DNA from: an uncultured Acidobacterium sp.
GTDB lineage: Bacteria > Acidobacteriota > Vicinamibacteria > Vicinamibacterales > UBA2999
Reading direction: 5' to 3'
NCBI GenBank assembly: GCA_964350785.1
Contig: CAYGMD010000001.1
Span: forward strand, 6,853-70,852
Length of the DNA stretch: 64,000 nucleotides
How positions within the stretch are numbered: position 1 is the stretch's first letter; every line of letters begins with the position of its first letter. Both the position numbers and the translations under genes were made by a program. Positions 1 to 64,000 of the stretch are shown piece after piece. The notes below the pieces were generated by a model that was not told the origin of the DNA, made no database searches, and worked only from the letters and a program-made list of their open reading frames with translations.

Positions 1-1
1 G

Positions 2-592
2 ACGGTGCAGCCCTCGGTGCCGGAATATCCGGAACCTGACCCACCGCCGCCGCCCGCGCCGGAATTCATCGACCTGACGGTGCCGTCCGACGCGGTGCTG
101 GGGCTGCAGATCGAGCGCACGGTGTCGAGCGAGCTTGCCCGCGTCGAAGACAAGGTGGACGCGCGCGTGACGCGCGATGTGCGCGTGGAGAATCGCGTGG
201 CCATCCCCGCCGGGTCGACCGTGCGCGGCTCGGTCATCGAAGTCGACAAGGGCGGGCGCATGAAGGGCAAGGCGCGCCTCGCCATCCGCTTCCACACCAT
301 CGTGCTCGCCGACGGTTCGCAACTCGCGCTCAAGAGCGATCCGGTGGTGCGTGAAGGCCAGTCGCCCGGCGGCGAGAGCGCGGCCAAGGTCGGCGGCGCG
401 GCCATTGGCGGGGCCATTCTGGGCGCGATTCTCGGCGGCGGCCGTGGCGCGGCCATCGGCGGCGCGGTCGGCGCGGGCGCCGGCACGGCCGCGGCGATGA
501 GCAACGATCGCAACCCGGCGACGCTGACGGCCGGTACGACCGTGACGGTGCGCATGCAGGCGCCGGTCACCGTGACGGTGCAGAAGGAATAG
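2..592 (+). CDS. hypothetical protein, 5' end outside window, with a C-terminal glycine-zipper-like Gly/Ala segment
   Basis: ORF 5..592 stays open to the window edge. A beta-rich region (..VRVENRVAIPAGSTVRGSVIEV..) is followed by GGAAIGGAILGAILGGGRGAAIGGAVGAGAG. Codons are GC3-rich. No family recognised with certainty. Confidence 0.5.
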   Translation, partial: TVQPSVPEYPEPDPPPPPAPEFIDLTVPSDAVLGLQIERTVSSELARVEDKVDARVTRDVRVENRVAIPAGSTVRGSVIEVDKGGRMKGKARLAIRFHTIVLADGSQLALKSDPVVREGQSPGGESAAKVGGAAIGGAILGAILGGGRGAAIGGAVGAGAGTAAAMSNDRNPATLTAGTTVTVRMQAPVTVTVQKE

Positions 593-701
593 CTGCCACC
601 ACGAGGCTCACCAGTGCCGTTGGGCCGAACGCAAGAATTCTCGTGTCCGTCGTGTTCTTCGTGGTTGCATTTCGCTATGATCGGCCCCGGAGGCTTTACA
701 C

Positions 702-1223
702 ATGCGTTCACTCACCACCGCCCTCATCGTCGCCGTGGGCGTTGCCACCCTCGCCGCGCAAACCAAGCAGGAGCGCGCCGGCATCGTGAACTTCACCAAG
801 GTCGACGCGGTGGTCGCCTGCGGCGGCGCCACCGAAACCTCGGCGCTCGACGGCCTGGCCAAGGACGGCTTCAAGGCCGTGATCAACCTGCGGCTGGCCA
901 CCGAACCCAACGTCAACATCGAGGCGAACGCGGCGCACGCCAAGTCGCTGGGCATGAACTACATCCACATCCCGTTCAACGGCCAGCAGCCCGACCCGAA
1001 GGTGGTCGATCAGTTCCTGGCGGCCATCGCCAACAAGGCCAACCAGCCGGTCTACGTGCACTGCGGCTCGGCGAGCCGGGTCGGCGCGGTGTGGATGGTC
1101 AAGCGCGTGCTGCAGGACGGCTGGGCCATCGACAAAGCGACGGAAGAGGCCAAGCTGATCGGCCTGCGCAGCGAGCCGCTCGAGAAGTTCGCGCTGTCGT
1201 ACATCGAAAGCCACAGGAAATAG
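702..1223 (+). CDS. secreted Cys-based phosphatase-like protein (PTP/DSP-like, DUF442-type)
   Basis: ATG is preceded by GGAGG. Signal peptide MRSLTTALIVAVGVATLAAQ. Active-site-like loop VHCGSASRVG. Confidence 0.55.
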   Translation: MRSLTTALIVAVGVATLAAQTKQERAGIVNFTKVDAVVACGGATETSALDGLAKDGFKAVINLRLATEPNVNIEANAAHAKSLGMNYIHIPFNGQQPDPKVVDQFLAAIANKANQPVYVHCGSASRVGAVWMVKRVLQDGWAIDKATEEAKLIGLRSEPLEKFALSYIESHRK

Positions 1224-1260
1224 CCCTCAAATAGCCCTTGCGTGGACGGGACGCCGGCGT

Positions 1261-1290
1261 TTGACATGCCGGCGCCCTGAAAGCGATACT
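1261..1290 (+). promoter_or_regulatory. candidate sigma-70 promoter of the metK leader
   Basis: TTGACA (1261-1266), an 18-nt spacer, then GATACT (1285-1290). It lies about 130 nt upstream of the metK ATG. Confidence 0.35.
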
Positions 1291-1381
1291 GAAGGGTCGT
1301 TGGTGTGGCGATTTCTCCGACTTGGTGGGCCGCACCGTAGCTTTGCCGCGTCAGGCGCGGCGCTATCTAAGTCGCGAGCAG

Positions 1382-1408
1382 GCCCGCAGCCGATCGCGGG
1401 CTTTTTTT
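1382..1408 (+). terminator. intrinsic terminator/attenuator hairpin 13 nt upstream of the metK start
   Basis: GCCCGC-AGCCGATC-GCGGGC followed by TTTTTTT. The RBS GGGAG and the ATG (1422) come immediately after it. Confidence 0.6.
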
Positions 1409-1421
1409 ATTGGGAGCGTAA

Positions 1422-2591
1422 ATGGGTAATCGATACATCTTCTCGTCGGAGTCGGTCGGTGAAGGCCATCCCGACAAGGTCGCCGACACTATTTCCGACG
1501 CGGTGCTTGATGCGTGCCTCGCGCAGGACAAGTTCAGCCGCGTCGCCTGCGAAACCTATGTGAAGTCGAACATGGTGATCGTCGGCGGCGAAATCACCAC
1601 CAAGGCCAAGCTCGACTTCGTCCAGATTGCGCGCGACAGCATCCGCGAGATCGGCTACGTCAACGACGACGACGTGTTCCATGCCGACCGCGTGTTCGTG
1701 AACGTGCTGGTCACGCAGCAGTCGCCCGACATCGCGCAGGGCGTCGACGCCCGCAAGGCGAAGGGCAAGAAGACCAACAAGCAGGGCGCCGGCGACCAGG
1801 GCCTGATGTTCGGCTACGCCAGCAACGAGACGCCCGAGCTGATGCCGGCGCCGATCATGTTCGCGCACCGCCTCGGCCGCACGCTCACCAAGATCCGCAA
1901 GGCCGGCGGCGCGGCGTGGCTGCGTCCCGACGCCAAGTCGCAGGTCTCGGTGGTGTACGAGAACGACAAGCCGGTCGCCATCTCGAACGTCGTGATCTCG
2001 ACCCAGCACGCCGCCGATGCCTCGCACGCCCAGATCGAAAAGTTCTGCATCGAGGAAGTGATCCGGAAGTGCCTGCCGGCGCGGCTGCTCACCAGCAGGA
2101 CCGAATTCCTGATCAACCCGACCGGCCGCTTCGTCGTCGGCGGGCCCCAAGGCGACACCGGCCTCACCGGCCGCAAGATCATCGTCGACAGCTATGGCGG
2201 CATGGGCCGGCACGGCGGCGGCGCGTTCTCGGGCAAGGATGCCACCAAGGTCGATCGCAGCGCGGCCTACATGGCACGCTGGGTGGCCAAGAACGTCGTC
2301 GCGGCCAAGCTCGCGGCGCGCTGCGAGGTGCAGTTCGCCTACGCCATCGGCCACCCCGATCCGGTCAGCGTGCACGTGGAAACCTTCGGCACGAACACCG
2401 TGCCGGACGGGAAGATCATCAAGGCCATCAACCACGTGTTCAACTTCCAGCCGGCCGAGATCATCGAGCAGCTCAGCCTGCGTCGCCCGATCTTCTCGAA
2501 GACCACCAACTACGGTCACTTCGGCAAGAACGACAAGGACCTGACGTGGGAAGCCACCAACAAGGTGGCGGCCCTGCTCAAGGCGCTGTAG
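1422..2591 (+). CDS. metK: S-adenosylmethionine synthetase (methionine adenosyltransferase)
   Basis: 389-aa ORF. N-terminus ..[25 protein letters not shown].. plus [12 protein letters not shown] and [16 protein letters not shown] motifs are unmistakable MetK. Confidence 0.97.
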
Positions 2592-2606
2592 TTTCGTCCG
2601 CCTCGC

Positions 2607-2640
2607 AAATGGCCCCGGTAATTGGGGCCATTTCTTTTGT
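2607..2640 (+). terminator. rho-independent terminator of metK
   Basis: AAATGGCCCC-GGTAATT-GGGGCCATTT followed by CTTTTGT. Confidence 0.8.
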
Positions 2641-2650
2641 ACGCTGGCTA

Positions 2651-2678
2651 TTACGTAAAATACGTAATTCTGTATAAT
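2651..2678 (+). promoter_or_regulatory. TA-operon promoter/operator: two TACGTA palindromes plus an extended -10
   Basis: TTACGTAAAATACGTAATTC TGTATAAT. TACGTA sits at 2652-2657 and 2661-2666, and TGnTATAAT at 2671-2678, 6 nt before the antitoxin ATG region. Confidence 0.5.
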
Positions 2679-2684
2679 CCGATT

Positions 2685-2951
2685 ATGGCGACGCCAATAA
2701 CAGCGACCGAACTTGCCAGGAAGCTGGGCGACTTCCTGGGCAGGGTCCGCTATCGAGGCGAGTCGTTCCTGGTCGAGCGCAACGGCGTGGCCGTGGCCCG
2801 CCTGGAGCCGGCGAATGTCGCCAGCCCACCGCGGCTGGCCGAGGCCCTGGCGGTCTGGAGCGGTTCCGGCCTCGAGGACGCCAGCTTTGCCGACGATCTT
2901 GAACGGGTGAATACGGCCGACAAGCCGCCGAAGAATCCATGGGCCTCGTAA
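2685..2951 (+). CDS. type II antitoxin (Phd/YefM-like) paired with VapC
   Basis: Internal ATG of ORF 2622..2951. Sequence [42 protein letters not shown]. It overlaps the downstream PIN gene by 13 nt. Confidence 0.75.
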
Positions 2952-3370
2952 TCGATACGAGCGCCCTCATTGCCGTGGAGCGGTACTCGGCGAGTCTCAA
3001 AGGCGAGGCGGCCTGGACCACGCAGTTCCCGCAGTTCGCCTCTGAACCCGTCGTGCTGCCGGCGATTGTTCTTGCCGAGGTTCTGGTCGGCGTGGCGATG
3101 GCCGACACGGCCATCCGTACGGCGGCCCGGCGCGCCCGCGTCGACGCGCTGGTGGCTCATGTGCCGGTCGTGGACTTCGATGCGGAGATTGCCGAGGAGT
3201 GGGCGCGCCTGTTTGCGATGCTCAGCCGCAAGGGCCGGCTGATTCCATCGAACGACCTGGCGGTGGCGGCAACTGCCAGGCGGCTGCAGTTTGGCGTTCT
3301 CGTCGGGCCGTCCGACGAGAAGCACTTCAGAATGGTCAACGACCTTCGCGTCGAAACGCTCCGCGCGTGA
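2939..3370 (+). CDS. vapC: PIN-domain ribonuclease toxin VapC
   Basis: [15 protein letters not shown].. N-terminus with a conserved acidic Asp. 143 aa. Overlaps the antitoxin gene. Confidence 0.85.
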
Positions 3371-3382
3371 CCCGGCCGCAGG

Positions 3383-4738
3383 TCATGGCGGCGTCGGGGT
3401 CACGATCCCAACGCCGGCCTTCACGACCACGGTCGCGCCAAACGGCCTCGAGCGCGTCGTCATCGTTTCCAGAATGCGGGCCGCGTCGGCGCCCGACGCG
3501 AGCTTGGGCCGCCCGCGCTCGGCGCGCGAGGTCTTGTAGCCGAGCGTGATCGGGTGCAGCTGCAGTTCGACGAACTGGCTTCCCTCCCACTTGGTCGTCG
3601 CAACCACCGAATCCCAGTACTCAGGGTCGGAGGGAAAACTCCGCCGGTCCTTGTCGTAGCGCGCGTCGAGGTAATCGGCCGGTTGCGCGTTGGCATCCAA
3701 GTCGTATTGTTCGTAACTGTCGGCGGGCATCCGCAACAGCGTCTCGTTCTGGAAGATGAAATTCGACAGGCTGTAGAGAATCGGCTTGCCCTTGTAGATC
3801 TCGACACCACGCAGGACGTGCGGGCCGTGGCCGACGAAGATGTCGGCGCCGGCATCGACGACGGCGCGGGCGAAGATGGGGATGAAGTCTGCGGGCACGG
3901 ACCGGTTCGCGCCGCCCTCGTGGCAATGGAGCGAGACGATGACGATGTCGGCGAGGGCGGCGGCGCTGCGCACCACGCGGGCAATGTCCTCGACGTCGGC
4001 CTTGTCTGGTTCGGTGCGTTGGCCCGGCACCGGGCCGGCGACATAGCGGCGACCACCGAAGTTAACGCTGTCGCCGGCCGGCGGCGGCTGCCCTGACAGC
4101 TCGGCCGCGACCTGCCTGAGGTCCGCCAGTCGATCCGGCGTCACCACATACGTGGTCGTGAATCGCAGCGGGTTCAGGCCTGGCCGCGCCGGCATGTCGC
4201 CTCGCGTGTTGCCCGCGCGCGAGGACGGCGGAAAGGTGGACGCCGCCGAGATCAGGGCGATGCGCGCGCGGGGCGTCTCCAGGAACTTCGCCTCGCGCGC
4301 TTCGGCCAGGCTGTTGCCGACGCCGGCCTCGACCAGTCCCGCCTCGCGCACGTAGCGGCTGGTGATCTGCGAGGCGAGCGGGCCGAAGTCGCCGGCGTGG
4401 TTGTTGGCGCGCGACACCAGGTCGAAGCCGGCCCACACCAGTTCCTTGAGGATGGGCGGATCGGTACGCATCCAGGTGCCGCCGCTTTCGTGGGACGGCG
4501 GCGCCTCGTAGTCGTGGAACAGGGTTTCGAGATTGGTGAAGGCCGCGTCGGCGCCGCGGATCAGGTCAAACAGCCGCGTGAACGCCGGCTCCTGGAAGGG
4601 CGACAGCCGCTGCATGATGATGCTGTCGCCGGTCAGCGCGAGCGTCACCGTGCCGCGCGACTGCCCCGCCGTGGGCGCCTGGCCCACGAGCACCGCGATT
4701 ACCAACACCACGCCGATCGCCACGCGCTTGACCATCAT
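3383..4738 (-). CDS. CapA-family (poly-gamma-glutamate synthesis / metallophosphatase-like) exported protein
   Basis: True start is the MMVKRVAIGVVLVIAVL.. signal peptide, aa 96 of ORF 3383..5023, preceded by GGAGG. Motifs ..TLALTGDSII.., ..SRANNHAGDFG.., ..VSLHCHEG.., ..FVGHGPHVLRG... Confidence 0.8.
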   Translation of the reverse strand: MMVKRVAIGVVLVIAVLVGQAPTAGQSRGTVTLALTGDSIIMQRLSPFQEPAFTRLFDLIRGADAAFTNLETLFHDYEAPPSHESGGTWMRTDPPILKELVWAGFDLVSRANNHAGDFGPLASQITSRYVREAGLVEAGVGNSLAEAREAKFLETPRARIALISAASTFPPSSRAGNTRGDMPARPGLNPLRFTTTYVVTPDRLADLRQVAAELSGQPPPAGDSVNFGGRRYVAGPVPGQRTEPDKADVEDIARVVRSAAALADIVIVSLHCHEGGANRSVPADFIPIFARAVVDAGADIFVGHGPHVLRGVEIYKGKPILYSLSNFIFQNETLLRMPADSYEQYDLDANAQPADYLDARYDKDRRSFPSDPEYWDSVVATTKWEGSQFVELQLHPITLGYKTSRAERGRPKLASGADAARILETMTTRSRPFGATVVVKAGVGIVTPTPP

Positions 4739-4780
4739 GTCCTCCAGCGCGCGGAGTATACCTTGCCCGGTACGACAACA

Positions 4781-4807
4781 AGCGGGCCCGCCTTCGGCGG
4801 GCCCGCT
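4781..4807 (-). terminator. terminator hairpin after the small secreted protein gene
   Basis: AGCGGGCCCGCC-GAA-GGCGGGCCCGCT on the minus strand, followed by TGTTGT. Confidence 0.7.
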
Positions 4808-4830
4808 GGCAGGAGAGTCGTGGCTGGGCG

Positions 4831-5190
4831 TCAGTTCGCCAGCTTGATCGACTTGACGTTGATCGACTTGACGCCGTCCTTCTCGGTCACTTCGCCGGTG
4901 ACGATCACCTTCTTGGCGACGAAGTCGAGCAGCTTGGCGTTCTTGTTGGCGGTGTAGTCGCCGGTCATGGTGTAGATGGCGTCGGCGGTCAGCACGCCGA
5001 CCGGCTGGCCGGCCTTGGCGCACGACATGGCGCAGGCGGCGTGGGCCTCGCCCTTGCCGGCGTCCTTCTTGCTGGTCGCGCAGGCAATGTCCACGACTTC
5101 ACCCTTCACGGTCATGTCGGCGGCGAAGGCCGGCATCACCAGCGCGGCGACGAGCGCAGCGCCCGACAGCATTGAAATCATGTTACGCAT
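4831..5190 (-). CDS. small secreted Cys-containing hypothetical protein
   Basis: Start at MRNMISMLSGAALVAALVMPAFAA (GAGGAG 7 nt upstream). Mature part holds 4 Cys (..DIACATSKKDAGKGEAHAACAMSCAKAG..). Confidence 0.6.
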   Translation of the reverse strand: MRNMISMLSGAALVAALVMPAFAADMTVKGEVVDIACATSKKDAGKGEAHAACAMSCAKAGQPVGVLTADAIYTMTGDYTANKNAKLLDFVAKKVIVTGEVTEKDGVKSINVKSIKLAN

Positions 5191-5200
5191 CTGGAACTCC

Positions 5201-5253
5201 TCAATCACGTTGGTTCAATCACGTTGGTTCAACCACGAGGGTTCAACCGGGGT
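5201..5253. repeat. 14-bp tandem repeat array in a divergent promoter region
   Basis: TCAATCACGTTGGT occurs twice perfectly, then TCAACCACGAGGGT, then TCAACCGGGGT. It lies between the minus-strand gene start (5190) and a TATACT box (5266-5271) upstream of the S9 peptidase gene. Confidence 0.7.
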
Positions 5254-5313
5254 TCACCTCCGAAAGTATACTGCCCGCGGTGCCGGACGGGGATCTGGCA
5301 GCGGGGAGCAAAT

Positions 5314-7287
5314 ATGCGCAAATTGCTGGCGGGTTTCGGCGTCGTCGGTCTCTATCTCATCCATTCAGCCGGGCTGCTGGCGGCCCAGTCGCCGGTGGCG
5401 CCCGCGATTGACGACCTGCTCAACCTCAGGCGTGTGGCGTCGCCCGTGATCTCGCCGGATGGCCGCCAGGTGGCGTTCACCCTCCGCGAGACCAACTGGG
5501 ACGAGAACGCCTACGAAACCGAACTCTGGCTGGGCGATGCCTCGGGGCCGGCGCGCCAGTTGACCAATGCCAGCAAGTCGAGCATGCAGCCGGCGTGGTC
5601 GCCCGATGGCGCGTGGCTGGCGTTTGTGTCGGACCGCGACGGCAAGCGCCAGATCTATCGCATTGCGGTGGCGGGCGGTGAGGCCGAAAAGCTGACCTCG
5701 GGCGACGAGGGCGTGGCCAACTTCTCGTGGTCGCCCAAGGGCAACCAGATTGCCTTCACCATGACCGATGCGGTCACCGGCGCGATGAAGGAACGCGACA
5801 AGCAGTGGGGCGAGATCCGGATCGAGGACGAAGACCAGCGCTACACGCACCTTTACGTGCTCGACCTCGCCACCAAGGCCATCACGCCCCTGACCTCCGG
5901 CGCCTTCGTGGTCGGCAGTTTTGACTGGGCGCCTGACGCCACCCGGCTGGCCTTCGACCACCGGACGACCAGCGATCCGGCCGACGGCGGCTCGGCCGAC
6001 ATCTCGCTGGTGACGGTCGCCACGGCCGCGCGCGAAGCGCTCGTCTCGCAACCCGGTCCCGACAGCAACCCGCGCTGGTCGCCCGACGGCTCGCAAATCG
6101 CGTTCGTCTCGGCAATGGCCAAGCCGTTTTACTTCTACCAGAACAACGTGCTCGCCACCGTCACGCCCGGCAAGGGCGACATCCAGAGCCTGACCGACGC
6201 GTTCGACGAAGAGCCCAACCTCGTCGCGTGGACCAAGACCGGCATCTTCTTCTCGGCGTCGCAGCGCACCTGGTCGTACCTGTTCGCCCTGAATCCGGCG
6301 ACGAAGCAGATCGCGAAGCGCACGGTTCGCGAGCACTGGATTGGCAGCTCGTTCTCGCTCACGCCCGACGGCGGCACGGCTGCCTTCATCGGCTCGGGGC
6401 CGGCTGACTTCCCGGATGTCTACGTCGCTCCGGTAGCCACGATGGCGGCAAAAAAAGTCAGCGACACCGGCGCGCAGATCGCACAGTGGCCGAAGCACGC
6501 GCGAGAGGTCGTGAAGTGGAAGAGCCAGGACGGCGCCGAGATCGAGGGCGTGCTGCACAAGCCGGCCGATTTCCAGGCCGGCAAGCGCTATCCGCTGATG
6601 ATCGTGATTCACGGCGGACCAACCGGCGTGTCGCGGCCGGTACCCTACGGCCAGGTGGGCTACTACCCCGTTGATGCGTTCCTGGCCAAGGGCGCCCTGG
6701 TGCTCGAACCAAACTACCGGGGCAGTGCCGGCTACGGCGAGAAGTTCCGCTCGCTGAACGTCCGGAACCTCGGCATCGGCGATGCCTGGGACGTGCTGTC
6801 TGGCATCGACGCGCTCGTGCAGCAGGGGCTCGTGGACGAGGACCGTGTCGGCAGCATGGGCTGGAGCCAGGGCGGCTACATCTCGGCGTTCCTCACGACC
6901 AAGCACGCCGATCGCTTCAAGGCGCTCTCGGTCGGCGCCGGGATCTCCGACTGGATGACGTATTACGTGAACACCGACATCCACCCGTTCACGCGCCAGT
7001 ATCTCAAGGCCACGCCGTGGGACGACCCGAAGATCTACGCCGACACCTCACCCATGACCTACATCAAGCAGGCGCGCACGCCGACGCTGATCCAGCACGG
7101 CGAAAACGATGCGCGGGTGCCGATCCCGAATGCGTTCCAGTTGTACCAGGGCCTGCGCGATCAGAACGTGCCGGTGCAGCTCTCGATCTTCAAGGGCTTC
7201 GGCCATGGGCTCACCAAGCCAAAGGCCAACCGCGGCGCCATGCAGCAGAACCTCGACTGGTTCACTAAATACGTGTGGGGGACTTAG
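5314..7287 (+). CDS. S9-family serine peptidase (prolyl oligopeptidase / acylaminoacyl-peptidase type), exported
   Basis: Start MRKLLAGFGVVGLYL.. follows GGGGAG. An N-terminal beta-propeller region with WSPDG repeats is followed by a C-terminal alpha/beta hydrolase with GWSQGG nucleophile motif and ..HGENDARVP... Confidence 0.9.
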   Translation: MRKLLAGFGVVGLYLIHSAGLLAAQSPVAPAIDDLLNLRRVASPVISPDGRQVAFTLRETNWDENAYETELWLGDASGPARQLTNASKSSMQPAWSPDGAWLAFVSDRDGKRQIYRIAVAGGEAEKLTSGDEGVANFSWSPKGNQIAFTMTDAVTGAMKERDKQWGEIRIEDEDQRYTHLYVLDLATKAITPLTSGAFVVGSFDWAPDATRLAFDHRTTSDPADGGSADISLVTVATAAREALVSQPGPDSNPRWSPDGSQIAFVSAMAKPFYFYQNNVLATVTPGKGDIQSLTDAFDEEPNLVAWTKTGIFFSASQRTWSYLFALNPATKQIAKRTVREHWIGSSFSLTPDGGTAAFIGSGPADFPDVYVAPVATMAAKKVSDTGAQIAQWPKHAREVVKWKSQDGAEIEGVLHKPADFQAGKRYPLMIVIHGGPTGVSRPVPYGQVGYYPVDAFLAKGALVLEPNYRGSAGYGEKFRSLNVRNLGIGDAWDVLSGIDALVQQGLVDEDRVGSMGWSQGGYISAFLTTKHADRFKALSVGAGISDWMTYYVNTDIHPFTRQYLKATPWDDPKIYADTSPMTYIKQARTPTLIQHGENDARVPIPNAFQLYQGLRDQNVPVQLSIFKGFGHGLTKPKANRGAMQQNLDWFTKYVWGT

Positions 7288-7340
7288 GGGCTTGGGGGCT
7301 TGGAGGCTTGGGGTGCCGCAAGTCCCCAAGTCCCCAAGCC
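7288..7340. terminator. repeat-built hairpin between convergent genes (putative bidirectional terminator)
   Basis: GGGGCTTGGGGGCTTGGAGGCTTGGGG-tgccgcaa-GTCCCCAAGTCCCCAAGCC. The arms are tandem GGCTTGG(G/A)G units. Confidence 0.6.
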
Positions 7341-8002
7341 TATTTGATCTCCCCGAACGCAATGTCCAGGATCGGGTAGCGCTGCCAGTCGCGGAAGTTG
7401 AAGTGCCACCACTCGTTCGATTCCACGGTGAAGCCGTGGCGTTCCATTACCTTGCGCAGGAGGTCGCGCCGGCCGCGCGCCTCCGGCGGGCCGCCGGGAT
7501 AGTCGGGGTACGAGCGCGGCGACATCTCGTCGTAGCCGCCCGGCATCTCCACCACCCTCCCCGTCGCCAGGTCGTACATCGTCAGATCCACCGCGCACCT
7601 GCGATTGTGTTTTGACCCGGTCTTCGGATCGGCGACGAACTCGCGCTGGAAGCCGCTGGTCATGTCCCAGAACAGCTTGGTGATGGCCCACGGCCGATAG
7701 CCGTCGTGAATCATCAGGCCGTAGCCGTCGCGGGCCAGCTCCTTGTGTGCGGCCAGTAACGCTTCGGCGGCCGGGCGCTGCAGGAACGCGCGCGCTTCCT
7801 TGTAGACCGGCTTGCCGAGAAAGTTGTCGGTGCCGGCGTAGCGAATGTCGAGCTTGATGGAGGGATCGAGCTTGACCAGCTCCACCAAGTCAGCAGCGCG
7901 CGTCGCCTTGGGGTCTTTCGGCGGGCCATCCTGGCCCACGGAGCCATAAGCCGCAGAGGCACAGAGACACAGAGCAATCAATAGTTTCATGCGTTGCCTC
8001 AT
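7340..8002 (-). CDS. D-alanyl-D-alanine dipeptidase (VanX/DdpX, peptidase M15D), exported
   Basis: ..MIHDGYRPW.., ..SKHNRRCAVDLTM.. and ..NEWWHFNF.. motifs. N-terminal signal peptide MKLLIALCLCASAAYG. Confidence 0.85.
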   Translation of the reverse strand: MRQRMKLLIALCLCASAAYGSVGQDGPPKDPKATRAADLVELVKLDPSIKLDIRYAGTDNFLGKPVYKEARAFLQRPAAEALLAAHKELARDGYGLMIHDGYRPWAITKLFWDMTSGFQREFVADPKTGSKHNRRCAVDLTMYDLATGRVVEMPGGYDEMSPRSYPDYPGGPPEARGRRDLLRKVMERHGFTVESNEWWHFNFRDWQRYPILDIAFGEIK

Positions 8003-8006
8003 AGCC

Positions 8007-8036
8007 GCACCCTAGGCACCCTAGGCACCTTGGCAC
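8007..8036. repeat. 9-bp tandem repeat in the ddpX-like/dedA divergent promoter region
   Basis: GCACCCTAG GCACCCTAG GCACCTTGG CAC, followed by CTATATAC and the dedA-like ATG at 8055. Confidence 0.5.
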
Positions 8037-8054
8037 TACTCTATATACACCTTC

Positions 8055-8705
8055 ATGGAATACGTCATCGACCTGTTTCTCCACCTGGATGTGCACCTCG
8101 CGGAATTCGTCGCGCAGTACGGCGTCTGGGTCTACGCCATGCTGTTTGCCATCATCTTCATCGAGACGGGCCTGGTCATCTGGCCCTTCCTGCCGGGCGA
8201 CTCGCTGCTGTTTGCGGCGGGGGCGATGGCGGCCACCGGCGCGCTCGACCCGTGGCTGACCGCCACGCTGCTCGTCGCGGCGGCGATCGCCGGTGATGCC
8301 GTCAACTACTCGGTCGGGCGGTTCATCGGGCCCAAGGTCTTTTCCGCCCACGACTATCAAGGCTTCCTGCACAAGCTGCTCAACCGCGATCACCTTGACA
8401 AGGCGCACGCCTTCTTCGAGAAGCACGGCGGCATGGCCGTCGCCTCCGGCCGCTTCGTCCCCATCGTCCGCACCTTCGTGCCGTTTGTCGCCGGCGCGGC
8501 GTCGATGACGGCGTCGAAGTTCGTGATGTGGAACATCCTCGGCGCGTTCATCTGGGTCGGCGTGTGCATGGGCGCGGGCTACGTTTTTGGCAACGTGCCG
8601 GTGGTCAAAGACAACTTCTCGCTCGTGGCGATCGGCATCATCGGCGTGTCAGTGCTGCCGATTGCGATCGAGATGTACCGACAGAGACGGGGGGGCACTG
8701 CTTGA
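8055..8705 (+). CDS. DedA-family (SNARE-associated) inner-membrane protein
   Basis: ..FIETGLVIWPFLPGDSLLFAAGA.. and ..GRFVPIVRTFVPFVAG.. motifs. Multi-TM, 216 aa. Confidence 0.85.
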   Translation: MEYVIDLFLHLDVHLAEFVAQYGVWVYAMLFAIIFIETGLVIWPFLPGDSLLFAAGAMAATGALDPWLTATLLVAAAIAGDAVNYSVGRFIGPKVFSAHDYQGFLHKLLNRDHLDKAHAFFEKHGGMAVASGRFVPIVRTFVPFVAGAASMTASKFVMWNILGAFIWVGVCMGAGYVFGNVPVVKDNFSLVAIGIIGVSVLPIAIEMYRQRRGGTA

Positions 8706-8915
8706 CGGGAGGGCTCATCGCTTGCCGCGCCGTCTTGTCCGCCGTAGCTCACGGCGAAGGTGGAAGCGCAACGCGCAACGGTGCGGCTGCTAGGCATGAG
8801 CGCGGTGACGCGTTCAGCTTCGCGCCAAGCACCACGGTCGGTTGGGCGACAGACGCCGGCGGCCGCATCGCCAGGCTGATGACCGCAACGCCGTAGCATC
8901 CCGCAGAACACCTGA

Positions 8916-9034
8916 AATATTCCCGATCGGGAATATTTGTAAGATTTCCGCCGGTTCTTGCTCAGATATTCCCGTTCGGGAATACACATCAGATTTCTCC
9001 TGTCAGGTATGCCATAATTTCCCGATCGGGAATA
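8916..9034 (+). promoter_or_regulatory. three palindromic operators upstream of and overlapping the hipB start region
   Basis: AATATTCCCGATCGGGAATATT (8916-8937, a perfect 22-bp palindrome); TATTCCCGTTCGGGAATA (8967-8984); TTTCCCGATCGGGAAT (about 9018-9033). Centres are 49 and 50 bp apart. A CATAAT box lies at 9013-9018. Confidence 0.6.
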
Positions 9035-9036
9035 CC

Positions 9037-9261
9037 GTGGCCACGGAGGAAATCGGCGCCATCGTTCGCCAGGCTCGTCTTGCGCAGGGCCTTCGCCAGG
9101 ACCAACTGGCTGCCGCCGCAGGTGTGGGCGTGCGCTTTCTCGTCGAGTTGGAGGGCGGCAAGCCCACCGTTCGGCTCGACAAGGTGCTGGCGGTCCTCAA
9201 CGCGCTCGGCCTGCGCCTGCACACCACATCTTTGTCCGTGCTCCCTGGAAGTGACTCGTGA
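9037..9261 (+). CDS. hipB: HipB-like XRE-family HTH antitoxin
   Basis: GTG at aa 66 of ORF 8842..9261. Sequence VATEEIGAIVRQARLAQGLRQDQLAAAAGVGVRFLVELEGGKPTVRLDKVLAVLNALGL. Overlaps hipA by 4 nt. The start codon choice is uncertain. Confidence 0.7.
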   Translation: MATEEIGAIVRQARLAQGLRQDQLAAAAGVGVRFLVELEGGKPTVRLDKVLAVLNALGLRLHTTSLSVLPGSDS

Positions 9262-10508
9262 CGCGGACGCTGTCGGTCTGGTGGGACGGGTCGATCACCG
9301 GCACGCTCCAGGTGAACGAACACGGCGAGATGCGATTCACCTATTCGCCCGAGTGGGTAGCGGACGCGACTCGTTCGGCGATCTCGTTCTCGCTGCCAAA
9401 GCGAGCGGAGCCCTTCAGGCAGCGCCAGTGCCGGCCGTTTTTCGCGGGCCTGCTTCCGGAGGAGTCGCAGCGCGACGCGATCGCCCGCGCGCTCGGGATT
9501 TCAAAGCGCAACGACTTCGCCTTCCTGGAGGCGCTTGGCGGCGACGTCGCCGGCGCGTTGTCGCTCTGGCCCGAGGGCGAGGCGCCGCCCGTAGTGGATC
9601 CCGATGGGGAGGCGCATGCGCTCAGTGACGCTGAACTCGTCGACATACTCGACACGTTGCCGACGCGGCCCCTGCTTGCCGGGCGCGAGGGGCTGCGGCT
9701 CTCGCTGGCGGGCGCACAGTCCAAGTTGCCGGTCGTGCTGGTCGATGGCCGCGTGGCCTTGCCGGCGCCGGGCCAGCCCACCACGCACATCCTGAAACCG
9801 CCGATCGCGCGGTTTCCACACACCACCGAGAACGAAGCGCTCGTCATGACGCTCGCCGCGGCCATCGGCTTGCCGGCCGCACCAGTGGCTGCGCGAAGTG
9901 TGGCCGGGCGCCCCTACCTGCTGATCGCGCGCTACGACCGGTCGTTCGATGAGAGCGGGCGCGCCCGCCGGCTGCACCAAGAGGACTTCTGTCAGGCATT
10001 GGGCATTCCGCCCGAGCGGAAGTACGCCGCCGAAGACGGTCCGGGGTTCAAGGCCTGTTTCGATCTGGTGCGGCGCGCGACCACCGTTCCGGCGCGTGCG
10101 GTACTGGCGTTGCTCGACGCCGCGATCTTCAATCTGATCGCCGGCAATGCCGATGCCCACGGTAAGAACTTCAGCCTGCTCTACCAGGCTGGCGGCGTCA
10201 CGCTGGCGCCGTTCTACGACCTGCTGGCGACGGTCGCCTACCCGGATCTGTCGGCGAAGCTCGCCATGAAGATCGCGAAGCGCGCGACGCTCGAGGAGAT
10301 AGGCCCGACGACGTGGCCGGAGTTCGCGGCAGATGTCGGCCTGGGCGCGCCGTTCGTTCGAAAGAGGGTGATGGAACTTGCCGAGGCGGTGATTGCCACG
10401 GCTCACGTGACCATCGAAAGCCCTTCTCTGGCCGGGCTCAATACCGACGCATTGACGAACTTCGCGACGCTGATCGTGTCCCGCGCAGAACGCGTGGCAC
10501 GCAGGTGA
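9258..10508 (+). CDS. hipA: HipA-family serine/threonine kinase toxin
   Basis: 416 aa. N-terminal HipA coupling domain (..LSVWWDGSITGTL..) and a kinase core with ..SLAGAQSKLPV.. and ..GNADAHGKNFSLL... Confidence 0.9.
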   Translation: MTRTLSVWWDGSITGTLQVNEHGEMRFTYSPEWVADATRSAISFSLPKRAEPFRQRQCRPFFAGLLPEESQRDAIARALGISKRNDFAFLEALGGDVAGALSLWPEGEAPPVVDPDGEAHALSDAELVDILDTLPTRPLLAGREGLRLSLAGAQSKLPVVLVDGRVALPAPGQPTTHILKPPIARFPHTTENEALVMTLAAAIGLPAAPVAARSVAGRPYLLIARYDRSFDESGRARRLHQEDFCQALGIPPERKYAAEDGPGFKACFDLVRRATTVPARAVLALLDAAIFNLIAGNADAHGKNFSLLYQAGGVTLAPFYDLLATVAYPDLSAKLAMKIAKRATLEEIGPTTWPEFAADVGLGAPFVRKRVMELAEAVIATAHVTIESPSLAGLNTDALTNFATLIVSRAERVARR

Positions 10509-11011
10509 GCGAACCGGCCCACCTTCGCCAAAGGCTACGGTGGGCAGACTTCGCCTGACACCCGAGCGAAGTCTGGAGGCGGCGGGAGTTGAAACTGAAA
10601 TCAGCGGATTTTCTAAACTGCTGATGGCGCACGGCTTCTGATGCTAACGCGTTGATACGGCGGTGTTTGCCGCTGCTCGTCGACTACACACACGTCCTCA
10701 GGAATCCTCAGAAATCGACCCACTTCTTGGAGGCCTTTTGGAGGCGGCGGGACACAGTGCCCGCCGCCGAGATCGGGACAACTCCCGCCACCAATTTGGA
10801 GGAAGGAACCGCCAAGAGGCGTTCCCGCCGCGCGGAGCGCGGGAAGATTCCAGCCGCCTCCAACATTCGAGAAACATGTAGTACGGCAAGATTGGCGTTC
10901 ATCCGCGAGGAAACTCTGGAGGATCGTGGACATCGTTCCGCCTTTCGGACACTGTCCACGGTCGCCGCGTCGATTGAGCCGCAGGAAGGCCAAGGGCAGG
11001 TGGCGTCGTGT

Positions 11012-12880
11012 TCAGCGCAGTCCCGCCGCGCGTCCCTTCATCGTGGCGGCGAGCGCGCGCATGCGCGTCCCGTCTGGGCCCACTGCGGCTGCGGCGTCGG
11101 CCTCGAGCTGGCCGGCCACTGACACGAGTTGATCGGCCGCCGCGCCGTTCTTCGCGCCATCGGCATTGTCGAGCGCGCGCTTCACGGCCGCAGCCCTCGC
11201 CGGCGCGAGGCTCCTGGTGCGGTTCAGCTGATCGAGGTACGCGCGCGCCACGACGGTCACGGCCGGCCAGGTGACCTTCGTCTGGTTCTGGGCGTTGAAT
11301 TCGGTGGCCTGCGACAGGATTGCCGCGTCGATTTCGTTCTGTGAGAGATACTCGCTCGGCAACAGCTTGAAGACGTCCATGCCGCGCGCTATCTCCGACC
11401 CAAAGATGCTGCCGTTGAACCAATACGTCGACCAGTACCCGCCGGTGATGAGCCGCGCGGCATCGATCGGCCCGCGGTCGAAGTACGCGATTTCCGTGGG
11501 GTGGGCCGAGTCGGTGAAGTCGAACACCGACACCCCGCCCTGATACCAGCCTTGCACCATGATGTCGCGGCCCGGCACCGGGATGATCGACCCATTGTGG
11601 GCGACGCAGTTCTCTTGCTCGGTCTGCGCCGCGGGCATCTTGTAGAAACTCCTGAAGCGGAGCTTGCGGTCAACGATGTCGAACACCGCGTCCGCGCCCC
11701 ACTCGAGCGGATCGCCGGCGCGGCACCGCGGGCGCGTGCCGCCGCCCCATTCGTCGGTGAAGACGATCTTGGTACCGTCGTTGTTGAACGTGGCCGAGTG
11801 CCAGGCCGCGAAGTTCTTGTCGACCACATAGTCGAGCCGCACCGGGTGCGGGGGTCGGAGATGTCCATCAGGATGCCGTTGCCCGAGCAGGCGCCCGCGG
11901 CCAAGCCGGCTTCGGGGAAGACCGTGATGTCGTGGCACTGGCTCGTGACCCGCGACCGTTGTGTGCCTGGGCCGTGATCACCCCCCGCCCAGAGGCCGGC
12001 GATGGCGCCGGTCTTCTCGTCGGCGAAAATGCGCGGCCGGTTGACGATGCGTGCCTTCTCGGGTGTGGCGAGGGGCACCTCGATCACGTCGATGCTGAAG
12101 AGCGCCGTGCGAGCATCCTCTTTCGGGTCGAGACCAGAGCAGCCCTCGAGTTCCTCGCCCGGGCGTACCTGGCCGGTGCCCGAGCCGTAGACGTAGAGCG
12201 TGGACTTGTCCTTCGGCGACGGGACCAGGGTATGGGTGTGTGACCCGCGGCAGGTCTGCACTGCGGCCACCTGCCTCGGCTTGCGAAGGTCGGTGAGGTC
12301 GAAGATGCGGACGCCGCGGAAGCGCTCGGTGCTCACCGGCAGGTCGACGCCGCCAGGTCCGCAGTCCACGCGCCCGCGCGTCTGCTCGACCGACATGAAG
12401 AGGAGGTTGCCCCACACCGACACGTCGCCTTGGCCGCCCGGGCACACCACCGACGCCAGCAACTGCGGCTTGCTGGTCCGCTCGATGTCGTACGCCTGAA
12501 ACCCGTGGAAGCTGCCCATGATCATGCGGGTCCCGCTGAAGGCGAGGTCGGAGTTCGCGAAGTTCAGCCCGCCGCTGTCACCGCCCGCGGGCGCCGACGG
12601 AGCCGGTGCGGCCGGAGGCGGCGTCGCATCGCTCGCTGCTTCGGGCGGCGTCGCAGGGCCGGCGGGCTCGCTTGGATCGAAGAAACCGGCGGGCTTGGGC
12701 ATGGTCGCCACGAGCACCATGTTCCTGGCCGCACTGCCCGCATCACGAAAACCCGCCTTGAGTCCGACGCGGGTCGGTCGTCGAGGCCCGTGAGTCAGGA
12801 CGCTGGGCGTGGCCCACCACGCTCACCATCAGCACCGTCACGACGAACGCCGTGAGTCTGGTTACCAAGCCTCTCATCAT
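11012..12880 (-). pseudogene. LVIVD-repeat beta-propeller protein, reading frame broken twice
   Basis: A signal-peptide ORF (AGGAG then ATGATG at 12880; MMRGLVTRLTAFVVTVLMVSVVGHAQ) stops at 12743. The body continues in ORF 11389..12720 up to ..GILMDISDP and then in ORF 11012..11938 from ..HPVRLDYVVDKNF... The breaks coincide with a T4 run (12748-12751) and a G5/C5 run (11850-11854). Confidence 0.7.
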
Positions 12881-12927
12881 TGCAACTCCTGTAGAGATGC
12901 GGTCGATTCGTCTCACGGCGGCCCAGG

Positions 12928-14577
12928 TCATCGGCGTCCGGCCGCTGACGCGGGTTTGGTGATCTGTTGCGCCAGATCCCAGCTCACCTGGTGCACGAGC
13001 CGGGCAACGCGCTCCATCTTCTCGTAGTTGATCTTCTCGGGCCGATCGTTTGTGGTGTGGTAGTCGGGATGCAGCCCAGTGTGGAACCACACCGCGGGCA
13101 CCCCGCGCTGCAGGAACGGCCACTGGTCGCTGCGGCGCAACAGATTCGAGACGTTGTTGTCGAGGTTCATCTTCAGCTCCAGCCCGAACCGACGACTCGA
13201 CTGCTCGACGGCGGCCTTCAAGGCGGCGCTGCGTGAGTGGCCGATCAGGTTGACGCTCTGGCTGTTCGATTCAGCGCTCTGCACGTCGAGCCCAAGGAAT
13301 CGCCGGCCGCCGCCCACCGGCACTTCCATGTTGCGGCCAATCATATCCATGTTGAGGACGGCGACGGTCTTGCTGAGCGGCCGCACCGGCCGCTCGGTGT
13401 ACGCCCACGATCCGAGGAGAGGCCCGCGCTCTTCGGAACCGAAGACGATGAACAGAACCGACCGTCGCGGCCGCTGCCCGGCCCTGGCCGCGAGCGCGTA
13501 CGCCTCCGCGATGTCGATCACGGCCACGGTGCCCGACACGTTGTCGTCGGCACCGTTAAAGATCTGGCTGCCGTCGGCGCCTTCGTGGTCGTGGTGCGCG
13601 GACACAATGATCACTTCGTCCTTGAGCTGCGGGTCGCTGCCCTCCATGAGGGCGGCGATGCTGCGGTCCGGCACGCTGTGCCGCAGCACAGTCTGCGCCA
13701 GCGTCACCTCTGGCCCGGGAATCGGCACGGGCGTGATGCCGCGGGCCGTCTCGGCCGATCGCGCGAGATCGTCGAGTGAGCGGTGCGTGTCGCGGATCAG
13801 CATCGACGCCGCGGCGACCGAGATCTGCGCGGCCGGAATCCGGATTTGGTTCAGGTAGTCCGCCAGGAAAAAGCGGTCGACGCGGGGGGGCGTCGCGGGC
13901 CAGTAGGCCTGCGCGTCGGCCGCGAAATCCTGGGGCCCCGGGTGATTGTGGACATCGGACACGAACAGGACGCCGATGGCGCCGGCCTCCTGCGCCGCCA
14001 AGACCTTTCGGAACGGCACCGCGGCTTCGGCGGTGACCACGCCGTCGAACGGGCTCGCGGGGTCACGTTCGCCAGGCTCATGGTCGAGCACCAGCGCGAT
14101 CTTGCCTTTCACCGCATCGCGGCCGTAGTCGTCGTACGACAGGCCAGGAGAGGTGATGCCGAAACCCGCAAACACCAGGCCGCCGGTCACGCGCCCGCTG
14201 GCGCCGAAGCGGTGCGGGTAGTAGTCGTGTCCCCGCTGCAGCCTCTGCGCGACGCCGCCCTGGACGACCTCGCACGTATTCTCCGCGCCGAGCGTCGCCA
14301 CCGTCAGGTTGAACGGCAGGAAATACGAGCCCTGCTCGCCGGCGGGCGTGAGCCCGAGGCGCTCGAATCTCGATTTGACGAACTCGGCCGCCAGGGCATA
14401 GCCCCGCGTCCCAACGAGGCGGCCCTCGGTCAGATCGTTCGCGAGAAAGTACACGTCGGCCTTGAGGTCGGCCTGCTGAATCGAGTCGTTCTGCGGCGCA
14501 CGGTCCTGCGCCACGAGCGGCTGGCTGGCCAGCACGAGCGCCAGGAGAAGGCCGCGGGCCGTCTGGAGGTGCCTCAC
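12928..14577 (-). CDS. M28-family aminopeptidase with PA domain, exported
   Basis: GTG start at aa 199 of ORF 12928..15171, in a GTGA overlap with the upstream gene's stop. Signal peptide ..RHLQTARGLLLALVLASQPLVAQ. Motifs ..VIIVSAHHDH.., ..GADDNVSGTVAV.. and ..HTGLHPDYHTTNDRPEKI... Confidence 0.85.
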   Translation of the reverse strand: MRHLQTARGLLLALVLASQPLVAQDRAPQNDSIQQADLKADVYFLANDLTEGRLVGTRGYALAAEFVKSRFERLGLTPAGEQGSYFLPFNLTVATLGAENTCEVVQGGVAQRLQRGHDYYPHRFGASGRVTGGLVFAGFGITSPGLSYDDYGRDAVKGKIALVLDHEPGERDPASPFDGVVTAEAAVPFRKVLAAQEAGAIGVLFVSDVHNHPGPQDFAADAQAYWPATPPRVDRFFLADYLNQIRIPAAQISVAAASMLIRDTHRSLDDLARSAETARGITPVPIPGPEVTLAQTVLRHSVPDRSIAALMEGSDPQLKDEVIIVSAHHDHEGADGSQIFNGADDNVSGTVAVIDIAEAYALAARAGQRPRRSVLFIVFGSEERGPLLGSWAYTERPVRPLSKTVAVLNMDMIGRNMEVPVGGGRRFLGLDVQSAESNSQSVNLIGHSRSAALKAAVEQSSRRFGLELKMNLDNNVSNLLRRSDQWPFLQRGVPAVWFHTGLHPDYHTTNDRPEKINYEKMERVARLVHQVSWDLAQQITKPASAAGRR

Positions 14578-15812
14578 GGCCGGCGCCCCACAACAGTCGG
14601 AACGATCGCGCGGTCGGAGGCGTCGAAGTCGCGGATCGCCTTCACCTCGGCCGCGGTCAGGCGCTGCACCATCTGGACAATCAGCTTGACGGTGTTGTCG
14701 AAATCCGCGCGGTCGATCACGCCCGACTGGCTGTGTCCGTACCGCGTCGGGATGCCGATGTTCACCGCGGGGATGCCGGTGGCCGACTTCTGCAGCATCG
14801 CGGCGTCTTCGCCGTAGCCCGTCACCGATTCGAACTGCAGCGGGATGTTGCTGTCCCACGCGGTCTTGATGATCCAGTCGACGAAATTGTTGCTGGGAAT
14901 CATGCTGCCGTCGAACACGAACAGCTGCGGGCCCTTGCCGAGCACGCCCTGGGACAGCTTGGGCGATGTCATCAGCGGGAAGTCGCCCGCGATGCCGATC
15001 TCCAGGTTGATCACGATGTCGGGGATCGTGCTGGCCTGAACGACCGAGGCCCCGCGCAGGCCGATTTCCTCCTGTGCGGTGGCGGCGACGTGCACAGTGT
15101 TGGGCGGCGGTGTGGCCTTGAACTGCTTGAGGGCCTCGGTGATGACGGCAAGGCCAACCCGGTCGTCCCACGCTTTCGCGAGGTACCGGCTCGTGCCGTT
15201 CAGCACTTCAAACGTGGTGTGATACACGATCGGCAGGCCCGGCCGCACACCGAATGTCTCCACCGCCTCCTGGCGGCTTCGCGCGCCGATGTCGATGAAC
15301 ATGTCGTCGACGGGCACCATTTGATTCCGTTCCGACGGCCGCAGGATGTGCCCGGACTTCATGCCGGTGTAACCGATGACCGAGCCCTTGGGCGTCAGGA
15401 TCGCCATGCGCTGGGTCAGCACGCTCTGATCGAAGTAGCCGCCGACCCCGTGGAAGTAGACGAAGCCGTTGTCGTCCACGTAGCGGACCAGAAAGCCCAC
15501 CTCGTCCAGGTGGGCCATGATCAACACGCGCGGCCCGTTGGCCGGCCCGCGCACGGTGCCGAGCAGGTTGCCGACTCCGTCGGTGCGGAGATCGGCGACG
15601 AGGCCCTGCCACTCGCGGCGCAGGATGTTGCGCACGGGTCCCTCGAAGCCTGGCGCGCCATGCGCGTTGGTCAACTCCTCCAGTAGCCGCACCACGCCGT
15701 CCGGCTGCGCCTGGGTTCCGGCCTGCGCGTGGGGTGAGGCCGCCGCCAGCGCAGCCGCGATGCCGAGGGCCGCGGCCAATCGCAGCGGTCGGTGAAAACT
15801 GTGTCCTGTCAT
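14574..15812 (-). CDS. M42-family (FrvX/glutamyl aminopeptidase-like) peptidase with an N-terminal signal peptide
   Basis: ..LTNAHGAPGFEGPVRN.., ..IMAHLDEVGF.., ..AWDDRVG.. and ..AQEEIGLRGA.. motifs. N-terminus MTGHSFHRPLRLAAALGIAAALAAASPHAQA. Confidence 0.85.
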   Translation of the reverse strand: MTGHSFHRPLRLAAALGIAAALAAASPHAQAGTQAQPDGVVRLLEELTNAHGAPGFEGPVRNILRREWQGLVADLRTDGVGNLLGTVRGPANGPRVLIMAHLDEVGFLVRYVDDNGFVYFHGVGGYFDQSVLTQRMAILTPKGSVIGYTGMKSGHILRPSERNQMVPVDDMFIDIGARSRQEAVETFGVRPGLPIVYHTTFEVLNGTSRYLAKAWDDRVGLAVITEALKQFKATPPPNTVHVAATAQEEIGLRGASVVQASTIPDIVINLEIGIAGDFPLMTSPKLSQGVLGKGPQLFVFDGSMIPSNNFVDWIIKTAWDSNIPLQFESVTGYGEDAAMLQKSATGIPAVNIGIPTRYGHSQSGVIDRADFDNTVKLIVQMVQRLTAAEVKAIRDFDASDRAIVPTVVGRRP

Positions 15813-15904
15813 GTTGATCCTTCCTGCGCGTACGCGCCTGGTGGGCGCACCACGAGTCTGCTGTGACCCGGAAACGGGCCGGTTTAGGGTTCGTATGAGA
15901 GGAA

Positions 15905-15930
15905 GAGCCGGCGACGTTCGTCGCCGGCTC
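15905..15930 (-). terminator. terminator hairpin downstream of the TonB-dependent receptor gene
   Basis: GAGCCGGCGA-CGAACG-TCGCCGGCTC on the minus strand, followed by a T/C-rich tail. Confidence 0.6.
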
Positions 15931-15950
15931 CCCTGAACGCGGTGCAGGGA

Positions 15951-18900
15951 CTAGAAGCGCACCTTGAGGCCAACCTGGTACTCCCGTGCATCCGTGGCGG
16001 TGCCGCCGATGCGGCCAAATGCGCCGGAGGCGATGTTCAGGTTCGGCACGCCGAAGTTCACGTGGTTGAAGGCGTTGAACGACTCGAGGCGGAGTTCGAG
16101 GCCCAGGCCCTTGTGGACGCTATCGAGCACGATGCGCTTGATGAGCGAGAAGTCGGTGTTCACCAGGCCAGGGCCGCGGAACGAGTTGCGCGGCGCGCTG
16201 CCCAACTGACCGATCGTGGTGCGCTGGTAGGCCGCCTTGTTCAGCCACTCGGTGGCGGTCTTGGGGCCGGCGTTCGGATCGCCCACCAGGTTGGGCCGGC
16301 ACGTCGCGGTGTAGCCGCCTGCCAGCAGGCACGGGTCGGACCCGTCAAAGACGTTGTAGGGGAACCCGCTCTGGAACGTCCAGATGCTCGTGAACGTCCA
16401 GCCGCCCACCACCTGGGACATCGCGCCTGCCTTGAGCCAGCGGCCGTTGGGGCCGAAGGGCAGATCCCAGACCTGCGATGCCGTGAATCGATGCCGCGCG
16501 TCGAAGTCCGACGCCGCATACTCGGCCTCCGGGTTCCTCGCGTCTTGCGGCTTGAGCAGATACGTGGTGCTGGTCGCCCCAGAGTGGAATCCGGACATGA
16601 GGTCGTGCGAGCTCGAGAGGGTGTAGGCGAGGCCGAATCCCAGCCCCTTCGTGAACCGGCGCTGCAGGCTCATCTCGACGCCCTTGTAGTCGGAGTGCCC
16701 CCAGTTGGTGGATCGCAGCACCGAGCTGAAGCCCGTGTAGGGCCGATAGAGATCCTTGTTGGCCGCCGTGGTCTGCCCCGCCACGTAGATCGGCTGGTTC
16801 ATCTCCTCGAACTGAAGGAGGTCGTAGCCATCGTTCTTCACAAACGCCACTTCGGCCACCATGTTGTCCAGGAACTGATACTGCGTCCCGATGCTATAGG
16901 CCACGGTATACGGCACGACGATGTCGGGATTGGTCGAGTAGAGCTGCCCGATGATGGGCGTGCCCGTCACGGGCTTGATGGGATTTTCGAGCGTCGTGTC
17001 GCGGTAGACCGGCTGCTCCTGGAACGGATACGACAGGATGTGCTGCAAGGCCAGGTTGTTGCGGAGCTGGTTGTGGAACACGCCCACGCCGCCGCGCACC
17101 GCGAGGCGGCCGTCGCCGAAGACGTCCCACGCCAACCCTACACGGGGCTGCAGGTTGTTCCAGTCCGGGAAATACGTCGAGTTCTCCGGCAGGCCGTTGG
17201 TGCCTGCGATGATGACCTCCGCCACGCCGCTCTGCGGCGCGCCGGTGTCCTTCGTGCGGACCACGAACGTCGAGGTCTGGCCGAGCGCGTCGGTGATGGG
17301 GCTGTAGAAGTCGTACCGGACGCCGAGGTTCAACGTCAGGCGGTCGGCGACCTGGAAGTCGTCCTGGAAGAAGGCGCCGAAGTTCTTGTTGCGCATTTCG
17401 AGCTTCGTTCGCCCCTTGGCGTGGTTGAACTCGATGGCGCGCCCGAGCAGGAAGTCGGCGAACGGATCGCCGGTGTAGTCGCCGTTGAACACGAATCGGC
17501 CGACGAAGAAGAAGCCGAGGTCGAAGTCATCCGTCCCGCGGCGCAACTCGGCGCCCATCTTCAGCGAGTGTCGCCCGAGGTTCTTGGTGAGCACGTTTGA
17601 GACCTGCCACTCGGCCGACGGGTTGTTGCTCGGCCCCTGGATGGTGTTGCCGATGCCTGACATGCCGTTGATCGTGATGTCCGGCAGTCCGAGGCCGCCC
17701 GCGGCGTCCTGCGGCCGCACGTAGTTGATGCCGTAGTCGACCGGGTTGAGCAGCGGGAGGTTTGAGCTGAGGCTCGAGTTACCCGACCACCCCACCCGGA
17801 CCTCGTTGATCATCGTCGACGACAGCGTGGAGGTGAGCCCGAGCGTGGCGTGCTGCGTGCGCGTTGTGCCCTGCGTGGCGAAGCCCAGATAGCCCGCAGG
17901 CCCGGATCCCTGGAAGGGGTTAAACGTCGTGCCATCCTGCAGGAAGTGGCGATAGAACAGGTTCCACTTATCGCTGAACTTGTGGTCGAGTCGCAGCATG
18001 TACTGGTCGAACGTCTGATTCTGTTCGGGCGACGAGGCGAAGTTGTTCTGCCGGGACGCGGCGCCGGCGATGTTGGGCAACGGCATGAGTTCGAGGAGCT
18101 TCAGGGCCGCGGGGCTGATGCGATTGGCGGGAATCTGGTTGCCGGGAAACGGCAGGCCGTTGAGCGGATCGCGAATTACCCGCGAGAGGCCGCTGAAGTC
18201 GCCGGCTCGTTCCTGGGCCGTGGCCACGACGGTCTGGCGGGTCAAGCCCCGGCTCAGCCGGAACCCTTCGAAGGCCCCGAAGAGGAAGGTGCGGTTCTTC
18301 GCGAGGGGTCCGCCGAGCGTTCCGCCGTACTGGTTCTGCGACAGGGGCGGCGGATCGGTGGTGGCAAAATAATTCTTCGCCTGGAAGCTGTCGTTTCGAT
18401 TGAACTCCCACGCGCTGCCGTTCACCGTGTTGCTGCCCGACTTGGTGACCACCTGCACGACCGACCCGGAGTTGCGGCCGAATTCGGCGGAGAAGTTGCT
18501 CGTCTGGATCTTAAATTCCTGGACGGCGTCGACGTTCGGCCGCGCCTGCACCGAGTTACCGCCGAGCGAGACGTTGGCCACGCCGTCGAGCTGGAAGTTG
18601 TTCGCGTCCTGCCGCTGCCCATGCACGACGTAGTTCACATCCGTCGTCGACTGTCCCCGCGTCGTCACGCCGGGGGTCAGCAGCCCCAGGCTGGCGAAAT
18701 TGCGGCCGCTCAGCGGCAGCTCGAGAATCTCTTTCTCTGTGATGACCTTGCCGATGGACGACGTGGTGGTCTGCACGGCGATGCCCGCGGCCACGACCGT
18801 GATGGTTTCGTTCAGGTTGCCGAGCTGCAGGACGGCGTCGACGCGCGTGGACTGGTTCACCTGCACGGTGATCGGACCCTGGGAGTAGCGCCGGAAGCCG

Positions 18901-19154
18901 ACCAGCTCGGCCTCGACCTGGTACTGGCCCGGCTGAAGTGCGGTCACTTCGTATTGGCCGCGGTCGTTGGTCACCGTCTCGCGCGTGATGGACGTGGCCA
19001 GATTCCGGACCACGACGGTGACGCCGGGCAGAACGCCGGCGTCGGGGTCCTGGACCACGCCCAGGATTCGCCCGCCGCTCGTCTGTGCGCCGGCAATCAG
19101 AGGGAATGACAGGCACAGCGCCGTCAACATGATTACCGCTCTTCGTGTTCTCAT
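15951..19154 (-). CDS. TonB-dependent outer-membrane receptor with an N-terminal carboxypeptidase-regulatory-like domain
   Basis: 1067 aa. Signal peptide, then ..RILGVVQDPDAGVLPGVTVVVRNLATSITRETVTNDRGQYEV.., a plug region (..ELPLSGRNFASL..) and a C-terminal ..GLKVRF beta-barrel terminus. Confidence 0.9.
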   Translation of the reverse strand: MRTRRAVIMLTALCLSFPLIAGAQTSGGRILGVVQDPDAGVLPGVTVVVRNLATSITRETVTNDRGQYEVTALQPGQYQVEAELVGFRRYSQGPITVQVNQSTRVDAVLQLGNLNETITVVAAGIAVQTTTSSIGKVITEKEILELPLSGRNFASLGLLTPGVTTRGQSTTDVNYVVHGQRQDANNFQLDGVANVSLGGNSVQARPNVDAVQEFKIQTSNFSAEFGRNSGSVVQVVTKSGSNTVNGSAWEFNRNDSFQAKNYFATTDPPPLSQNQYGGTLGGPLAKNRTFLFGAFEGFRLSRGLTRQTVVATAQERAGDFSGLSRVIRDPLNGLPFPGNQIPANRISPAALKLLELMPLPNIAGAASRQNNFASSPEQNQTFDQYMLRLDHKFSDKWNLFYRHFLQDGTTFNPFQGSGPAGYLGFATQGTTRTQHATLGLTSTLSSTMINEVRVGWSGNSSLSSNLPLLNPVDYGINYVRPQDAAGGLGLPDITINGMSGIGNTIQGPSNNPSAEWQVSNVLTKNLGRHSLKMGAELRRGTDDFDLGFFFVGRFVFNGDYTGDPFADFLLGRAIEFNHAKGRTKLEMRNKNFGAFFQDDFQVADRLTLNLGVRYDFYSPITDALGQTSTFVVRTKDTGAPQSGVAEVIIAGTNGLPENSTYFPDWNNLQPRVGLAWDVFGDGRLAVRGGVGVFHNQLRNNLALQHILSYPFQEQPVYRDTTLENPIKPVTGTPIIGQLYSTNPDIVVPYTVAYSIGTQYQFLDNMVAEVAFVKNDGYDLLQFEEMNQPIYVAGQTTAANKDLYRPYTGFSSVLRSTNWGHSDYKGVEMSLQRRFTKGLGFGLAYTLSSSHDLMSGFHSGATSTTYLLKPQDARNPEAEYAASDFDARHRFTASQVWDLPFGPNGRWLKAGAMSQVVGGWTFTSIWTFQSGFPYNVFDGSDPCLLAGGYTATCRPNLVGDPNAGPKTATEWLNKAAYQRTTIGQLGSAPRNSFRGPGLVNTDFSLIKRIVLDSVHKGLGLELRLESFNAFNHVNFGVPNLNIASGAFGRIGGTATDAREYQVGLKVRF

Positions 19155-19266
19155 AAATATCCCGCCTTTTCAGTTAAGGTCGACGCATCACCCACCGCTT
19201 GCATCATCGCGCGCGCTCTTGCGTGACGCCCGGCCGGTGCCGCAGGGCTCCGCTCCCGCGTGGCGA

Positions 19267-20928
19267 CTACCGGCGCGGCGCCGCGTCCGCGGTCGTCCGT
19301 TGGGTCACGAACCGGGGCCTGGCAGGGGCCTCGGACAGTTCACGCGCGGTCAGGTAGACCAGGCGCGTGATCTTCTCCATCTTGGGGTAATTGAGCCGGT
19401 CCCAGGTGTCGTTGGCGGTGTGATAGTCGGGGTTCTCACCGGTGTTGAACAGCACCATGGGTATGCCCTTGATCGCAAACGGAAAGTGATCGCTGCGCTG
19501 GAACCACCCTTCGCGATCGTCGTTGTCGGTCTTGTAGTCGAGACGCAGGCCAATCGACTTGTTCTGGCGCTCGATCGCCTCGCGGAGATCCCGGCTGTAG
19601 AGCGTGCCGACCACGTTGACGCTGTTGCGGTTCTCGGCGGCCTTGGTGTTCCAGGTGGGCGACTCTTCGTCGCGGCCGATCATGTCCATGTTCAGCACCG
19701 CGACGGTGCGGTCGAGCGGCACGATCGGGTGATCGGCGTAGTAGAACGCGCCCTGGAGGAAGTCTTCCTCGGCCTCGAAGACCAGGAACATCACGCTGCG
19801 CTTCGGCGGGCGCGCCTTGAAGGCTTCGGCGATCGCGATGACGGCGGCTGTGGCGCTTGCGTTGTCGTCGGCGCCGTGGAAGACGATCGGCGGCTTCTGC
19901 CCCACGTGGTCGTAGTGCCCGGTCACGAGCACGTACTCGTCTTTCAGCTTGGGATCGGTCCCTTCGATGACGCCGACGACGTTGCGCGTCTGCACCGTCC
20001 GGCGCTCCGACACGGCGCGGCGCATCTGGATCGTGACCCCCGGCACCTCGAACGATTGCGGGCGGCCGGCCTTGTCCACCGACGACTGCAGATCGGCAAT
20101 CGTCTTGCCCGACCCGGCCAGCAGGTCGTCGGCGACGCGCGCGTCGATGGTGAAGACCGGCAGATCCCAGAACGGGCTCGTCAGCGAGTGGTTGGGCCGG
20201 TCGGTCCGAACCTGGCCGTTGGTCGGACCGCTCGCCAGCCGCTGGGGACGCCGCGGCGGCCCCTGCACGATGAGCACCCCGGCCGCGCCTCGGTGTCGCG
20301 CCACTTCGGGCTTCCACGAGGGGTACGCGTGGAAGGTGTCCCACGTACCCAGGAAGCGGCTTTGCGTGTCGGCCGCCTGCGGCTCGCGCGAGAGCACGAG
20401 CACGACCTTGCCGGCCACGTCGAGACCGGCGTAGTCGTTGTAGCCGTATTCCGGCGCGTCGATGCCGTAGCCGGCGAACACAAGCGGTGCGGTGACGTCG
20501 ACGTCGGTGCCGCCCTGCCGCGCGAGGGTGAAGTCCGATCCGAGCACGTAATTGCGCGCCGTCGTCGTGCCACCGGCCTTGGCCGTGACCGTCGCGCGGA
20601 GTCGTGTCTGCGCGCGGTCGATGGTGGACTCCGACATCGGGAACGTCTGGAAGTACGAGCCGCCGTCACCGACCGTTTTCAGGCCCAGCCGATAGAAGAA
20701 CCCCGCGAGGTAATTGGCGGCGATGCGGCCCTCGAGGCTGAGCGAATCGCGGCCACCCATCTCCGGCGCGGCGAGGAAGTAGACATGACCCTTGAGCGCG
20801 TCGGCGCGAATGCTCTCGACGCCGACATCGCCAGCCTGCGCGGCCGCCAGGGCGGACAGGACGACGCACAACGCACCCGCGGTCGCCGTGGTACGAACGC
20901 GCAGCACATCGCGAGACTCTGTAGGCAT
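19267..20928 (-). CDS. M28-family aminopeptidase with PA domain, exported (paralogue of 12928..14577)
   Basis: ..YVLVTGHYDHVG.., ..HGADDNASATAAV.. and ..NTGENPDYHTANDTWDRLNY.. motifs. N-terminal signal sequence. Confidence 0.85.
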   Translation of the reverse strand: MPTESRDVLRVRTTATAGALCVVLSALAAAQAGDVGVESIRADALKGHVYFLAAPEMGGRDSLSLEGRIAANYLAGFFYRLGLKTVGDGGSYFQTFPMSESTIDRAQTRLRATVTAKAGGTTTARNYVLGSDFTLARQGGTDVDVTAPLVFAGYGIDAPEYGYNDYAGLDVAGKVVLVLSREPQAADTQSRFLGTWDTFHAYPSWKPEVARHRGAAGVLIVQGPPRRPQRLASGPTNGQVRTDRPNHSLTSPFWDLPVFTIDARVADDLLAGSGKTIADLQSSVDKAGRPQSFEVPGVTIQMRRAVSERRTVQTRNVVGVIEGTDPKLKDEYVLVTGHYDHVGQKPPIVFHGADDNASATAAVIAIAEAFKARPPKRSVMFLVFEAEEDFLQGAFYYADHPIVPLDRTVAVLNMDMIGRDEESPTWNTKAAENRNSVNVVGTLYSRDLREAIERQNKSIGLRLDYKTDNDDREGWFQRSDHFPFAIKGIPMVLFNTGENPDYHTANDTWDRLNYPKMEKITRLVYLTARELSEAPARPRFVTQRTTADAAPRR

Positions 20929-21259
20929 GGGAGCACTCTCCTTGGACAGCGTCGAACTCGGCGGTGAGTATGTCAGATTCGCAATTAGCTGTTACACGTT
21001 TTTCAATGCTACGTGCACATGGATAAGGTGACGATCGCTGATGAGTTCTATGACCGCACGAATCAATCACTCCCGCTCTCGCGGTGACTGCGCGATGTCG
21101 TAGTCGTCGCGATGATTGTCGACGGACGTCAACCAAGTCGTTCTAAGGACAACGCAACAGGCAACAAGAACCAGGCCTGCGACGAGCGCTTCCTTCTTCA
21201 GTCTTCGGCTGGCTCGGATCGACAAAATTCTTGGAGACATTTAGGAGGCCGCAAACACC

Positions 21260-21790
21260 TTGCTCTATGTGCGCGGCGTCGAGATGGTGCCGATGCGCGA
21301 CGGGACCAGGCTCTACACGGTCATCCTGATTCTCAAGGGCGCGAAGAACCTACCGATGATCCTGACGCGCACGTGCTACAACGCGGAAGCTCGTGCGCCG
21401 CGCGCCGCGTGCCCAATGCCACCGGCAACGCCACGACCCCAGCCGGCGGGCAGGGATCAGCCCCGGGCCGGGAGCCGGTTGATTCGCCTCGCCTGATCAA
21501 CCAGCTCGGCTTGCCTGACGAAGTCTTCGTCAGCGCCGGATGGATTCGCATCTATCAGGACGTCCGCGGCAAGTACAACAGTGAAGGGCCGTACCTGATG
21601 ACGCCGCCGCCCGTGGGACCATTCAATGCCACTGGCGCAGATGACACCACCGACGGCTACGACACCATCGACTGGCTGGTGAAGAACGTGCCCGAGTCGA
21701 ACGGGCGCGTCGGCATGCTCGGCGCGAGCTACGAGGGCTACACCGTACAGATGGCGCTGTTGAACCCGGCGCACTGGATCCCGACTGGCA
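21260..21790 (+). pseudogene. remnant of a CocE/NonD-family (S15 X-Pro dipeptidyl-peptidase-like) hydrolase, frameshifted and 3'-truncated
   Basis: AGGAGG then TTG at 21260 gives ..VRGVEMVPMRDGTRLYTVILI..PMILTRT.YNA... Similarity continues in another frame (ORF 21112..21915): ..DEVFVSAGWIRIYQDVRGKYNSEGPY.. and ..TDGYDTIDWLVKNVPESNGRVGMLGASYEGYT... It is lost after ..ALLNPA near 21775, so at least two thirds of a normal protein is missing. Confidence 0.7.
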
Positions 21791-21797
21791 GTGCTCT

Positions 21798-21851
21798 CCC
21801 GTCAAGACGTGCCACCCCGTCAAGGTGTGTCGCCCCGTCAGGTTCTACCGC
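21798..21851. repeat. 3 x 18-bp direct repeat at the pseudogene truncation point
   Basis: CCCGTCAAGACGTGCCAC / CCCGTCAAGGTGTGTCGC / CCCGTCAGGTTCTACCGC. It overlaps the stop of the minus-strand gene at 21845. Confidence 0.6.
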
Positions 21852-24160
21852 GCGAGCCAGTAAGTCATCTTCACGGCGAGCGAACGCGAGTGAACGCGAG
21901 CCGAATCGGCCGTGACGACGCGCGAGCTCAACGGCAGATCGATGTCCCAACCCTGGTTATAGACCACGTACAAGTCGCTGCCCGGCTTGTAGTGGTACCA
22001 CCACAGGAAATTGAAGCTCGCGGTCTTGCGGTCGTCGTTGTACTGGATGAAGCCCTTCAGGTAGAAGTCGGGCGAGTACGAGTGGCTGACGCGGAAGTTG
22101 AGCACGTTGCTCGAGTAGTTGGGGCGGCCGGGCAACTGGACGCGGTTGTGCGTGTAATTGGGTTCGAACAGCAGCGTCTTGCCGGCCTGGATGGTGATGC
22201 TGGCGCGCAGCGCCTGGCGGTCGCCGCTGTAATAGCCGCCGGCATCCGCGCCGATGGTGGCGTACACGCGCTTGGTGCGGTCGAACGAATAGCTGGCCGA
22301 GGCCGTGGTCCACGAGTACTCGCCGACCGGCAGCACGGTGCCGGCGGTCGTGAACGGGTGGCTCAAGTTGTCGTACTCGTGCGTGACCTTGGCCGTGGCG
22401 CCCGACGTGTTCTGCATCTGCAGGTGGGCCGTCAGCTCCTGGGTGCGCGACTCGACGCGGCCAGCGTGGTTCTCGTAGTAGTCGGCGTTGGCGCCCAGCA
22501 CCACCTGGCGCACGCCCTGCCACTTGGGCCGCGGCGTCCAGCCACCCTTGACCGAACCGGCGCGGATGTCGAGGCGCGGGATGTAGCCTATCTCGGCGTT
22601 GAAGTGCTCGCCGATGTCCTGGTACTGCGTCCCGAAATTGAACTTGTCGTTCTTCCACAGGAAGTCGGCGACCCCGGCATTGGTAGAGCCAGGGGCTTGT
22701 CCTGAGCGAGGTTGACCTTGGACCTGGTCCGAGGTCGACCGAGTCGAAGGCGAGAAGGTCTTGGCGAACAGGCTCGTGAACGTGACGTAGCGGCCGAGCA
22801 CGAGGCCGGCGTCAAAACCCAGCGAGCGATTGAAGTCGGAGATGCCGTTCGCGCTGTTCAACAGCAGCATGCCGACGCTCGACTTCGCCAGCACGTTGCG
22901 CTTGACGCGAATCGCCGTGAAGTTGGCGTTGTCGAGCTGCCGCGTCGCCAGCGTTTCTTCCCCGGTGGTGATGTTCAACACGCCCAGCGCGTAGTCGCCA
23001 ATGCGCCCGGTGACGCGGCCGCCGCCGATGATCGGCACCTGCTGCCCGTCGACCAGGCCAATGCGGCGGCTGTAGAACAACGCGAGCAGCCCCGGATCGT
23101 GGGCCGCCGCCTCGCCGCCCAGCCCGGCCACGGCCTTGCCGAAGTCGAAGATGCCGGCGCTCTCGGTGAAGAACTGGCGCTTCTCGGGAAAGAACAGGCT
23201 GAAGCGGGTGAGGTTCACGACCTCCTGGTCGGCTTCGACCTGCGCGAAGTCGGTGTGATAGGTGAGGTCGGCAATCAGGTCGTTGGTCAGGCCCACCTTG
23301 AAGTCGCCGCCGTATTTCGCGTCGGCCTCGGCCTCGGCCTGCCTCACGTAGTCGCGCGCGGCGGTCGGCAGCATGTACGGCACGAACTCGATGCGCCGGC
23401 GCGACTTCAGGTCCTTGAGCCCGGTCAGCACGCCGGCATTCGACACGCGCGCAAAACCCGACGCGCCCCATTCACGCGGGAACGGCACCCAATACGATTC
23501 CTCGTTCTTGCGGAACAGGATGCGGCACAGGTTGATGCCCCACAGCGACTCGCCGATGGTCGTGCGGAACCGCAACTGGCTGAGCGGGATGGCGATCTCG
23601 ATGTACCACCCCTTGTCGTCGATCGAGGTCTTGTTGTCCCACACCGCGTTCCAGTCGTAGTTGATGGTGCGGCCGTTCTCGACGGTGTTGGCGTCCTTGT
23701 AGGCGCCGAGCGGGTTGGTGCTGAAGTAAAAGGCGTTGCGATGGTCGTGGAAGGTGTCGATGGTGATCTTGAGCTGGTCGCCCTTGTTCAGCCCGGCATC
23801 CCGCTTCATCTCGCTCGCGAGGATGCCGGATGGATCACTGTCCCAGACCCAGACGCCGAGGTACAGCGTCTTGTCGTCGTAGAGCACCCGGAACTCGGTC
23901 TTCTCGGTCGAGGGCTTGCCGTAATCAGGCTCGCGCTGGACGAAATTGCCTTGCGGCGGCGCCAGGGCCCACGCCTCGTCGGTCAGGCGGCCATCGATCT
24001 TCGGCTGCTGGCCGTCGGCGAGCTTGAACGCGATGGCGCGAAAGGTTTCGGGGTCGATGGTTTTGACATCCAACGCCGATTGCGCCAACACCGATGATGC
24101 ATGAGGGCCGCAGATGACACAGATGACGCAGATCAAGGGACGGATCAGCCGCGCTTGCAT
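21845..24160 (-). CDS. CBM9-like / DUF5916-family outer-membrane protein
   Basis: Start taken at MQARLIRPLICVICVICGPHASSVLAQS. An N-terminal CBM9-like domain (..IDGRLTDEAWALAPPQGNFVQREPDYG.., ..YEIAIPLSQLRF..) is followed by a long beta-rich C-terminal part. Confidence 0.7.
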   Translation of the reverse strand: MQARLIRPLICVICVICGPHASSVLAQSALDVKTIDPETFRAIAFKLADGQQPKIDGRLTDEAWALAPPQGNFVQREPDYGKPSTEKTEFRVLYDDKTLYLGVWVWDSDPSGILASEMKRDAGLNKGDQLKITIDTFHDHRNAFYFSTNPLGAYKDANTVENGRTINYDWNAVWDNKTSIDDKGWYIEIAIPLSQLRFRTTIGESLWGINLCRILFRKNEESYWVPFPREWGASGFARVSNAGVLTGLKDLKSRRRIEFVPYMLPTAARDYVRQAEAEADAKYGGDFKVGLTNDLIADLTYHTDFAQVEADQEVVNLTRFSLFFPEKRQFFTESAGIFDFGKAVAGLGGEAAAHDPGLLALFYSRRIGLVDGQQVPIIGGGRVTGRIGDYALGVLNITTGEETLATRQLDNANFTAIRVKRNVLAKSSVGMLLLNSANGISDFNRSLGFDAGLVLGRYVTFTSLFAKTFSPSTRSTSDQVQGQPRSGQAPGSTNAGVADFLWKNDKFNFGTQYQDIGEHFNAEIGYIPRLDIRAGSVKGGWTPRPKWQGVRQVVLGANADYYENHAGRVESRTQELTAHLQMQNTSGATAKVTHEYDNLSHPFTTAGTVLPVGEYSWTTASASYSFDRTKRVYATIGADAGGYYSGDRQALRASITIQAGKTLLFEPNYTHNRVQLPGRPNYSSNVLNFRVSHSYSPDFYLKGFIQYNDDRKTASFNFLWWYHYKPGSDLYVVYNQGWDIDLPLSSRVVTADSARVHSRSLAVKMTYWLAR

Positions 24161-24200
24161 CCAATGGATTCTACCGGTGCGATCCAATCCGGCCTTGCAA

Positions 24201-24599
24201 TCATTTGTCTGTGGTGCGCAGGCGCACGACGGCGGCGCGGAATTCCTCGAGCGTTCGCTCGGCGCTGTCGCGACCCAGGCGCCGGGCCAGGGGTTCGATC
24301 AGCCAGGCCAGCAGCCGCGGGAAGCGCCGGCTGAGACCCAATGTCTCGAGCTCGACGCGGACCCCCGTGGGGACGGATTCGAAGCTGGTGAAGGTGTTCG
24401 CGGCCCAGAAGTTCTTGCTGTCACTGAAACCGGCCGGCGGCGGCCCGGCGGGTTGATTCTCGGAATCGAGCTGCCGGATCTTACGGGTCTCACTCAAGGC
24501 CCGCATGCCATTCGGCGCGACGACATACGTCACTTCCGACCAGCCAGGGTGAGGGCGACCACGGTGACGGCCGGCATGACACCCCTTCCTAAGGGACAA
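24201..24599 (-). CDS. hypothetical protein, possibly SRPBCC-like
   Basis: 132-aa ORF overlapping the upstream gene by 11 nt. The C-terminal helix ..LAWLIEPLARRLGRDSAERTLEEFRAAV.. resembles the SRPBCC fold, but the assignment is weak. Confidence 0.4.
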   Translation of the reverse strand: MSLRKGCHAGRHRGRPHPGWSEVTYVVAPNGMRALSETRKIRQLDSENQPAGPPPAGFSDSKNFWAANTFTSFESVPTGVRVELETLGLSRRFPRLLAWLIEPLARRLGRDSAERTLEEFRAAVVRLRTTDK

Positions 24600-25863
24600 A
24601 CGGCACGGCTGCGGTCCGGCGCGACAGCCGCGACAGATGCAGCGGATCGTGCGTGTTGAACATCACGCGCCATCCTTCCTTGCCATGTGCCACCTCAACC
24701 CGGGCGAACGTGGCCTTCTCGGTATGGAGCCGCAGGCCGACGCCAAACGAGGTCTTGTCGAGGTTGAGGTCGGTCATCCGCGCCGCCACGTTGCCGGCAT
24801 CGGCGAACACCGCCAGGTCAACGTGCGTCATCAGCGCCAGGCGCGTTTCGACGTTGACGATCGCCAGGTGCCGATCGTGGAAGCGGTAGTTCGAGTAGGC
24901 GCGCAGGGTGTTGCTGCCGCCGAGCGAGGGCATCAGGTAGAAGGGAACCGCGGCGCCCTCCGCGGTGTCGGTCCCCGCCACCCAGCCGCGCAGCGCGAGC
25001 GTGAGTCGCGAGTTCGCGACCGGGACGAAGTGCGCGGCTTCGGCCTCGAAGCGCTGGAAGCTGAAGGCGGCCAGATCGCGGGCCCAGTACCGCGTCCACG
25101 CCGTGCGATAAACGCCGCCGCGCCGCGGGTGGCTGCGGTGGTCGCGGGTATCGGCGGTCACCGACACCTCGCCATGCACGTAGCTGGGCTGCTCGGCGAC
25201 CGCAAACACGGCGTCGCGCGGGAACAGCTCGCGCGTCGCGGGCGAGTCGTCTCGGAATGTGCCGGCGGGCACGTCAATGGCGGGGTGCCGCAGCCAACCG
25301 CCGTTGGCGCCAATCGTGAGCCACCGCGCCGGCCGGAATCTCCCGTAACCAACGGCGTTCAGCGACTTCAGGCGGTACTCGCTGCGATCGGTCTCGACCG
25401 TCTCAGGACCGGCACCGAAGTACGGGTTCTGCGTGTAGTCCTGCCACCTCAGTTCCGTGCCCAGGGCCACCCGGCTGCGCAGCAGGTTGGTGAACTCGAA
25501 GCTGGTGTGGGCCAGCTTGTAGGACCGCCACGAAATGGCGGCCGAGGCATCAAACACCATGCGGTCGCCGTCGATCCAGCGGCGGTAGCCGCCGCCGCCG
25601 GAAATCCAGCCGGCGCCGGTAATCATGCCGGACAACTCAGGATAGAACCCGCTCTTCTCGCCTGACCCGTCGCCCGCTGTCCGCGTGGCAAAGTCAATCG
25701 CGCGGCTCAGGAAATGCGGTTCGGGCAGCAGGCCTTCGGCGACTGGCGCCTGGTTGGACGGCGCCTCGGCTTGCTGCGCCCCCGCGGCGCTCGGGGCCAG
25801 CGCGAGTGCCGCGGCCAGCGCGAACGGTCCCGCTAGCGCCGCGACGTGGGTCGATCTCATCAT
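24589..25863 (-). CDS. Omp85/BamA-family outer-membrane protein (bacterial surface antigen domain)
   Basis: Signal peptide MMRSTHVAALAGPFALAAALALAPSAAGA. C-terminal barrel with ..FYLMPSLGGSNTLRAYSNYRF.. and ..FADAGNV... Confidence 0.75.
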   Translation of the reverse strand: MMRSTHVAALAGPFALAAALALAPSAAGAQQAEAPSNQAPVAEGLLPEPHFLSRAIDFATRTAGDGSGEKSGFYPELSGMITGAGWISGGGGYRRWIDGDRMVFDASAAISWRSYKLAHTSFEFTNLLRSRVALGTELRWQDYTQNPYFGAGPETVETDRSEYRLKSLNAVGYGRFRPARWLTIGANGGWLRHPAIDVPAGTFRDDSPATRELFPRDAVFAVAEQPSYVHGEVSVTADTRDHRSHPRRGGVYRTAWTRYWARDLAAFSFQRFEAEAAHFVPVANSRLTLALRGWVAGTDTAEGAAVPFYLMPSLGGSNTLRAYSNYRFHDRHLAIVNVETRLALMTHVDLAVFADAGNVAARMTDLNLDKTSFGVGLRLHTEKATFARVEVAHGKEGWRVMFNTHDPLHLSRLSRRTAAVPFVP

Positions 25864-26474
25864 GCACCTCCTGTCGTGAGGGCCACGAGACCGAACCTGG
25901 TTGTCGGTTCGCCGAGCGCGAACGGCAGGATGTCGACTATCAAGCTGGCATGAACATCAATCAGGATCAGGTCGCGGCCAACCATTCGGTAGACCAGCTC
26001 GGGCGGCAGCGGCGGCAGCGCTTCCATTACGGACGGAAACATCGCCGTCCCAACGGCCCAGGGGAACCGGCCGTTGACCCGCAAGGTAACAGCGCCCGGG
26101 TCCACGCCCTCGGCCAACCCGGCGGCCAGCACGTCGTCCGGCGTGAAGCCGTGCGTTCGCAGGGCCCGGGCAATACGAACGCGTATGGCCGCCTCAACCG
26201 CCGGGTTGAACAGATCGCCCTGCCTGGCGTCCGGCCTGGCGACGCGAACCGCCGCGGCCATGGCATCGATGGCCTTGAGGATGGTCTCGGGGTTGGCGTT
26301 CACCTCCATGGCCGGCAGCCGGCGTTCGACCTGGCGGTGCATGAAGGCGTAGTCTTCCGCCGCTCGCAGGAAGCGCAGGACGCCGTCGGCGTCGACCGGC
26401 TGGCCGCGGGCATGACCGATGAGGGCAAAGATTGCGACGGTGATGCCGGTGATGGCAAGGCGGGTGAATCTCAC
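25860..26474 (-). CDS. secreted hypothetical protein (paralogue of 48733..49191)
   Basis: Preferred start is GTG at aa 21 of ORF 25860..26534 (GGGAGG 6 nt upstream), giving the signal peptide VRFTRLAITGITVAIFALIGHARG. Shares ..ALPPLPPELVYRMVGRDLILI.. with the 48.7-kb ORF. Its stop overlaps the Omp85 start (ATGA). Confidence 0.6.
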   Translation of the reverse strand: MRFTRLAITGITVAIFALIGHARGQPVDADGVLRFLRAAEDYAFMHRQVERRLPAMEVNANPETILKAIDAMAAAVRVARPDARQGDLFNPAVEAAIRVRIARALRTHGFTPDDVLAAGLAEGVDPGAVTLRVNGRFPWAVGTAMFPSVMEALPPLPPELVYRMVGRDLILIDVHASLIVDILPFALGEPTTRFGLVALTTGGA

Positions 26475-26502
26475 GGCAATCCTCCCGGATAGTGTCGGGA
26501 GT

Positions 26503-26518
26503 TGCACCCCCCATGCCA
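26503..26518 (-). promoter_or_regulatory. candidate sigma-54 (-24/-12) promoter
   Basis: Minus strand reads TGGCAT-GGGGG-GTGCA, with GG and GC 10 nt apart. It lies about 30-45 nt upstream of the GTG at 26474. Confidence 0.55.
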
Positions 26519-26630
26519 CGGCCCACGGGTGCAAATCCCGCCAGATTCAGGGTGTTCGTGCAGGGGAATGGGGAGAATGCGCGGTCGCCCCTTGAAATCT
26601 TCCGCGGGCGCAGACGGGGTCGCCGCCAGG

Positions 26631-27416
26631 TCAGCAGCCGGGTACGGCCAGCACAAACGCGCGGCCGGTCTTGAGCACCGCGGAGGCAATGAGCCCCGGC
26701 CGCCCGCGCGGCTGCTGGCGCAAGCCCATAACCACCAGGCCGGCGCCCTCGGCCACCGCGCAGCGCGAGATCTCTTCCGCCACGTCGCCACGCCTGACAA
26801 CCAGCGACGTCGGCTTGACCGGCTCGAGGCCGCGCCCGCGGTCGCGCAGTTCGGCCGCCGCATCGTGGTCGGAGACCTTGCTGCGGGCCACGGTCATCAG
26901 CACGAGCGGCTGCCCGGCCACCTGAGCCAGGCGGCTGGCCAGCTGCAGCTGGTGCTCACAAGGCATGGTCAAGTTGATGGGAGCTACCAACGGCCCGCAC
27001 GTCAGGGCCGCCCGCTCGCCCATGCTGACAATGTCGACCTCGGTTGGCGGCACCAGCAGCACCGGTGTGCGCGCCAGGCCCAGCAACGCCTCGCTCGTCG
27101 AGCCCAGCAGCAGCCGCGCCAGGCCGCCGTGACCGCGCGAGCCGACGACGATGAGCGTGGCGGCGTGGCGCAGGGCCTCGCGCTGAATGACCTCCGACAC
27201 GCGGCCGGTGGCGACAATCACCGACTCGCTCTCGATGTCGGCCTCATACGGCGCGGCGCGCTCGCACTCGGCCAGCACGCGCTGCTTCGCGCCGGCCGAA
27301 TCATCCGCGCTGACATGCAGGACGAGCAGCCGGGTGCCCAGCAGCTTTGACAAGCCGTAGGCGTGAAACAGCACCCGCCCCGTCAGCGGTCCAAGGTCAA
27401 CGGCGCACAAAATCAC
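26631..27416 (-). CDS. tandem universal stress protein (two Usp domains)
   Basis: ..ILCAVDLG.. and ..LIVVGSRGHGGLARLLLGSTSEALLGLARTPVLLV.., followed by a second Usp-like half. ORF 26631..27563. The start is uncertain; GTG at 27416 is preferred over TTG at 27563. Confidence 0.8.
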   Translation of the reverse strand: MILCAVDLGPLTGRVLFHAYGLSKLLGTRLLVLHVSADDSAGAKQRVLAECERAAPYEADIESESVIVATGRVSEVIQREALRHAATLIVVGSRGHGGLARLLLGSTSEALLGLARTPVLLVPPTEVDIVSMGERAALTCGPLVAPINLTMPCEHQLQLASRLAQVAGQPLVLMTVARSKVSDHDAAAELRDRGRGLEPVKPTSLVVRRGDVAEEISRCAVAEGAGLVVMGLRQQPRGRPGLIASAVLKTGRAFVLAVPGC

Positions 27417-27481
27417 GCCATTCGTAAAGGCAAGGGCCGTGCCGCGATCGGGCGCGCCAAGTGGGGGCCAAATGGCCGAAA

Positions 27482-27521
27482 CCAGCCTTGCACTGGGAAA
27501 TCCAGCCTTGCACTGGGAAAT
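27482..27521. repeat. perfect 20-bp tandem duplication in a divergent intergenic region
   Basis: CCAGCCTTGCACTGGGAAAT occurs twice. Read on the minus strand, the junction gives TGGATT-TCCCA-GTGCA (27489..27504), a -24/-12-like element facing the Usp gene. Confidence 0.8.
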
Positions 27522-27638
27522 AACGCCGGGATCGGGGAGATTTCCCGCGCAAACCCGCGGCAATCCGGCCGGTCACCGGGGCCGGGCATCGGCACGCCTT
27601 TCGCTTCGCATGGGTTGGATTCCCCTTGGAGGTGTGAG

Positions 27639-28646
27639 ATGCCGTTTGCCAAATCCCTCTTGCGGCCCGCCTTCGCGGTGTTTGTGATCGCCCATGGCCT
27701 GGCGCATGCGGTGCTGCCCATGCGCGGCTGGATGAACCCCGAGACGCTCGGCCGGGACTTCATGCCCGTGGTCCTCTACGGCGTGGCGATTCTCGGCTAC
27801 GCCGTCGCCGGCCTCGGCATTGCCGGCGTGCGGCCGTTCCCGGCGGCCGTCCGGCCGCTGATGGTGATCGCGCCCGTCTACTCACTGGTCGCGCTCTCGC
27901 GCATGGGCCACGGCGACCTCTGGTGGGTCGCCGCGGTCGACGTGATGTTGTTGATGGTCGGCCTGACCGGGGCATACCATTACCTGCCGGCGCCACGTGC
28001 CCACGGCCGCCTGCATCACGCGGTCGGCCTGGCCGCGGCCGTCGCCTTCCTGGTCTATGCGACCGGCGCGGCGGCGTTGTGGCCGCTGCACCGGGCCTGG
28101 GGCTCCCGCCCGGGCGAACACGCCATGGCCCTGCCGGGCGATGCGCCCGATCGCAACCCGTCTCTGGAGATTCAGCATGCCGTCACGGTGAACGCGCCGC
28201 CCGAGGCGGTGTGGCCGTGGCTGGTGCAGCTGGGCCAGGACCGGGCCGGCTTCTACAGCTACGACTGGCTGGAGCGGGCCTTCGGCGTCGACGTGCACAA
28301 CGTCACCGAGATCCGCCCCGAGTGGCAACACCGCGCCCCAGGCGACCGCGTGCGCGCAACGCAGCCCAATTACCTGGGCGGCGTGCTCGGGCGCGACCTG
28401 GGCTGGACGGTCAGCGACCTGCAGCCGGGCCGGGCCCTGGTGCTGCACCAGTGGGGTGCCTTCGTGCTCATGCCCACGGAGGACGGCAAAACCCGCTTCA
28501 TCATCCGCACGCGCATCGGCGACCAGCGGACGCCGGTGTGGGCGGCCGCGCTCGATGTCATGACGTTCGGGCTGCCCCACTTCATCATGGAGCGCCGGAT
28601 GATGCTGCGGATCAAGGCGCTGGCGGAAGGAGGACAAACCACATGA
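27639..28646 (+). CDS. membrane-anchored SRPBCC-domain protein
   Basis: ATG at aa 93 of ORF 27363..28646, after GGAGGTG. The N-terminal half has about 5 TM helices. The C-terminal half carries ..VNAPPEAVWPWLVQLGQDRAGFYSYDWLE... Confidence 0.65.
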   Translation: MPFAKSLLRPAFAVFVIAHGLAHAVLPMRGWMNPETLGRDFMPVVLYGVAILGYAVAGLGIAGVRPFPAAVRPLMVIAPVYSLVALSRMGHGDLWWVAAVDVMLLMVGLTGAYHYLPAPRAHGRLHHAVGLAAAVAFLVYATGAAALWPLHRAWGSRPGEHAMALPGDAPDRNPSLEIQHAVTVNAPPEAVWPWLVQLGQDRAGFYSYDWLERAFGVDVHNVTEIRPEWQHRAPGDRVRATQPNYLGGVLGRDLGWTVSDLQPGRALVLHQWGAFVLMPTEDGKTRFIIRTRIGDQRTPVWAAALDVMTFGLPHFIMERRMMLRIKALAEGGQTT

Positions 28647-29365
28647 CCTCGCGTCGTTCGCTCGCCACCGTCGGTGGCGGCATGGCCATTGGCGCCAGCC
28701 TGGCGGCCCTCGGCTATGCCGGCCTCGTCGCCTATCATCGCGCGCGTTACGGCACGGTCCTGCCCCGGACCAACGGCGACAGCCTGCTGCTCGATCGCTT
28801 CATTCCCACGCCGGAAGTGATCGAGCACCATCGCGTGCCGATTGCCGCGCCCGCCGAAACCGTATTGAGCACGGCGCGCAGCCTCGAGCTGTTCAACTCG
28901 CGGCTGGTGCGGGCCATCATCAAGGCGCGGCAATTGGCGCTCGGCGGCCAGCTTGACGGCCGCCGGCATCCCCCCGCGCTGGTCCCGCAGATGCAATCGA
29001 TCGGCTGGGTGATCCTGGCCGAGCGCGCCGGCCGGGAAATCGTGCTCGGCGCGGTCACGCAGCCGTGGGAAGCCGCCCCGGTGTTCCGCTCGATCCCGCC
29101 CGGCGAGTTCACGGCCTTTCGCGAACCCGGCTACGTGAAGATTGCCTGGACCCTGCGGGCCGAACCCCTGGACGGCCGCCACTCGATGTTCCACACCGAG
29201 ACGCGCGTCGCGACCACCGATCAGCAAACCCGCAAGCGCTTCCGTTCGTACTGGTCGTACGTCGCGCCGGGCGTCGAGTTGATCAGGCTGGCCATGTTGG
29301 GGCCGCTGAAGAAGGCCGCAGAGACGGCCGCGGATTCGGAGGGCCACAGATTAAACACAGATTAG
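28643..29365 (+). CDS. membrane-anchored hypothetical protein, SRPBCC-like C-terminal domain
   Basis: ATGA overlap with the upstream gene. Sequence MTSRRSLATVGGGMAIGASLAALGYAGLVAY.., then ..GAVTQPWEAAPVFRSIPPGEFTAF.. and ..MFHTETRVATTD... Confidence 0.6.
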   Translation: MTSRRSLATVGGGMAIGASLAALGYAGLVAYHRARYGTVLPRTNGDSLLLDRFIPTPEVIEHHRVPIAAPAETVLSTARSLELFNSRLVRAIIKARQLALGGQLDGRRHPPALVPQMQSIGWVILAERAGREIVLGAVTQPWEAAPVFRSIPPGEFTAFREPGYVKIAWTLRAEPLDGRHSMFHTETRVATTDQQTRKRFRSYWSYVAPGVELIRLAMLGPLKKAAETAADSEGHRLNTD

Positions 29366-29421
29366 ACACAGACGAATCCGCCTCATCGTTGACACAACGA
29401 ACCCTCTTCATCGTTGGCACA
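29345..29421. repeat. short direct repeats in a convergent intergenic region
   Basis: CACAGATTA(AA) CACAGATTA(GA) CACAGACGA with an 11-bp period, then CTCATCGTTGACACA / TTCATCGTTGGCACA 25 bp apart. GC is visibly lower here. Confidence 0.5.
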
Positions 29422-29456
29422 GGCCAATCCTCCGGAACCAAGACCTGTGTACATCG

Positions 29457-30501
29457 CTAGCAGATGCGCGGCAGTTGCTCGCCGCTCAGCATGTCGACCA
29501 CGCGAGTCGCGCCGATGCGGCTCTTCAGCGTCACCAAGCCACGCGGGTGGTCCGACACGACACCGATGGCGCAGGCGTCGGCGCTGACGGCGTGCTGGCG
29601 CAGGATCTCGAGCGCGCGCGCGGCTTCGGCCGCCGGCACGAAGGCGATGAACCGCCCCTCGTTGGCGACATAAAGCGGATCGAAGCCGAGAATCTCGCAC
29701 GCGCCGCGCACGTCCTCGCGGATGGCAATGGCGTGCTCGTCCATGCGGATGTGCAGGCCGGTGGTCTCGGCGATCTCCACGGTGGCGCTCGCCACCCCGC
29801 CGCGGGTGAGGTCACGCAGGCAATGGATGGTGACGCCCGCCGCAATCAGGGCGAGCACCGGCGCCGCCAGCGGCGCGCAATCGCTTTCGATCGCCGACTC
29901 GAACTGCAGCCCCTCGCGGGCCGCCATCACGGCCATGCCGTGGCGGCCGATGTCGCCCGAGAGCAGCACGGCGTCGCCGGGCTGCACGCTCGCGGGGGCA
30001 ATCACGCCGTCGTACTCGATCACCCCGACCCCGGCCGTCGTCACGTACACCCCGTCGCCCTTCCCGCGGTCCACGACCTTGGTGTCGCCGGTGACCACGG
30101 TGACGCCGGCCTCGCGCGCGGCGGCCTGCATCGACTGGACGATGCGCCGCAGGCTGTCCATGGGCAGGCCCTCTTCGATGACGAAGCCGGCGCTCAGGAA
30201 CTGCGGCCGGGCGCCGCACATGGCCAGGTCGTTGACGGTGCCGTTAATCGCCAGCGTGCCGATGTCGCCGCCGGGGAAGAACATGGGCCGGACGACGTAC
30301 GAGTCGGTCGAGAACGCCAGGCGCGTGCCGGCCAGGTGGAGGTGCGCGCCGTCGTGGTGCGCGTGGTGCGACGGATCGCCGAACGCTGGCAGGAACAGGC
30401 TGTCGATCAACTGGTTGGTGAGCCTCCCGCCGCCGCCATGCGCCATCAGCACGTGCGTGTGATCGCCAATCGGCACCGCGCAGGTGGGGCCTGCGGACAG
30501 G

Positions 30502-30512
<11 letters not shown>
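29457..30512 (-). CDS. hypE: hydrogenase expression/formation protein HypE
   Basis: Start at [14 protein letters not shown]... AIR-synthase-like fold motifs. Diagnostic C-terminus ..GEQLPRIC. Confidence 0.95.
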
Positions 30513-31625
<1,113 letters not shown>

Positions 31626-31629
<4 letters not shown>

Positions 31630-31883
31630 GACCCTTCCCCTTCCTCGAGCTCGGCCAGCTCGCCCATCTGCTCGAGATAGGTGAACACCTGGCGCGCCTC
31701 GTCCTCGTCGACCGTCGAGATGGCAAAGCCCACGTGCACCAGCACGAAGTTGCCGACCACCGCGTCGGGCACGTAACTGAGATTCACGCGCTTCACCACG
31801 CCGGCGAAGTCGACCCGGCCGCTGCGGAGCACGGGGTCGTCACCGTCGATCGTGAGGATGCGTCCAGGGATGGCGAGACACAT
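31626..31883 (-). CDS. hypC: HypC/HybG/HupF-family hydrogenase assembly chaperone
   Basis: Start is [12 protein letters not shown].. (the essential N-terminal Cys2) after AAGGAGAG. ATGA overlap with hypD. Confidence 0.9.
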
Positions 31884-34183
31884 TGAGGGCTCTCCTTGGC
31901 TCGAAGACAGGCGGCGATTTGTCCCAGGGCGATGCCGCCGTCGTTGGGCGGCACGCGCTGGTGCCAGTACGGCCGGAACCCGGCCTGGCGCAGCCTCGTG
32001 ACGGCGCGCTCCACGAGATACCGGTTCTGAAAGCACCCGCCGCTCAGCACGACGGCGGTCTCGCCGGCGGTCTCGGCGGTGGCCAGGATCATATCGGCCA
32101 TGGCGTTGTGGGCGCGCGCGGCGATGATCCCGACCGCGACTCCCCTCGCGGCATCGTCAACCACGGCCCGCACCATGGGCGCCCAGTCGATCACCAGGCG
32201 CGGCGCCTGCCACGTGCCGATGGCGAAACGATGCCCCCGCTCGGTGAGCGCGAAGGGATAAGCGTCGCTGACGCCAGGCGCGATCGCAAACTCCAGGTCC
32301 ATGGCCGCCTGCCCCTCGAAGCTCGATCGCTGGCGGAGGCCGGCCAGCGACGCGATCGCGTCGAACAGCCGGCCCGCGCTCGTCGTGACGGGCGCGTTCA
32401 GCCCTCGCCCCATCGCGTCGATCAGCAGGAGGGATTCGCCGGCCGTGAAGGCCGCGGCGGCCGCCGGCGCGACGGGCGCCGCCGTCTCGCGGGCGATGGC
32501 GTGCAGGGCCCCCAGCGCCGAGCGGCGGGGCTCCTTGATCGCGCGATCGCCGCCGGGCAGCTGGAAGGGCCGCAGGCAGGCGACTCGCGTGAACGAGGCC
32601 GCATCCACGGCGAAGAACTCGCCGCCCCAGACCGTGCCATCGAGGCCGTAACCCGTGCCGTCCCAGGCCACGCCGAGCGCGCGGCCATCGAGCTGGTTCT
32701 CGGCCATGCAGGCCGCGACATGCGCCACGTGATGCTGAACATGCGTGACCGGCAGGCCGAGCGACGCCGCGTGCCGGGTCGATCGATAGTCGGGATGCCG
32801 GTCGGCGACGACGGCGACGGGCGTGATCCCGTACAGGCACTGGAGATCGCCAATCACCTGGACGAACGCCGCGCTCGCCTCGACCGATTCGAGATCGCCG
32901 ATGTGCTGGCTGACGATCACCTCGCCGCCGTTGGCCAGCGCCACGCTGTTCTTGAGATGCGCACCGACCGCGAGCAGCGGCGGTGACGACGGCGCGATGG
33001 GTACCGGGAGCGGGGCGTAGCCGCGCGCCCGGCGCAGCACCAGCTCGCGATCGAGGATCACGCGGACAATCGAATCGTCCACGTTCCGGACGATGGGGCG
33101 ATCGTGCACGAGGAACAGGTCGGCAATCGCGCCGAGACGGTCTACGGCCTCGCGTTCATCGGTGCAGATGGGCTCATCGGCCCGGTTGCCGCTGGTGGCC
33201 ACCACCGGTCCGCCGAGGTCACCCAGCAGCAACGCGTGGAGGGGCGTGTACGGCAGCATCACGCCGAGATTGGGATTGCCGGGCGCCACGGCCGGCGCCA
33301 GTCCCGGCCCGGCATGGCTGCGCCTGGCGAGCAGCACGATCGGCGCCTCCGCCGACGTCAGCAGCCGGCGCTCCGGGGCCGTCACGACGCAGTCGCGATC
33401 CAGCGATGCCAGGTCCGGGTACATCACGGCGAACGGCTTCTCTTCGCGGTGCTTGCGGGCGCGCAAGCGCCGGATGGCCTTTTCGTTGGCGGCATCGGCA
33501 ACGAGGTGGAACCCGCCCAGGCCCTTGACGGCGACAATCTTCCCGTCGCGAATCGCGCTGACCGCCGCGCGCGCGGCCGCGTCGGCCGCCGCGAATGGCC
33601 GGCCGGACGCGTCCCAGGCGGCGAGGCCCGGGCCGCAGCGCGGGCAGGCATTCGGCTGCGCATGGAACCGCCGGTCGCAGGGGTCGTGGTATTCGCGCTG
33701 GCACTCGAGGCACATCGTGAACCGGCGCATCGACGTGTGGTCGCGGTCGTACGGCATCGCGTGGATGATGCTGAACCGCGGGCCGCAGTTGGTGCAGTTG
33801 GTGAACGGGTAGCGGTAGCGGCGGTCGGCGGGGTCGAACACCTCGCGGCGGCAGTCATCGCACAACGCGAGGTCAGGCAGCACGAGTGTCGAGAACGCAC
33901 CGTCGCGGACGCTGTCGAGGATCTGGAAACCCGAGTGGCCGGCCGGGTCGAGCCACGACGCTTCGAGGGTGTGAATCGCGGCGTGTGGCGGCCGCTCGCC
34001 GGTCAGGCGGGATCGAAATACGTCCAGGTCCTGGCGGCGGCCCTCCACTTCGATGACGACGCCCAGGGTCGAGTTGCGGACCCAGCCGTCGAGCCGCAGG
34101 TCGCCGGCCAGGCGGTAGACGAATGGGCGAAAGCCGACGCCCTGAACGGCACCCCGGACCGCGAGCCGCAGGCGTTCACGCAT
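31793..34183 (-). CDS. hypF: carbamoyltransferase HypF
   Basis: Acylphosphatase-like N-terminus (..[19 protein letters not shown]..), two CxxC zinc-finger pairs, and YrdC-like and Kae1-like domains. Its 3' end overlaps hypC by 91 nt. Confidence 0.95.
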
Positions 34184-34835
34184 GGCCGGCCGTCAGTCTT
34201 GCCATCAGCCAGTCACCCCATTCGGCGACGCCAAAGCGCGAGGTCGCGGCGGTTTCGAAGATCACCAGGCGCGGATTGATCTGCCGGGCATGCCGTTTGA
34301 TCTCGGCAATGTCCACGGTCACGTAAGGGAGCAGGTCGACCTTGTTGATGATCAGGACCGAGGCCTTTCGGAACATCGCCGGATACTTCAACGGCTTGTC
34401 AGCGCCTTCGGTGGTGCTGAGCACAACGACCTTGAGGGTTTCGCCGAGGTCGAAGTTGGCCGGGCACACCAGGTTGCCGACGTTTTCGATGAACAGCAGG
34501 TCGACCTGGTCGAGGTTGAGGCTGGCGACGGCGTCGGCGACGAGGTTGGCTTCAAGATGGCAGCCACCGTTGGTCACGATTTGCACCACGGGTACGTGGT
34601 ACTTCGCGACCCGCTGCGCATCGATGTCGGTCTGGACGTCGCCTTCGACCACCGCGATGCGGGCGCGATCGCGCAACTGTTCGATGGTGGCCTCGAGCAG
34701 CGTGGTCTTGCCGGCGCCGGGCGAGCTGAGGATGTTCACCGCCAGCACCCCGTTGCGCGCGAACAGCTCGCGGTTGACGGCCGCCAGCTCGTCGTTTTTC
34801 TGCAGGACCTTGCGTTCGATCGTGACCACGCTCAT
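34176..34835 (-). CDS. hypB: hydrogenase nickel-incorporation GTPase HypB
   Basis: ..NILSSPGAGKTTLLE.. P-loop, ..CHLEA.., ..ENVGNLVCPA.. and ..INKVDL.. motifs. Confidence 0.95.
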   Translation of the reverse strand: MSVVTIERKVLQKNDELAAVNRELFARNGVLAVNILSSPGAGKTTLLEATIEQLRDRARIAVVEGDVQTDIDAQRVAKYHVPVVQIVTNGGCHLEANLVADAVASLNLDQVDLLFIENVGNLVCPANFDLGETLKVVVLSTTEGADKPLKYPAMFRKASVLIINKVDLLPYVTVDIAEIKRHARQINPRLVIFETAATSRFGVAEWGDWLMARLTAGHA

Positions 34836-35194
34836 GACGCCCTCTCCCTCGCGTCGTCGAGCTCGACGTCCACGACGTGAAGCTCGTCACCGTGCCGGAT
34901 CGCCATGCCGAGCGCTCCGCACGACGGGCACACGAACTGCGCGCCCGACAGCCCGGTCACCCGGCCACATTCGCTGCAGACCGCCTCGGCCGGCACGCGA
35001 TCGATTTCGAGCACCGCCGCGGCATACGGCGTGCCGGCCACGATGGCGGCGAAGCAGAACGCGAGGGAATCCGGCACCACGCCCGCCAGGTCGCCCACCC
35101 GCACGCGGACCGCGCGCACCCGCGCGGCATCGGCGTCGCGCACGTTGTGCTGGACGATGTCGAGGATGCCGGCGGCGAGCGTCAGTTCATGCAT
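34832..35194 (-). CDS. hypA: hydrogenase maturation nickel metallochaperone HypA
   Basis: Start is MHELTLAAGILDIV.. (the MHE nickel-binding N-terminus). CxxC..CPxC zinc site (CSECG.. / CPSCG..). Confidence 0.9.
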   Translation of the reverse strand: MHELTLAAGILDIVQHNVRDADAARVRAVRVRVGDLAGVVPDSLAFCFAAIVAGTPYAAAVLEIDRVPAEAVCSECGRVTGLSGAQFVCPSCGALGMAIRHGDELHVVDVELDDARERAS

Positions 35195-35753
35195 CGCGGG
35201 CCTCCGAGACGGCGGCGAGCCGTCCCACGTCCACGGCATCGCCGTCGGCCGACGCAAAGGCCACGGCTTTCGGCCGGAACGGGAAGCCCAGCGTTGCGGC
35301 CTCGTCGGCGACGCGGGCGACGAGGTGGTCGAGCCCGCCGGCCACGGCCGGCGTCAGGCCAATGCCCAGTTCGATCGATTGCGGCACCAGCCCGAGCAGG
35401 ACAACGCGCGCGGGGTAGCGATCGAGCCAGCGGGCGCCGTCCAGCAGGTCGGCGACCCCCACCTGGTGGGGCGACAGCCGGGCGGCGACTGCCGGCGGGA
35501 CCTCGTCGCCGTCGAGGCGCACGAAGCTGCCCGGCGCCTCGTCGGCGCGAACGGCATCCACCAGGATCAGCGCATCGGCCTGGTCGAGGTACGGCAGCAG
35601 CGACAACCCCAGCGTGCCGCCGTCGAACACCCGCACGCCGGCCGGCGCGTCGTAGCGATCGCGCAGCCGCGTCACGGCCGCCGACCCGACGCCGTCGTCC
35701 TCGAGCAGCACGTTGCCGAGGCCCAGCACCAGCAGTGGCGTGCGTTCATTCAT
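35187..35753 (-). CDS. HyaD/HybD-family hydrogenase maturation endopeptidase
   Basis: ..LVLGLGNVLLEDDGVG.., ..LILVDAV.. and ..SPHQVGV.. motifs. Confidence 0.9.
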   Translation of the reverse strand: MNERTPLLVLGLGNVLLEDDGVGSAAVTRLRDRYDAPAGVRVFDGGTLGLSLLPYLDQADALILVDAVRADEAPGSFVRLDGDEVPPAVAARLSPHQVGVADLLDGARWLDRYPARVVLLGLVPQSIELGIGLTPAVAGGLDHLVARVADEAATLGFPFRPKAVAFASADGDAVDVGRLAAVSEARDA

Positions 35754-36474
35754 CGAGCTGGCCCTTCCGGTTGATGAAGCGATAGCCGGAATGCACGAGG
35801 TCTTCCGGCGGGACGAACTTGTAGCCCGAGAAGATCGACTCCATGGTGGCGTTGGCCTCGACGGTGGACATCAGGACGGCACTGTAGACGTGATGCACGG
35901 CGAAGCCGAGGAGCAGCCACATCACCGCGTGATGAATCCAGCGCACGACCTGCACGCCGCCGAGGAGCGGGGCCAGCGACGCGAACCAGGCAACCGGGGA
36001 GCCGACGTCGGCGCTGCCGCTGCGCAGGGTCAGCCCGGTGAGGATGGCCACGAAGTAAAGGCCGAACACCAGGGTGTAGGTGGCGCCCGCGACGGGATTG
36101 TGGCCGACGAAGCCGGGCGGCTTGCGCATGGCGAACAGGTAAAACTTGATGGTCGGCCACAGGCCGTGGCGCCGCAACGGGTGGACGGGCACGAACTTGT
36201 CCCAGCGCGCGTACTTGTTGCCGGTGAACATCCAGATGATCCGCATGGTCACCGCCGCGATGAAGACATACGCGGTGTAGCCGTGGATCACCTTGACCCA
36301 GCCCATGAAGAACGAGTCACCGGCCGGGCCGGGTACCGTGACGTAGGGGCGGCCGATGTAGAAGCCGGTCATCGCGAGCACGACGATCGACAGGGCGATC
36401 AGCCAGTGCGAGACCCGCACCGGGACCTCCCACACGTAGACCTGAACGCGCCGGGTCGAAGCGACGGCGGTCAT
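35746..36474 (-). CDS. cybH: Ni/Fe-hydrogenase b-type cytochrome subunit
   Basis: Start is MTAVASTRRVQVYVWEVPVRVSHWLIALSIVVLAMTGFYIG.., aa 71 of ORF 35746..36684. Four TM helices with conserved His. ATGA overlap with the large subunit. Confidence 0.9.
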   Translation of the reverse strand: MTAVASTRRVQVYVWEVPVRVSHWLIALSIVVLAMTGFYIGRPYVTVPGPAGDSFFMGWVKVIHGYTAYVFIAAVTMRIIWMFTGNKYARWDKFVPVHPLRRHGLWPTIKFYLFAMRKPPGFVGHNPVAGATYTLVFGLYFVAILTGLTLRSGSADVGSPVAWFASLAPLLGGVQVVRWIHHAVMWLLLGFAVHHVYSAVLMSTVEANATMESIFSGYKFVPPEDLVHSGYRFINRKGQLDE

Positions 36475-38177
36475 ACCACCCTCACGCTCGCCAGGGTGCG
36501 GCGCGTGCCATCCACGACGTGGACGCCGCAGGCCATGCACGGGTCGAAGCTGTGGACCGTGCGCAGGATCTCGATCGGCCGCTCGGCGTCGGCAACGGGC
36601 GTTCCGATCAGAGCCTCCTCGTAAGGTCCGCGGCGTCCCCTGGCATCGCGGGGGCCGGCGTTCCAGGTGCTCGGCACGACGCACTGATAGTTCTGAATCA
36701 GGCCGTTGCCGATCTTCACCCAGTGCGCCAGCGCCCCGCGGGGGGCTTCATGGAACCCGGCGCCCATGGCCTCGGCCGGCCACGACGAGGGCTCCCACTT
36801 GCTGGTGTCGTGGATGCGGTAGTCGCCGGCATCCATGTTGGCGGCCAGCGCATCGACCCACTCCTCCATCTTCTCGGCCAGCAGCTGGGTCTCGATGCCC
36901 CGGGCCGCGACCCGGCCCAGCGTCGAGAACAGGGCCTCGGGACCGACGCCGAGCGCCTTGAGAACGCCGTCCACCAGCGTCTTCACGCGCGGCTGGCCCG
37001 AAACATAGGCGACCAGCATGCGGGCCAGCGGGCCCACTTCCATCGGCTCGTCGGCGTAGCGCGGCGACTTGAGCCACGAGTACTTCTTGTCGGTGTCGAG
37101 CCGCTCGTAGGGCGGCGTCGGGCCGGTGTAGTTGGGCGCGGTTTCGCCGTCGAAGGGGTGCAGCGACGCGTCGTCGCCCTTGGCGTAGTCGTACCAGGAA
37201 TGGGAGATGTACTCCGACACCTTGCTCGGATCGAACGTTTCGGTCTTGGCGATATCGCGGCCGCGGATGATGCCGCTCGGAATGAAGAGCGCGGGCGAGG
37301 CGGTGTCGTCGTCGGGATACTCGCCGTAGGCGAGGTAGTTGCCGACGCCGCGGCCGTGCCCGGCCCAGTCCTTGTAGAAGCCGGCGATCGCCAGCAGGTC
37401 CGGAATGTAGACGCGGACGACGAAGTCGCGGGCCCGCGCCACCAACTGCTTCAGCTCCGCGATCGTGCCGGCGTTGAGCGCCGACTGGCTGTTGGGATCG
37501 ATCGGCGTCGACATGCCGCCGACCAGGAAGCTCTGCAGGTGCGGGTTCTTGCCGCCGAGCACGGCGTGCAGCTTGATGAACTCGCGCTGCCAGTCGAGCG
37601 CTTCGAGGTAGTGGGCCACGGCCATCAGGTTGGCCTCGGCCGGGAGGCGATAGGCCGGGTGGCCCCAGTAGGCGTTGGCGAACGGCCCGAGCTGGCCGCG
37701 TTCCACGAACGCCTTCACGCGATCGCGGACGCCGGTGAAGTAAGTCGGGCTCGACAGCGGCCAGTCGGATATCGACTGGGCCAGCGACGCCGTCTTCGCG
37801 GGATCGGCCGACAGCGCCGACACGATGTCGACCCAGTCGAGCGCGTGCAGGTGGTAGAAGTGCACGACGTGGTCCTGCACGCACTGCGCGCCGATGATCA
37901 GGTTGCGGAGCAGCCGCACGTTCGGCGGCGGCGCCGAGCCAATGGCGTTCTCGACCGCGCGGATCGAGGCGATGGCATGCACCGTGGTGCAGACGCCGCA
38001 GATGCGCTGGGTAAACGCCCACGCGTCGCGCGGGTCGCGGCCCTTGAGGATCATCTCGATGCCGCGGAACATCGTCGACGACGACCAGGCGTCCTTGACG
38101 ACGCCGCCGTCGACTTCGGCCTCGATGCGCAGGTGGCCCTCGATGCGGGTGACCGGATCGACGATTACGCGGCTCAT
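36471..38177 (-). CDS. [NiFe]-hydrogenase large subunit (membrane-bound uptake type)
   Basis: ..DPVTRIEGHLRIE.., ..RICGVCTTVHAIAS.. and a C-terminal ..HSFDPCMACGVHVVD.. with a cleavable extension. Confidence 0.97.
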   Translation of the reverse strand: MSRVIVDPVTRIEGHLRIEAEVDGGVVKDAWSSSTMFRGIEMILKGRDPRDAWAFTQRICGVCTTVHAIASIRAVENAIGSAPPPNVRLLRNLIIGAQCVQDHVVHFYHLHALDWVDIVSALSADPAKTASLAQSISDWPLSSPTYFTGVRDRVKAFVERGQLGPFANAYWGHPAYRLPAEANLMAVAHYLEALDWQREFIKLHAVLGGKNPHLQSFLVGGMSTPIDPNSQSALNAGTIAELKQLVARARDFVVRVYIPDLLAIAGFYKDWAGHGRGVGNYLAYGEYPDDDTASPALFIPSGIIRGRDIAKTETFDPSKVSEYISHSWYDYAKGDDASLHPFDGETAPNYTGPTPPYERLDTDKKYSWLKSPRYADEPMEVGPLARMLVAYVSGQPRVKTLVDGVLKALGVGPEALFSTLGRVAARGIETQLLAEKMEEWVDALAANMDAGDYRIHDTSKWEPSSWPAEAMGAGFHEAPRGALAHWVKIGNGLIQNYQCVVPSTWNAGPRDARGRRGPYEEALIGTPVADAERPIEILRTVHSFDPCMACGVHVVDGTRRTLASVRVV

Positions 38178-39289
38178 TTGCGGCCTCCCTCGCTGCCGGC
38201 CGGAGGTATCGGCTCGTACTTGTCACCAACCCGCTTGCCGATCTGAATCAGGCCATGGGCCGCGAAGGCGGCGGCCACCGCGGCCACCGCGCCAAGACCA
38301 ATGGTGTCGATGTTCGAGGCCGCGCCAAAGCCCGGCACGCCGGGCAGGTGCTGGTAGAAGGGCGTCATCGTGTCCCAGAAGTTGGGCTCGGAGCAGCCGA
38401 TGCAGGGATGACCGCAGCCAATCGGCCAGTTCGTGCCGCCGTTCCACTTGATGTGGGGGCAGTTCTGGAACGCAACCGGTCCCTTGCAGCCCATCTTGTA
38501 CAGGCAGTAGCCGGCACGGTGGCCCGCGTCGCCCCACTCTTCGACGTACTGACCCGCGTCGTAGTGCGCGCGGCGCTCGCAACCGTCGTGGATCGACTTG
38601 CCGTACGCAAACAGCGGCCGCCGGTAGCGATCGAGCGCGGGCCACTCCTTGAACGTAAGGTAGTGCACGAGCAGCGCGGTCAGGTTTTCGACGTTGGCGG
38701 GACAGGCCGACAGGTTGATCAGGTTCTTCACGCCCGGCACCGCCGCCGACACGCCCAGCGCGCCGGTGGGGTTGGGGCCGGCGGCCGGGATGCCGCCAAA
38801 CGAGGCGCACGTGCCGATGGCAATGGTCGCCATCGCCTGGCCGCACACCTCGCGCGCGATGTCGAGCGCCGAGCGGCCGCCAATCGTGCAGTAGGCGCCA
38901 CCCGCGCCGGTGGGAATGGACCCCTCGACGACGGCAATGTAGGCGCCGGACCGCTCCTTGACCGTGCGCGCCAGGTTGGCTTCGGCCTGGTGGCCGGCCG
39001 CCGCCATGATCGTCTCGTGATAGTCGACCGACAGCGTATCGAGGATCACCTCGGCGGCCGTCGGACGGCTCGCGCGCAGGAACGACTCGGTGTTCCCGGC
39101 GCAATCCTGGAACTCGAGCCAGACCAGCACCGGCTTCTCGGCCGCCCGCACCGCCCGCGCAATCTGGGCGGCGGCCGAGTCGGGTAGTGCCAGCGCCGAC
39201 GCCATGGCGGCGCAGAAACCGACGAACTCGCGCCGGGTCACACCACGGCGCTCGAGCTCCGACGCCAACCAGTCGGGTTGGTTCCTCAT
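38174..39289 (-). CDS. [NiFe]-hydrogenase small subunit with Tat signal and C-terminal membrane anchor
   Basis: Start is MRNQPDW.. after GAGGGAGAG. Twin-arginine motif ..RRGVTRREFVGF... FeS motifs ..GTCASFGG.., ..YCLYKMGCKGP.. and ..GHPCIGC... C-terminal TM ..IGLGAVAAVAAAFAAHGLI... Confidence 0.95.
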   Translation of the reverse strand: MRNQPDWLASELERRGVTRREFVGFCAAMASALALPDSAAAQIARAVRAAEKPVLVWLEFQDCAGNTESFLRASRPTAAEVILDTLSVDYHETIMAAAGHQAEANLARTVKERSGAYIAVVEGSIPTGAGGAYCTIGGRSALDIAREVCGQAMATIAIGTCASFGGIPAAGPNPTGALGVSAAVPGVKNLINLSACPANVENLTALLVHYLTFKEWPALDRYRRPLFAYGKSIHDGCERRAHYDAGQYVEEWGDAGHRAGYCLYKMGCKGPVAFQNCPHIKWNGGTNWPIGCGHPCIGCSEPNFWDTMTPFYQHLPGVPGFGAASNIDTIGLGAVAAVAAAFAAHGLIQIGKRVGDKYEPIPPAGSEGGRK

Positions 39290-39444
39290 GGCTCTCCCTC
39301 GCTTTCGCGCCGGCCGCCCGCAGCCGCGATCGGGCCGCGCCATTCCTTGACGCGGACCCAGACGGCGATGGTGATGGGAATGAGCGCGCTCACTGCGGGA
39401 ACGAGCGCCGATGCCGCCGCGAGCTCCTCGTGGTGCCGCCTCAT
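39286..39444 (-). CDS. candidate 52-aa single-TM protein, translationally coupled to the hydrogenase small-subunit gene
   Basis: ATG at 39444 with AGGAG 7 nt upstream. Sequence MRRHHEELAAASALVPAVSALIPITIAVWVRVKEWRG... Its TGA overlaps the small-subunit ATG (ATGA). Codons are GC3-rich. No homology evidence is available. Confidence 0.4.
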   Translation of the reverse strand: MRRHHEELAAASALVPAVSALIPITIAVWVRVKEWRGPIAAAGGRRESEGEP

Positions 39445-39522
39445 ACCGTGGCTCCTGTGGCGCCGGATTGTGATGTGACGTGGAGGGGCCAATGCGGGAA
39501 CCGCCCTTCCGCGAACGCGGGG

Positions 39523-39538
39523 TGCAAGGCCTACGCCA
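39523..39538 (-). promoter_or_regulatory. candidate sigma-54 (-24/-12) promoter of the hydrogenase operon
   Basis: Minus strand reads TGGCGT-AGGCC-TTGCA with correct GG/GC spacing. It lies about 80 nt upstream of the ATG at 39444. Confidence 0.55.
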
Positions 39539-39545
39539 GCGCAAG

Positions 39546-39574
39546 GGCGCCGGATTATTGCCGAATCCGGCGCC
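39546..39574. promoter_or_regulatory. perfect 11-bp inverted repeat (BON-gene terminator or regulator site) abutting the -24 element
   Basis: GGCGCCGGATT-ATTGCCG-AATCCGGCGCC. It is not followed by a T-run on either strand. Confidence 0.5.
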
Positions 39575-39625
39575 GGTGCGGGCTCCCGCCCCGGATAATT
39601 CGCCGTGACTGCGAACTATTCCGCG

Positions 39626-40324
39626 TCAGCAGACCTCGGCGTCAATTGGCGGTACCGGCACCACATGCGGGGCCACGGTGAGCCGATTGTCGACCCCGGT
39701 GATCCCCGGCGCATGGCTCACGGCCGCCTCGATGGCCTCCAGTTCGGCCCACGAGCCGACCTCGCCCTCGAGCCGGACGACGGACCCTTCCACCAGGATC
39801 GCGACGCCCCGGGCGTCGACGTCGGCGCAGCGGTGCAGGGTCTGGACGATGCGCCGGCGCAAATCGCGAATCGACGACACCGGCTGGACGGTGATGTGGT
39901 TGATGACATCGCGCACACCGCGCACGTGGCGCACCGTTTCGGCCGCCATCGCCCGCACGAAGTAGGCCTCGACCGAGCCTGTAAGCGAGACGTGGCCGGC
40001 GTGAACCACGGCCTGGACCGTGTCGGGAAGGCCGCGCAGGCGCAGCGCTCTGTCGATGTCGGCGGCAATTTCGGGGTCGGTGCGCTCGAGCCGGAGGCGG
40101 ACCTGGATGTCGTTGGCCACCGCCCGCACGCCGTGCACCCGCTTGGCCGCCCGCTCGGCCGCCAGCTTGCCGGCATAGGTGTCGATGAACCCGGTGAGCG
40201 TCACGACGCCGCCGCGGGCGGTCACGCCGATGTCAGTAGCATCGACCTCCGAATCCCACTCAAGTTGGTGAATCACGGAATCGCGAATGATGGTGTTGGC
40301 CTGAAGGGGATTGGCAGTCGGCAT
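39626..40324 (-). CDS. BON-domain (OsmY-like) protein, three BON repeats
   Basis: Start is MPTANPLQANTIIRDSVIHQLEWDSEVDATDIGVTARGGVVTLTGFIDT... The repeated pattern ..V.V..G.V.L.G.V.. occurs three times. Confidence 0.85.
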   Translation of the reverse strand: MPTANPLQANTIIRDSVIHQLEWDSEVDATDIGVTARGGVVTLTGFIDTYAGKLAAERAAKRVHGVRAVANDIQVRLRLERTDPEIAADIDRALRLRGLPDTVQAVVHAGHVSLTGSVEAYFVRAMAAETVRHVRGVRDVINHITVQPVSSIRDLRRRIVQTLHRCADVDARGVAILVEGSVVRLEGEVGSWAELEAIEAAVSHAPGITGVDNRLTVAPHVVPVPPIDAEVC

Positions 40325-40386
40325 GGCAAACGTCCTTTCAGCCCCGGCGATGCCAAACCCGTGCCGTCGGGTATCCTGCAGGTAGC

Positions 40387-40762
40387 ATGGCAACAGCCCC
40401 CCCGCGAATGCCGGCGCCGGTGACCTGGCCGCCGGGTGCGCCCTGATCGAGGTCCACGTCGGCGAGCTGAAACAGCTCTTCAACTCGCTCGACCCGACGC
40501 CGTTTCGCGAACGCGACCTCGATCCCAAGGCCGAGGAGTTCATCGCCGGCTGGGCCAGCGAGCTGCACGGCGACGCACCGTTGTGCCTGGTGGTCCACGT
40601 CGACCGCGGCGACGTCGCGGCGGCCGAGGTGACGATGCTGCGCGAGGCGGTCGGCGGCCGCTCGAGGTGTTCTTGTACGACTGGTGGCCCATCCGCGCCG
40701 AGGCGCGGCGTTACGATCGCCTCAGCGTGATGTCGGTCCGCGTGATTCCGTCACATCAATGA
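40387..40762 (+). pseudogene. disrupted gene of a conserved membrane-protein family (N- and C-terminal parts only)
   Basis: ATG at 40387 runs into a C7 run (40397-40403). With one extra C it would read MATAPPANAGAGDLAAGCALIEVHVGELKQLFNSLDPTPFRERDLDPKAEEFIAGWASEL..LREAVGG. After about 40655 a third frame gives RPLEVFLYDWWPIRAEARRYDRLSVMSVRVI. The TM-rich middle expected from my recollection of this family is absent. Confidence 0.55.
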
Positions 40763-41640
40763 ACCGGCTTCACCTGTAACGTGCGGATGTACTCGACCAG
40801 CGAGTCGATGCGCTGCTTCACGGCGGCTTCATCCCCGCCGTCGTGCGAGCGGGCGAAGGCGTCGCCCCACACCGGCATGTCGGGGCCGCCATGCCCGCGC
40901 ACCGGCGTCCTGCCGTCAATGGTGCGATACACGATCTCCGACGGGTACTCGCCGCCGTTGCGCTTGGCGATCTCGGTGAGGTCGGCCGGCTTGCGGCGCA
41001 TGGCACCTGCCAGCGGGCCGTCACCGCGGCCCGCCGGGCCGTGGCAGGTGGCGCAGTAGGTGCGGAACACCTCGCCACCGGTGACGTGTTGGCGCAGCTC
41101 CGCCTGCGGTTGCGCCGCTGCCGGCGACGCCAGGAAGGCGGCCAGGATGGCCGCGACCACGACGCTGGCTTTGGCGGAGCGGACGGGTTCATCGGCCCGC
41201 GGCTCGCGCACGGTCAGGACCGGACACGGCGCCGTGCGCACCACGCGCTCGGCCACGTTCCCCATCACCGCATGCATCAAGGGCCCGTGCCCGTGCGTGC
41301 CCATCACGATGAGATCGTCGCCGCGCTTGGCGGCGGCCGTGACAATCGCCCGCGGCGGATTGCCGAACAACACCTCCGTCGTCACGGCGACGCCCGCCAG
41401 CTTCGGCACCACTTTCAGGAGTTCGCGCTCGGCCTCGTCACCGAGTTGCTGGCTCCAGTTCGTGTAGGCGATGGCATAGGCGTCCATCGACCCGGTGCTG
41501 AGCGACGGCACCTCGCAGACGTGCAGGAGGTGCAGTGACGCGCCGAACTTGGTGGCCATGGTGTACGCGTAATCGAGGGCGCGTGCGGAGTTCGAACTGA
41601 AGTCCACCGGAACGAGGATGCTCTTGATGTCGGGCGTCAT
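40756..41640 (-). CDS. universal stress protein fused through one TM helix to a class-I c-type cytochrome domain
   Basis: Start is MTPDIKSILVPVDFS.., the last 294 aa of ORF 40756..43092. The Usp domain ends ..ERVVRTAPCPVLTVR. Then ..RSAKASVVVAAILAAFLASPAAAQP.. follows, then ..FRTYCATCHGPAGRGDG.. with ..GGPDMPVWG... There is no in-frame stop between the parts. Confidence 0.8.
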   Translation of the reverse strand: MTPDIKSILVPVDFSSNSARALDYAYTMATKFGASLHLLHVCEVPSLSTGSMDAYAIAYTNWSQQLGDEAERELLKVVPKLAGVAVTTEVLFGNPPRAIVTAAAKRGDDLIVMGTHGHGPLMHAVMGNVAERVVRTAPCPVLTVREPRADEPVRSAKASVVVAAILAAFLASPAAAQPQAELRQHVTGGEVFRTYCATCHGPAGRGDGPLAGAMRRKPADLTEIAKRNGGEYPSEIVYRTIDGRTPVRGHGGPDMPVWGDAFARSHDGGDEAAVKQRIDSLVEYIRTLQVKPVH

Positions 41641-41680
41641 GGCCTGGCCCCTTTCTGGATAGTCGCTCGCCTCTTGCAAG

Positions 41681-41696
41681 GGCAACGTCCATGCCA
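41681..41696 (-). promoter_or_regulatory. candidate sigma-54 (-24/-12) promoter of the Usp-cytochrome c gene
   Basis: Minus strand reads TGGCAT-GGACG-TTGCC, about 40-55 nt upstream of the ATG at 41640. Confidence 0.6.
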
Positions 41697-41775
41697 GCCC
41701 GATCTGTCGGCCGGACGGGCCTGGCGCGGCCGATCGCACTGCGACATTTCCAACGACGTGAGGAAAAATCCGCGC

Positions 41776-41791
41776 TGGCCCGGTCCGTGCA
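41776..41791 (+). promoter_or_regulatory. weaker sigma-54-like element upstream of the acyl-CoA synthetase gene
   Basis: TGGCCC-GGTCC-GTGCA, then GGAGGA, then TTG at 41815. Confidence 0.4.
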
Positions 41792-41814
41792 TTCACTGGA
41801 CGTGGAGGACCGCT

Positions 41815-43938
41815 TTGCCTGAGTTGCCGCACCTGCCCCCCGCCCGATCTTTGACGCCGTTTTTTGAGCCGGCCTGCGTGGCCGTCGTCGGCGCCAGCCG
41901 CGAACGCAATAAGATCGGGTCGGAAATCCTCCACAACCTGGTGGCCACCGGGTTCACGGGCAAGGTGGTTCCCGTTCATCCGGCAGCCGACACCATTCAG
42001 GGCCTGACCGCATATCCGCGGGTCGCCGACATTCCATCGGCTGTTGACCTCGCGGTGATCGTGGTGCCGGCGGCGCAGGTGCCGGCGGCGGTCGACGATT
42101 GCCTGGCCAGGCAGGTGCCGGCCATCTGCATCATCAGCGCCGGGTTTGGCGAGTGCAGCGAAGAGGGCCGCGCGATCGAGCGCGAGATGGTGCGCAAGAT
42201 TCGCCAGGCCGGCAGCCGCCTGATTGGCCCCAACTGCATGGGCCTGCTCAATACCGATGCGCGCTTCGCGTTGAACGCCACCTTCTCGCCGGTGTATCCG
42301 CCGGCCGGCGGCGTGGCCATGTCGACGCAAAGCGGCGCCCTGGGCCTGGCGATTCTCGACTACGCGCGACAGTTCAACATCGGCATCTCGAGTTTCGTCT
42401 CGGTCGGCAACAAGGCCGACGTCTCGGGCAACGATCTGTTGCTGTACTGGGAGACCGATCCCAGCACGGCGGTGATCCTGCTGTACCTGGAAAGCTTTGG
42501 TAACCCGTCGAAGTTCAGCCGCATTGCCCGGCGCATCAGCCGCACCAAGCCGATCGTCGCGTTGAAGTCGGGGCGCTCCCCGGTTGGCGCGCGCGCGGCC
42601 GCCTCGCACACCGGCGCGCTGGCCTCGTCCGACGACTTCGTCGACGCGCTCTTTCACCAGGCGGGAGTCATCCGCACCAACACGGTCACCGAGTTGTTCG
42701 ACGTGGCGACCCTGCTGTCGCGGCAGCCGCTGCCGAGCGGCCGCCGCGTGGCGATTCTGACCAACGCCGGCGGCCCCGGCATCCTGGCCGCCGACGCGTG
42801 CCTCGCGCACGGCCTCGTGGCCGCCGAGCTCACTCCCGCCACGAAGGCCGCGCTCAGGGCGTTCCTGCCGGCCGCGGCGGCCGTCAACAACCCGGTCGAC
42901 ATGCTGGCCTCGGCCTCGCCGGCCCAGTACCGGCAGGCACTGGGCCGGCTGCTCGGCGATCCCAATGTCGACAGCGCCATCGTGATCTTCATTCCCCCGC
43001 TCATCACGAGCGCGGATGAAGTGGCGACGGCCATTGCCGGCGCGGCGGCCGGATCGGGCAAACCCGTGGCCGGCGTCTTCATGCGCAGCCACGCGGCTCC
43101 GGGGTCGCTGGCGGCGGTACCGTGCTATGCCTTCCCCGAACCGGCGGCCATTGCCTTGTCACGCGTCGCGGGCTACGGCGAATGGCGGCGCCAGCCGCTC
43201 GGCGAGGTGCCGCCGTTCCCCGACTTGCAGGCCGGACTGGCGCGCGCCGTCGTCGACACCGCGGTGCACCGCGGCGGCGGCTGGCTGTCGGCGGTCGAGG
43301 CCAATGCCCTGATCTCGGCGGCCGGCATCGCGACGCCGCGGTCGCACTTCGCCACGTCGGTGGATGAAGCGGTCGAGGCCGCCGCCAAGCTCGGCCTGCC
43401 CGTGGCGGTCAAGGCCGTCGGCGCGGCCCTGCTCCACAAGACCGAGCACCGCGCGCTGCGGCTCAACCTCGGTTCGCGGGCCGCCGTCCGCCAGGCGGCC
43501 GTCGAGTTGACCCAGGCCCTGGGCGATCGCATGGACGGCTTGTTGGTGCAGACGATGGTGAGCGGTGGCGCCGAGATGATGATCGGCGCGATCAACGACC
43601 CGATCTTCGGCCACGTCGTCGTCTGCGGCAGTGGTGGCGTGCTGGTCGATCTGCTGGCCGACTCGGCGTGCCGGCTGCATCCGGTCACCGATCGCGATGC
43701 GCACGAGATGGTCGAGTCGTTGAAGGGCGTGCGCCTGCTGCGCGGGTTCCGGGGCGCCGAGCACGCCGACGAGCCGGCGTTCAGGGACGCCATTCTGCGG
43801 ATCTCGGCGCTGGTCGGCCTGTGCCCGGAAATCCAGGAACTCGATGTGAATCCCATGAAGGTGCTGCCCGGGGGCGTGTCGGCCATCGACGTGCGCGTGC
43901 GCGTCAACGGAGGAAGTGAGGAAGTGAGAAGCTTCTGA
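41815..43938 (+). CDS. ADP-forming acetyl/acyl-CoA synthetase (fused alpha-beta, NDP-forming family)
   Basis: TTG start 5 nt after GGAGGA, aa 48 of ORF 41674..43938. CoA-binding ..VAVVGASRERNKIGSEI.., ..LIGPNCMGLLN.., ..SFVSVGNKADVSGNDLL.. and a C-terminal ATP-grasp part. Confidence 0.85.
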   Translation: MPELPHLPPARSLTPFFEPACVAVVGASRERNKIGSEILHNLVATGFTGKVVPVHPAADTIQGLTAYPRVADIPSAVDLAVIVVPAAQVPAAVDDCLARQVPAICIISAGFGECSEEGRAIEREMVRKIRQAGSRLIGPNCMGLLNTDARFALNATFSPVYPPAGGVAMSTQSGALGLAILDYARQFNIGISSFVSVGNKADVSGNDLLLYWETDPSTAVILLYLESFGNPSKFSRIARRISRTKPIVALKSGRSPVGARAAASHTGALASSDDFVDALFHQAGVIRTNTVTELFDVATLLSRQPLPSGRRVAILTNAGGPGILAADACLAHGLVAAELTPATKAALRAFLPAAAAVNNPVDMLASASPAQYRQALGRLLGDPNVDSAIVIFIPPLITSADEVATAIAGAAAGSGKPVAGVFMRSHAAPGSLAAVPCYAFPEPAAIALSRVAGYGEWRRQPLGEVPPFPDLQAGLARAVVDTAVHRGGGWLSAVEANALISAAGIATPRSHFATSVDEAVEAAAKLGLPVAVKAVGAALLHKTEHRALRLNLGSRAAVRQAAVELTQALGDRMDGLLVQTMVSGGAEMMIGAINDPIFGHVVVCGSGGVLVDLLADSACRLHPVTDRDAHEMVESLKGVRLLRGFRGAEHADEPAFRDAILRISALVGLCPEIQELDVNPMKVLPGGVSAIDVRVRVNGGSEEVRSF

Positions 43939-43956
43939 CTTCTCACTTCTCACTTC
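43912..43956. terminator. repeat-built hairpin spanning the stop codon between convergent genes
   Basis: GGAAGTGAGGAAGTGAGAAG-CTTCTGA-CTTCTCACTTCTCACTTC. The arms are tandem GAAGTGAG units, and the left arm encodes the last residues ..GGSEEVRSF. Confidence 0.6.
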
Positions 43957-43960
43957 AACG

Positions 43961-44452
43961 CTAAGCTTTCGCCGCCGCGATCAGCGCGTCGGGGGCAATG
44001 AAGTCCCGCTCGTTCGTGCGCACCGCCAGTACCGGGCACGGCGCCGTGCGCACCACCCGCTCGGCGGCGCTGCCCAGCAACAACTGCTTCACGGCGCCGC
44101 GGCCGTGCGTGCCAACGACGATCAGGTCGATGGCGTTGGCCTTGGCGTACTCGGTGATGCCGCCGGGGACGTTGAAGCTGGTTTGCACCACGCCGACCAC
44201 CTTGAGGGTCTTGCGATCGTCCTCGGTGATCAAGGCGTCGAGGTCGCGGTGCGCAGCCTTCTCCAGGTCGCGCTGGAGATCCGGGATCGCAAAGCCCACT
44301 TCGGGGCTGTAGCGCATCATCACGTCCTCCACGACGTGCAGCACGTGGAGGGTGGCGTTGTACGAGCGGGCCAGATCACGGCCATACGCCATGGCGACAG
44401 CCGACGGCTCACCGAAGTCGGTGGCAACGAGGATGTTCTTCAGCACAACCAT
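43961..44452 (-). CDS. universal stress protein (UspA family)
   Basis: MVVLKNILVATDFGEPS.. and ..LIVVGTHGRGAVKQLLLGSAAERVVRTAPCPVLAVR... Confidence 0.9.
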   Translation of the reverse strand: MVVLKNILVATDFGEPSAVAMAYGRDLARSYNATLHVLHVVEDVMMRYSPEVGFAIPDLQRDLEKAAHRDLDALITEDDRKTLKVVGVVQTSFNVPGGITEYAKANAIDLIVVGTHGRGAVKQLLLGSAAERVVRTAPCPVLAVRTNERDFIAPDALIAAAKA

Positions 44453-44501
44453 TGGAAGCCCTCATCAAATCGCCGGCGGAGGCGCCGACGTCAGTCTAAT
44501 G

Positions 44502-44517
44502 AGCACAATACATGCCA
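44502..44517 (-). promoter_or_regulatory. candidate sigma-54 (-24/-12) promoter of the Usp gene
   Basis: Minus strand reads TGGCAT-GTATT-GTGCT, about 50-65 nt upstream of the ATG at 44452. Confidence 0.55.
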
Positions 44518-44562
44518 CCAAACGACTGAACAAGTGGCCCGATTATTGAAATCGCGCCGGAC

Positions 44563-45036
44563 ATGAAAGCGATCGCGGGCGCGTTCGAACGGTTTTCCGG
44601 GCTCGATACCCCGGCGCCGGTCGTGACGGCGCGAGAGATTCTGAGGACGGCCGTGAAAAAACTCCCACTCCACGTCCTTGTCGTCGATGACGAACCGTTG
44701 ATTCGCTGGTCGGTAACCGAAACCCTTGCCGACCTTGGCCTTGACGTCGAACAGGCCGACTGCGCCGCCTCGGCGCTGCAGACCATTACGACCACGGCCC
44801 TGCCCTTCGATGTCATCGTCCTCGACCTCCGGTTGCCCGACATGCGGGACCTCTCGCTGCTGGCGACCATCCGGCAGCTGCTGCCCGAGACGCCGGTGGT
44901 GTTGATGACCGCATTCGGCACCCCCGAGATCATGGCCAACGCGCGCCAGCTGGGCGTGCGCGCCGTGCTGAACAAGCCGTTTGAACTCAGTGAGTTGAGC
45001 CGCGTCGTGGTGGACGCGTTGACGCCGGTGCGTTGA
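44563..45036 (+). CDS. stand-alone response-regulator receiver protein
   Basis: ..VLVVDDEPLIRWSV.., ..DVIVLDLRLPD.. and ..LNKPF... About 35 aa of N-terminal extension. No output domain. Confidence 0.85.
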   Translation: MKAIAGAFERFSGLDTPAPVVTAREILRTAVKKLPLHVLVVDDEPLIRWSVTETLADLGLDVEQADCAASALQTITTTALPFDVIVLDLRLPDMRDLSLLATIRQLLPETPVVLMTAFGTPEIMANARQLGVRAVLNKPFELSELSRVVVDALTPVR

Positions 45037-45093
45037 AGGCCGGCTCGGACTTGGGCCATACTTGGCGCGTCGCGAAATGCGACGCCCCCCACC

Positions 45094-45558
45094 ATGATTA
45101 ACCCCTCTTTCGGACACCAGACGCCGCCGGGCACCGGAATGCCGCCGGGTCCGCTGGAGAACGCGACCGGGCCGGCCGAGCGGCCGGCGCCGCGCACCGC
45201 CCTGGTCGTCGACGACGAGGCGCTCATCCGCTGGTCGGTCAGCGAGACGCTCGGTGAGTTGGGCTTCGACGTCGCGCAGGCCGCCGACGGCGCCTCGGCA
45301 ATGAGCGCCATTGCCGGCGCCGCCGCGGCCTTCGACGTCGTGGTGCTCGACCTGCGGTTGCCCGATGTGAACGACCTGTCGCTGCTGGGCCACGTGCGCG
45401 AACTGCTGCCGGCGGCCATGGTGGTGCTGATGACCGCCTTTGGCACCGCCGAAGTGGTGGCCGGCGCCCAGGCCCTCGGCGTCGCCGGCATCCTCAACAA
45501 ACCCTTCGAACTCGCCGAACTCAGCCGCCTGCTGACGCGCGACGGGCCGGCTTCGTAA
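45094..45558 (+). CDS. stand-alone response-regulator receiver protein (paralogue of 44563..45036)
   Basis: ..ALVVDDEALIRWSV.., ..DVVVLDLRLPD.. and ..LNKPFELAELSRLL... Confidence 0.85.
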   Translation: MINPSFGHQTPPGTGMPPGPLENATGPAERPAPRTALVVDDEALIRWSVSETLGELGFDVAQAADGASAMSAIAGAAAAFDVVVLDLRLPDVNDLSLLGHVRELLPAAMVVLMTAFGTAEVVAGAQALGVAGILNKPFELAELSRLLTRDGPAS

Positions 45559-46928
45559 TGGCCAATGCCACGATCCTGATCGTCGACGACGAGCAGTTGA
45601 TCCGCTGGTCGCTGGCCAGCCGCCTGAAGGACGAAGGTTACCGGATCCTCGAAGCCGGCACCGCCGCCGAAGCCCTGTCGCAACACCGCGAGGGCGTCGA
45701 CCTGGTGCTGCTCGACATCGGCCTGCCCGACGCCAGCGGGTTGTCGGTGCTCAAGCAGATCAAGGAATCGGATCCCGATACGCTGGTCATCATGCTGACC
45801 GGCCAGACCGGCGTGCAGACCGCGGTCGAGGCGATGAAGAACGGCGCCTTTCATTACGCCAACAAGCCGTTCGATCTCGACGAGGTCGTGCTGCTGGTCG
45901 AGAAGGCGCTCGAGACGACGCAGTTGCGCCGCGAGGTCCGCACGCTGCGGGCCCGGCAGGCCCAGCCCTACGGCCCCGAAAGCATCGTCGGCGAAAGCGC
46001 GCCGATCGTGGCGGTGCGGGCCATGCTGCAGAAGATCGGCGTCAGCCCCGCGTCGACCGTGCTGCTGACCGGCGAGAGCGGCACCGGCAAGGACCTGGCC
46101 GCCAAGGTCATTCACTACAGCAGCAACCGCGCCGCGCGGCCGTTCATGAACATCACCTGCTCGGCGCTGCCCGAGACGCTGCTCGAAAGCGAGCTGTTCG
46201 GCCACGAGCGCGGCGCCTTCACCGGCGCCGACCGGCAGAAACGCGGCCTGCTCGAGTCGGCCGACGGCGGCACGGTGTTCCTCGACGAGATCGGCGAGAT
46301 GGTGCCGCTGCTGCAGGCCAAGCTGCTGCGGTTCCTCGAGGAGAAGTCGTTCAAGCGCGTGGGCGGCTCGGCCGACGTCAAGGTCGACGTGCGCGTGATC
46401 GCCGCGACCAACCGTTCGTTGCAGGAAGAGGTCAGGAAGGGCCACTTCCGCGAAGACCTGTTCTATCGCCTCAACGTGATGGCGGTGCCGCTGCCGCCGT
46501 TGCGCGAGCGGCGGGACGACATCCCGCGGCTGCTGCGCCACTACATCGACCTGTTCAACGTCGAGTTCCGCAAGAAGATCGTGGGCGTGTCGCCCGGCGC
46601 GATGAAGGCGCTGCAGGCCTACGCCTGGCCCGGCAACGTCCGCGAATTGCGCAACGCCGTCGAGCGGGCCATGCTGCTGACCGAGAGCGCCGAGTTGTCG
46701 GAGGCGCAGTTTGCCATGCTCGGGGCGCCGGAGGGCGAGTTGTCGACCGGCATGGGCTTGCCGGCCAGCGGTATCAACCTCGAGGAGCTCGAACGGTCGC
46801 TGGTGGTGCAGGCGCTCGAACGCAGCGGCTGGAACCAGACCAAGGCGGCGACGCTGCTCGGCCTCAACCGCGACCAGATCCGCTACCGCATCGAGAAGTT
46901 CAAGCTGGAGAAGGCAACTCCACGGTAA
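45558..46928 (+). CDS. sigma-54-dependent Fis-family response regulator (NtrC-type bEBP)
   Basis: REC domain (..ILIVDDEQLIRWSL.., ..LVLLDIGLPD..), AAA+ domain with ..GESGTGKD.. and the ..GAFTGA.. sigma-54 contact loop, and a C-terminal Fis-type HTH ..NQTKAATLLGLNRDQIRYRIEKF... Confidence 0.93.
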   Translation: MANATILIVDDEQLIRWSLASRLKDEGYRILEAGTAAEALSQHREGVDLVLLDIGLPDASGLSVLKQIKESDPDTLVIMLTGQTGVQTAVEAMKNGAFHYANKPFDLDEVVLLVEKALETTQLRREVRTLRARQAQPYGPESIVGESAPIVAVRAMLQKIGVSPASTVLLTGESGTGKDLAAKVIHYSSNRAARPFMNITCSALPETLLESELFGHERGAFTGADRQKRGLLESADGGTVFLDEIGEMVPLLQAKLLRFLEEKSFKRVGGSADVKVDVRVIAATNRSLQEEVRKGHFREDLFYRLNVMAVPLPPLRERRDDIPRLLRHYIDLFNVEFRKKIVGVSPGAMKALQAYAWPGNVRELRNAVERAMLLTESAELSEAQFAMLGAPEGELSTGMGLPASGINLEELERSLVVQALERSGWNQTKAATLLGLNRDQIRYRIEKFKLEKATPR

Positions 46929-47985
46929 CGGTCGTGCCGCCGCCCGGCGGACACGTCACGCTAATCCGGCCCTCGTGCAGTTCGACCAGGCGCTTGGCGG
47001 TGGCCAGGCCCAGGCCGGTGCCGCGCGCCTTGGTGGTCTTGAACGGGCGAAACAGCATGGCGCGGATTTCGGGGTGAATGCCCGGGCCCTGGTCAATGAC
47101 GTCCACCCGCAACCAGCCGTCCGCCGGCGTCATCGCCACCGTGATGGCGCCCTTGCCGTGCATGGCCTGCGCCGAGTTGATCAACAGGTTCTGAAACACG
47201 ATGGTCATCAGCAGCGGGTCGAGCGGCATGGCCGGGGCGTCGCCGGCGATGGTGACGTCGAGGCCGCCGAAGGCCGGGTCGGTCTTCAACAGGCCCACCA
47301 CCTCGGAGAGCAGGGCGCGCAGGTCGGTGGCCGCCGGCCTGGGCTGTGGCGGCCGCGCGAACACCAGCAGGTCCTGGATCAGGTTGTTCAGCGCGTCGAT
47401 GCGGGCGATGATCTCCTTGATGATGGCGCCGTCACCGCCGTCGCCTTTCATGCGCGAGCCGATTACCTGGATGGCGCCGCGCACGGCCGCCAGCGGGTTC
47501 TTGATTTCGTGGGCAATCACCGCGGCCATCTCGCCCAGGCGGGCCAGGGCGCTCGCCTCGCGCAGGCGGTCCTCGAGCTCGGCCCGGCTCGACAGGTCAT
47601 GCAGGATGCCGGTGAAGTGCGGCTCGCCGTCAATCTCCATGCGGCCGACCGACAGGTGCAGGGGGAAGGTGTGGCCGTCCTTGCGGCGGCCGGTCACGGC
47701 CCGGCCGATGCCGATGATCTTGCGCTCGCCGGTGCGGAGGTGGTTCGCCAGGTAGCCGTCATGTTGCGAGTGATCCGGCTCGGGCATCAGGATGCTGACG
47801 TTGCGGCCTGTCGCCTCGGCCTCGCTGTACCCGAACATCTGCTGGGCCGCGGCGTTGAACACCTCAATGCGGCCTTTCGAGTCGATCACGATAATGCCGT
47901 CGACGGCGGCGTCGATCACGGCGCGCCAGCGCGCCTCGGCAATGCGGCCGGCGTCCATCAGCTTGTGCGGTTCGGTTTCACTCAT
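46900..47985 (-). CDS. FixL-like haem-PAS sensor histidine kinase (cytoplasmic)
   Basis: The PAS region ..GIIVIDSKGRIEVFNAAAQQMFGYSEAEATGRNVSILMPEPDHSQHDGYLANHLRTGERKIIGIGRAVTGRRKDGHTFPLHLSVG..GEPHFTGILHDL.. closely parallels my recollection of the Bradyrhizobium FixL haem-PAS domain, including the proximal His in ..SQHD... H-box ..AHEIKNPL... N/G1/G2 boxes are present. Confidence 0.85.
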   Translation of the reverse strand: MSETEPHKLMDAGRIAEARWRAVIDAAVDGIIVIDSKGRIEVFNAAAQQMFGYSEAEATGRNVSILMPEPDHSQHDGYLANHLRTGERKIIGIGRAVTGRRKDGHTFPLHLSVGRMEIDGEPHFTGILHDLSSRAELEDRLREASALARLGEMAAVIAHEIKNPLAAVRGAIQVIGSRMKGDGGDGAIIKEIIARIDALNNLIQDLLVFARPPQPRPAATDLRALLSEVVGLLKTDPAFGGLDVTIAGDAPAMPLDPLLMTIVFQNLLINSAQAMHGKGAITVAMTPADGWLRVDVIDQGPGIHPEIRAMLFRPFKTTKARGTGLGLATAKRLVELHEGRISVTCPPGGGTTVTVELPSPA

Positions 47986-48002
47986 GCGGGGTTCTCACAA
48001 CG

Positions 48003-48037
48003 AATAGCAGATTGCAGCGGGTTTGTAATCGGCTATT
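48003..48037. promoter_or_regulatory. imperfect 35-bp palindrome just upstream of the kinase start
   Basis: AATAGCAGATTGCAGCGGGTTTGTAATCGGCTATT. Outer arms are AATAGC/GCTATT and inner arms GATTGCA/TGTAATC. GC is low here. Confidence 0.4.
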
Positions 48038-48089
48038 TGTTGGGACCCTCGCGCAGGCGCCCCTGCCGGGAAGTTAGGGCCATCGGCGT

Positions 48090-48524
48090 CTACGAGTTGT
48101 CCCACTCTTCCTCCCCGCGGGCCTTGCGCACCTCGCGATTGGACTTGTGTTCGGGCGTGCGGGCCAGCAGGTCCAGCAGGTCGGAAACCGTCACGATGCC
48201 GGCGACCTTGCCGTTGGCCGAAGTCACCACCAGCGATCCGACCGAGCGGCCCTTCATCAGCGTGGCCGCCCGCCGGATCGGCGTGCGGGTGGTCACGGTC
48301 AGCACCGGGCTGGTCATGAGGTCGCCCACCGTCCACTGGCCCAGCACCTTGGGCAACTTCGCGCCGCCGAGATCCCGATCAGAGACGATGCCCTGAAGTC
48401 TGGCGCCGTCGGTCACCACCAGATGGTGAATCTTCTTTTGCCGCATGCGAGTCTTCGCTTCGGACGCAGCCACCTTCGGCTTGACGGTCTCAACGGCCTT
48501 GCTCATCACTTCGTAGACTCTCAT
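48090..48524 (-). CDS. CBS-pair domain protein
   Basis: Start is MRVYEVMSKAVETV.. after AGGAGAG. There are two CBS motifs (..HHLVVTDGARLQGIVSDRDL.. and ..GSLVVTSANGKVAGIVTVSDLL..). Confidence 0.85.
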   Translation of the reverse strand: MRVYEVMSKAVETVKPKVAASEAKTRMRQKKIHHLVVTDGARLQGIVSDRDLGGAKLPKVLGQWTVGDLMTSPVLTVTTRTPIRRAATLMKGRSVGSLVVTSANGKVAGIVTVSDLLDLLARTPEHKSNREVRKARGEEEWDNS

Positions 48525-48561
48525 CGCGACTCTCCTGGATAAGGTGTCTGGGGCGAGGAGG

Positions 48562-48577
48562 TGCAAAGTCGCTGCCG
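48562..48577 (-). promoter_or_regulatory. weaker sigma-54-like element upstream of the CBS gene
   Basis: Minus strand reads CGGCAG-CGACT-TTGCA, about 40-55 nt upstream of the ATG at 48524. Confidence 0.4.
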
Positions 48578-48695
48578 TCGCGCGTCAGGGGAATGCGGCC
48601 CGCGGCCCCTTCCCGGACGCGAGGAATACTCCCCAAGATGGGGGGTTTTTCCCTCTGGATCTGCGCTATCGGTGTCACCTGTGGCTCGTGGCGGT

Positions 48696-48711
48696 TGGCA
48701 TGGAGGATGCT
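48696..48711 (+). promoter_or_regulatory. candidate sigma-54 (-24/-12) promoter
   Basis: TGGCAT-GGAGG-ATGCT, 22 nt upstream of the ATG at 48733. Confidence 0.5.
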
Positions 48712-48732
48712 CTGTGTGCAGGCGAGAGCGCC

Positions 48733-49191
48733 ATGTTGAGGATCTTCGCCATCAGCGTGTTGGGATTCGTGCTCGTTCAGGGGAGCGCGGCGGCACAGAC
48801 ACCGCAGGAACAGGACCGTATCCTCCGGATGTTCCAGCAAAGCGTCGCCACGGCCGCCGCCATCAAGGACCCGCACATTTTCACCCTGCCTGTGGCGACG
48901 GTCTTCCGCCAGGTGATCGCCAGGACCCTGGACGAGCAGCCCCACGTTTCGCACCTGGCCGGCGCCGGCACCAAGTTGCCGCTCGCGCACCACCCGGTGG
49001 TGTTCGAGCCGTTCCCAGCCACGGAACTGCATGAGTTCCCGGCGCTGCTGGAACGGGCGCTGCCCCCCCTTCCCCCGGGGCTCGAGTACCGGTTGATCGG
49101 CAACGACCTGGTGCTGCGCGCGGTTGGGGACGATGTGATTGTCGCGGTGTTGCGCGACGCGGTCGGCCGCGCCGTCACCACCCGGCGTTGA
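48733..49191 (+). CDS. secreted hypothetical protein (paralogue of 25860..26474)
   Basis: MLRIFAISVLGFVLVQGSAAAQ signal peptide. ..ALPPLPPGLEYRLIGNDLVLR.. is shared with the 26-kb ORF. Confidence 0.6.
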   Translation: MLRIFAISVLGFVLVQGSAAAQTPQEQDRILRMFQQSVATAAAIKDPHIFTLPVATVFRQVIARTLDEQPHVSHLAGAGTKLPLAHHPVVFEPFPATELHEFPALLERALPPLPPGLEYRLIGNDLVLRAVGDDVIVAVLRDAVGRAVTTRR

Positions 49192-49209
49192 GAGCGCAAA
49201 GGAGGCGTC

Positions 49210-49458
49210 ATGCCGGCCCAAGTCAGTGAACCCTGCACGGTGTATGTGTTCGATCGATCGCCGGCGAGCGCGCTCGAGCTCCGCATCCGCGGTGAGTTCC
49301 GCGAGATGCCGGGCATGCGCCTGAAGGCGGAACAGGCCATGCGCCTGTGGTCGATCGATCACGCCACCTGCCAGCAGGCCCTGGACGACCTGGTCCGGGA
49401 AGGCTTTCTGCAGCGCGACGCCATGGGCCGCTACGCGCGTGCACACAGCGGCTATTGA
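49210..49458 (+). CDS. small hypothetical protein, possibly winged-helix-like
   Basis: AAGGAGG 6 nt upstream. 82 aa. ..MPGMRLKAEQAMRLWSIDHATCQQALDDLVREGFLQRDAMGRY... Confidence 0.5.
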   Translation: MPAQVSEPCTVYVFDRSPASALELRIRGEFREMPGMRLKAEQAMRLWSIDHATCQQALDDLVREGFLQRDAMGRYARAHSGY

Positions 49459-49476
49459 CCGCATCGGAGAAACGTC

Positions 49477-50031
49477 ATGCGCACACTTCCCGCACTCGCC
49501 GCCGCCCTGGCCCTGGCCGCAACCGCCGCCTGCGCCAGCATGAGCGTCAGCTCTCACATCGAGCGCGGCGTCAACTTCGCCGAGTACGTGACCTGGGACT
49601 GGAGCCCGCCCGACAACCTGCCGGTCGGCGATCCCCGCCTCGACAACAACCCATTCTTCAACGACTACCTGCAGGGCGCCGTCGAGAAGCAGCTCACGGC
49701 CAAGGGCTTCACCCGCGTGGCCGAAGGCCGGCCCGCCGACCTGGTGGTGCACTACCACGCCAGCGTCAACCAGCGGCTCGACGTCTATCGCGCCGACCAG
49801 GAGTACGGCTACTGCTACGGCGACTGCCGGCCGCAGGTCGTCGACTTCGAACAAGGCACGCTGGTGATCGACATCGTCGACGTCAAGACCAAGAAGGTGG
49901 TGTGGCGCGGCTGGGCGCAGGACACGATGACGGGGATCATCGACAACCAGGGCCGCCTGGAGGAGCAGGTGGACGAAGGCGTGACGAAGATGTTCCAGTT
50001 GCTGCCGCGCGGAGGAGCGGCGCTGCGCTAG
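49477..50031 (+). CDS. DUF4136-family lipoprotein
   Basis: Lipobox ..LAATAAC... ..ADLVVHYHAS.. and ..GTLVIDIVDVKTKKVVWRGWA.. are typical of DUF4136. Confidence 0.75.
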   Translation: MRTLPALAAALALAATAACASMSVSSHIERGVNFAEYVTWDWSPPDNLPVGDPRLDNNPFFNDYLQGAVEKQLTAKGFTRVAEGRPADLVVHYHASVNQRLDVYRADQEYGYCYGDCRPQVVDFEQGTLVIDIVDVKTKKVVWRGWAQDTMTGIIDNQGRLEEQVDEGVTKMFQLLPRGGAALR

Positions 50032-50032
50032 G

Positions 50033-50060
50033 AAAGTGAAAAGTGAGAAGTGAGAAGTGG
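50033..50060. repeat. 4 x 7-bp tandem repeat (A/G)AAGTGA between convergent genes
   Basis: GAAAGTGA AAAGTGA GAAGTGA GAAGTGG. It shares the AAGTGAGAAG core with the hairpin at 43912..43956. Confidence 0.6.
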
Positions 50061-50062
50061 GT

Positions 50063-50761
50063 TTACACCGTGCGGCCAACGGCCCAGCCGGCCAGCGCGG
50101 TGAGACCCATGGCGAGCGCGCCCCATAACGTCACGCGCCATGCTGCGCGACCGGGGGGCGCGCCGCCGACTCTCGCCGCCACCGCCCCCAGCACCCACAG
50201 CAACACCAGCGACGCGACGGCAATCAGCGTTTGCGCCTGGGCCGCCGGCACCACCACCGCCACCAGGATCGGCAGAGTGGCGCCCACGGCAAAGCTTGCC
50301 GCCGAGGCGAGCCCGGCCTGCACTGGGTGGGCGGCCATCGTCTCGCTCAGTCCCAGTTCATCGCGCGCGTGAGCGCCCAGCGCGTCGACCGCGGTCAGCT
50401 TGCGCGCCACCTGATCGGCCAGGCCTTGATCCAGCCCCCGCTTGACGTAGATCGCGGAGAGTTCCCGCAATTCAAACTCCGGGTCGTCGGCCAGCTCCTG
50501 CCGCTCGCGGGCGAGTTCGGCCCGCTCGGTGTCGGCCTGTGAGCTGACCGACACGTACTCGCCGGCCGCCATCGACGCGGCGCCGGCCATCAGGCCCGCG
50601 ACGCCCGCCACCAGCGTGTCGCGCGGGTTCGACGAGGCGGCGGCCACGCCCAGCATCAGGCTCGCGGTCGAGATGATGCCGTCGTTGGCGCCGAGCACGG
50701 CTGCGCGCAGCCAGCCGATGCTGCCGGTGCGGTGCGACTCCTCTGCCGCGTGCGGGATCAT
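50063..50761 (-). CDS. VIT1/CCC1-family iron/manganese transporter
   Basis: Start is MIPHAAEESHRTGSIGWLRAAVLGANDGIISTASLMLGVA.., aa 106 of ORF 50063..51076. ..AGEYVSVSSQ.. motif and C-terminal TM helices. Confidence 0.85.
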   Translation of the reverse strand: MIPHAAEESHRTGSIGWLRAAVLGANDGIISTASLMLGVAAASSNPRDTLVAGVAGLMAGAASMAAGEYVSVSSQADTERAELARERQELADDPEFELRELSAIYVKRGLDQGLADQVARKLTAVDALGAHARDELGLSETMAAHPVQAGLASAASFAVGATLPILVAVVVPAAQAQTLIAVASLVLLWVLGAVAARVGGAPPGRAAWRVTLWGALAMGLTALAGWAVGRTV

Positions 50762-51046
50762 GTCGATCGCGAGGCTAACATGGGCGTCAGAAATCGTGCA
50801 TGGCGGCCGGCGGGAACGCGGCCCTGAGTGCGATCGCTCGCATGCGCCGCGAGAGGTGCATGAACTCGTCGACCTTCTTGAGCGGCGCCAGCAAAGGTAC
50901 TCGCCGAGCCACAACGAGGTGAGCCGTGGGGATCCTCCGAGATTCCGGAGTCCTGGTGACGGCGGAAGAGGGGATCTTTCCGCGAATTCTTGAAATATTC
51001 CCCGCATTTTCGCGGCTTGGGGCGGACCCCACGGCGAGCGAGCAGG

Positions 51047-51062
51047 CGGCTGGATTCTTGCA
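51047..51062 (+). promoter_or_regulatory. weak sigma-54-like element upstream of the cytochrome locus
   Basis: CGGCTG-GATTC-TTGCA, about 100 nt upstream of the ATG at 51160. Confidence 0.35.
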
Positions 51063-51159
51063 GTAGTGACCAGCAACCAGCATCGATGGTGGGCAATCCG
51101 GACCGAACGTGTCCGGCATAGGAATTGATGGCGTCCGCCAAATCAGGAGCGAGGATCCA

Positions 51160-51510
51160 ATGATCAATTTAAACCGTCTCGGTTGGCTGGCAGTAGTCGC
51201 GCTGATCGGATCGCCGCTGGCGGCGCCCAGCGCGGCGGCCCAGACCCCGGCAGAGAAAGGCGCGGCTGTGTTTGCGGCGCAGAAGTGCTCGCTCTGCCAT
51301 TCGCTGGACGGCAAGGGCAACGCGAAGGGCGTCCTCGACGGCGTCGGCACGAAGTTGACGGCGGCCGAGATTCGCCAGTGGATCGTGACGCCGGCCGAGA
51401 TGGCCGCCAAGGCGAACGCGACCCGGAAGCCGGCGATGAAAGCCTTCCCGAACCTGGCGAAAGACGACCTCGACGCCCTGGTTGCGTTCCTCTCGTCGAA
51501 GAAGAAATAG
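51160..51510 (+). CDS. monohaem class-I cytochrome c, exported
   Basis: Start is MINLNRLGWLAVVALIGSPLAAPSAAA. One CSLCH motif and a distal ..KPAMKAF... Confidence 0.85.
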   Translation: MINLNRLGWLAVVALIGSPLAAPSAAAQTPAEKGAAVFAAQKCSLCHSLDGKGNAKGVLDGVGTKLTAAEIRQWIVTPAEMAAKANATRKPAMKAFPNLAKDDLDALVAFLSSKKK

Positions 51511-51552
51511 CATTTTTCTGTCGTCGTACTCTTACTTGTTTTCGGAGGCGTT

Positions 51553-51888
51553 ATGTTGCGGTTCTGCTCACTGACACTGATGATCCTCTTCGGCGCCCTG
51601 GTCCTGTCGGCCAGCCCGGCATCCGCGCAGGCCGACGGCGCGAAAGTCTACGCAGCGCAGAAGTGCTCGATGTGCCATTCGGTTGCCGGCGTCGGCAACA
51701 AGAAGCTGCCGCTCGATGGCGTCGGCACGAAGCTGAGCGCCGATCAGATCCGCGAGTGGATCGTCACCCCTGCCGAGGCCGCGAAGAAGGCCAACTCGAC
51801 GGCCAAGCCGGCCATGCGGGCGTATGCCTCGCTGCCGAAGGCCGATGTGGATGCGCTGGTCGCCTACATGAAGTCGCTCACCAAGTAG
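51553..51888 (+). CDS. monohaem class-I cytochrome c, exported (paralogue)
   Basis: Signal peptide, CSMCH and ..KPAMRAY... Shares ..LDGVGTKL.A..IR.WIVTPAE.A.KAN.T.. with the upstream gene. Confidence 0.85.
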   Translation: MLRFCSLTLMILFGALVLSASPASAQADGAKVYAAQKCSMCHSVAGVGNKKLPLDGVGTKLSADQIREWIVTPAEAAKKANSTAKPAMRAYASLPKADVDALVAYMKSLTK

Positions 51889-51895
51889 GTGATGC

Positions 51896-52921
51896 ATGTC
51901 GGCCCGGTTCGTGTTCGTGGTTGGTGCGCTCGCGGTCTGCCTGCTGGCAGCCGCGGCGCCCGCCGCAGCGCCGGCGGCGCCCGCTGACGACGACTGCCTG
52001 GCGTGTCACGGCGACAGCACGGCGACTCGAGCCAACGGCTCGAGCGTCGCGGTGGCGCCGGACCTGCTCGCCAAGTCGGTCCACGGCACGCTCACCTGCG
52101 TGAGCTGTCATGCCGGCCTGGCCAAGACCACCGAGTGGCCGCATCCCGAGAAAGTCGAGGCGGTCGCCTGCTCGACCTGCCACGGGCAGGAAGGCAGCAA
52201 CTACGACGACAGCGTGCACGGCCGGGCCGTCCTCAAGAGCGGCCTGGCGGTCGCGCCCCGCTGCGGCACCTGCCACGGCACCCACAACATCCAGCCCCCA
52301 TCCAACACCGACAGCAGCGTCCATCGCGCCAGGATCGTCGGCACCTGCACGACGTGCCACGAGGGCATTGCGCCGTGGTACGCGAAGAGCGTGCACGCGC
52401 AGCCGCTCGGGCCCGCGGGCGGCGCGGCGGCGGTGTGCTCCGACTGCCATACCGCGCATCGGATCCAGCGCGGCGACACCGACGGCTGGCGCCTGGCGGT
52501 GATCGACGAATGCGGCACGTGCCACTTACAGCGCATCTCGTCGTACCGCGACAACTTCCATGGCCAGAAGACCACGCTCGGCTCGACCCGCACCGCCACC
52601 TGCAGCAGCTGCCACGATCATCACGCGATCCTGCCGGCGGGCAATCCGGCCTCGACCGTCGCGCCGCAGAATCTCGTGGCCACCTGCCGCGGCTGCCATC
52701 CGCAGGCGAGCGCCGCGTTCGTCAAGTACGACCCGCACGCCGACAAGCACGACCCGGTCCGCAGCGCGCCGGTCTACTGGACCTATCGGTCCATGCAGGT
52801 GCTGCTGCTCGGGGTGTTCGCGTTTTTCGGGGCGCACACGCTGCTCTGGTTCCCGCGGTCGTACCGGGCGCGGCGTGAGCGGCGCGCGGCCGCGGCGGCC
52901 ACAGGGGACACCTCATCATGA
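51896..52921 (+). CDS. nonahaem c-type cytochrome with a C-terminal TM helix
   Basis: Signal peptide. Nine CxxCH motifs (CLACH, CVSCH, CSTCH, CGTCH, CTTCH, CSDCH, CGTCH, CSSCH, CRGCH). TM ..VLLLGVFAFFGAHTLLWF... Confidence 0.85.
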   Translation: MSARFVFVVGALAVCLLAAAAPAAAPAAPADDDCLACHGDSTATRANGSSVAVAPDLLAKSVHGTLTCVSCHAGLAKTTEWPHPEKVEAVACSTCHGQEGSNYDDSVHGRAVLKSGLAVAPRCGTCHGTHNIQPPSNTDSSVHRARIVGTCTTCHEGIAPWYAKSVHAQPLGPAGGAAAVCSDCHTAHRIQRGDTDGWRLAVIDECGTCHLQRISSYRDNFHGQKTTLGSTRTATCSSCHDHHAILPAGNPASTVAPQNLVATCRGCHPQASAAFVKYDPHADKHDPVRSAPVYWTYRSMQVLLLGVFAFFGAHTLLWFPRSYRARRERRAAAAATGDTSS

Positions 52922-53736
52922 CCTCCGGCGCCCGTCACATCGTCCGGTTCAAGCCGTATCAGCGGGCGATGCACTTCGTCCTGTTCACCAGCTTTCTCGG
53001 CCTGGCGGCGACCGGCCTGCCGTTGATGTTCAGCGACCGCCCATGGGCGGGCACGCTGGCGCGCGGCCTCGGCGGCATCCAGATGGCCGGCGTGCTGCAC
53101 CGGATCTTCGCGGTGATGCTGCTGGCGCTGTTCGCGGGCCATCTCGCCGAGTTGGCGTGGCGGCTCACGCGGCGCAAGGAGCACGGCCTGCTGTGGGGGC
53201 CGACCTCGATGATCCCGCAGCCGCACGACGCGGTGCAGATCTGGCAGCACGTCCTGTGGTTCGTCGGCAAGGCCGCGCGGCCCCACTTCGACCGCTTCAC
53301 CTACTGGGAGAAGTTCGATTACTGGGCCGTCGTCTGGGGCATGGTCATCATCGGCGGATCGGGACTGTTGCTCTGGTTCCCGGAATTCTTCGCCACGTTT
53401 TTCCCGGGCTGGATCTACAACGTGGCACTGATCCTGCACGGTGAAGAAGCCCTTCTGGCGACGGGCTTTATCTTCACGATACATTTCTTCAACAGCCACT
53501 TCCGGCCCGAGAAGTTCCCGATGGACATGGTGATGTTCACGGGGCGGGTGACCGAGGAGGAGCTGCGGAGCGAGCGCCCCGCCGAGTACGCGCGGATGGC
53601 GAACGACGGCACGCTCGACACGCTGGTGTCACCGCCCGCCCCCGGCTGGCTTTCGCTGGCCGGCCGCGTGGTCGGCGGCGCGGCCGTGGCTCTCGGTCTC
53701 GTGTTGCTGGTGTTCATCCTTGTGGGGACGTACTAA
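52918..53736 (+). CDS. b-type cytochrome membrane subunit (FdnI/HydC/Ni-Fe-hydrogenase cytochrome b-like)
   Basis: ATGA overlap with the nonahaem gene. ..IVRFKPYQRAMHFVLFTSFLGLAATGLPL.. resembles the family N-terminal motif. About 5 TM helices with His in TM1, TM2 and TM4/5. Confidence 0.75.
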   Translation: MTSGARHIVRFKPYQRAMHFVLFTSFLGLAATGLPLMFSDRPWAGTLARGLGGIQMAGVLHRIFAVMLLALFAGHLAELAWRLTRRKEHGLLWGPTSMIPQPHDAVQIWQHVLWFVGKAARPHFDRFTYWEKFDYWAVVWGMVIIGGSGLLLWFPEFFATFFPGWIYNVALILHGEEALLATGFIFTIHFFNSHFRPEKFPMDMVMFTGRVTEEELRSERPAEYARMANDGTLDTLVSPPAPGWLSLAGRVVGGAAVALGLVLLVFILVGTY

Positions 53737-55137
53737 ATGAGTGAGACCTTGCCGCCTGCCGAGGCGTCGTCGCCGGTTGCTGTGTTGCGGAATCCAACCA
53801 CGGTGGCCGGCGCGCTGCTGACGACGATTTCGGTGCTCCTGTTCCTCGGCTTCTTCATGGTCGAATTGGCCGGCGTCACGGGCCACGAAAACCCGTATCT
53901 CGGCATCATCTTCTTTATCACGCTGCCGACCCTGGCCGTCGTCGGCCTGCTGCTGATCCCGCTCGGCGCCTGGATGGAGCGGCGGCGCCAGCTAAAGGGC
54001 CGGCCGCCCAGCCTGCGGCTCTGGCCGCGAATCGATCTCAATCACCCGCAGACGCGCGCGATCCTGTTTGCCATCGCGGCGCTGACGCCGGTCAACATGC
54101 TGATCGTCTCGGCCGCCGCCTACAAGGGCGTGGAGGCGATGGACTCGGTGGAGTTCTGCGGCGCGACCTGTCATGAGGTGATGGAGCCGGAGTACGTCGC
54201 CTATCAGAACGGTCCGCATGCGCGCGTCAAGTGCGTGTCGTGCCATATCGGCTCGGGTGCCGGCTGGTTTGCCAAGTCGAAGCTGTCGGGCACGCGCCAG
54301 GTGTTCGCGGTGCTGTTGAACACGCATAGCCGGCCGATCCCGTCGCCGGTGCACGACCTGCGCCCGGCGCGAGAAACCTGCGCCGAGTGCCACTGGCCAA
54401 CCCAGTTCCACGGCGACAAGATCGAGACCCGGCACGAGTTCGCCGCCGACGAAGCCAACACCGAGTCGGTGACCACGCTGCGGCTGCGCATCGGCGGCGT
54501 CGACGCGACAGGCAAGCCGGGAGGCATCCACTGGCACGTGGCCGAGCAGAACATCGTCGAGTACATCGCCCTCGACCGGGATCGGCAGAAGATCGGCTAC
54601 GTCAAGCTGACGACCGCCGACGGCGGGACGCGCGAGTACTACAGCGAAGGCGTGACCGAGGCGCAGCTCGCCGCCGGCGAGCGCCGGCGGATGGACTGCG
54701 TCGACTGCCACAACCGCCCGAGCCACATTTTCGCGCCGTCGGCCGAGCGCGCGGTCAACGTCGCGATGGCGGCGGGGGCGATCAGCAAGGACCTGCCCTT
54801 TGCGAAGCGCGAGGCGGTGGCGGCGCTGACCACGCTTTATCCCGATCGCGCCACCGCCGAACGCGAGATTGCCAATCGGGTGAGCGCGTTCTACCGCGAT
54901 GGCTACCCCGCGCTGTGGACGTCGCGGCAGGCCGACATCGCCCGCACCGTGCAGGGGGTACAAGCCTTGCACAGCCGTAACGTGTTCCCGGCGATGAAAG
55001 TGACATTCGGAACCCACCCGGACAACAAGGGCCACACGGAGTTCCCTGGCTGTTTCCGGTGTCATGACGAGGAGCACAAAACTCGAGATGGCAAGGTGAT
55101 TTCGCAGGACTGTTCGACGTGTCATGAGGTGTCCTGA
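53737..55137 (+). CDS. membrane-anchored NapC/NirT-like multihaem cytochrome (3 N-terminal TM helices)
   Basis: Starts directly after the upstream stop. Has three hydrophobic helices. ..FCGATCHEVMEPEYVAYQNGPHARVKCVSCHIG.. is NapC/NirT-like. Five CxxCH plus one CxxxCH. Confidence 0.8.
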   Translation: MSETLPPAEASSPVAVLRNPTTVAGALLTTISVLLFLGFFMVELAGVTGHENPYLGIIFFITLPTLAVVGLLLIPLGAWMERRRQLKGRPPSLRLWPRIDLNHPQTRAILFAIAALTPVNMLIVSAAAYKGVEAMDSVEFCGATCHEVMEPEYVAYQNGPHARVKCVSCHIGSGAGWFAKSKLSGTRQVFAVLLNTHSRPIPSPVHDLRPARETCAECHWPTQFHGDKIETRHEFAADEANTESVTTLRLRIGGVDATGKPGGIHWHVAEQNIVEYIALDRDRQKIGYVKLTTADGGTREYYSEGVTEAQLAAGERRRMDCVDCHNRPSHIFAPSAERAVNVAMAAGAISKDLPFAKREAVAALTTLYPDRATAEREIANRVSAFYRDGYPALWTSRQADIARTVQGVQALHSRNVFPAMKVTFGTHPDNKGHTEFPGCFRCHDEEHKTRDGKVISQDCSTCHEVS

Positions 55138-55218
55138 CGAGGGTACGTCGGAGAAGAAGCGGTGGAAATTCCCCACCGATCGGGAAGATTCAGCACCGGC
55201 CCGGTCCGGAGGACTTAT

Positions 55219-56199
55219 ATGTCGATCACCAAATATGTCTTCGTCTTAACAGCCGGCCTCTGGGGGGCGGTGTTCGTGACGCGCGGTGTCGCGTCGCCAC
55301 CCCCGCCGCCGCCACCGGCACCTGTCGTCGTCGAGGCCGCTGCTGCCGAGACGCCCTCGCAGGCGGCGCCCCAGACCCCGCAAGCGGGGTTCATCGGCGC
55401 CGAGGCCTGCGCCACCTGCCACGAGGGCTACGACAAGAGCGTCGAAGGGACCAAGCACGGGTTCAAGGCCAACAGCCGCACGCCGATGGCCAAGATGGGC
55501 TGCGAGTCGTGCCATGGCCCGGGCGAGGCGCATGCCGGCGACCCGGAGAAGATCAAGCCGATTCAGTTTGACAAGGTCAAGGCGAGCGACGCGAACCGGC
55601 AGTGCCAGACCTGCCACAACCGGGGTGAACACGCCCTGTGGGACGGCAGCCAGCACGAGAACCGGAACCTCAAGTGCGTCGACTGCCACAGCGTCCACTC
55701 GGCCCAGGGGCCGGTCCTGATGCGGGCCAAGACGCAACAGATCACGTGCGCCCGCTGCCATCAGACCGTCACCAACAAGCAGCAGCGCTTCAATCACATG
55801 CCGGTGCGCGAGGGCAAGATGACCTGCGCCTCGTGCCACAACGTGCACGGCTCGGTGAACGTGAAGCTGCTGCGAACGGGCACCACCGTGGACCAGAGCT
55901 GCACGAGTTGCCACACCGAGAAGCGCGGGCCCTTCCTGTGGGAGCACGCTCCGGTGGTGGACAGTTGCACGACATGCCACGACTCGCACGGCAGCAATAA
56001 CGACCGGATGCTCGTCGCCAAGCTGCCGTTCCTCTGCCAGCGGTGTCATGTGACCTCGCGGCATCCTCCAACCGTTTACGAGGGCTTCACCCTGAACAAC
56101 TCGCAGAACGCCAACAAGATCTACGGCAAGTCCTGCGCGAACTGCCACCAGCAGGTTCACGGGTCGAACCACCCTAACGGCAAGTTCTTCTTGCGGTAA
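55219..56199 (+). CDS. MtrA/DmsE-family periplasmic decahaem c-type cytochrome
   Basis: ATG after GGAGGA. Signal/anchor sequence plus a Pro-rich linker. Ten CxxCH motifs. The C-terminal half ..CTSCHTEKRGPFLWEHAPVVDSCTTCHDSHGSNNDRML..LCQRCH..GKSCANCHQQVHGSNHPNGKFFLR closely matches my recollection of Shewanella MtrA. Confidence 0.92.
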   Translation: MSITKYVFVLTAGLWGAVFVTRGVASPPPPPPPAPVVVEAAAAETPSQAAPQTPQAGFIGAEACATCHEGYDKSVEGTKHGFKANSRTPMAKMGCESCHGPGEAHAGDPEKIKPIQFDKVKASDANRQCQTCHNRGEHALWDGSQHENRNLKCVDCHSVHSAQGPVLMRAKTQQITCARCHQTVTNKQQRFNHMPVREGKMTCASCHNVHGSVNVKLLRTGTTVDQSCTSCHTEKRGPFLWEHAPVVDSCTTCHDSHGSNNDRMLVAKLPFLCQRCHVTSRHPPTVYEGFTLNNSQNANKIYGKSCANCHQQVHGSNHPNGKFFLR

Positions 56200-56209
56200 C
56201 TGGAGGCAT

Positions 56210-58624
56210 GTGATGCGCAACCGAACTCTGACAATCTGTGCGGCACTGCTACTGGCCTCCGCCCACCAGGCGCTGGCGCAGACGCCGCCGACCAAGCCTC
56301 TGCCGCCTGCTGGCGTGCCCACCGTTGGCCTGGTGGACTTCGGCTTCCGCGGCGGCAGCACTGACGGAGACGAAGCGCGCTTCGAGCGCTACCGGGACCT
56401 GCGCCCGGGGGCGACGACGTTCTTCGAGATGAACAAGGATACGGACAAGTACCGGTTTGGGGCCCGCGCCTCCAACATGGGTTACCGCGACCAGCGCTAC
56501 GCGGCCGAGTACACCAACGGCAGATTCACGATGAGCGGCCTGTATGACGCCATTCCGCTGAACTACCTCTACGACGCGCCGCTTGTGTGGCAGGGCGACG
56601 GCCGCGGCAGGTTCACGCTGGACCTGTCGGCGCGCCAGGCCGTCCAGGGGCCGACCAACCTGCCGGGCGACGGCACGGCAGTGGGGGTACCCTGCGCCCC
56701 GGGCCTCGGACCGACCAGCTGCAACGCCACCACCGCGGCGGCGGCCAAGGCCAACCGGTCGATCTACAACCAGTTGCTGCGGCCGGACGACATGGAAGTG
56801 CTGCGCAGCATTGCCGGAGTGAAATTCACTTACTCGCCGACGCCGTCGTTTGACATCGACGCGGACTTCTCGTCGACCGGCCGCAATGGCTCGATGCCGT
56901 GGGCGGCGTCCTTCGCCTTCAGTAACGCCAACGAGCTGCCGGCGCCGATCGACCACCGTAACAACGAGCTCAAGGCCGGCACCGAATGGGTAAGCGGCAA
57001 GGGCATGTTCCGACTGAACTACTGGGGCAGCTTCTTCGAGAACAGCGTGCAGACGCTGACCTGGGACAACCCGATTCGGGCGACGGACTTCAGTAATGGC
57101 CTGCTGCCCCCGAGCGGGCCTTATGACCCGAGCGCCTACAGCAACGGCAATGGTCCGGCGCTTGGACAGACCGCCCTGTGGCCGAGCAACACGCTCAACT
57201 CGTTTGGCGTCACCGGGATGTACAAGGTGCTGCCCAAAACCACGGTCAACGGCAACGTGCAACTGACCTATATGCGGCAGAACGAGTCGCTGCTGCCGTG
57301 GTCGCTCAATTCGTCGGTCAATAACGCTGCCGTCCTGGATGTATTCCACGGCTTGCGCGCCCTTCCCCGGGCCTCGGCACAAGCCGAGGTGAACAGCCTG
57401 AACGCGTTGGTCAATTTCAACAGCCGGCCGACGAGCTACCTCACCCTGCAGGCGCGCTACCGCTACAACGAGCACGACAACAACACCCCGCACTTCGACG
57501 GCCGCGAGTACGTGCGCTTCGACGGCGTGCCCGAGGAGCTGCGCGACGATCCGTTGACGCCGTTTGTCGAAGGCTTCTCGGAGTACTTCCACATCACGCG
57601 GAAGAACTTCGACGCCAACGCCACGTTCGGGTTGCGCGACATGGGCTCGTTGCGCGTGGGGTACGCCAACGAGATGTTCGAACGCGAGGGGCGCGGCTTC
57701 AGCGATGTGTCGGAGAACATGTTCCGGGCGGCCTATGACGCCAACCTGTTCAGCCGGGCCACGGTCAGGGCCACTTTCGACGCGGGCAGCCGGCGCGGCG
57801 ACGGCTACATCCTGAGCGGCATCGACTACGAGTTGGGCCCGGCGGGCACGCAGCCTGGGCTGCGTTACTACGACGAGGCCGATCGCGATCGGACGCGCGC
57901 GGCCTTCATCTTCAGCGTCAATCCGGCGCCGATGGTCGACCTGTTCGTGCAGTGGTCCACCACCCGGGACACGTTCCTGGCCGACGAGTCGATTCCCGCC
58001 GGCCGCGAGCAGTTCGGCCTGTTGAGCCAGGACGTCGACGCGGTGGTCGCGGGCCTCAACTTGAACCCGAACGACACCGTGCACTTCGGGCTCAGCTGGG
58101 GGCGCGATGAGTTCGACGCCTTGCAGAAGTCGCGTAACGCCAGCCCGCCGCCCGACCCGAGCTGGACCGACCCGGCCCGGAATTGGACGCTCGACAACAA
58201 CGAGGTCGTGAACACGCTGATGACCTCTCTCGACTTGATCGGGCTGGCCGACTCCAAAGCGGACATCCGGTTCAGCTACGAGATGAACGACTCGGATAAT
58301 GCGTTCACCTATGGCGGCCCGCGCATCGCGGCCCTGCAGGTGGCCAACACCTTCATCCCGCTGCCCAACGTCGTCAACGAGTGGCAGCGCGTCACCGTCG
58401 ACCTGAAGTACTTCCTGACGTCGAAAGTCGGCGCCGGCATCGGCTACGCCTTCGACAAGCAGAACATCACCGACTTCAACACCATCGATTCCAACGGTCC
58501 CGTGGGCTTTGCGGACGCCACGGGCGTCCCGCGGATCGATTGGCTGGGCAGCCTGAGAACCGGCTACGGCAATCGGCCCTACGAGGGGCACCGGGTGTTC
58601 GCGCGCCTGCTGTATCGCTTCTAG
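56210..58624 (+). CDS. MtrB/PioB-family decahaem-associated outer-membrane beta-barrel
   Basis: 10-nt gap after the decahaem gene. Signal peptide ..LLLASAHQALAQ. 804 aa, beta-rich. ..FRGGSTDGDEARFERYRDLR.. start region and a C-terminal ..RLLYRF. Confidence 0.85.
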   Translation: MMRNRTLTICAALLLASAHQALAQTPPTKPLPPAGVPTVGLVDFGFRGGSTDGDEARFERYRDLRPGATTFFEMNKDTDKYRFGARASNMGYRDQRYAAEYTNGRFTMSGLYDAIPLNYLYDAPLVWQGDGRGRFTLDLSARQAVQGPTNLPGDGTAVGVPCAPGLGPTSCNATTAAAAKANRSIYNQLLRPDDMEVLRSIAGVKFTYSPTPSFDIDADFSSTGRNGSMPWAASFAFSNANELPAPIDHRNNELKAGTEWVSGKGMFRLNYWGSFFENSVQTLTWDNPIRATDFSNGLLPPSGPYDPSAYSNGNGPALGQTALWPSNTLNSFGVTGMYKVLPKTTVNGNVQLTYMRQNESLLPWSLNSSVNNAAVLDVFHGLRALPRASAQAEVNSLNALVNFNSRPTSYLTLQARYRYNEHDNNTPHFDGREYVRFDGVPEELRDDPLTPFVEGFSEYFHITRKNFDANATFGLRDMGSLRVGYANEMFEREGRGFSDVSENMFRAAYDANLFSRATVRATFDAGSRRGDGYILSGIDYELGPAGTQPGLRYYDEADRDRTRAAFIFSVNPAPMVDLFVQWSTTRDTFLADESIPAGREQFGLLSQDVDAVVAGLNLNPNDTVHFGLSWGRDEFDALQKSRNASPPPDPSWTDPARNWTLDNNEVVNTLMTSLDLIGLADSKADIRFSYEMNDSDNAFTYGGPRIAALQVANTFIPLPNVVNEWQRVTVDLKYFLTSKVGAGIGYAFDKQNITDFNTIDSNGPVGFADATGVPRIDWLGSLRTGYGNRPYEGHRVFARLLYRF

Positions 58625-58747
58625 GAACTAACCAGGGGGCGGCTACCGCAGCCGTCCCCTGAACGGTGTGAGGTTGAGCCGCAAGGCACTGCGGCCGGGG
58701 ATGCGCGGCTCGCCGCCGAACACGTTGCCAAAGCAAGGAGGGGTTCC

Positions 58748-59191
58748 ATGCGCACTCTCGCCGTTCTCACCCTCTCGGCCGTCCTCGCCGGCTGTGCCCC
58801 ACCCAAGCCCGTCCGCATCGTGGAGGGCGAAGCCTGCGCGCGCTGCCGACGCCCTATCGACAACCTCCAGGTTACAGCTCAGCAAGTGTCGCCGAACGGC
58901 TTCGGCACCAAGTTCAGAACCGTGCACTGCATGGCGACCTGGATCGCCCAGCAGAAGGCGCCGGTCGACGGCCGTTACTGGGTCACCGACTACCAGCGGC
59001 GCCGGTGGATTACGGCGGAACGGGCCACCTACGTACGGGTGGTGATCAACCCCAACTCGATGGAGCGCGACTTCATCGCGTTTGCCGACGCGGCCGCCGC
59101 CGAGGAAGCGGCGCGGACCAATCAGAGTACGACCGTTCGCTGGGCCGATGTGATCGAGCTTGGACGGACGTCGCCGCTCGGCGGCAGCTGA
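58748..59191 (+). CDS. NosL-like lipoprotein (putative metallochaperone)
   Basis: AAGGAGGGG RBS. Lipobox ..VLAGC... ..CARCRRPIDN..(F)..HCMATW.. and ..NSMERDFIAFADAAAAEEAA...VRWADV.. resemble the NosL pattern. Confidence 0.5.
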   Translation: MRTLAVLTLSAVLAGCAPPKPVRIVEGEACARCRRPIDNLQVTAQQVSPNGFGTKFRTVHCMATWIAQQKAPVDGRYWVTDYQRRRWITAERATYVRVVINPNSMERDFIAFADAAAAEEAARTNQSTTVRWADVIELGRTSPLGGS

Positions 59192-59203
59192 CACCATGCT
59201 GAA

Positions 59204-59509
59204 ATGAGTTGTTACGAGGATCTCGCGGCGATCACGACCAGGAGCTTTCACCGGGGACTGTCGTGCGGGGGCTGCCACGGTCCGGCGACGGGCCACGCGG
59301 CCGACCCTGGGGCGATGAAGCCGCCCGCGCCGCGCGACCGGAAGTTCTGCCCGGTCTGCCATTTCTACGACCCGTCGCGGCCAACCGGCTTCCCGCAGAT
59401 CAATCCGACGGCGCACAATCCCCTCAAGCAGTGCATCGCGTGCCACAGTCCGCACGACCCGGCGACCTCCGCAGCAAGGCCAGCCGGCTGGTGCGCTTCG
59501 CGCGGATGA
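59204..59509 (+). CDS. trihaem cytochrome c fragment-like ORF without a signal peptide
   Basis: CGGCHGPATGHAADPG.. (similar to the second haem site of the decahaem protein), CPVCH and CIACHSPHDP. There is no N-terminal export signal, so it may be truncated or frameshifted. Confidence 0.45.
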   Translation: MSCYEDLAAITTRSFHRGLSCGGCHGPATGHAADPGAMKPPAPRDRKFCPVCHFYDPSRPTGFPQINPTAHNPLKQCIACHSPHDPATSAARPAGWCASRG

Positions 59510-59611
59510 ACAAGATCCACGTCCTCAAGCCGGCGCTCAACACCGAGCCCAAGGTGTACTACGCCCAACTCGACGGAGAAGTGCGGTGAGCCCCGAAGCG
59601 ACGGCGCGGTT

Positions 59612-59866
59612 ATGAGCCTGATCGTGCTGCAGGTGCTGATCGGCATGCTGGTGCCGCTGGGCATCCTGATCATCGCCAAGTCGCGGAAGCTGAGCGACGA
59701 CGGCCGCCGGCTGCTCTACTTCACGGCGGTGATCCTGATCCAGATGGGCATCGAGGGGTTCCTGACCGCCCTCGGCCTGCTGATCCTGCCCTTCGTGGTG
59801 CTGGCGGTCCTGATCAAACTGCTGCCGACGCGGCCGCTCGCCGGGGAGGCGCACTCGCCCGCGTGA
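59612..59866 (+). CDS. small hydrophobic hypothetical protein (2-3 TM)
   Basis: 84-aa ORF with strongly GC3-biased codons. Sequence MSLIVLQVLIGMLVPLGILIIAK...LLILPFVVLAVLIKLL. The RBS is weak. Confidence 0.45.
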   Translation: MSLIVLQVLIGMLVPLGILIIAKSRKLSDDGRRLLYFTAVILIQMGIEGFLTALGLLILPFVVLAVLIKLLPTRPLAGEAHSPA

Positions 59867-59876
59867 GCACCGGCGA

Positions 59877-61592
59877 TCAGCCGGGCAGCCGCCGCAGCCG
59901 CGGCACCAGCACCAGCGCGGCGCCGTAGCAGGCCAGCGCCGCGAACAGGGTCGAGGCCTGCGAGTGGCGAAGGTCGATCAACACCAGCTTGACGCCGGCC
60001 GCCGCGAGTAGCGGATACGCGAGGTGGCCCAGGACCGAGAAGCGTCCGGTGCGCGACACCCCCGCGCACCCGAGCGCGAGCCCCGACAGGGTGGCGGTTC
60101 GGATCGTGGTCACGACGTCGGCGCTCACCGGCAGCGACAGGGCGCCGGCCGCGGCGGCCAGCGCCGGCGCGACCAGGCCACCGATCCCGCCCACCGCGAC
60201 CACGCCGAGGGCCAGGCCGGGCGCGTCGGCCGCCGACAGCGCGAGGCCGCGGCTGGCGGTCAGCCGGCTCCCACACAGGGCAAGCACCACCGCCAACACC
60301 ACCAGCGCGGGCCACTGCGCCAGGTCCACGGACGCCGCGGCGCCCATGAACAGCGCCAGGCCCAGGTTCACGAGGCCGGCGTCTTCGGAGGCGGCCACCA
60401 GGGCAATCGCCGTGTGCGCGCCAAGGGTGGCCCGCGACGACCGCGACCACGCCGCCGCCAGCGCGATGCCCACGCCGGTCAGGGCCAGCGATCGGGCCGC
60501 GTCGTGGAGGGCCGTCCACGTCCCCGCCATCGTGAAGATCAGCGCCAGCGAACTGTAGAAGTAGAAATTGAGCGCGCCGGGCGCCTGGCGCGCCAGGAAC
60601 TGGAAGGACACGGCATACGCGGCCGCACCCAGGCCGACAATGGCGCCGCCGAGCAGCAGGTCGTTCCCTTCGACGGTGTGCCCAACGGCAATCATGCCCC
60701 CGAGGCCGACGGCAAGCACCAGCACCGTCTGCACGAACTCGAACACGATCACCTGGCGGCCGCGCACCAGCGTGCGGACGGCGATCGAACCCAGATAGGC
60801 CAGCAGCAGGAACAGCTGGCTCGCCCACGCCAGCGAGGCGGAATCGACCGGCGGCTGCGTCATGGCGCGAACGGTGACGCCCAGCACGGCGAGGCACGCC
60901 AGTGCCCCGGCCGGCCAGCGCAAGCCGCGCCACTCACGCAGGTAACCCAGCCACAACGTGGCGACGCCAAGGCTCGTGAAGAAGAACGCGACGGGCGCCA
61001 GCGTGCCGGTCCGCGCCATCAGCGTCAGCCCGGTCGCGAGTGCGCCCGCGGTGGTCAGCCACGCGAGGACCGAAGTCCGGCCGTAGTTGGCGCAGAGCAG
61101 CGCACAGGCGGTGAAGAGGCCGAGGGCCACGGCGGCACTCACCGGCGTGAACAGCCCGAACTTGAGCGCCGCTTCGACGATCAGCGGGAAGCCGATGATG
61201 AGCGCGGTCCCGCCATCGAAAATTGCGCGCAAGCGGTGGCCGGCGGCGGCCGAGCGCGTGGAGGTGGCCAGCCAGGCCAAGGCATACAGGAGGCCCACCG
61301 CCACGCCCGCGGCCGGCGGCCAGGTGCCGGCCTCGGTGAGGGCGCGCAGCAGGAAGGCGCCGCCGAGGATGATGAGCGATCGCCCGAGGTTCGTGAGACC
61401 GCCCAGCAGGTCGAACGCGGGGCGTGGCGCCGGCCGAGCGGCTTGGGCGAACCCGCCCGCCGCGGCCGGCGGCGCGGCGCCCTCGATGACGGCCAGGCGG
61501 GCTTCGACCTCCGCCAGGCGGCGGGTCAGGACCGCAATTTGATCGTCGATCGAACCCGTCGGAGGCGGCATCTTCATACCCTCCCGGGACAA
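59877..61592 (-). CDS. DUF2339-like polytopic membrane protein
   Basis: An N-terminal coiled segment (..DDQIAVLTRRLAEVEARLAVIEG..) is followed by more than 12 hydrophobic helices. Confidence 0.7.
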   Translation of the reverse strand: MSREGMKMPPPTGSIDDQIAVLTRRLAEVEARLAVIEGAAPPAAAGGFAQAARPAPRPAFDLLGGLTNLGRSLIILGGAFLLRALTEAGTWPPAAGVAVGLLYALAWLATSTRSAAAGHRLRAIFDGGTALIIGFPLIVEAALKFGLFTPVSAAVALGLFTACALLCANYGRTSVLAWLTTAGALATGLTLMARTGTLAPVAFFFTSLGVATLWLGYLREWRGLRWPAGALACLAVLGVTVRAMTQPPVDSASLAWASQLFLLLAYLGSIAVRTLVRGRQVIVFEFVQTVLVLAVGLGGMIAVGHTVEGNDLLLGGAIVGLGAAAYAVSFQFLARQAPGALNFYFYSSLALIFTMAGTWTALHDAARSLALTGVGIALAAAWSRSSRATLGAHTAIALVAASEDAGLVNLGLALFMGAAASVDLAQWPALVVLAVVLALCGSRLTASRGLALSAADAPGLALGVVAVGGIGGLVAPALAAAAGALSLPVSADVVTTIRTATLSGLALGCAGVSRTGRFSVLGHLAYPLLAAAGVKLVLIDLRHSQASTLFAALACYGAALVLVPRLRRLPG

Positions 61593-61677
61593 GCTACGCT
61601 GTATACTCTACCTCAGCGGTTCGCGGCCCGCCGGTCGCTCGTAACGCGACCACTCTCGCCGCATCGGGGGCACCACC

Positions 61678-62136
61678 ATGTCGTCCCAGGACGCGCCCAA
61701 CCCACCGCGGCGAGCGTTTCTCGACGCACTGCTTGGTCTGGGCTTTGCCTCCTCGATCATCTCCGTCCTCTATCCCGTCTGGCGCTACGTCATTCCACCG
61801 GCCTCGGCCGAGCCGGCCACCGACAGCGTGGTCGCCGGCAAAATCACCGAGTTCAAGCCCAACACCGGCGCGGTCCTGAAGTTCGGCACCAAGCCCGCCC
61901 TGCTGGTGCGCACGAGCGATGGCCAGTTCAAGGCCTACAGCGCCGTGTGCACGCATCTGGATTGCACGGTCCAATACAAGTCGGACACGTCGCAGATCTG
62001 GTGCCCGTGCCACAACGGGATCTACGATCTGTCGGGCGCCGTCGTGTCGGGCCCGCCGCCGCGGCCGCTCGAAAACTTCCAGGTGAACCTGCGCGGCGAA
62101 CCCGGGCAGGAAGACGTCGTCATTTCGCGTACGTGA
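61678..62136 (+). CDS. Rieske [2Fe-2S] subunit of a cytochrome bc/b6f-type complex
   Basis: Tat-like ..[13 protein letters not shown].. N-terminus. Cluster boxes CTHLDC and CPCHNG. Confidence 0.9.
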
Positions 62137-62155
62137 TACGCGGGAAAGTGGAGCC

Positions 62156-63235
62156 GTGACCCAGCGGGTGTTTGCGTGGCTCGACGAACGGCTCGACCTG
62201 AGCGCGCTGCGCGCCTTCGTCGCCGGGAAGACGGTGCCGAAACACCGGCATAGTGTCTGGTATTACATGGGCGGCATCACGCTGTTCCTGGTCGGCGTGC
62301 AAGTGGCCACCGGCATCCTGTTGCTCCTGTATTACCGGCCGAGCGCCGGCGAGGCCTACGAGAGCGTGCAGTTCATCGTCAGCCAGGTGCAGTTCGGCTG
62401 GTTGATCCGCAATATCCACGCCTGGTCGGCCAACCTGCTCATCCTGATGGCGTTCGTGCACCTGTTCAGCACGTTCTTCCTGCGCGCCTACCGCAAGCCG
62501 CGCGAGCTGACCTGGGTCAGCGGAGTCCTGTTACTTTTCATCATGCTGGCCTTCGGCTTCAGCGGCTACCTGCTGCCCTGGAACGAGCTGGCGTTTTTCG
62601 CCACCAAGGTGGGCACGGGCAGCGCTGGCGCTGTCCCGGTGGTCGGCGACTTCATCGTTCGCTTCCTGCGCGGCGGAGACGACGTGACCGGCGCGACGCT
62701 CACGCGTTTCTATGGCATCCACGTCGCCATTCTTCCCGCCATCACCACCGTGTTGCTCGGGGCGCACCTGTTGTTCATCCAGCGGCAGGGCATGAGCGTG
62801 CCCCTGAGCGTGGAGAAGAGGGAACAGGCCGGCGAAAAGACCCCGCAGGAGCCCTTCTTCCCGAACTACGTGCTGCACGACGTGATGTGGTGGTACATCG
62901 CGCTCGCGGTGCTCGCCGCACTGTCCCTGTTTCTGCCGTGGGAGTTGGGCACGAAAGCGGATGCGTTTGCCTCGGTGCCCGCGGGCATCCGCCCCGAGTG
63001 GTACTTCCTCGCCATGTTCCAGACCTTGAAGCTGATCCCCAGCCACGTGCTGGGACTCGAAGGCGAAATGCTCGGCGTGCTCGGCTTCGGTGCCGCGGCC
63101 GGATTGCTGCTGGCGATGCCGTTCCTCGATCGCCACGCCGCAGACGGACGGCCCAGCAAAGTGATCACCGCCGCGGGCATCCTCGCGGTCATCTACCTGG
63201 TCGTATTCACCATATATGGCTACCTGGCTGCGTAA
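62156..63235 (+). CDS. cytochrome b (fused b6 + subunit IV type)
   Basis: ..[26 protein letters not shown].., ..[28 protein letters not shown].. and ..[18 protein letters not shown].. motifs. Confidence 0.92.
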
Positions 63236-64000
63236 CCTGATTGGCCCGGCTCACGCCGGACGCTACATTCTGGCCTGTGCTGCGCTGGTGCTGGTGGTGT
63301 CGGCGCCGGCCGCGGCCCAGCCCGCGGCGGCCTCGGGATGCGAGACGTGCCACAAGGATCATCCATTGCCGGCGCTCTCCGGGCCGGCCCGCGCGTTCGG
63401 TGGGACCGATGTCCACCGCGAACGCGGCTTCACCTGTGTTGATTGCCACGGCGGCAATCCCAGGGAAACCGACAAGGCGCGCGCCAAGGCGCCCGCCACC
63501 GGGTTCAAGGGCAAGCCGTCGGGCCAGGCGGTGATTGCCGTCTGCACGCGGTGCCACAGCGACGCCGCGCTGATGCGCAAGTACGCGCCCAGGCAGCGCG
63601 TCGACCAGGAAGCGGAATACGCCACCAGCGTGCACGGGCAGCAACTGGCCAGGGGCGACACCAGGGTCGCGACCTGCATCAGTTGCCATGGCGCGCACGG
63701 GGTGCGGCTCGTGAGCGACGCCAGGTCGCCGGTCTATCCGGTCAACGTCGCCGCGACCTGCACGCAGTGTCACGCCGACCCGGAACGCATGAAGGGCTAC
63801 ACGCGGCCGGACGGATCGCCGCTGCCCACCGACCAGGGCGCCAAGTACGAGAAGAGCGTGCACCACGCCGCCATGGCGCAGCGCGACGACCTGTCGGCGC
63901 CGACCTGCAACGACTGCCACGGCAACCACGGCGCGGCCCCACCGGGCGTCGGCGCGGTGACCAACGTCTGCGGCACCTGCCACGGCGTGTTCGCCACCAA
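63216..64000 (+). CDS. multihaem c-type cytochrome subunit (3' end outside window)
   Basis: Not in the ORF track because there is no stop before the window end. ATG at 63216 overlaps the cytochrome b 3' end by 20 nt. [34 protein letters not shown] signal. At least 7 CxxCH motifs (CETCH, CVDCH, CTRCH, CISCH, CTQCH, CNDCH, CGTCH). Confidence 0.85.

Follow-up and report, generated by a model that had tools for sequence, protein, structure and literature searches.

FixL of Bradyrhizobium and Sinorhizobium, which signals to FixJ, is among the closest known relatives of the sensor considered here. The distal arginine of FixL hydrogen-bonds to bound O2, and its R206-Y207 pair is implicated in switching. 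In mycobacteria, the haem gas-sensor kinases DosS and DosT act with DosR on a low-O2 survival regulon in which genes for USPs, for a CBS-pair protein and for hydrogenase are prominent; the Dos sensors are GAF-haem proteins, and DosR is LuxR-type and works at sigma-70 promoters. Three further systems combine haem sensing with NtrC-like regulators or with receiver-only proteins. In Myxococcus xanthus NmpRSTU, an oxygen-limitation regulon is switched on by an NtrC-like activator that ultimately answers to a haem O2 sensor kinase; the sensor is a protoglobin, NmpU is active with O2, the signal is inverted via a second, hybrid kinase, NmpS, and the receiver-only protein NmpT is a proposed phosphate sink (PMC11841059). 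NtrY-NtrX of Brucella and Rhodobacter, linked to low-O2 physiology, joins a haem-PAS kinase to an NtrC-family regulator (PMC7240162). In Caulobacter crescentus, the single-domain receiver FixT carries a four-Cys Fe-S cluster, inhibits FixL directly and feeds back on a haem-PAS kinase pathway (PMC7078487).

Here we analyse a locus that, we think it fairly likely, encodes a branched two-component system, in which a kinase with a FixL-type haem-PAS domain and an AtoS-type transmitter feeds a sigma-54 activator and two receivers and governs a hypoxia-induced sigma-54 regulon.

Results

The window, the whole 64-kb stretch of DNA that was analysed, belongs to a soil acidobacterium that is Vicinamibacterales-like. 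It holds a single detectable kinase core, three detectable receiver domains (RR1, RR2 and the activator) and a single sigma-54 activator (Table 1); there is no FixJ, that is, no receiver with a LuxR-type output, among the three receivers.

Table 1. Genes, sigma-54 promoter elements and inverted repeats of the locus, ordered by position in the window.
Feature	Position	Strand	Remarks
-24/-12 element before USP gene ending 26631	27429-27444	-	beside GGAAATAACGCCGGGATCGGGGAGATTTCC
Inverted repeat GGAAATAACGCCGGGATCGGGGAGATTTCC	27516-27545	.	between divergent -24/-12 elements
-24/-12 element before gene of unassigned product ending 28646	27590-27605	+	beside GGAAATAACGCCGGGATCGGGGAGATTTCC
-24/-12 element TGGCGTAGGCCTTGCA before [NiFe]-hydrogenase genes	39523-39538	-	13.2 bits
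Inverted repeat GGATAATTCGCCGTGACTGCGAACTATTCC	39593-39622	.	centre 69.5 nt upstream of hydrogenase promoter
-24/-12 element CGGCACGGGTTTGGCA before BON-domain gene 39626-40324(-)	40351-40366	-	
-24/-12 element TGGCATGGACGTTGCC before USP-cytochrome c fusion gene 40756-41640(-)	41681-41696	-	14.9 bits
Weak inverted-repeat match	41742-41771	.	centre 60.5 nt upstream of USP-cytochrome c promoter
Weaker conserved -24/-12 element TGGCCCGGTCCGTGCA before ADP-forming acetyl-CoA synthetase gene	41776-41791	+	
-24/-12 element TGGCATGTATTGTGCT before USP gene 43961-44452(-)	44502-44517	-	core invariant in nine loci
Conserved candidate -24/-12-like element TGGCCCGATTATTGAA	44535-44550	+	13 nt before RR1 start; -12 dinucleotide GA, not GC
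RR1, receiver-only, 157 aa	44563-45036	+	Pfam Response_reg only
RR2, receiver-only paralogue of RR1	45094-45558	+	Pfam Response_reg only
NtrC/AtoC-class sigma-54 activator	45558-46928	+	REC + Sigma54_activat + HTH_8
Soluble sensor histidine kinase, 361 aa	46900-47985	-	PAS, HisKA and HATPase_c domains
CBS-pair protein gene	48090-48524	-	directly upstream of kinase, same strand, 104-nt gap
Weak -24/-12 element CGGCAGCGACTTTGCA before CBS gene	48562-48577	-	9.1 bits; conserved in L002, L009, L021
30-bp inverted repeat GGAATACTCCCCAAGATGGGGGGTTTTTCC, candidate enhancer	48623-48652	.	between two divergent -24/-12 elements
Strong -24/-12 element TGGCATGGAGGATGCT	48696-48711	+	15.2 bits; before operon 48733-50031
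Weaker inverted repeat	50972-51001	.	ahead of cytochrome gene cluster starting 51109
-24/-12 match CGGCTGGATTCTTGCA	51047-51062	+	8.8 bits; 60.5 nt from centre of 50972-51001 repeat

Sensor domain of the kinase

The kinase consists of a PAS domain (residues 19-130, nt 47596-47931), HisKA (150-212) and HATPase_c (256-359), and has no transmembrane segment, as the preliminary description had stated (Kyte-Doolittle maximum 1.29 in a 19-residue window). That description had also likened the PAS domain to FixL, and the likeness held: the region matched the BjFixL structures 8js5 and 1dp6 (E = 1.7e-40 and 5.6e-40) and RmFixL 1d06 (E = 4e-34), and aligned with BjFixL over 132 aa, ungapped, at 50% identity and 72% similarity. 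The proximal haem His H200 of BjFixL falls on H75 of the kinase and the distal Arg R220 on R95, within GIGR. The structural comparison that the same description had proposed came out mixed for the rest of the haem pocket, with Y203 (Y78), I215/I216/I218 (I90/I91/I93) and L236 (L111) retained and R206, Y207 and H214 replaced by N81, H82 and K89. His75 and Arg95 were invariant in 25 orthologues, and the Ile/Leu pocket residues were likewise invariant in orthologues. At the R206-Y207 position the kinase's orthologue class has N/H-H and the paralogues R-Y; because the pair is replaced, the switch of this kinase may differ from that of FixL.

The sensor domain is thus a predicted haem-PAS of the FixL type, and it probably responds to O2. 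Invariance of R95 and of the Ile/Leu pocket, together with neighbouring genes that fit low-O2 induction (USPs, the CBS protein, hydrogenase and an ATP-yielding acetyl-CoA synthetase), makes it unlikely that the haem reports NO, CO or its own iron redox state instead of O2 depletion, or that the polarity is opposite, with the ligand-bound form active as in AfGcHK and NmpU. What speaks for such a signal is the substitution of the R206, Y207 and H214 equivalents throughout the kinase's class, the reported redox sensing by the haem-PAS of Brucella abortus NtrY (PMC7240162) and, for the polarity, the activation of NmpU by O2 (PMC11841059).

Transmitter and choice of partner

The C-terminal half of the kinase belongs elsewhere. 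Its phospho-acceptor is His159, in an H-box (AHEIKNPL) that fits the HE[IV][KR]NPL pattern of the NtrB/AtoS/ZraS class. Searched alone against the PDB, the core scored 116 bits with ZraS, of the ZraS/AtoS class, versus 62 bits with the FixL core (4gcz, 8a7f), and the top NCBIfam match of the kinase was AtoS (239 bits). The FixL equivalog model NF041777, whose cut-off is 850 bits, gave 237.8 bits and aligned with residues 7-178 only. The NCBIfam cut-offs for named systems were also missed, both by the kinase (AtoS, 239 vs 646 bits; ZraS, 158 vs 479) and by the activator (AtoC, 461 vs 714 bits; NtrC, 407 vs 559; NtrX, 391.7 vs 600), and the two proteins, being below the AtoS/AtoC equivalog cut-offs, are therefore not orthologues of those systems.

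The locus had been described as a FixL without FixJ, in an unusual wiring. The FixL-type sensor and the sigma-54 output stand, but the transmitter is of the ZraS/AtoS/NtrB class, for which an NtrC/AtoC-class activator is the expected partner, so the wiring is not unusual in that respect. A FixL with a swapped partner was rejected in view of the transmitter class, the H-box and the limited extent of the FixL match. Several source databases name relatives of the kinase 'sensor kinase FixL', some with 'LuxR family' added, which would suit classical FixL logic, in which the real partner would be a LuxR-family FixJ encoded elsewhere and the receivers next door would be incidental. We give this very little credence, since the transmitter is not FixL-class, the 64 kb hold no further receiver, synteny with the activator and the receiver-only genes is conserved, and the partners of the paralogues are receiver-only proteins and not LuxR-type regulators.

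The docking (DHp) helix that follows His159 hardly varies within the kinase family, paralogues included. Cross-talk is therefore predicted, and paralogous kinases could also feed RR1, RR2 and the activator.

Activator and receiver-only proteins

The receivers of three consecutive genes share DDExLIRWS, as had been noticed (three of three; DDEPLIRWSV in RR1), and LIRWS is kept in their orthologues. The signature had been called unusual; aligned with enteric NtrC, which has DDDSSIRWVL at these positions, it is the alpha-1 docking helix of the NtrC type. The third gene indeed encodes an NtrC-type activator, with a Walker A motif (GESGTGK) at 172, GAFTGA at 219 and NtrC1/NtrC4-type regulators as its best PDB matches. 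Its start is overlapped by the RR2 stop, and its 3' end overlaps that of the convergent kinase gene by 29 nt, an overlap kept in L001, L002, L008, L009 and L021.

RR1 and RR2 are 54% identical to each other. Their receiver domains begin at residue 37-38, and the N-terminal extensions of about 35 aa reported earlier are present in the reading frames; conservation is confined to the last ~14 residues of the ~36-aa extension of RR1, and the extension of RR2 is variable and of low complexity. All orthologues of both proteins have the full phospho-acceptor set of DD, LD(L), MT(A) and K(PF).

Linkage in related loci

Kinase, activator and an RR1-like receiver adjoin in L001-L003, L005, L006, L008-L011, L013, L021 and L026; the L006 contig ends inside the RR2 gene and that of L007 inside the activator gene. 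L022 (Planctomycetota) also has the three genes linked, though arranged differently, in divergent order, kinase and activator lie on one strand in L092, and L053 is an acidobacterial protein in which the same haem-PAS is fused directly to a sigma-54 AAA+ domain. Linkage was thus found in all close orthologous loci examined and in several distant ones, despite varying gene order, and given this recurrence the arrangement exceeds chance. More distant loci have the activator and a single RR1-like receiver-only gene, and relatives matching the kinase core only are followed by an activator gene on the same strand.

The paralogous kinases (~60% identical) differ in this respect. An RR1-like receiver-only gene follows them, on the same strand, in 9/9 cases with a complete neighbouring gene readable, and no activator occurs near these nine in the flanks retrieved, which reached 8 kb where the contig was long enough. 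Judged by gene order, kinases of this family usually partner RR1-like receiver-only proteins, and the activator is the addition; the two receivers had been taken for the extras. This pattern, the 84-95% identity of RR1 among orthologues and the DHp helix common to kinase and paralogues could mean that RR1~P and RR2~P are the main output, acting through contacts with other proteins, and that the activator is a secondary branch or is mainly served by another paralogous kinase. We regard this as possible though doubtful. The activator stays beside the kinase in every orthologous locus despite rearrangements, the two kinds of domain are also directly fused, the activator's own alpha-1 helix has LIRWS too, and the dense local sigma-54 regulon requires an activator, this being the sole one in 64 kb. 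A branched system with the activator as a principal output remains our preferred reading, and its assembly through domain recombination would be part of the best explanation.

Sigma-54 promoters and inverted repeats

Six PWM matches of at least 13 bits were observed in the window versus 1.8 expected, five of the six intergenic and correctly oriented, and promoters were kept at orthologous genes in seven loci. The BON-gene element, for example, has an L002 orthologue, TGGCATGTGTTTGGCA, of 15 bits. Behind TGGCGTAGGCCTTGCA lie genes for the [NiFe]-hydrogenase small subunit, large subunit and cytochrome b (35746-39346, -), and behind TGGCCCGGTCCGTGCA the acetyl-CoA synthetase gene, with a probable TTG start at 41815 and its end at 43938. 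The operon behind TGGCATGGAGGATGCT encodes a 152-aa predicted secreted protein ('sec152'), an 82-aa protein ('p82') and a DUF4136 protein.

Some of these promoters are accompanied by a 30-bp inverted repeat (GGAAW-N3-YCCC-N6-GGGR-N3-WTTCC; six matches versus 0.22 expected), which we assigned to this activator by co-occurrence only. The centre of GGAATACTCCCCAAGATGGGGGGTTTTTCC is 58.5 and 60.5 nt from its two divergent elements, and a spacing of 58.5-60.5 nt recurs in L001, L002, L021 and L022; it is wider (66-83 nt) in L008 and L011. The weak match at 41742-41771 is a block conserved in six loci. There was no clear inverted repeat at the USP/RR1 promoters or the BON promoter.

The kinase lies downstream of the CBS gene, which has its own -24/-12-like element, as the preliminary description had it. 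In the loci compared, no conserved promoter precedes the kinase gene itself, and CGGCAGCGACTTTGCA probably serves it as well as the CBS gene; the link between the two genes is not universal across loci. The autoregulation suggested earlier is possible in this way, the CBS promoter being conserved and a candidate enhancer lying 60 nt upstream. Taken together, the sigma-54 promoters of stress, hydrogenase and cytochrome genes around the locus look like those of a low-oxygen regulon.

Proposed mechanism

We propose that the kinase would phosphorylate the sigma-54 activator, RR1 and RR2. O2 on ferrous haem would silence it, as FixL and the regulon content suggest, and the regulon would therefore be on in hypoxia; low O2 would most likely activate the kinase and, through it, the activator. 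Phosphorylated activator may assemble on the inverted repeat, whose centre precedes the -24 element by ~59 nt, and from there open the sigma-54 promoters of three USP genes, one of them the cytochrome c fusion. The promoters of the CBS gene (probably serving the kinase too), the ADP-forming acetyl-CoA synthetase, the BON protein, the secreted protein/DUF4136 operon, the [NiFe]-hydrogenase and probably the cytochrome cluster would be opened as well. RR1 and RR2, presumably co-transcribed with the activator, might act as a phosphate sink for the kinase or regulate it by feedback, which is the least certain step, and would thereby set the threshold and the shut-off kinetics.

Comparison with known systems

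The predicted sensor shares with FixL-FixJ a homologous haem-PAS with its proximal His, distal Arg and hydrophobic pocket. Unlike FixL, the kinase has a ZraS/AtoS-class transmitter, a single PAS domain, no membrane anchor and N/H-H for R206-Y207, and the output is a sigma-54 activator with receiver-only proteins. AtoS-AtoC, ZraS-ZraR and NtrB-NtrC resemble it in the H-box (HE[IV]KNPL, with ZraS and AtoS as top core matches), in a REC-AAA+(GAFTGA)-HTH_8 partner with the NtrC-type alpha-1 helix, and in -24/-12 targets with an upstream inverted-repeat candidate enhancer. They differ from it in that here a cytoplasmic haem-PAS of the FixL type does the sensing, two receiver-only paralogues are added, and the kinase gene lies outside the regulator operon, oriented convergently to it.

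NmpRSTU likewise has a haem O2-sensor kinase, an NtrC-like activator and a receiver-only protein, whereas here the sensor is a PAS domain, one kinase acts with no relay, and there are two single-domain receiver-only proteins. NtrY sits in the membrane and carries HAMP, and the NtrX model is only a weaker match to our activator. The FixT-type four-Cys motif is absent from RR1 (one Cys) and RR2 (zero Cys), both of which retain all phospho-acceptor residues. The resemblance to DosS/DosT-DosR, in haem-based gas sensing and in regulon content, is one of analogy only, with no homology in wiring. We regard the system as a new form of kinds already known.

Results

The sensor domain of the 361-aa kinase matched the solved haem domains of the rhizobial proteins BjFixL (E 1.7e-40) and RmFixL (E 4e-34), and aligned with BjFixL without gaps over 132 residues (50% identical, 72% similar). 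Residue equivalences were read by counting along this alignment. H200, Y203, I215/I216/I218, R220 and L236 of BjFixL are kept as H75, Y78, I90/I91/I93, R95 and L111, and R206, Y207 and H214 are changed to N81, H82 and K89. His75, Arg95 and the GIGR context were invariant in all 25 orthologue-class proteins (kinases of ~361 aa). Given the match to FixL haem domains and the conserved pocket residues, haem binding by the PAS domain is very likely. No transmembrane segment was found in the kinase (highest hydropathy window 1.29), and both the FixL-type haem-PAS and the soluble architecture of the preliminary description held up. The R206-Y207 pair becomes [N/H/R]-H in the orthologue-class proteins (n = 25) and is retained as R-Y in the ~60%-identical paralogues. 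Since R206 is implicated in the FixL switch and the pair is substituted here, the switching chemistry may depart from that of FixL.

The transmitter was of another kind. Searched alone, residues 140-361 scored 116 bits against ZraS versus 62 bits against the FixL core (chimeric entries 4gcz and 8a7f). AtoS ranked top in NCBIfam (239 bits, residues 21-359), and the rhizobial FixL model covered residues 7-178 only, its score of 237.8 bits falling short of the cut-off (850). Phospho-His159 lies in the H-box AHEIKNPL, and in a genome scan the core-only relatives of the kinase (30-35% identity) were typically followed by a sigma-54 activator gene on the same strand. Together, these results mark the kinase as a recombinant in which a FixL-type sensor has been joined to an NtrB/AtoS/ZraS-class transmitter. 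The partner expected for such a transmitter is of the NtrC/AtoC class. Three of four testable features of FixL membership place the kinase outside FixL. Thus, its description as FixL-like applies to the sensor half and not to the transmitter half. Transmitter and activator fall in the NtrB/NtrC class and are orthologous to no named pair.

Table. Coordinates of genes, gene clusters and promoter elements in the window
Feature	Position	Strand	Description
RR1	44563-45036	+	157 aa, receiver-only
RR2	45094-45558	+	154 aa, receiver-only
Activator	45558-46928	+	456 aa; REC/Sigma54_activat/HTH_8
Kinase	46900-47985	-	361 aa; PAS/HisKA/HATPase_c; convergent with activator gene
CBS-pair gene	48090-48524	-	104 nt upstream of kinase
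[NiFe]-hydrogenase locus	29457-39346	-	Complete, uptake-type: small subunit (Tat signal), large subunit, cytochrome b, HycI-type protease, HypB, HypF, HypD, HypE; 13-bit sigma-54 promoter and inverted repeat upstream
USP-cytochrome c gene	40756-41640	-	Universal stress protein (USP) domain fused to C-terminal cytochrome c domain; kept in orthologous loci
Porin-cytochrome cluster	51109-58624	+	Resembles extracellular electron transfer module: two mono-haem cytochromes c, 341-aa multihaem protein, cytochrome b, NapC/NirT-like 466-aa protein, 345-aa Paired_CXXCH multihaem cytochrome, 804-aa MtrB/PioB-type outer-membrane porin
Weak inverted repeat and -24/-12 element	50972-51062		Ahead of porin-cytochrome cluster
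RR1 element	44535-44550	+	TGGCSCGATTNTTGAW, 13 nt before RR1 start codon
PWM promoter	39538		Hydrogenase genes
PWM promoter	41696		USP-cytochrome c gene
PWM promoter	44517		USP gene
PWM promoter	48696		sec152 gene (152-aa predicted secreted protein)
PWM promoter	26518		Unknown gene

The activator has Walker A at residue 172 and GAFTGA at 219; its best matches were AtoC (NCBIfam, 461 bits, below the cut-off of 714) and NtrC1/NtrC4-type structures. Identity is 54% between RR1 and RR2 and 37% between these and the activator receiver. All three retain the acidic pair, phospho-Asp, Thr and Lys, and their top structural and family matches were NtrC/AtoC receivers. Their motif DDE.LIRWS, at first thought an unusual signature, maps to the alpha-1 helix, where enteric NtrC has DDDSSIRWVL at the aligned positions; it is thus the NtrC-type kinase-docking helix and no oddity. 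Conservation of the RR1 N-terminal extension was confined to its last ~14 residues (AREILRTAVKK; compared with the L011 RR1-like gene left out), and the RR2 extension was variable and of low complexity. A FixT-like Fe-S receiver was ruled out for RR1 and RR2 because the 4-Cys motif is absent.

Scanned by tblastn, the whole 64 kb yielded three receiver domains together with a single kinase core and a single sigma-54 ATPase, all of this locus, with no second kinase, second activator or further receiver, bearing out the co-location of three receivers with the kinase. The flank opposite the CBS gene encodes a USP, an ADP-forming acetyl-CoA synthetase, the USP-cytochrome c fusion, a BON protein and the [NiFe]-hydrogenase with its maturation genes. 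H2-sensing control of this adjacent hydrogenase by a HoxJ/HoxA-type system was considered and set aside, as the kinase PAS is FixL-type and no other kinase, activator or receiver was detected in the window.

Linkage of the three gene types is conserved. The nearest relatives in the databases bear Vicinamibacterales labels (phylum Acidobacteriota), and the order kinase / activator-RR2-RR1 / USP / acetyl-CoA synthetase repeats in L001, L002/L003, L008, L009 and L021 (79-91% identity), and as far as they reach in L005-L007, short contigs identical to the window. The activator with one RR1-like receiver was found in Acidimicrobiia-labelled MAGs (L010, L011, L026) and at a two-PAS kinase locus (L013). 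Kinase, activator and receiver genes are linked in divergent order in a Planctomycetota locus (L022), and in L092 kinase and activator share a strand. The convergent kinase and activator genes overlap at their 3' ends by 29 nt in the window (46900-46928) and by 26-29 nt in all close orthologues (window, L001, L002, L008, L009, L021), leaving no room for a terminator between the two; antisense effects or transcriptional interference may result. Upstream of the kinase, a 189-aa gene intervenes before the CBS gene in three orthologous loci (L002 7411-7980, L009, L021); the window lacks it, apart from what are apparently its last few bases in 47986-48089. The differing upstream regions of the compared loci share no -24/-12 or other block that would mark a promoter of the kinase's own.

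RR1 and RR2 had been regarded as extras, a view that the paralogous kinases overturn. About ten loci carry ~60%-identical paralogues with two or three PAS domains each, and at none did the retrieved flank (8 kb, or less if the contig ends sooner) contain an activator gene. At all nine whose neighbouring gene is complete (L004, L012, L015-L018, L020, L023, L024), the gene next after the kinase encodes an RR1-like receiver-only protein, 47-55% identical to RR1 and mostly of 133-141 aa. This argues that a receiver-only protein is the usual partner of the kinase family and that the activator was added in this subclade. The alpha-1 helix is VLVVEDExLIRWSIAETLA in eight of the nine, and the DHp helix past the phospho-His, AHEVKNPLA[A/G]VRGAIQVIG, is nearly the same in orthologues and paralogues; the two helices indicate that RR1, RR2 and the activator receiver all show the surface recognised by the kinase family. 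Tandem FixL-like haem-PAS domains, each with His...G[IV]GR, occur in paralogous Vicinamibacterales kinases (P0046, P0047, P0049, P0054; loci L004, L012, L018, L020, L024), whose family has thousands of database relatives.

In a reciprocal scan with the activator, relatives of 62-70% identity adjoined kinases that belong to this core family (37-57% identity) and mostly carry a different, non-haem PAS (DHRIINSGYHPKEF...NRAKDG.YWVDTTIVP). Kinases with this PAS stand beside activator relatives in L090, L093-L096 and L100, and some have membrane segments. A non-haem PAS on the same core next to the activator is direct evidence that sensors have been swapped while the backbone was conserved. A single ORF in Ca. 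Sulfomarinibacter (L053 3997-6903, + strand) encodes GAF, FixL-type haem-PAS, PAS, sigma-54 AAA+ and HTH domains in that order, the haem-PAS motif being MPEPDHSQHHSY...IGIGR. This fusion ties a FixL-type haem-PAS directly to sigma-54 activation, and the protein would be a one-component haem-sensing enhancer-binding protein without a kinase step.

A consensus scan for sigma-54 promoters (TGGCAC-N5-TTGCW, up to two mismatches) showed no enrichment (21 matches, 27.5 expected). As this plain scan is uninformative alone, we replaced it by a PWM combined with checks of position and of conservation across loci. At 13 bits or more the PWM gave six matches, against 1.8 in shuffles (p about 0.01), and five of these are intergenic and aimed at a gene start 20-250 nt off (Table). 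The promoters are conserved: in seven orthologous loci most 14-15-bit matches precede orthologues of USP, USP-cytochrome c, BON, sec152 and p82 (the 82-aa gene after sec152), and nine loci with diverged flanking DNA all carry the USP promoter core TGGCAY-N7-GCT unchanged. Weaker conserved elements of opposite orientation accompany the acetyl-CoA synthetase (TGGCCCGGTCCGTGCA) and CBS (CGGCAGCGACTTTGCA) genes. Between USP and RR1 the conserved block is TTCAATAATCGGGCCA, which on the RR1 strand has the form of a -24/-12 element whose -12 dinucleotide is GA. The RR1 element, TGGCSCGATTNTTGAW, likewise weaker, conserved and of opposite orientation, has sigma-54 spacing with this GA in place of GC; it could serve as an atypical promoter whose mRNA would be near-leaderless, or as a protein-binding site belonging to the divergent USP promoter.

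Alignment of the CBS/sec152 intergenic regions revealed a 30-bp inverted repeat, GGAAW-N3-YCCC-N6-GGGR-N3-WTTCC, with six matches in the window at up to three mismatches (0.22 expected). Measured from its centre to the first base of the -24 element, the repeat lies 58.5-60.5 nt upstream at sec152, CBS, the unknown gene after 27590, the USP-cytochrome c gene and the weak promoter (51047) ahead of the cytochrome cluster, 69.5 nt at the hydrogenase promoter and 86.5 nt at the third USP gene (26631-27416). The USP/RR1 and BON promoters gave no convincing match to it. The pairing of repeat and promoter was seen at 57-61 nt in L001, L002, L021 and L022 (in the last, a perfect repeat 61 nt from an 18-bit promoter), and recurs at 66-83 nt in L008 and L011. 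From this co-occurrence we infer that the repeat is the activator's enhancer. A match at 2605-2634(+) was set aside as chance, being a GC-rich hairpin (GGCCCCGGTAATTGGGGCC) that resembles a terminator and stands directly 3' of the gene ending at 2591.

Discussion

The comparative evidence makes the proposed system a well-supported prediction. The kinase with unliganded haem would autophosphorylate on His159 and pass the phosphate to the activator, which would oligomerise on the repeat and open the sigma-54 promoters. RR1 and RR2 would also receive phosphate from the kinase, and compete for or modulate the flux. Transcription from the CBS promoter probably continues into the kinase gene; with this read-through and the conserved atypical -24/-12 element at the RR1 operon, the circuit may be self-reinforcing.

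The content of the regulon (USPs, CBS-pair protein, ATP-yielding acetyl-CoA synthetase, uptake-type hydrogenase and cytochromes) suits low-O2 survival, and the mycobacterial DosR regulon resembles it. Vicinamibacterales are soil Acidobacteriota, abundant and rarely cultured. We suggest, tentatively and at somewhat less than even confidence, that they run a dedicated sigma-54 hypoxia-survival programme through a recombined haem-PAS kinase, branched receivers and a 30-bp enhancer regulon. Phosphate would be split between the enhancer-binding protein and duplicated receiver-only proteins, which would be the ancestral partners of a large haem-PAS kinase expansion, including some with tandem haem-PAS. 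Through the candidate enhancer the activator would co-induce USPs and the CBS protein, together with substrate-level ATP synthesis (ADP-forming acetyl-CoA synthetase), H2 oxidation ([NiFe]-hydrogenase) and the porin-cytochrome conduit, an outcome that would be convergent with the DosR dormancy regulon.

If correct, this would be the first concrete, testable oxygen-sensing circuit for a dominant, poorly studied soil phylum, one in which a defined sensor is joined by three receivers, roughly ten target promoters and an enhancer motif. The circuit would link hypoxia in soil aggregates to H2 oxidation, fermentative ATP synthesis and stress proteins, and possibly also to extracellular electron transfer. 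The system offers a clean natural case of sensor domains being swapped while the kinase/activator backbone stays fixed: this backbone also occurs with a non-haem PAS, and the same haem-PAS is fused straight to a sigma-54 ATPase. Its branched pathway is a setting for the study of receiver-only proteins as sinks or modulators. No principle is overturned, as PAS sensors and transmitters are expected to recombine as modules. Our full-text literature search returned no account of a FixL-type PAS kinase coupled to a sigma-54 activator, of FixL-like systems in Acidobacteria or of this acidobacterial system.

Among known systems, FixL shares a homologous sensor with the kinase. In Caulobacter, the receiver-only protein FixT modulates the FixL pathway through an Fe-S cluster (PMC7078487), which RR1 and RR2 lack. 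Work cited in PMC7240162 reports that NtrY of Brucella is a redox sensor with a haem-PAS. The nearest functional analogue is Myxococcus NmpRSTU, in which a haem-globin kinase controls the NtrC-like regulator that governs an oxygen-utilisation regulon, and a receiver-only protein is the putative sink (PMC11841059).

Follow-up and report, generated by a model that had tools for sequence, protein, structure and literature searches.

A putative quinol-linked MtrAB-type conduit with split CbcL/MtoC and ImcH-type genes in an acidobacterium of the order Vicinamibacterales

The mtoABCD clusters of Gallionella capsiferriformans ES-2 and Dechloromonas aromatica RCB join a nonahaem–cytochrome b protein, MtoC, and the monohaem MtoD to MtoAB (PMC6295460, PMC5566968), and the mto cluster of Sideroxydans lithotrophicus ES-1 (MtoA, MtoB, MtoD, PmcA and ImoA) combines two monohaem cytochromes with a NapC/NirT-family inner-membrane cytochrome (PMC13390432, PMC9600427). 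In Geobacter, ImcH and CbcL serve outward electron transfer; no ImcH homologue is known outside Fe(III) reducers, and a 2018 survey found no mtrAB or mtoAB adjoining any imcH (PMC6295460). A 2026 survey of MAGs describes clusters in which a small decahaem and a porin are accompanied by inner-membrane cytochromes of an ImcH- or NapC/NirT-like type, in some cases with petB/petC as well, and places 21 of its 36 PCC-carrying MAGs in the Acidobacteriota or Gammaproteobacteria (PMC13264449).

Here we describe a locus in a 64 kb window (64,000 nt, the whole stretch of DNA analysed) from a soil Acidobacterium of the order Vicinamibacterales (Acidobacteriota), which would encode a haem-protein wire reaching from the inner membrane to the surface of the cell. 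An earlier note on this DNA did not recognise the arrangement as a described one. Its essentials, however, are known from mtoABCD (PMC6295460, PMC5566968), the ES-1 mto cluster (PMC13390432) and the 2026 survey (PMC13264449). Each part is a member of a known family, the variant aspect being the combination only. What remains distinctive is an apparently true ImcH-type gene beside mtrAB and, additionally, a split CbcL/MtoC.

The locus consists of nine same-strand open reading frames (g1–g9, + strand), all of which were recovered in an ORF check. From g1 to g9, the intergenic gaps are 42, 7, −4, 0, 81, 10, 123 and 12 nt, in line with the range of −4 to about 120 nt given previously, and no terminator-like site was found on the + strand in any of these gaps. 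The haem-motif counts of the earlier note also hold: one in g1, one in g2, nine in g3, five CxxCH and one CxxxCH in g5, ten in g6 and three in g9.

The outer-membrane part of the putative conduit comprises g6 and g7. The product of g6 (55219..56199, +) is a predicted periplasmic decahaem cytochrome of the MtrA/MtoA/DmsE family, scoring 257.8 bits against TIGR03508 (cut-off 192.2). It matches solved MtrA (6R2Q_A; phmmer E = 4e-63) with 41% identity across 273 residues and with all ten CxxCH sites aligned; the earlier note was right about the family but had limited the likeness to the C-terminal half, and the alignment spans the whole haem domain. After a gap of 10 nt, g7 (56210..58624, +) encodes an 804-aa outer-membrane beta-barrel protein that would sheathe g6. 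This protein matches Pfam PF11854 over its full length (240 bits), although its score of 176 bits against the NCBIfam MtrB/PioB model TIGR03509 lies under the cut-off of 240 and phmmer finds it only weakly similar to solved MtrB (E = 3e-5). An AF2 model of g7 folds as an MtrB-like barrel of 26 long strands, for which the best Foldseek match is MtrB (6R2Q_B, E = 1e-22), with the next class about 14 orders of magnitude behind. The C-terminal LLYRF is present, and the protein indeed lacks an N-terminal CXXC; the sole cysteines of the mature region, C162 and C171 (CAPGLGPTSC), form a CX8C pair that is invariant in 40 homologues. Profile and model together point to g7 being an MtrB/PioB-family barrel.

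Upstream, g3 and g4 have the appearance of the two halves of a CbcL/MtoC-type protein. The predicted c-haem half, g3 (51896..52921, +), is a nonahaem cytochrome c with nine CxxCH motifs, a signal-like N-terminus and, as previously proposed, one C-terminal transmembrane (TM) helix (302–320); here and below, membrane segments were called by hydropathy. Its motif spacing, 34,24,31,28,30,25,30,28, compared with 40,23,53,31,31,25,30,28 in MtoC-type proteins, is nearer to the latter than to Geobacter CbcL-type proteins. The g3 stop codon overlaps the start of g4 through ATGA (−4 nt). The predicted membrane half, g4 (52918..53736, +), is a HydC/FdnI-like b-type cytochrome that scores 30.7 bits against Pfam Ni_hydr_CYTB (cut-off 30.1) and matches the formate dehydrogenase gamma model TIGR01583 with E = 3.9e-11, under the family cut-off. 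Roughly five TM helices had been proposed for g4, of which four are clear by hydropathy and the fifth (about 165–190), weaker, was called by eye from the sequence. Histidines H19, H61, H75, H174 and H189 are invariant in six orthologues. The CbcL-like content of the pair is supported by motif positions that agree with those tabulated for GSU0274-type and MtoC-type proteins, a likeness drawn through published motif tables rather than sequence alignment. Because g3 and g4 are colinear with CbcL/MtoC (nine haems and about six TM helices, five of them clear in hydropathy), resemble FdnI/HydC and carry invariant TM histidines, we take them jointly to be a probable split CbcL/MtoC.

The third inner-membrane gene, g5 (53737..55137, +), encodes a 466-aa protein with three TM helices (23–41, 56–74 and 108–126), a CxxxCH motif (CGATCH) at residue 141 that opens an NrfH-like quinol module, and five CX2CH motifs. 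Its motif spacing, 24,49,106,118,20, compares with 24,49,106,117,20,(38) in GSU3259; the ImcH-like architecture proposed earlier is thereby supported, through tabulated motif positions of GSU3259-type proteins and not direct sequence alignment. Additionally, g5 is 41% identical to a seven-motif homologue (E = 2e-127) and scores 49 bits against TIGR03153 (NrfH-like), and its only solved relative is NrfH (2J7A_C). We therefore regard g5 as a predicted ImcH-type cytochrome. The earlier note saw two different modules in g3–g5. Instead, these genes form one translationally coupled trio, with gaps of −4 and 0 nt, which recurs as a unit in relatives, once without mtrAB; they are therefore as likely to make up a single complex, or a pair of partners with obligatory co-expression, as two alternative modules.

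The cluster opens with two monohaem class I cytochromes c, the predicted periplasmic g1 (51160..51510, +; Pfam Cytochrom_C 42 bits; Cytochrome_CBB3) and g2 (51553..51888, +; Cytochrom_C 43.8 bits), whose 56% identity confirms their paralogy. With one CxxCH and one histidine in the whole of g1, the sixth haem ligand cannot be histidine; g2 likewise has one histidine, and both are therefore probably His/Met-type class I cytochromes. Among solved proteins, g2 is most closely related to the cytochrome c domain of caa3 oxidase subunit II, to cytochrome c4 and to c552, and MtoD is absent from its matches there, which suggests that g1 and g2 are not MtoD homologues. High potentials are usual in oxidase-linked c domains and in c4- and c552-type cytochromes.

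Downstream of mtrAB, g8 (58748..59191, +) encodes a NosL-like lipoprotein, as claimed (Pfam NosL 39 bits, cut-off 24; lipobox LAGC). An orthologue, 50% identical, directly follows mtrB in the related locus L012, and none is present in L001, L015 or L017. The last frame, g9 (59204..59509, +), had been listed as a trihaem ORF. It does have three CxxCH motifs, but its match to an octahaem gene of L001, the deletions and the missing signal peptide rule out a genuine trihaem gene: g9 reads into a deletion junction and is an internal fragment of a gene for an octahaem membrane-anchored cytochrome, part of an octahaem/NrfC/NrfD module of which the closest relatives have an intact copy. Positions 59233–59464 match L001 12735–12966 at 82%, where the full counterpart has 243 aa, eight CxxCH motifs and an N-terminal TM helix. 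A 3′-end remnant of an NrfC-like 4Fe-4S gene follows (59460..59605, +; 90% DNA identity to L001 13901–14046); about 934 bp are missing upstream of its junction relative to L001, and its peptide KASRLVRFARMNKIHVLKPALNTEPKVYYAQLDGEVR also occurs in a 268-aa protein of L001. Next is a 3′-end remnant of a gene for an NrfD-family membrane subunit (59612..59866, +), matching L001 14889–15028 and 15113 onward, with about 842 bp and about 84 bp deleted; the intact L001 protein scores 134 bits against Pfam NrfD. The module of the relatives has thus decayed in the source genome, with the NosL-like gene occupying its site.

Around the cluster, the uptake hydrogenase and the Rieske/cytochrome b/multihaem genes mentioned in the earlier note were both located. 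A [NiFe] uptake hydrogenase (small and large subunits and cytochrome b), accompanied by hyp maturation genes, occupies about 29.5–39.5 kb, 12–15 kb from the cluster. Downstream of the locus are a Rieske gene (61678), a cytochrome b gene (62156) and then a cytochrome with at least seven haems (63165 to the window end). This last cytochrome, at the 3′ edge, is the only other stop-to-stop frame with at least two CxxCH in the 64 kb window, which therefore holds no MtrC/OmcA-like gene, as had been proposed. A VIT1 Fe2+/Mn2+ transporter gene adjoins the cluster beside g1, and the annotated part of the window, roughly 35 kb, showed no carbon-fixation genes. About 100 nt upstream of g1 is a weak candidate sigma-54 (−24/−12) element, CGGCTGGATTCTTGCA (51047..51062, +), which fits at 13 of 16 positions; L010, L017 and L018 also carry the 16-mer upstream of their clusters, and a sigma-54 activator gene lies at 45558–46928. 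With 91 equally good matches in the window, the element is a lead only.

A synteny survey found the cluster again in related assemblies, five related MAGs and three shorter contigs, in the order cytochrome c, nonahaem cytochrome, cytochrome b, ImcH-like protein, MtrA and MtrB (L001, L010/L011, L012, L015/L016 and L017/L018). The Rieske/cytochrome b/multihaem genes are conserved neighbours of the cluster in these relatives. Many Vicinamibacterales have mtrAB without a trio of the g3–g4–g5 type (L002, L004–L009), so the linkage is not obligatory.

The locus most likely serves quinol-linked transfer of electrons across the cell envelope, and we give a probability of about 0.5 to its being an MtrAB/MtoAB/PioAB-type conduit in which the favoured flow is outward. 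The conduit reading follows from observed properties, namely the family membership and architecture of the parts (the family tests of g6 and g7, the ImcH features of g5 and the split CbcL/MtoC), the gene coupling and the recurrence. We propose its physical assembly, quinol oxidation, substrate and direction as follows. The co-translated g3–g4–g5 trio, with g4 as a dihaem-b-type membrane subunit and g5 as an NrfH-like ImcH-type cytochrome, would pass electrons to and from the quinone pool at the inner membrane. Soluble g1 and g2, together with the chains of haems in g3 and g5, would ferry electrons through the periplasm, and g6, threaded in the 26-strand g7 barrel, would take them through the outer membrane. 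Because there is no MtrC/OmcA partner, contact at the surface would fall to the outermost g6 haem, in the manner of MtoAB and PioAB. With outward flow, extracellular Fe(III), Mn(IV) or humic acceptors would be respired at low oxygen, with quinol supplied from organic substrates or the nearby uptake hydrogenase. As stated in the earlier note, the direction cannot be read from sequence; outward flow is preferred because of the ImcH/CbcL precedent, the lack of carbon-fixation genes in the roughly 35 kb, and the hydrogenase and VIT1 nearby. Against this best explanation stand the conserved Rieske/cytochrome b/multihaem neighbour, the sub-cut-off TIGR03509 score and weak phmmer similarity of g7, and the patchy linkage of the trio to mtrAB.

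Electrons might instead flow inward, in a Mto/Pio-like uptake that we consider possible but doubtful. Here, g6/g7 would act on Fe(II) outside the cell, or perhaps on Mn(II) or reduced humics, as an oxidant, and electrons would reach g1/g2, then run downhill to a terminal oxidase or the Rieske/cytochrome b and uphill through the split MtoC and the ImcH-like protein to the quinone pool. MtoB/PioB-type systems likewise have no MtrC/OmcA and a porin without CXXC; the Rieske/cytochrome b/multihaem genes are conserved nearby; and g1/g2 resemble oxidase-linked His/Met class I cytochromes, whose probable high potential would suit electrons passing inward from Fe(II) to an oxidase more than electrons passing outward to Fe(III). 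Against inward flow, g1/g2 are apparently not MtoD homologues, carbon-fixation genes were not seen in the annotated part of the window, cultured Vicinamibacteraceae are organoheterotrophs, and MtrA/MtoA sequence gives no direction. Two monohaem cytochromes, like MtoD and PmcA of ES-1, and MtoC, the CbcL homologue closest to g3 in spacing, occur in the mto clusters of Fe(II) oxidisers (PMC5566968, PMC13390432), and PioAB/MtoAB homologues are reported to be widespread in Acidobacteria (PMC10654088). By contrast, ImcH homologues have so far been linked to Fe(III) reducers only (PMC6295460), and carbon fixation is missing in most porin–cytochrome MAGs of the 2026 survey (PMC13264449).

It is unlikely that the conduit is reversible, with the CbcL/MtoC-like and ImcH-like modules working, as in Geobacter, like two 'gears' suited to different redox potentials, on one MtrAB wire whose direction would depend on oxygen and on how oxidised or reduced the soil's iron, manganese or humics are. 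Both families do lie within one translationally coupled unit, they cover different potential windows in Geobacter, and imcH adjoins cbcL in several Desulfuromonadales MAGs, according to supplementary-table locus tags (PMC6295460). Yet such tight coupling suggests a fixed stoichiometry, and hence one complex over alternative routes; and around mtrAB, close relatives also have a Rieske/cytochrome b complex and, as a third quinone module, octahaem/NrfC/NrfD, which its decay in the source genome shows to be dispensable. Highly improbable, in our estimation, is a role in metal homeostasis or detoxification rather than energy metabolism, in which the conduit, together with neighbouring metal transporters and the copper-chaperone-type NosL-like lipoprotein, would act as a reductant of Cu(II), Fe(III) or other toxic oxidants outside the cell. 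The neighbours are consistently metal-related: VIT1 beside g1, P-type ATPases near the cluster in L010, L015 and L017, and an HMA-domain P-type ATPase with MgtC/DUF4010 beside stand-alone mtrAB in L004–L007. However, Fe2+ efflux genes would be just as much expected beside an iron-respiring or iron-oxidising pathway, NosL follows mtrB in the source locus and L012 but is not kept in the closest relatives, and mtrAB is surrounded by three or four quinone-linked respiratory modules, a sign of bulk electron flow.

Compared with Shewanella MtrCAB (6R2Q), g6 shares the ten aligned haem sites of MtrA at 41% identity and g7 the 26-strand fold of its best structural match, MtrB. In contrast to that system, MtrC/OmcA and CymA are absent, and g7 is about 100 residues longer than MtrB, weakly similar in sequence and has the invariant CX8C instead of an N-terminal CXXC. 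Similar to G. sulfurreducens ImcH (GSU3259), g5 has three TM helices, a CX3CH after TM3 and first six motifs at near-identical spacing, except that the seventh haem is lacking, as in the Anaeromyxobacter, Geothrix and Acidobacterium homologues. Likewise, g3 and g4 share with CbcL (GSU0274) nine c-haems and a six-TM (five clear here), dihaem-b-type layout. In Geobacter, however, CbcL is fused rather than split, imcH and cbcL are unlinked (G. sulfurreducens) and the conduits are of the OmbB–OmaB–OmcB type, not MtrAB. The 'Group 2' porin–cytochrome clusters of karst MAGs are alike in having a small decahaem beside a porin of 25–36 strands and, in some, petB/petC nearby, a likeness taken from a brief survey description that does not dissect the parts (PMC13264449).

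The mto cluster of ES-1 similarly unites a decahaem cytochrome, a porin, two monohaem periplasmic cytochromes and one NapC/NirT-family cytochrome. Its ImoA, a CymA-like tetrahaem protein, has one TM helix, in contrast to g5, an ImcH-type protein with three TM helices and six motifs; CbcL/MtoC is absent from ES-1; and its monohaem cytochromes belong to two distinct families, whereas g1 and g2 are recent paralogues (56% identical). The mtoABCD clusters of ES-2 and RCB share with the locus a decahaem and porin without an extracellular decahaem, a monohaem periplasmic cytochrome within the cluster and a CbcL homologue (MtoC) that joins a nonahaem cytochrome to a HydC/FdnI-like b-type membrane domain and whose pattern the g3 motif spacing and the g3–g4 TM layout follow. 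The locus differs in its host, an acidobacterial heterotroph lineage rather than a betaproteobacterial iron oxidiser, in monohaem cytochromes that are probably not MtoD homologues, in an MtoC split over two overlapping genes and in the addition of an ImcH-type cytochrome.

At 51160–59509 on the + strand we found the nine same-strand open reading frames that the earlier note had described, with intergenic gaps of 42, 7, −4, 0, 81, 10, 123 and 12 nt and no terminator-like site in any + strand gap of the locus. In order, they encode two monohaem cytochromes c (g1 and g2), a nonahaem cytochrome c (g3), a b-type cytochrome (g4), an ImcH-like cytochrome (g5), an MtrA-type decahaem cytochrome (g6), an 804-aa MtrB/PioB-like porin (g7), a NosL-like lipoprotein (g8) and a frame with three haem motifs (g9); the CxxCH counts proposed for them, 1, 1, 9, 0, 5 (plus one CxxxCH), 10, 0, 0 and 3, also hold. 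A divergent gene for a VIT1-family Fe2+/Mn2+ transporter (50063–50800, − strand) adjoins the cluster, and a sigma-54 activator gene and a PAS kinase gene lie 3–5 kb upstream of the locus. Downstream, on the − strand, is the gene for a 571-aa polytopic membrane protein (59877–61592) with an N-terminal coiled-coil-like segment and no Pfam match. The wider context is as previously described: genes of a [NiFe] uptake hydrogenase, including its cytochrome b, occupy 29.5–39.5 kb together with hyp genes, and Rieske and cytochrome b genes occupy 61.7–63.2 kb, followed by a multihaem cytochrome at the 3′ edge of the window. Apart from this last cytochrome, no further stop-to-stop frame in the 64-kb window carries two or more CxxCH motifs, in agreement with the statement that the locus has no MtrC/OmcA-like decahaem.

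The outer-membrane pair is the most readily assigned. The proposed placement of g6 in the MtrA/DmsE family is upheld by a profile search, in which it scores 257.8 bits against NCBIfam TIGR03508 (DmsE-family decahaem; cut-off 192.2) over profile positions 1–258 of 258. Residues 60–324 match MtrA of Shewanella baltica from the solved MtrCAB complex (6R2Q_A; phmmer, E = 4e-63), with 41% identity over 273 residues and all ten CxxCH motifs colinear. Because this alignment spans all ten haem sites, the resemblance to MtrA is full-length and not confined to the C-terminal half, as had been thought. Unlike PioA, which has an N-terminal extension of ~200 aa (PMC6831781), g6 has in its N-terminal region only a Pro/Ala-rich linker of ~35 aa.

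Family membership of the porin was upheld by one profile and not by another: g7 scores 240.4 bits against Pfam PF11854 (MtrB_PioB; cut-off 23) over profile positions 3–635 of 635, but falls below the curated cut-off of NCBIfam TIGR03509 (176.1 bits versus 240.05). Its phmmer match to solved MtrB is weak (E = 3e-5), and its relatives carry the name 'MtrB/PioB family' at NCBI and JGI. An AlphaFold2 model built with 40 homologues has 26 long strands, the number also found in solved MtrB; mean pLDDT is 63.7, with the strands modelled well and the loops poorly. A Foldseek search of this model against the PDB gives MtrB (6R2Q_B) as the top match (E = 1.1e-22, TM-score 0.52/0.62), followed by 22-strand TonB-dependent transporters (E = 2.5e-8). 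We take g7 to be a divergent member of the MtrB/PioB family. An N-terminal CXXC is a feature of Shewanella-type, metal-reducing MtrB and, as noted earlier, g7 lacks it: the sole cysteines of its mature region are C162 and C171, a CX8C pair (CAPGxGPTxC) that is invariant across 40 MtrB-like homologues of 64–89% identity and falls in a poorly modelled loop. This pair may be the counterpart of the Shewanella CXXC.

On the inner-membrane side, CbcL, MtoC and MtrH are defined by an N-terminal multihaem c domain with 3–23 CX2CH motifs (nine in CbcL and MtoC) and a C-terminal HydC/FdnI-like b-type domain with four to six transmembrane (TM) helices and conserved histidines, in one polypeptide. The CbcL-like content proposed for g3 and g4 is present, as nine c-haems and one TM helix followed by a HydC/FdnI-like membrane domain. 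The two domains are not in one polypeptide, being split at a 4-nt ATGA overlap, and this split is kept in five related loci (L001, L010, L012, L015 and L017). Hydropathy gives g3 a signal-like N terminus and a single C-terminal TM helix; in g4, previously described as having roughly five TM helices, four are clear, and the fifth, weaker and at ~165–190, is placed by eye. The b-type cytochrome narrowly exceeds the cut-off of Pfam Ni_hydr_CYTB (30.7 bits versus 30.1), matches TIGR01583 (E = 3.9e-11) and has five histidines (H19, H61, H75, H174 and H189) that are invariant in 6 orthologues. Geobacter CbcL and ImcH were compared through published motif and TM coordinates. By such coordinates, the motif spacing of g3 is nearer to the MtoC-type than to the Geobacter CbcL rows of the published table, the final five spacings being 28, 30, 25, 30 and 28 as against 31, 31, 25, 30 and 28 in the MtoC type.

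Homologues of ImcH have three N-terminal TM helices, an atypical CX3CH motif beside the TM domain and 5–9 CX2CH motifs (PMC6295460). The three-TM architecture suggested for g5 is borne out by hydropathy peaks at 23–41, 56–74 and 108–126, and the helices are followed by CGATCH at residue 141 and CxxCH at 166, 215, 321, 439 and 459; in its predicted architecture, g5 has exactly the ImcH-defining features set out in that study. Motif spacing (24, 49, 106, 118, 20) resembles that of Geobacter ImcH, GSU3259 (24, 49, 106, 117, 20, 38; Table S3 coordinates), and, again by tabulated coordinates, fits six-motif homologues from Anaeromyxobacter, Geothrix and Acidobacterium. By alignment, g5 is 41% identical over 454 residues (E = 2e-127) to a 504-aa seven-motif family member, the motif positions of which coincide with those listed for a homologue from Rokubacteria; the C terminus of g5 falls just short of the seventh haem of this relative. 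Sequence and fold searches alike point to a single solved relative, the quinol dehydrogenase NrfH (2J7A_C), and the match covers only the module after TM3 (TIGR03153, 49 bits). Of a putative quinol oxidase serving high-potential acceptors, this NrfH-like module is the only recognisable part. The predicted β-rich (~227–318) and helical (~336–415) domains have no solved structural relative. Met149, which follows the histidine of CX3CH by three residues, does not vary among 45 homologues (CGxxCHxxM); the pattern is reminiscent of the CXXCHXM motif at haem 1 of NrfH. The ImcH-like family is very large, with more than 7,700 clusters at 90% identity and 3,387 representatives at 50% identity (E ≤ 0.001); CX3CH is present in 139 of the best 150 representatives, the majority of which are also predicted to have three TM helices. 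Starting from a seven-motif representative, a further search returned proteins from Vicinamibacteria, Pyrinomonadaceae, Rokubacteria and NC10. Vicinamibacteria also have a separate seven-motif ImcH-type paralogue (proteins P0404–P0407, 487–492 aa), which shows 38% identity (P0226) to the six-motif protein of the locus.

The remaining cytochromes, g1 and g2, are class I proteins resembling oxidase-associated c domains. Each has one histidine, and bis-His ligation is therefore impossible; MtoD was absent among the PDB matches of a g1/g2 search at E up to 10. We rejected homology to MtoD, and g1 and g2 are at most functional analogues of it.

The closest relatives of the locus are in Vicinamibacterales metagenome-assembled genomes, with identity of up to 89%. 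In a synteny survey, genes for cytochrome c(s), the nonahaem protein, cytochrome b, the ImcH-like protein, MtrA and MtrB recur in this order in L001, L010/L011, L012, L015/L016 and L017/L018. The mtrAB genes stand alone in L002 and L004–L009; in L004–L007, a sigma-54 activator gene precedes them, and MgtC/DUF4010, Usp and HMA-type P-type ATPase genes follow. The trio g3–g4–g5 is likewise found alone, without mtrAB. Thus mtrAB forms the conserved core, to which the trio is a mobile yet recurrent addition. The earlier description of g3–g4 and g5 as two different modules needs revising: the three genes are spaced −4 and 0 nt, and from this tight spacing and their shared inheritance it would appear that both modules act together. 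In L015 and L017, the counterpart of the VIT1-side region (2800–4718, − strand) has, between VIT1 and the leading cytochrome c gene, a gene for an E1–E2 P-type ATPase that the window lacks. L015 also has a multicopper oxidase gene (21677–22412, − strand) just past its Rieske/cytochrome b/multihaem genes.

Comparison with these relatives also accounts for the 3′ end of the locus. In L001, L015 and L017, mtrB is followed by genes for an octahaem cytochrome (243 aa, TM helix at the N terminus), an NrfC-like 4Fe–4S protein and an NrfD subunit, then the ~570-aa membrane protein, then the Rieske/cytochrome b/multihaem genes. The membrane protein is kept between the NrfD and Rieske genes in L001 and L015, and its orientation is inverted in L017/L018. 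The octahaem/NrfC/NrfD operon is intact in L001, L008, L015 and L017, with only fragments in the window. Mapping window positions 59204–59866 against L001 12414–15235 located the middle of the octahaem gene at 59233–59464, the last 146 bp of the NrfC-like gene at 59460–59605 and the end of nrfD from 59613 onward, with three clean deletions of ~934, ~842 and ~84 bp; at the first two junctions the flanking alignments overlap by a few bases. The trihaem frame previously listed as a gene is an octahaem fragment that has no signal peptide and runs into a deletion junction. Given these fragments and deletions, g9 is therefore a pseudogene fragment. The place of the octahaem gene's 5′ part is occupied by g8, which has a lipobox (LAGC), matches Pfam NosL (PF05573; 39.2 bits, cut-off 24) and has no NCBIfam match. 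We rejected a random insertion of NosL: an orthologue with 50% identity lies directly after mtrB in L012, making g8 a recurrent alternative rather than noise.

A candidate sigma-54 −24/−12 element before g1 (51047) is a 16-mer conserved in three related loci; with a 13/16 match and 91 equally good matches within the window, it was retained as no more than a weak lead. The stand-alone mtrAB loci L005–L008 have perfect sites (TGGCAC-N5-TTGC, 16/16) upstream of mtrA, 100–130 nt past a receiver-less sigma-54 activator gene, and a further match nearer mtrA (15/16 in L006–L008, 13/16 in L005).

The family and architecture of each part, the coupling of the genes and their recurrence in relatives are established for the locus. 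A haem relay through these parts would link the quinone pool to the b-haems of g4 and the NrfH-like site of g5, pass by the c-haems of g3 and g5 to g1/g2 in the periplasm, and cross the outer membrane through g6 inside g7. Evidence on its direction is mixed, and we put the probability of electron export at roughly 0.5. The Vicinamibacterales lineage is heterotrophic and a quinone-reducing uptake hydrogenase lies nearby, both of which favour export. Further in its favour, ImcH homologues have been described only in Fe(III) reducers, and in Geobacter both ImcH and CbcL are used for outward transfer (PMC6295460). Inward flow, which we consider somewhat unlikely, would fit the lack of MtrC, a porin without CXXC, the MtoC-like spacing of g3, the single-His class I character of g1 and g2 and the Rieske/cytochrome b complex as a conserved neighbour. 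The presence of two monohaem cytochromes points the same way, being shared with the mto cluster of ES-1, in which PmcA connects MtoA with ImoA at the inner membrane and MtoD is presumed to supply an acceptor of high potential (PMC13390432). The metal-transporter neighbours (VIT1, P-type ATPases, MgtC and NosL) would suit a metal as substrate, whichever way electrons flow. A reversible system with two gears seems quite improbable. Export remains our preferred reading.

A more specific proposal, tentative and on balance unlikely, concerns the Vicinamibacterales, which are abundant in soil and nominally aerobic: the split CbcL/MtoC and the ImcH-type cytochrome, the products of the coupled trio, would form a single inner-membrane supercomplex dedicated to MtrAB. 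Through it the menaquinone pool, supplied by H2 and organic substrates, would be connected to extracellular Fe, Mn or humics in a reversible or potential-adaptive manner. If so, ImcH would for the first time be seen to work with an Mtr-type instead of a Geobacter-type outer-membrane conduit.

The interest of the locus is moderate and chiefly ecological. In soils and the subsurface, Vicinamibacterales rank with the most common bacteria; they are considered to be aerobic heterotrophs, and our literature search returned no specific study tying Vicinamibacteria to extracellular electron transfer. That the predicted haem pathway from inner membrane to surface is complete and recurrent in the order suggests a role for these bacteria in the redox cycling of iron, manganese and humics in soil. 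Public data contain the pathway many times over: metagenomes have thousands of ImcH-like homologues, and MtrB clusters with an identity of 64% or above number at least 120. Further, the locus joins Geobacter inner-membrane cytochromes with a Shewanella/Mto-type outer-membrane conduit, and such parts from two model systems in one locus therefore offer a natural test of module interchangeability.

Measured against known systems, the gain is incremental, as the families are all known and related cluster types have been described. MtoC and MtoD are already linked with MtoAB in the mtoABCD clusters of ES-2 and RCB (PMC6295460, PMC5566968), PioAB/MtoAB homologues have been noted in Acidobacteria (PMC10654088), and in karst metagenome-assembled genomes a 2026 survey reports decahaem/porin clusters that include an inner-membrane cytochrome of ImcH-like or NapC/NirT-like type and in some cases petB/petC (PMC13264449). 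The 2018 survey explicitly did not find mtrAB/mtoAB beside imcH (PMC6295460). In its Tables S2/S3, imcH and cbcL have neighbouring locus tags in several metagenome-assembled genomes of Desulfuromonadales and Syntrophobacterales (A2X79_01185/01190, A2X96_02390/02395 and A2X92_08560/08565), an adjacency that the survey itself does not discuss; the two families are therefore paired outside Acidobacteria as well. The earlier view that the arrangement is not a described one thus stands in part: it fails for the families and the related cluster types, and holds for the ImcH-type gene within a predicted mtrAB operon, coupled to a split CbcL/MtoC, which appears distinctive. Distinctive, too, is that inside one order the quinone-linked modules around mtrAB have been gained and lost as units.
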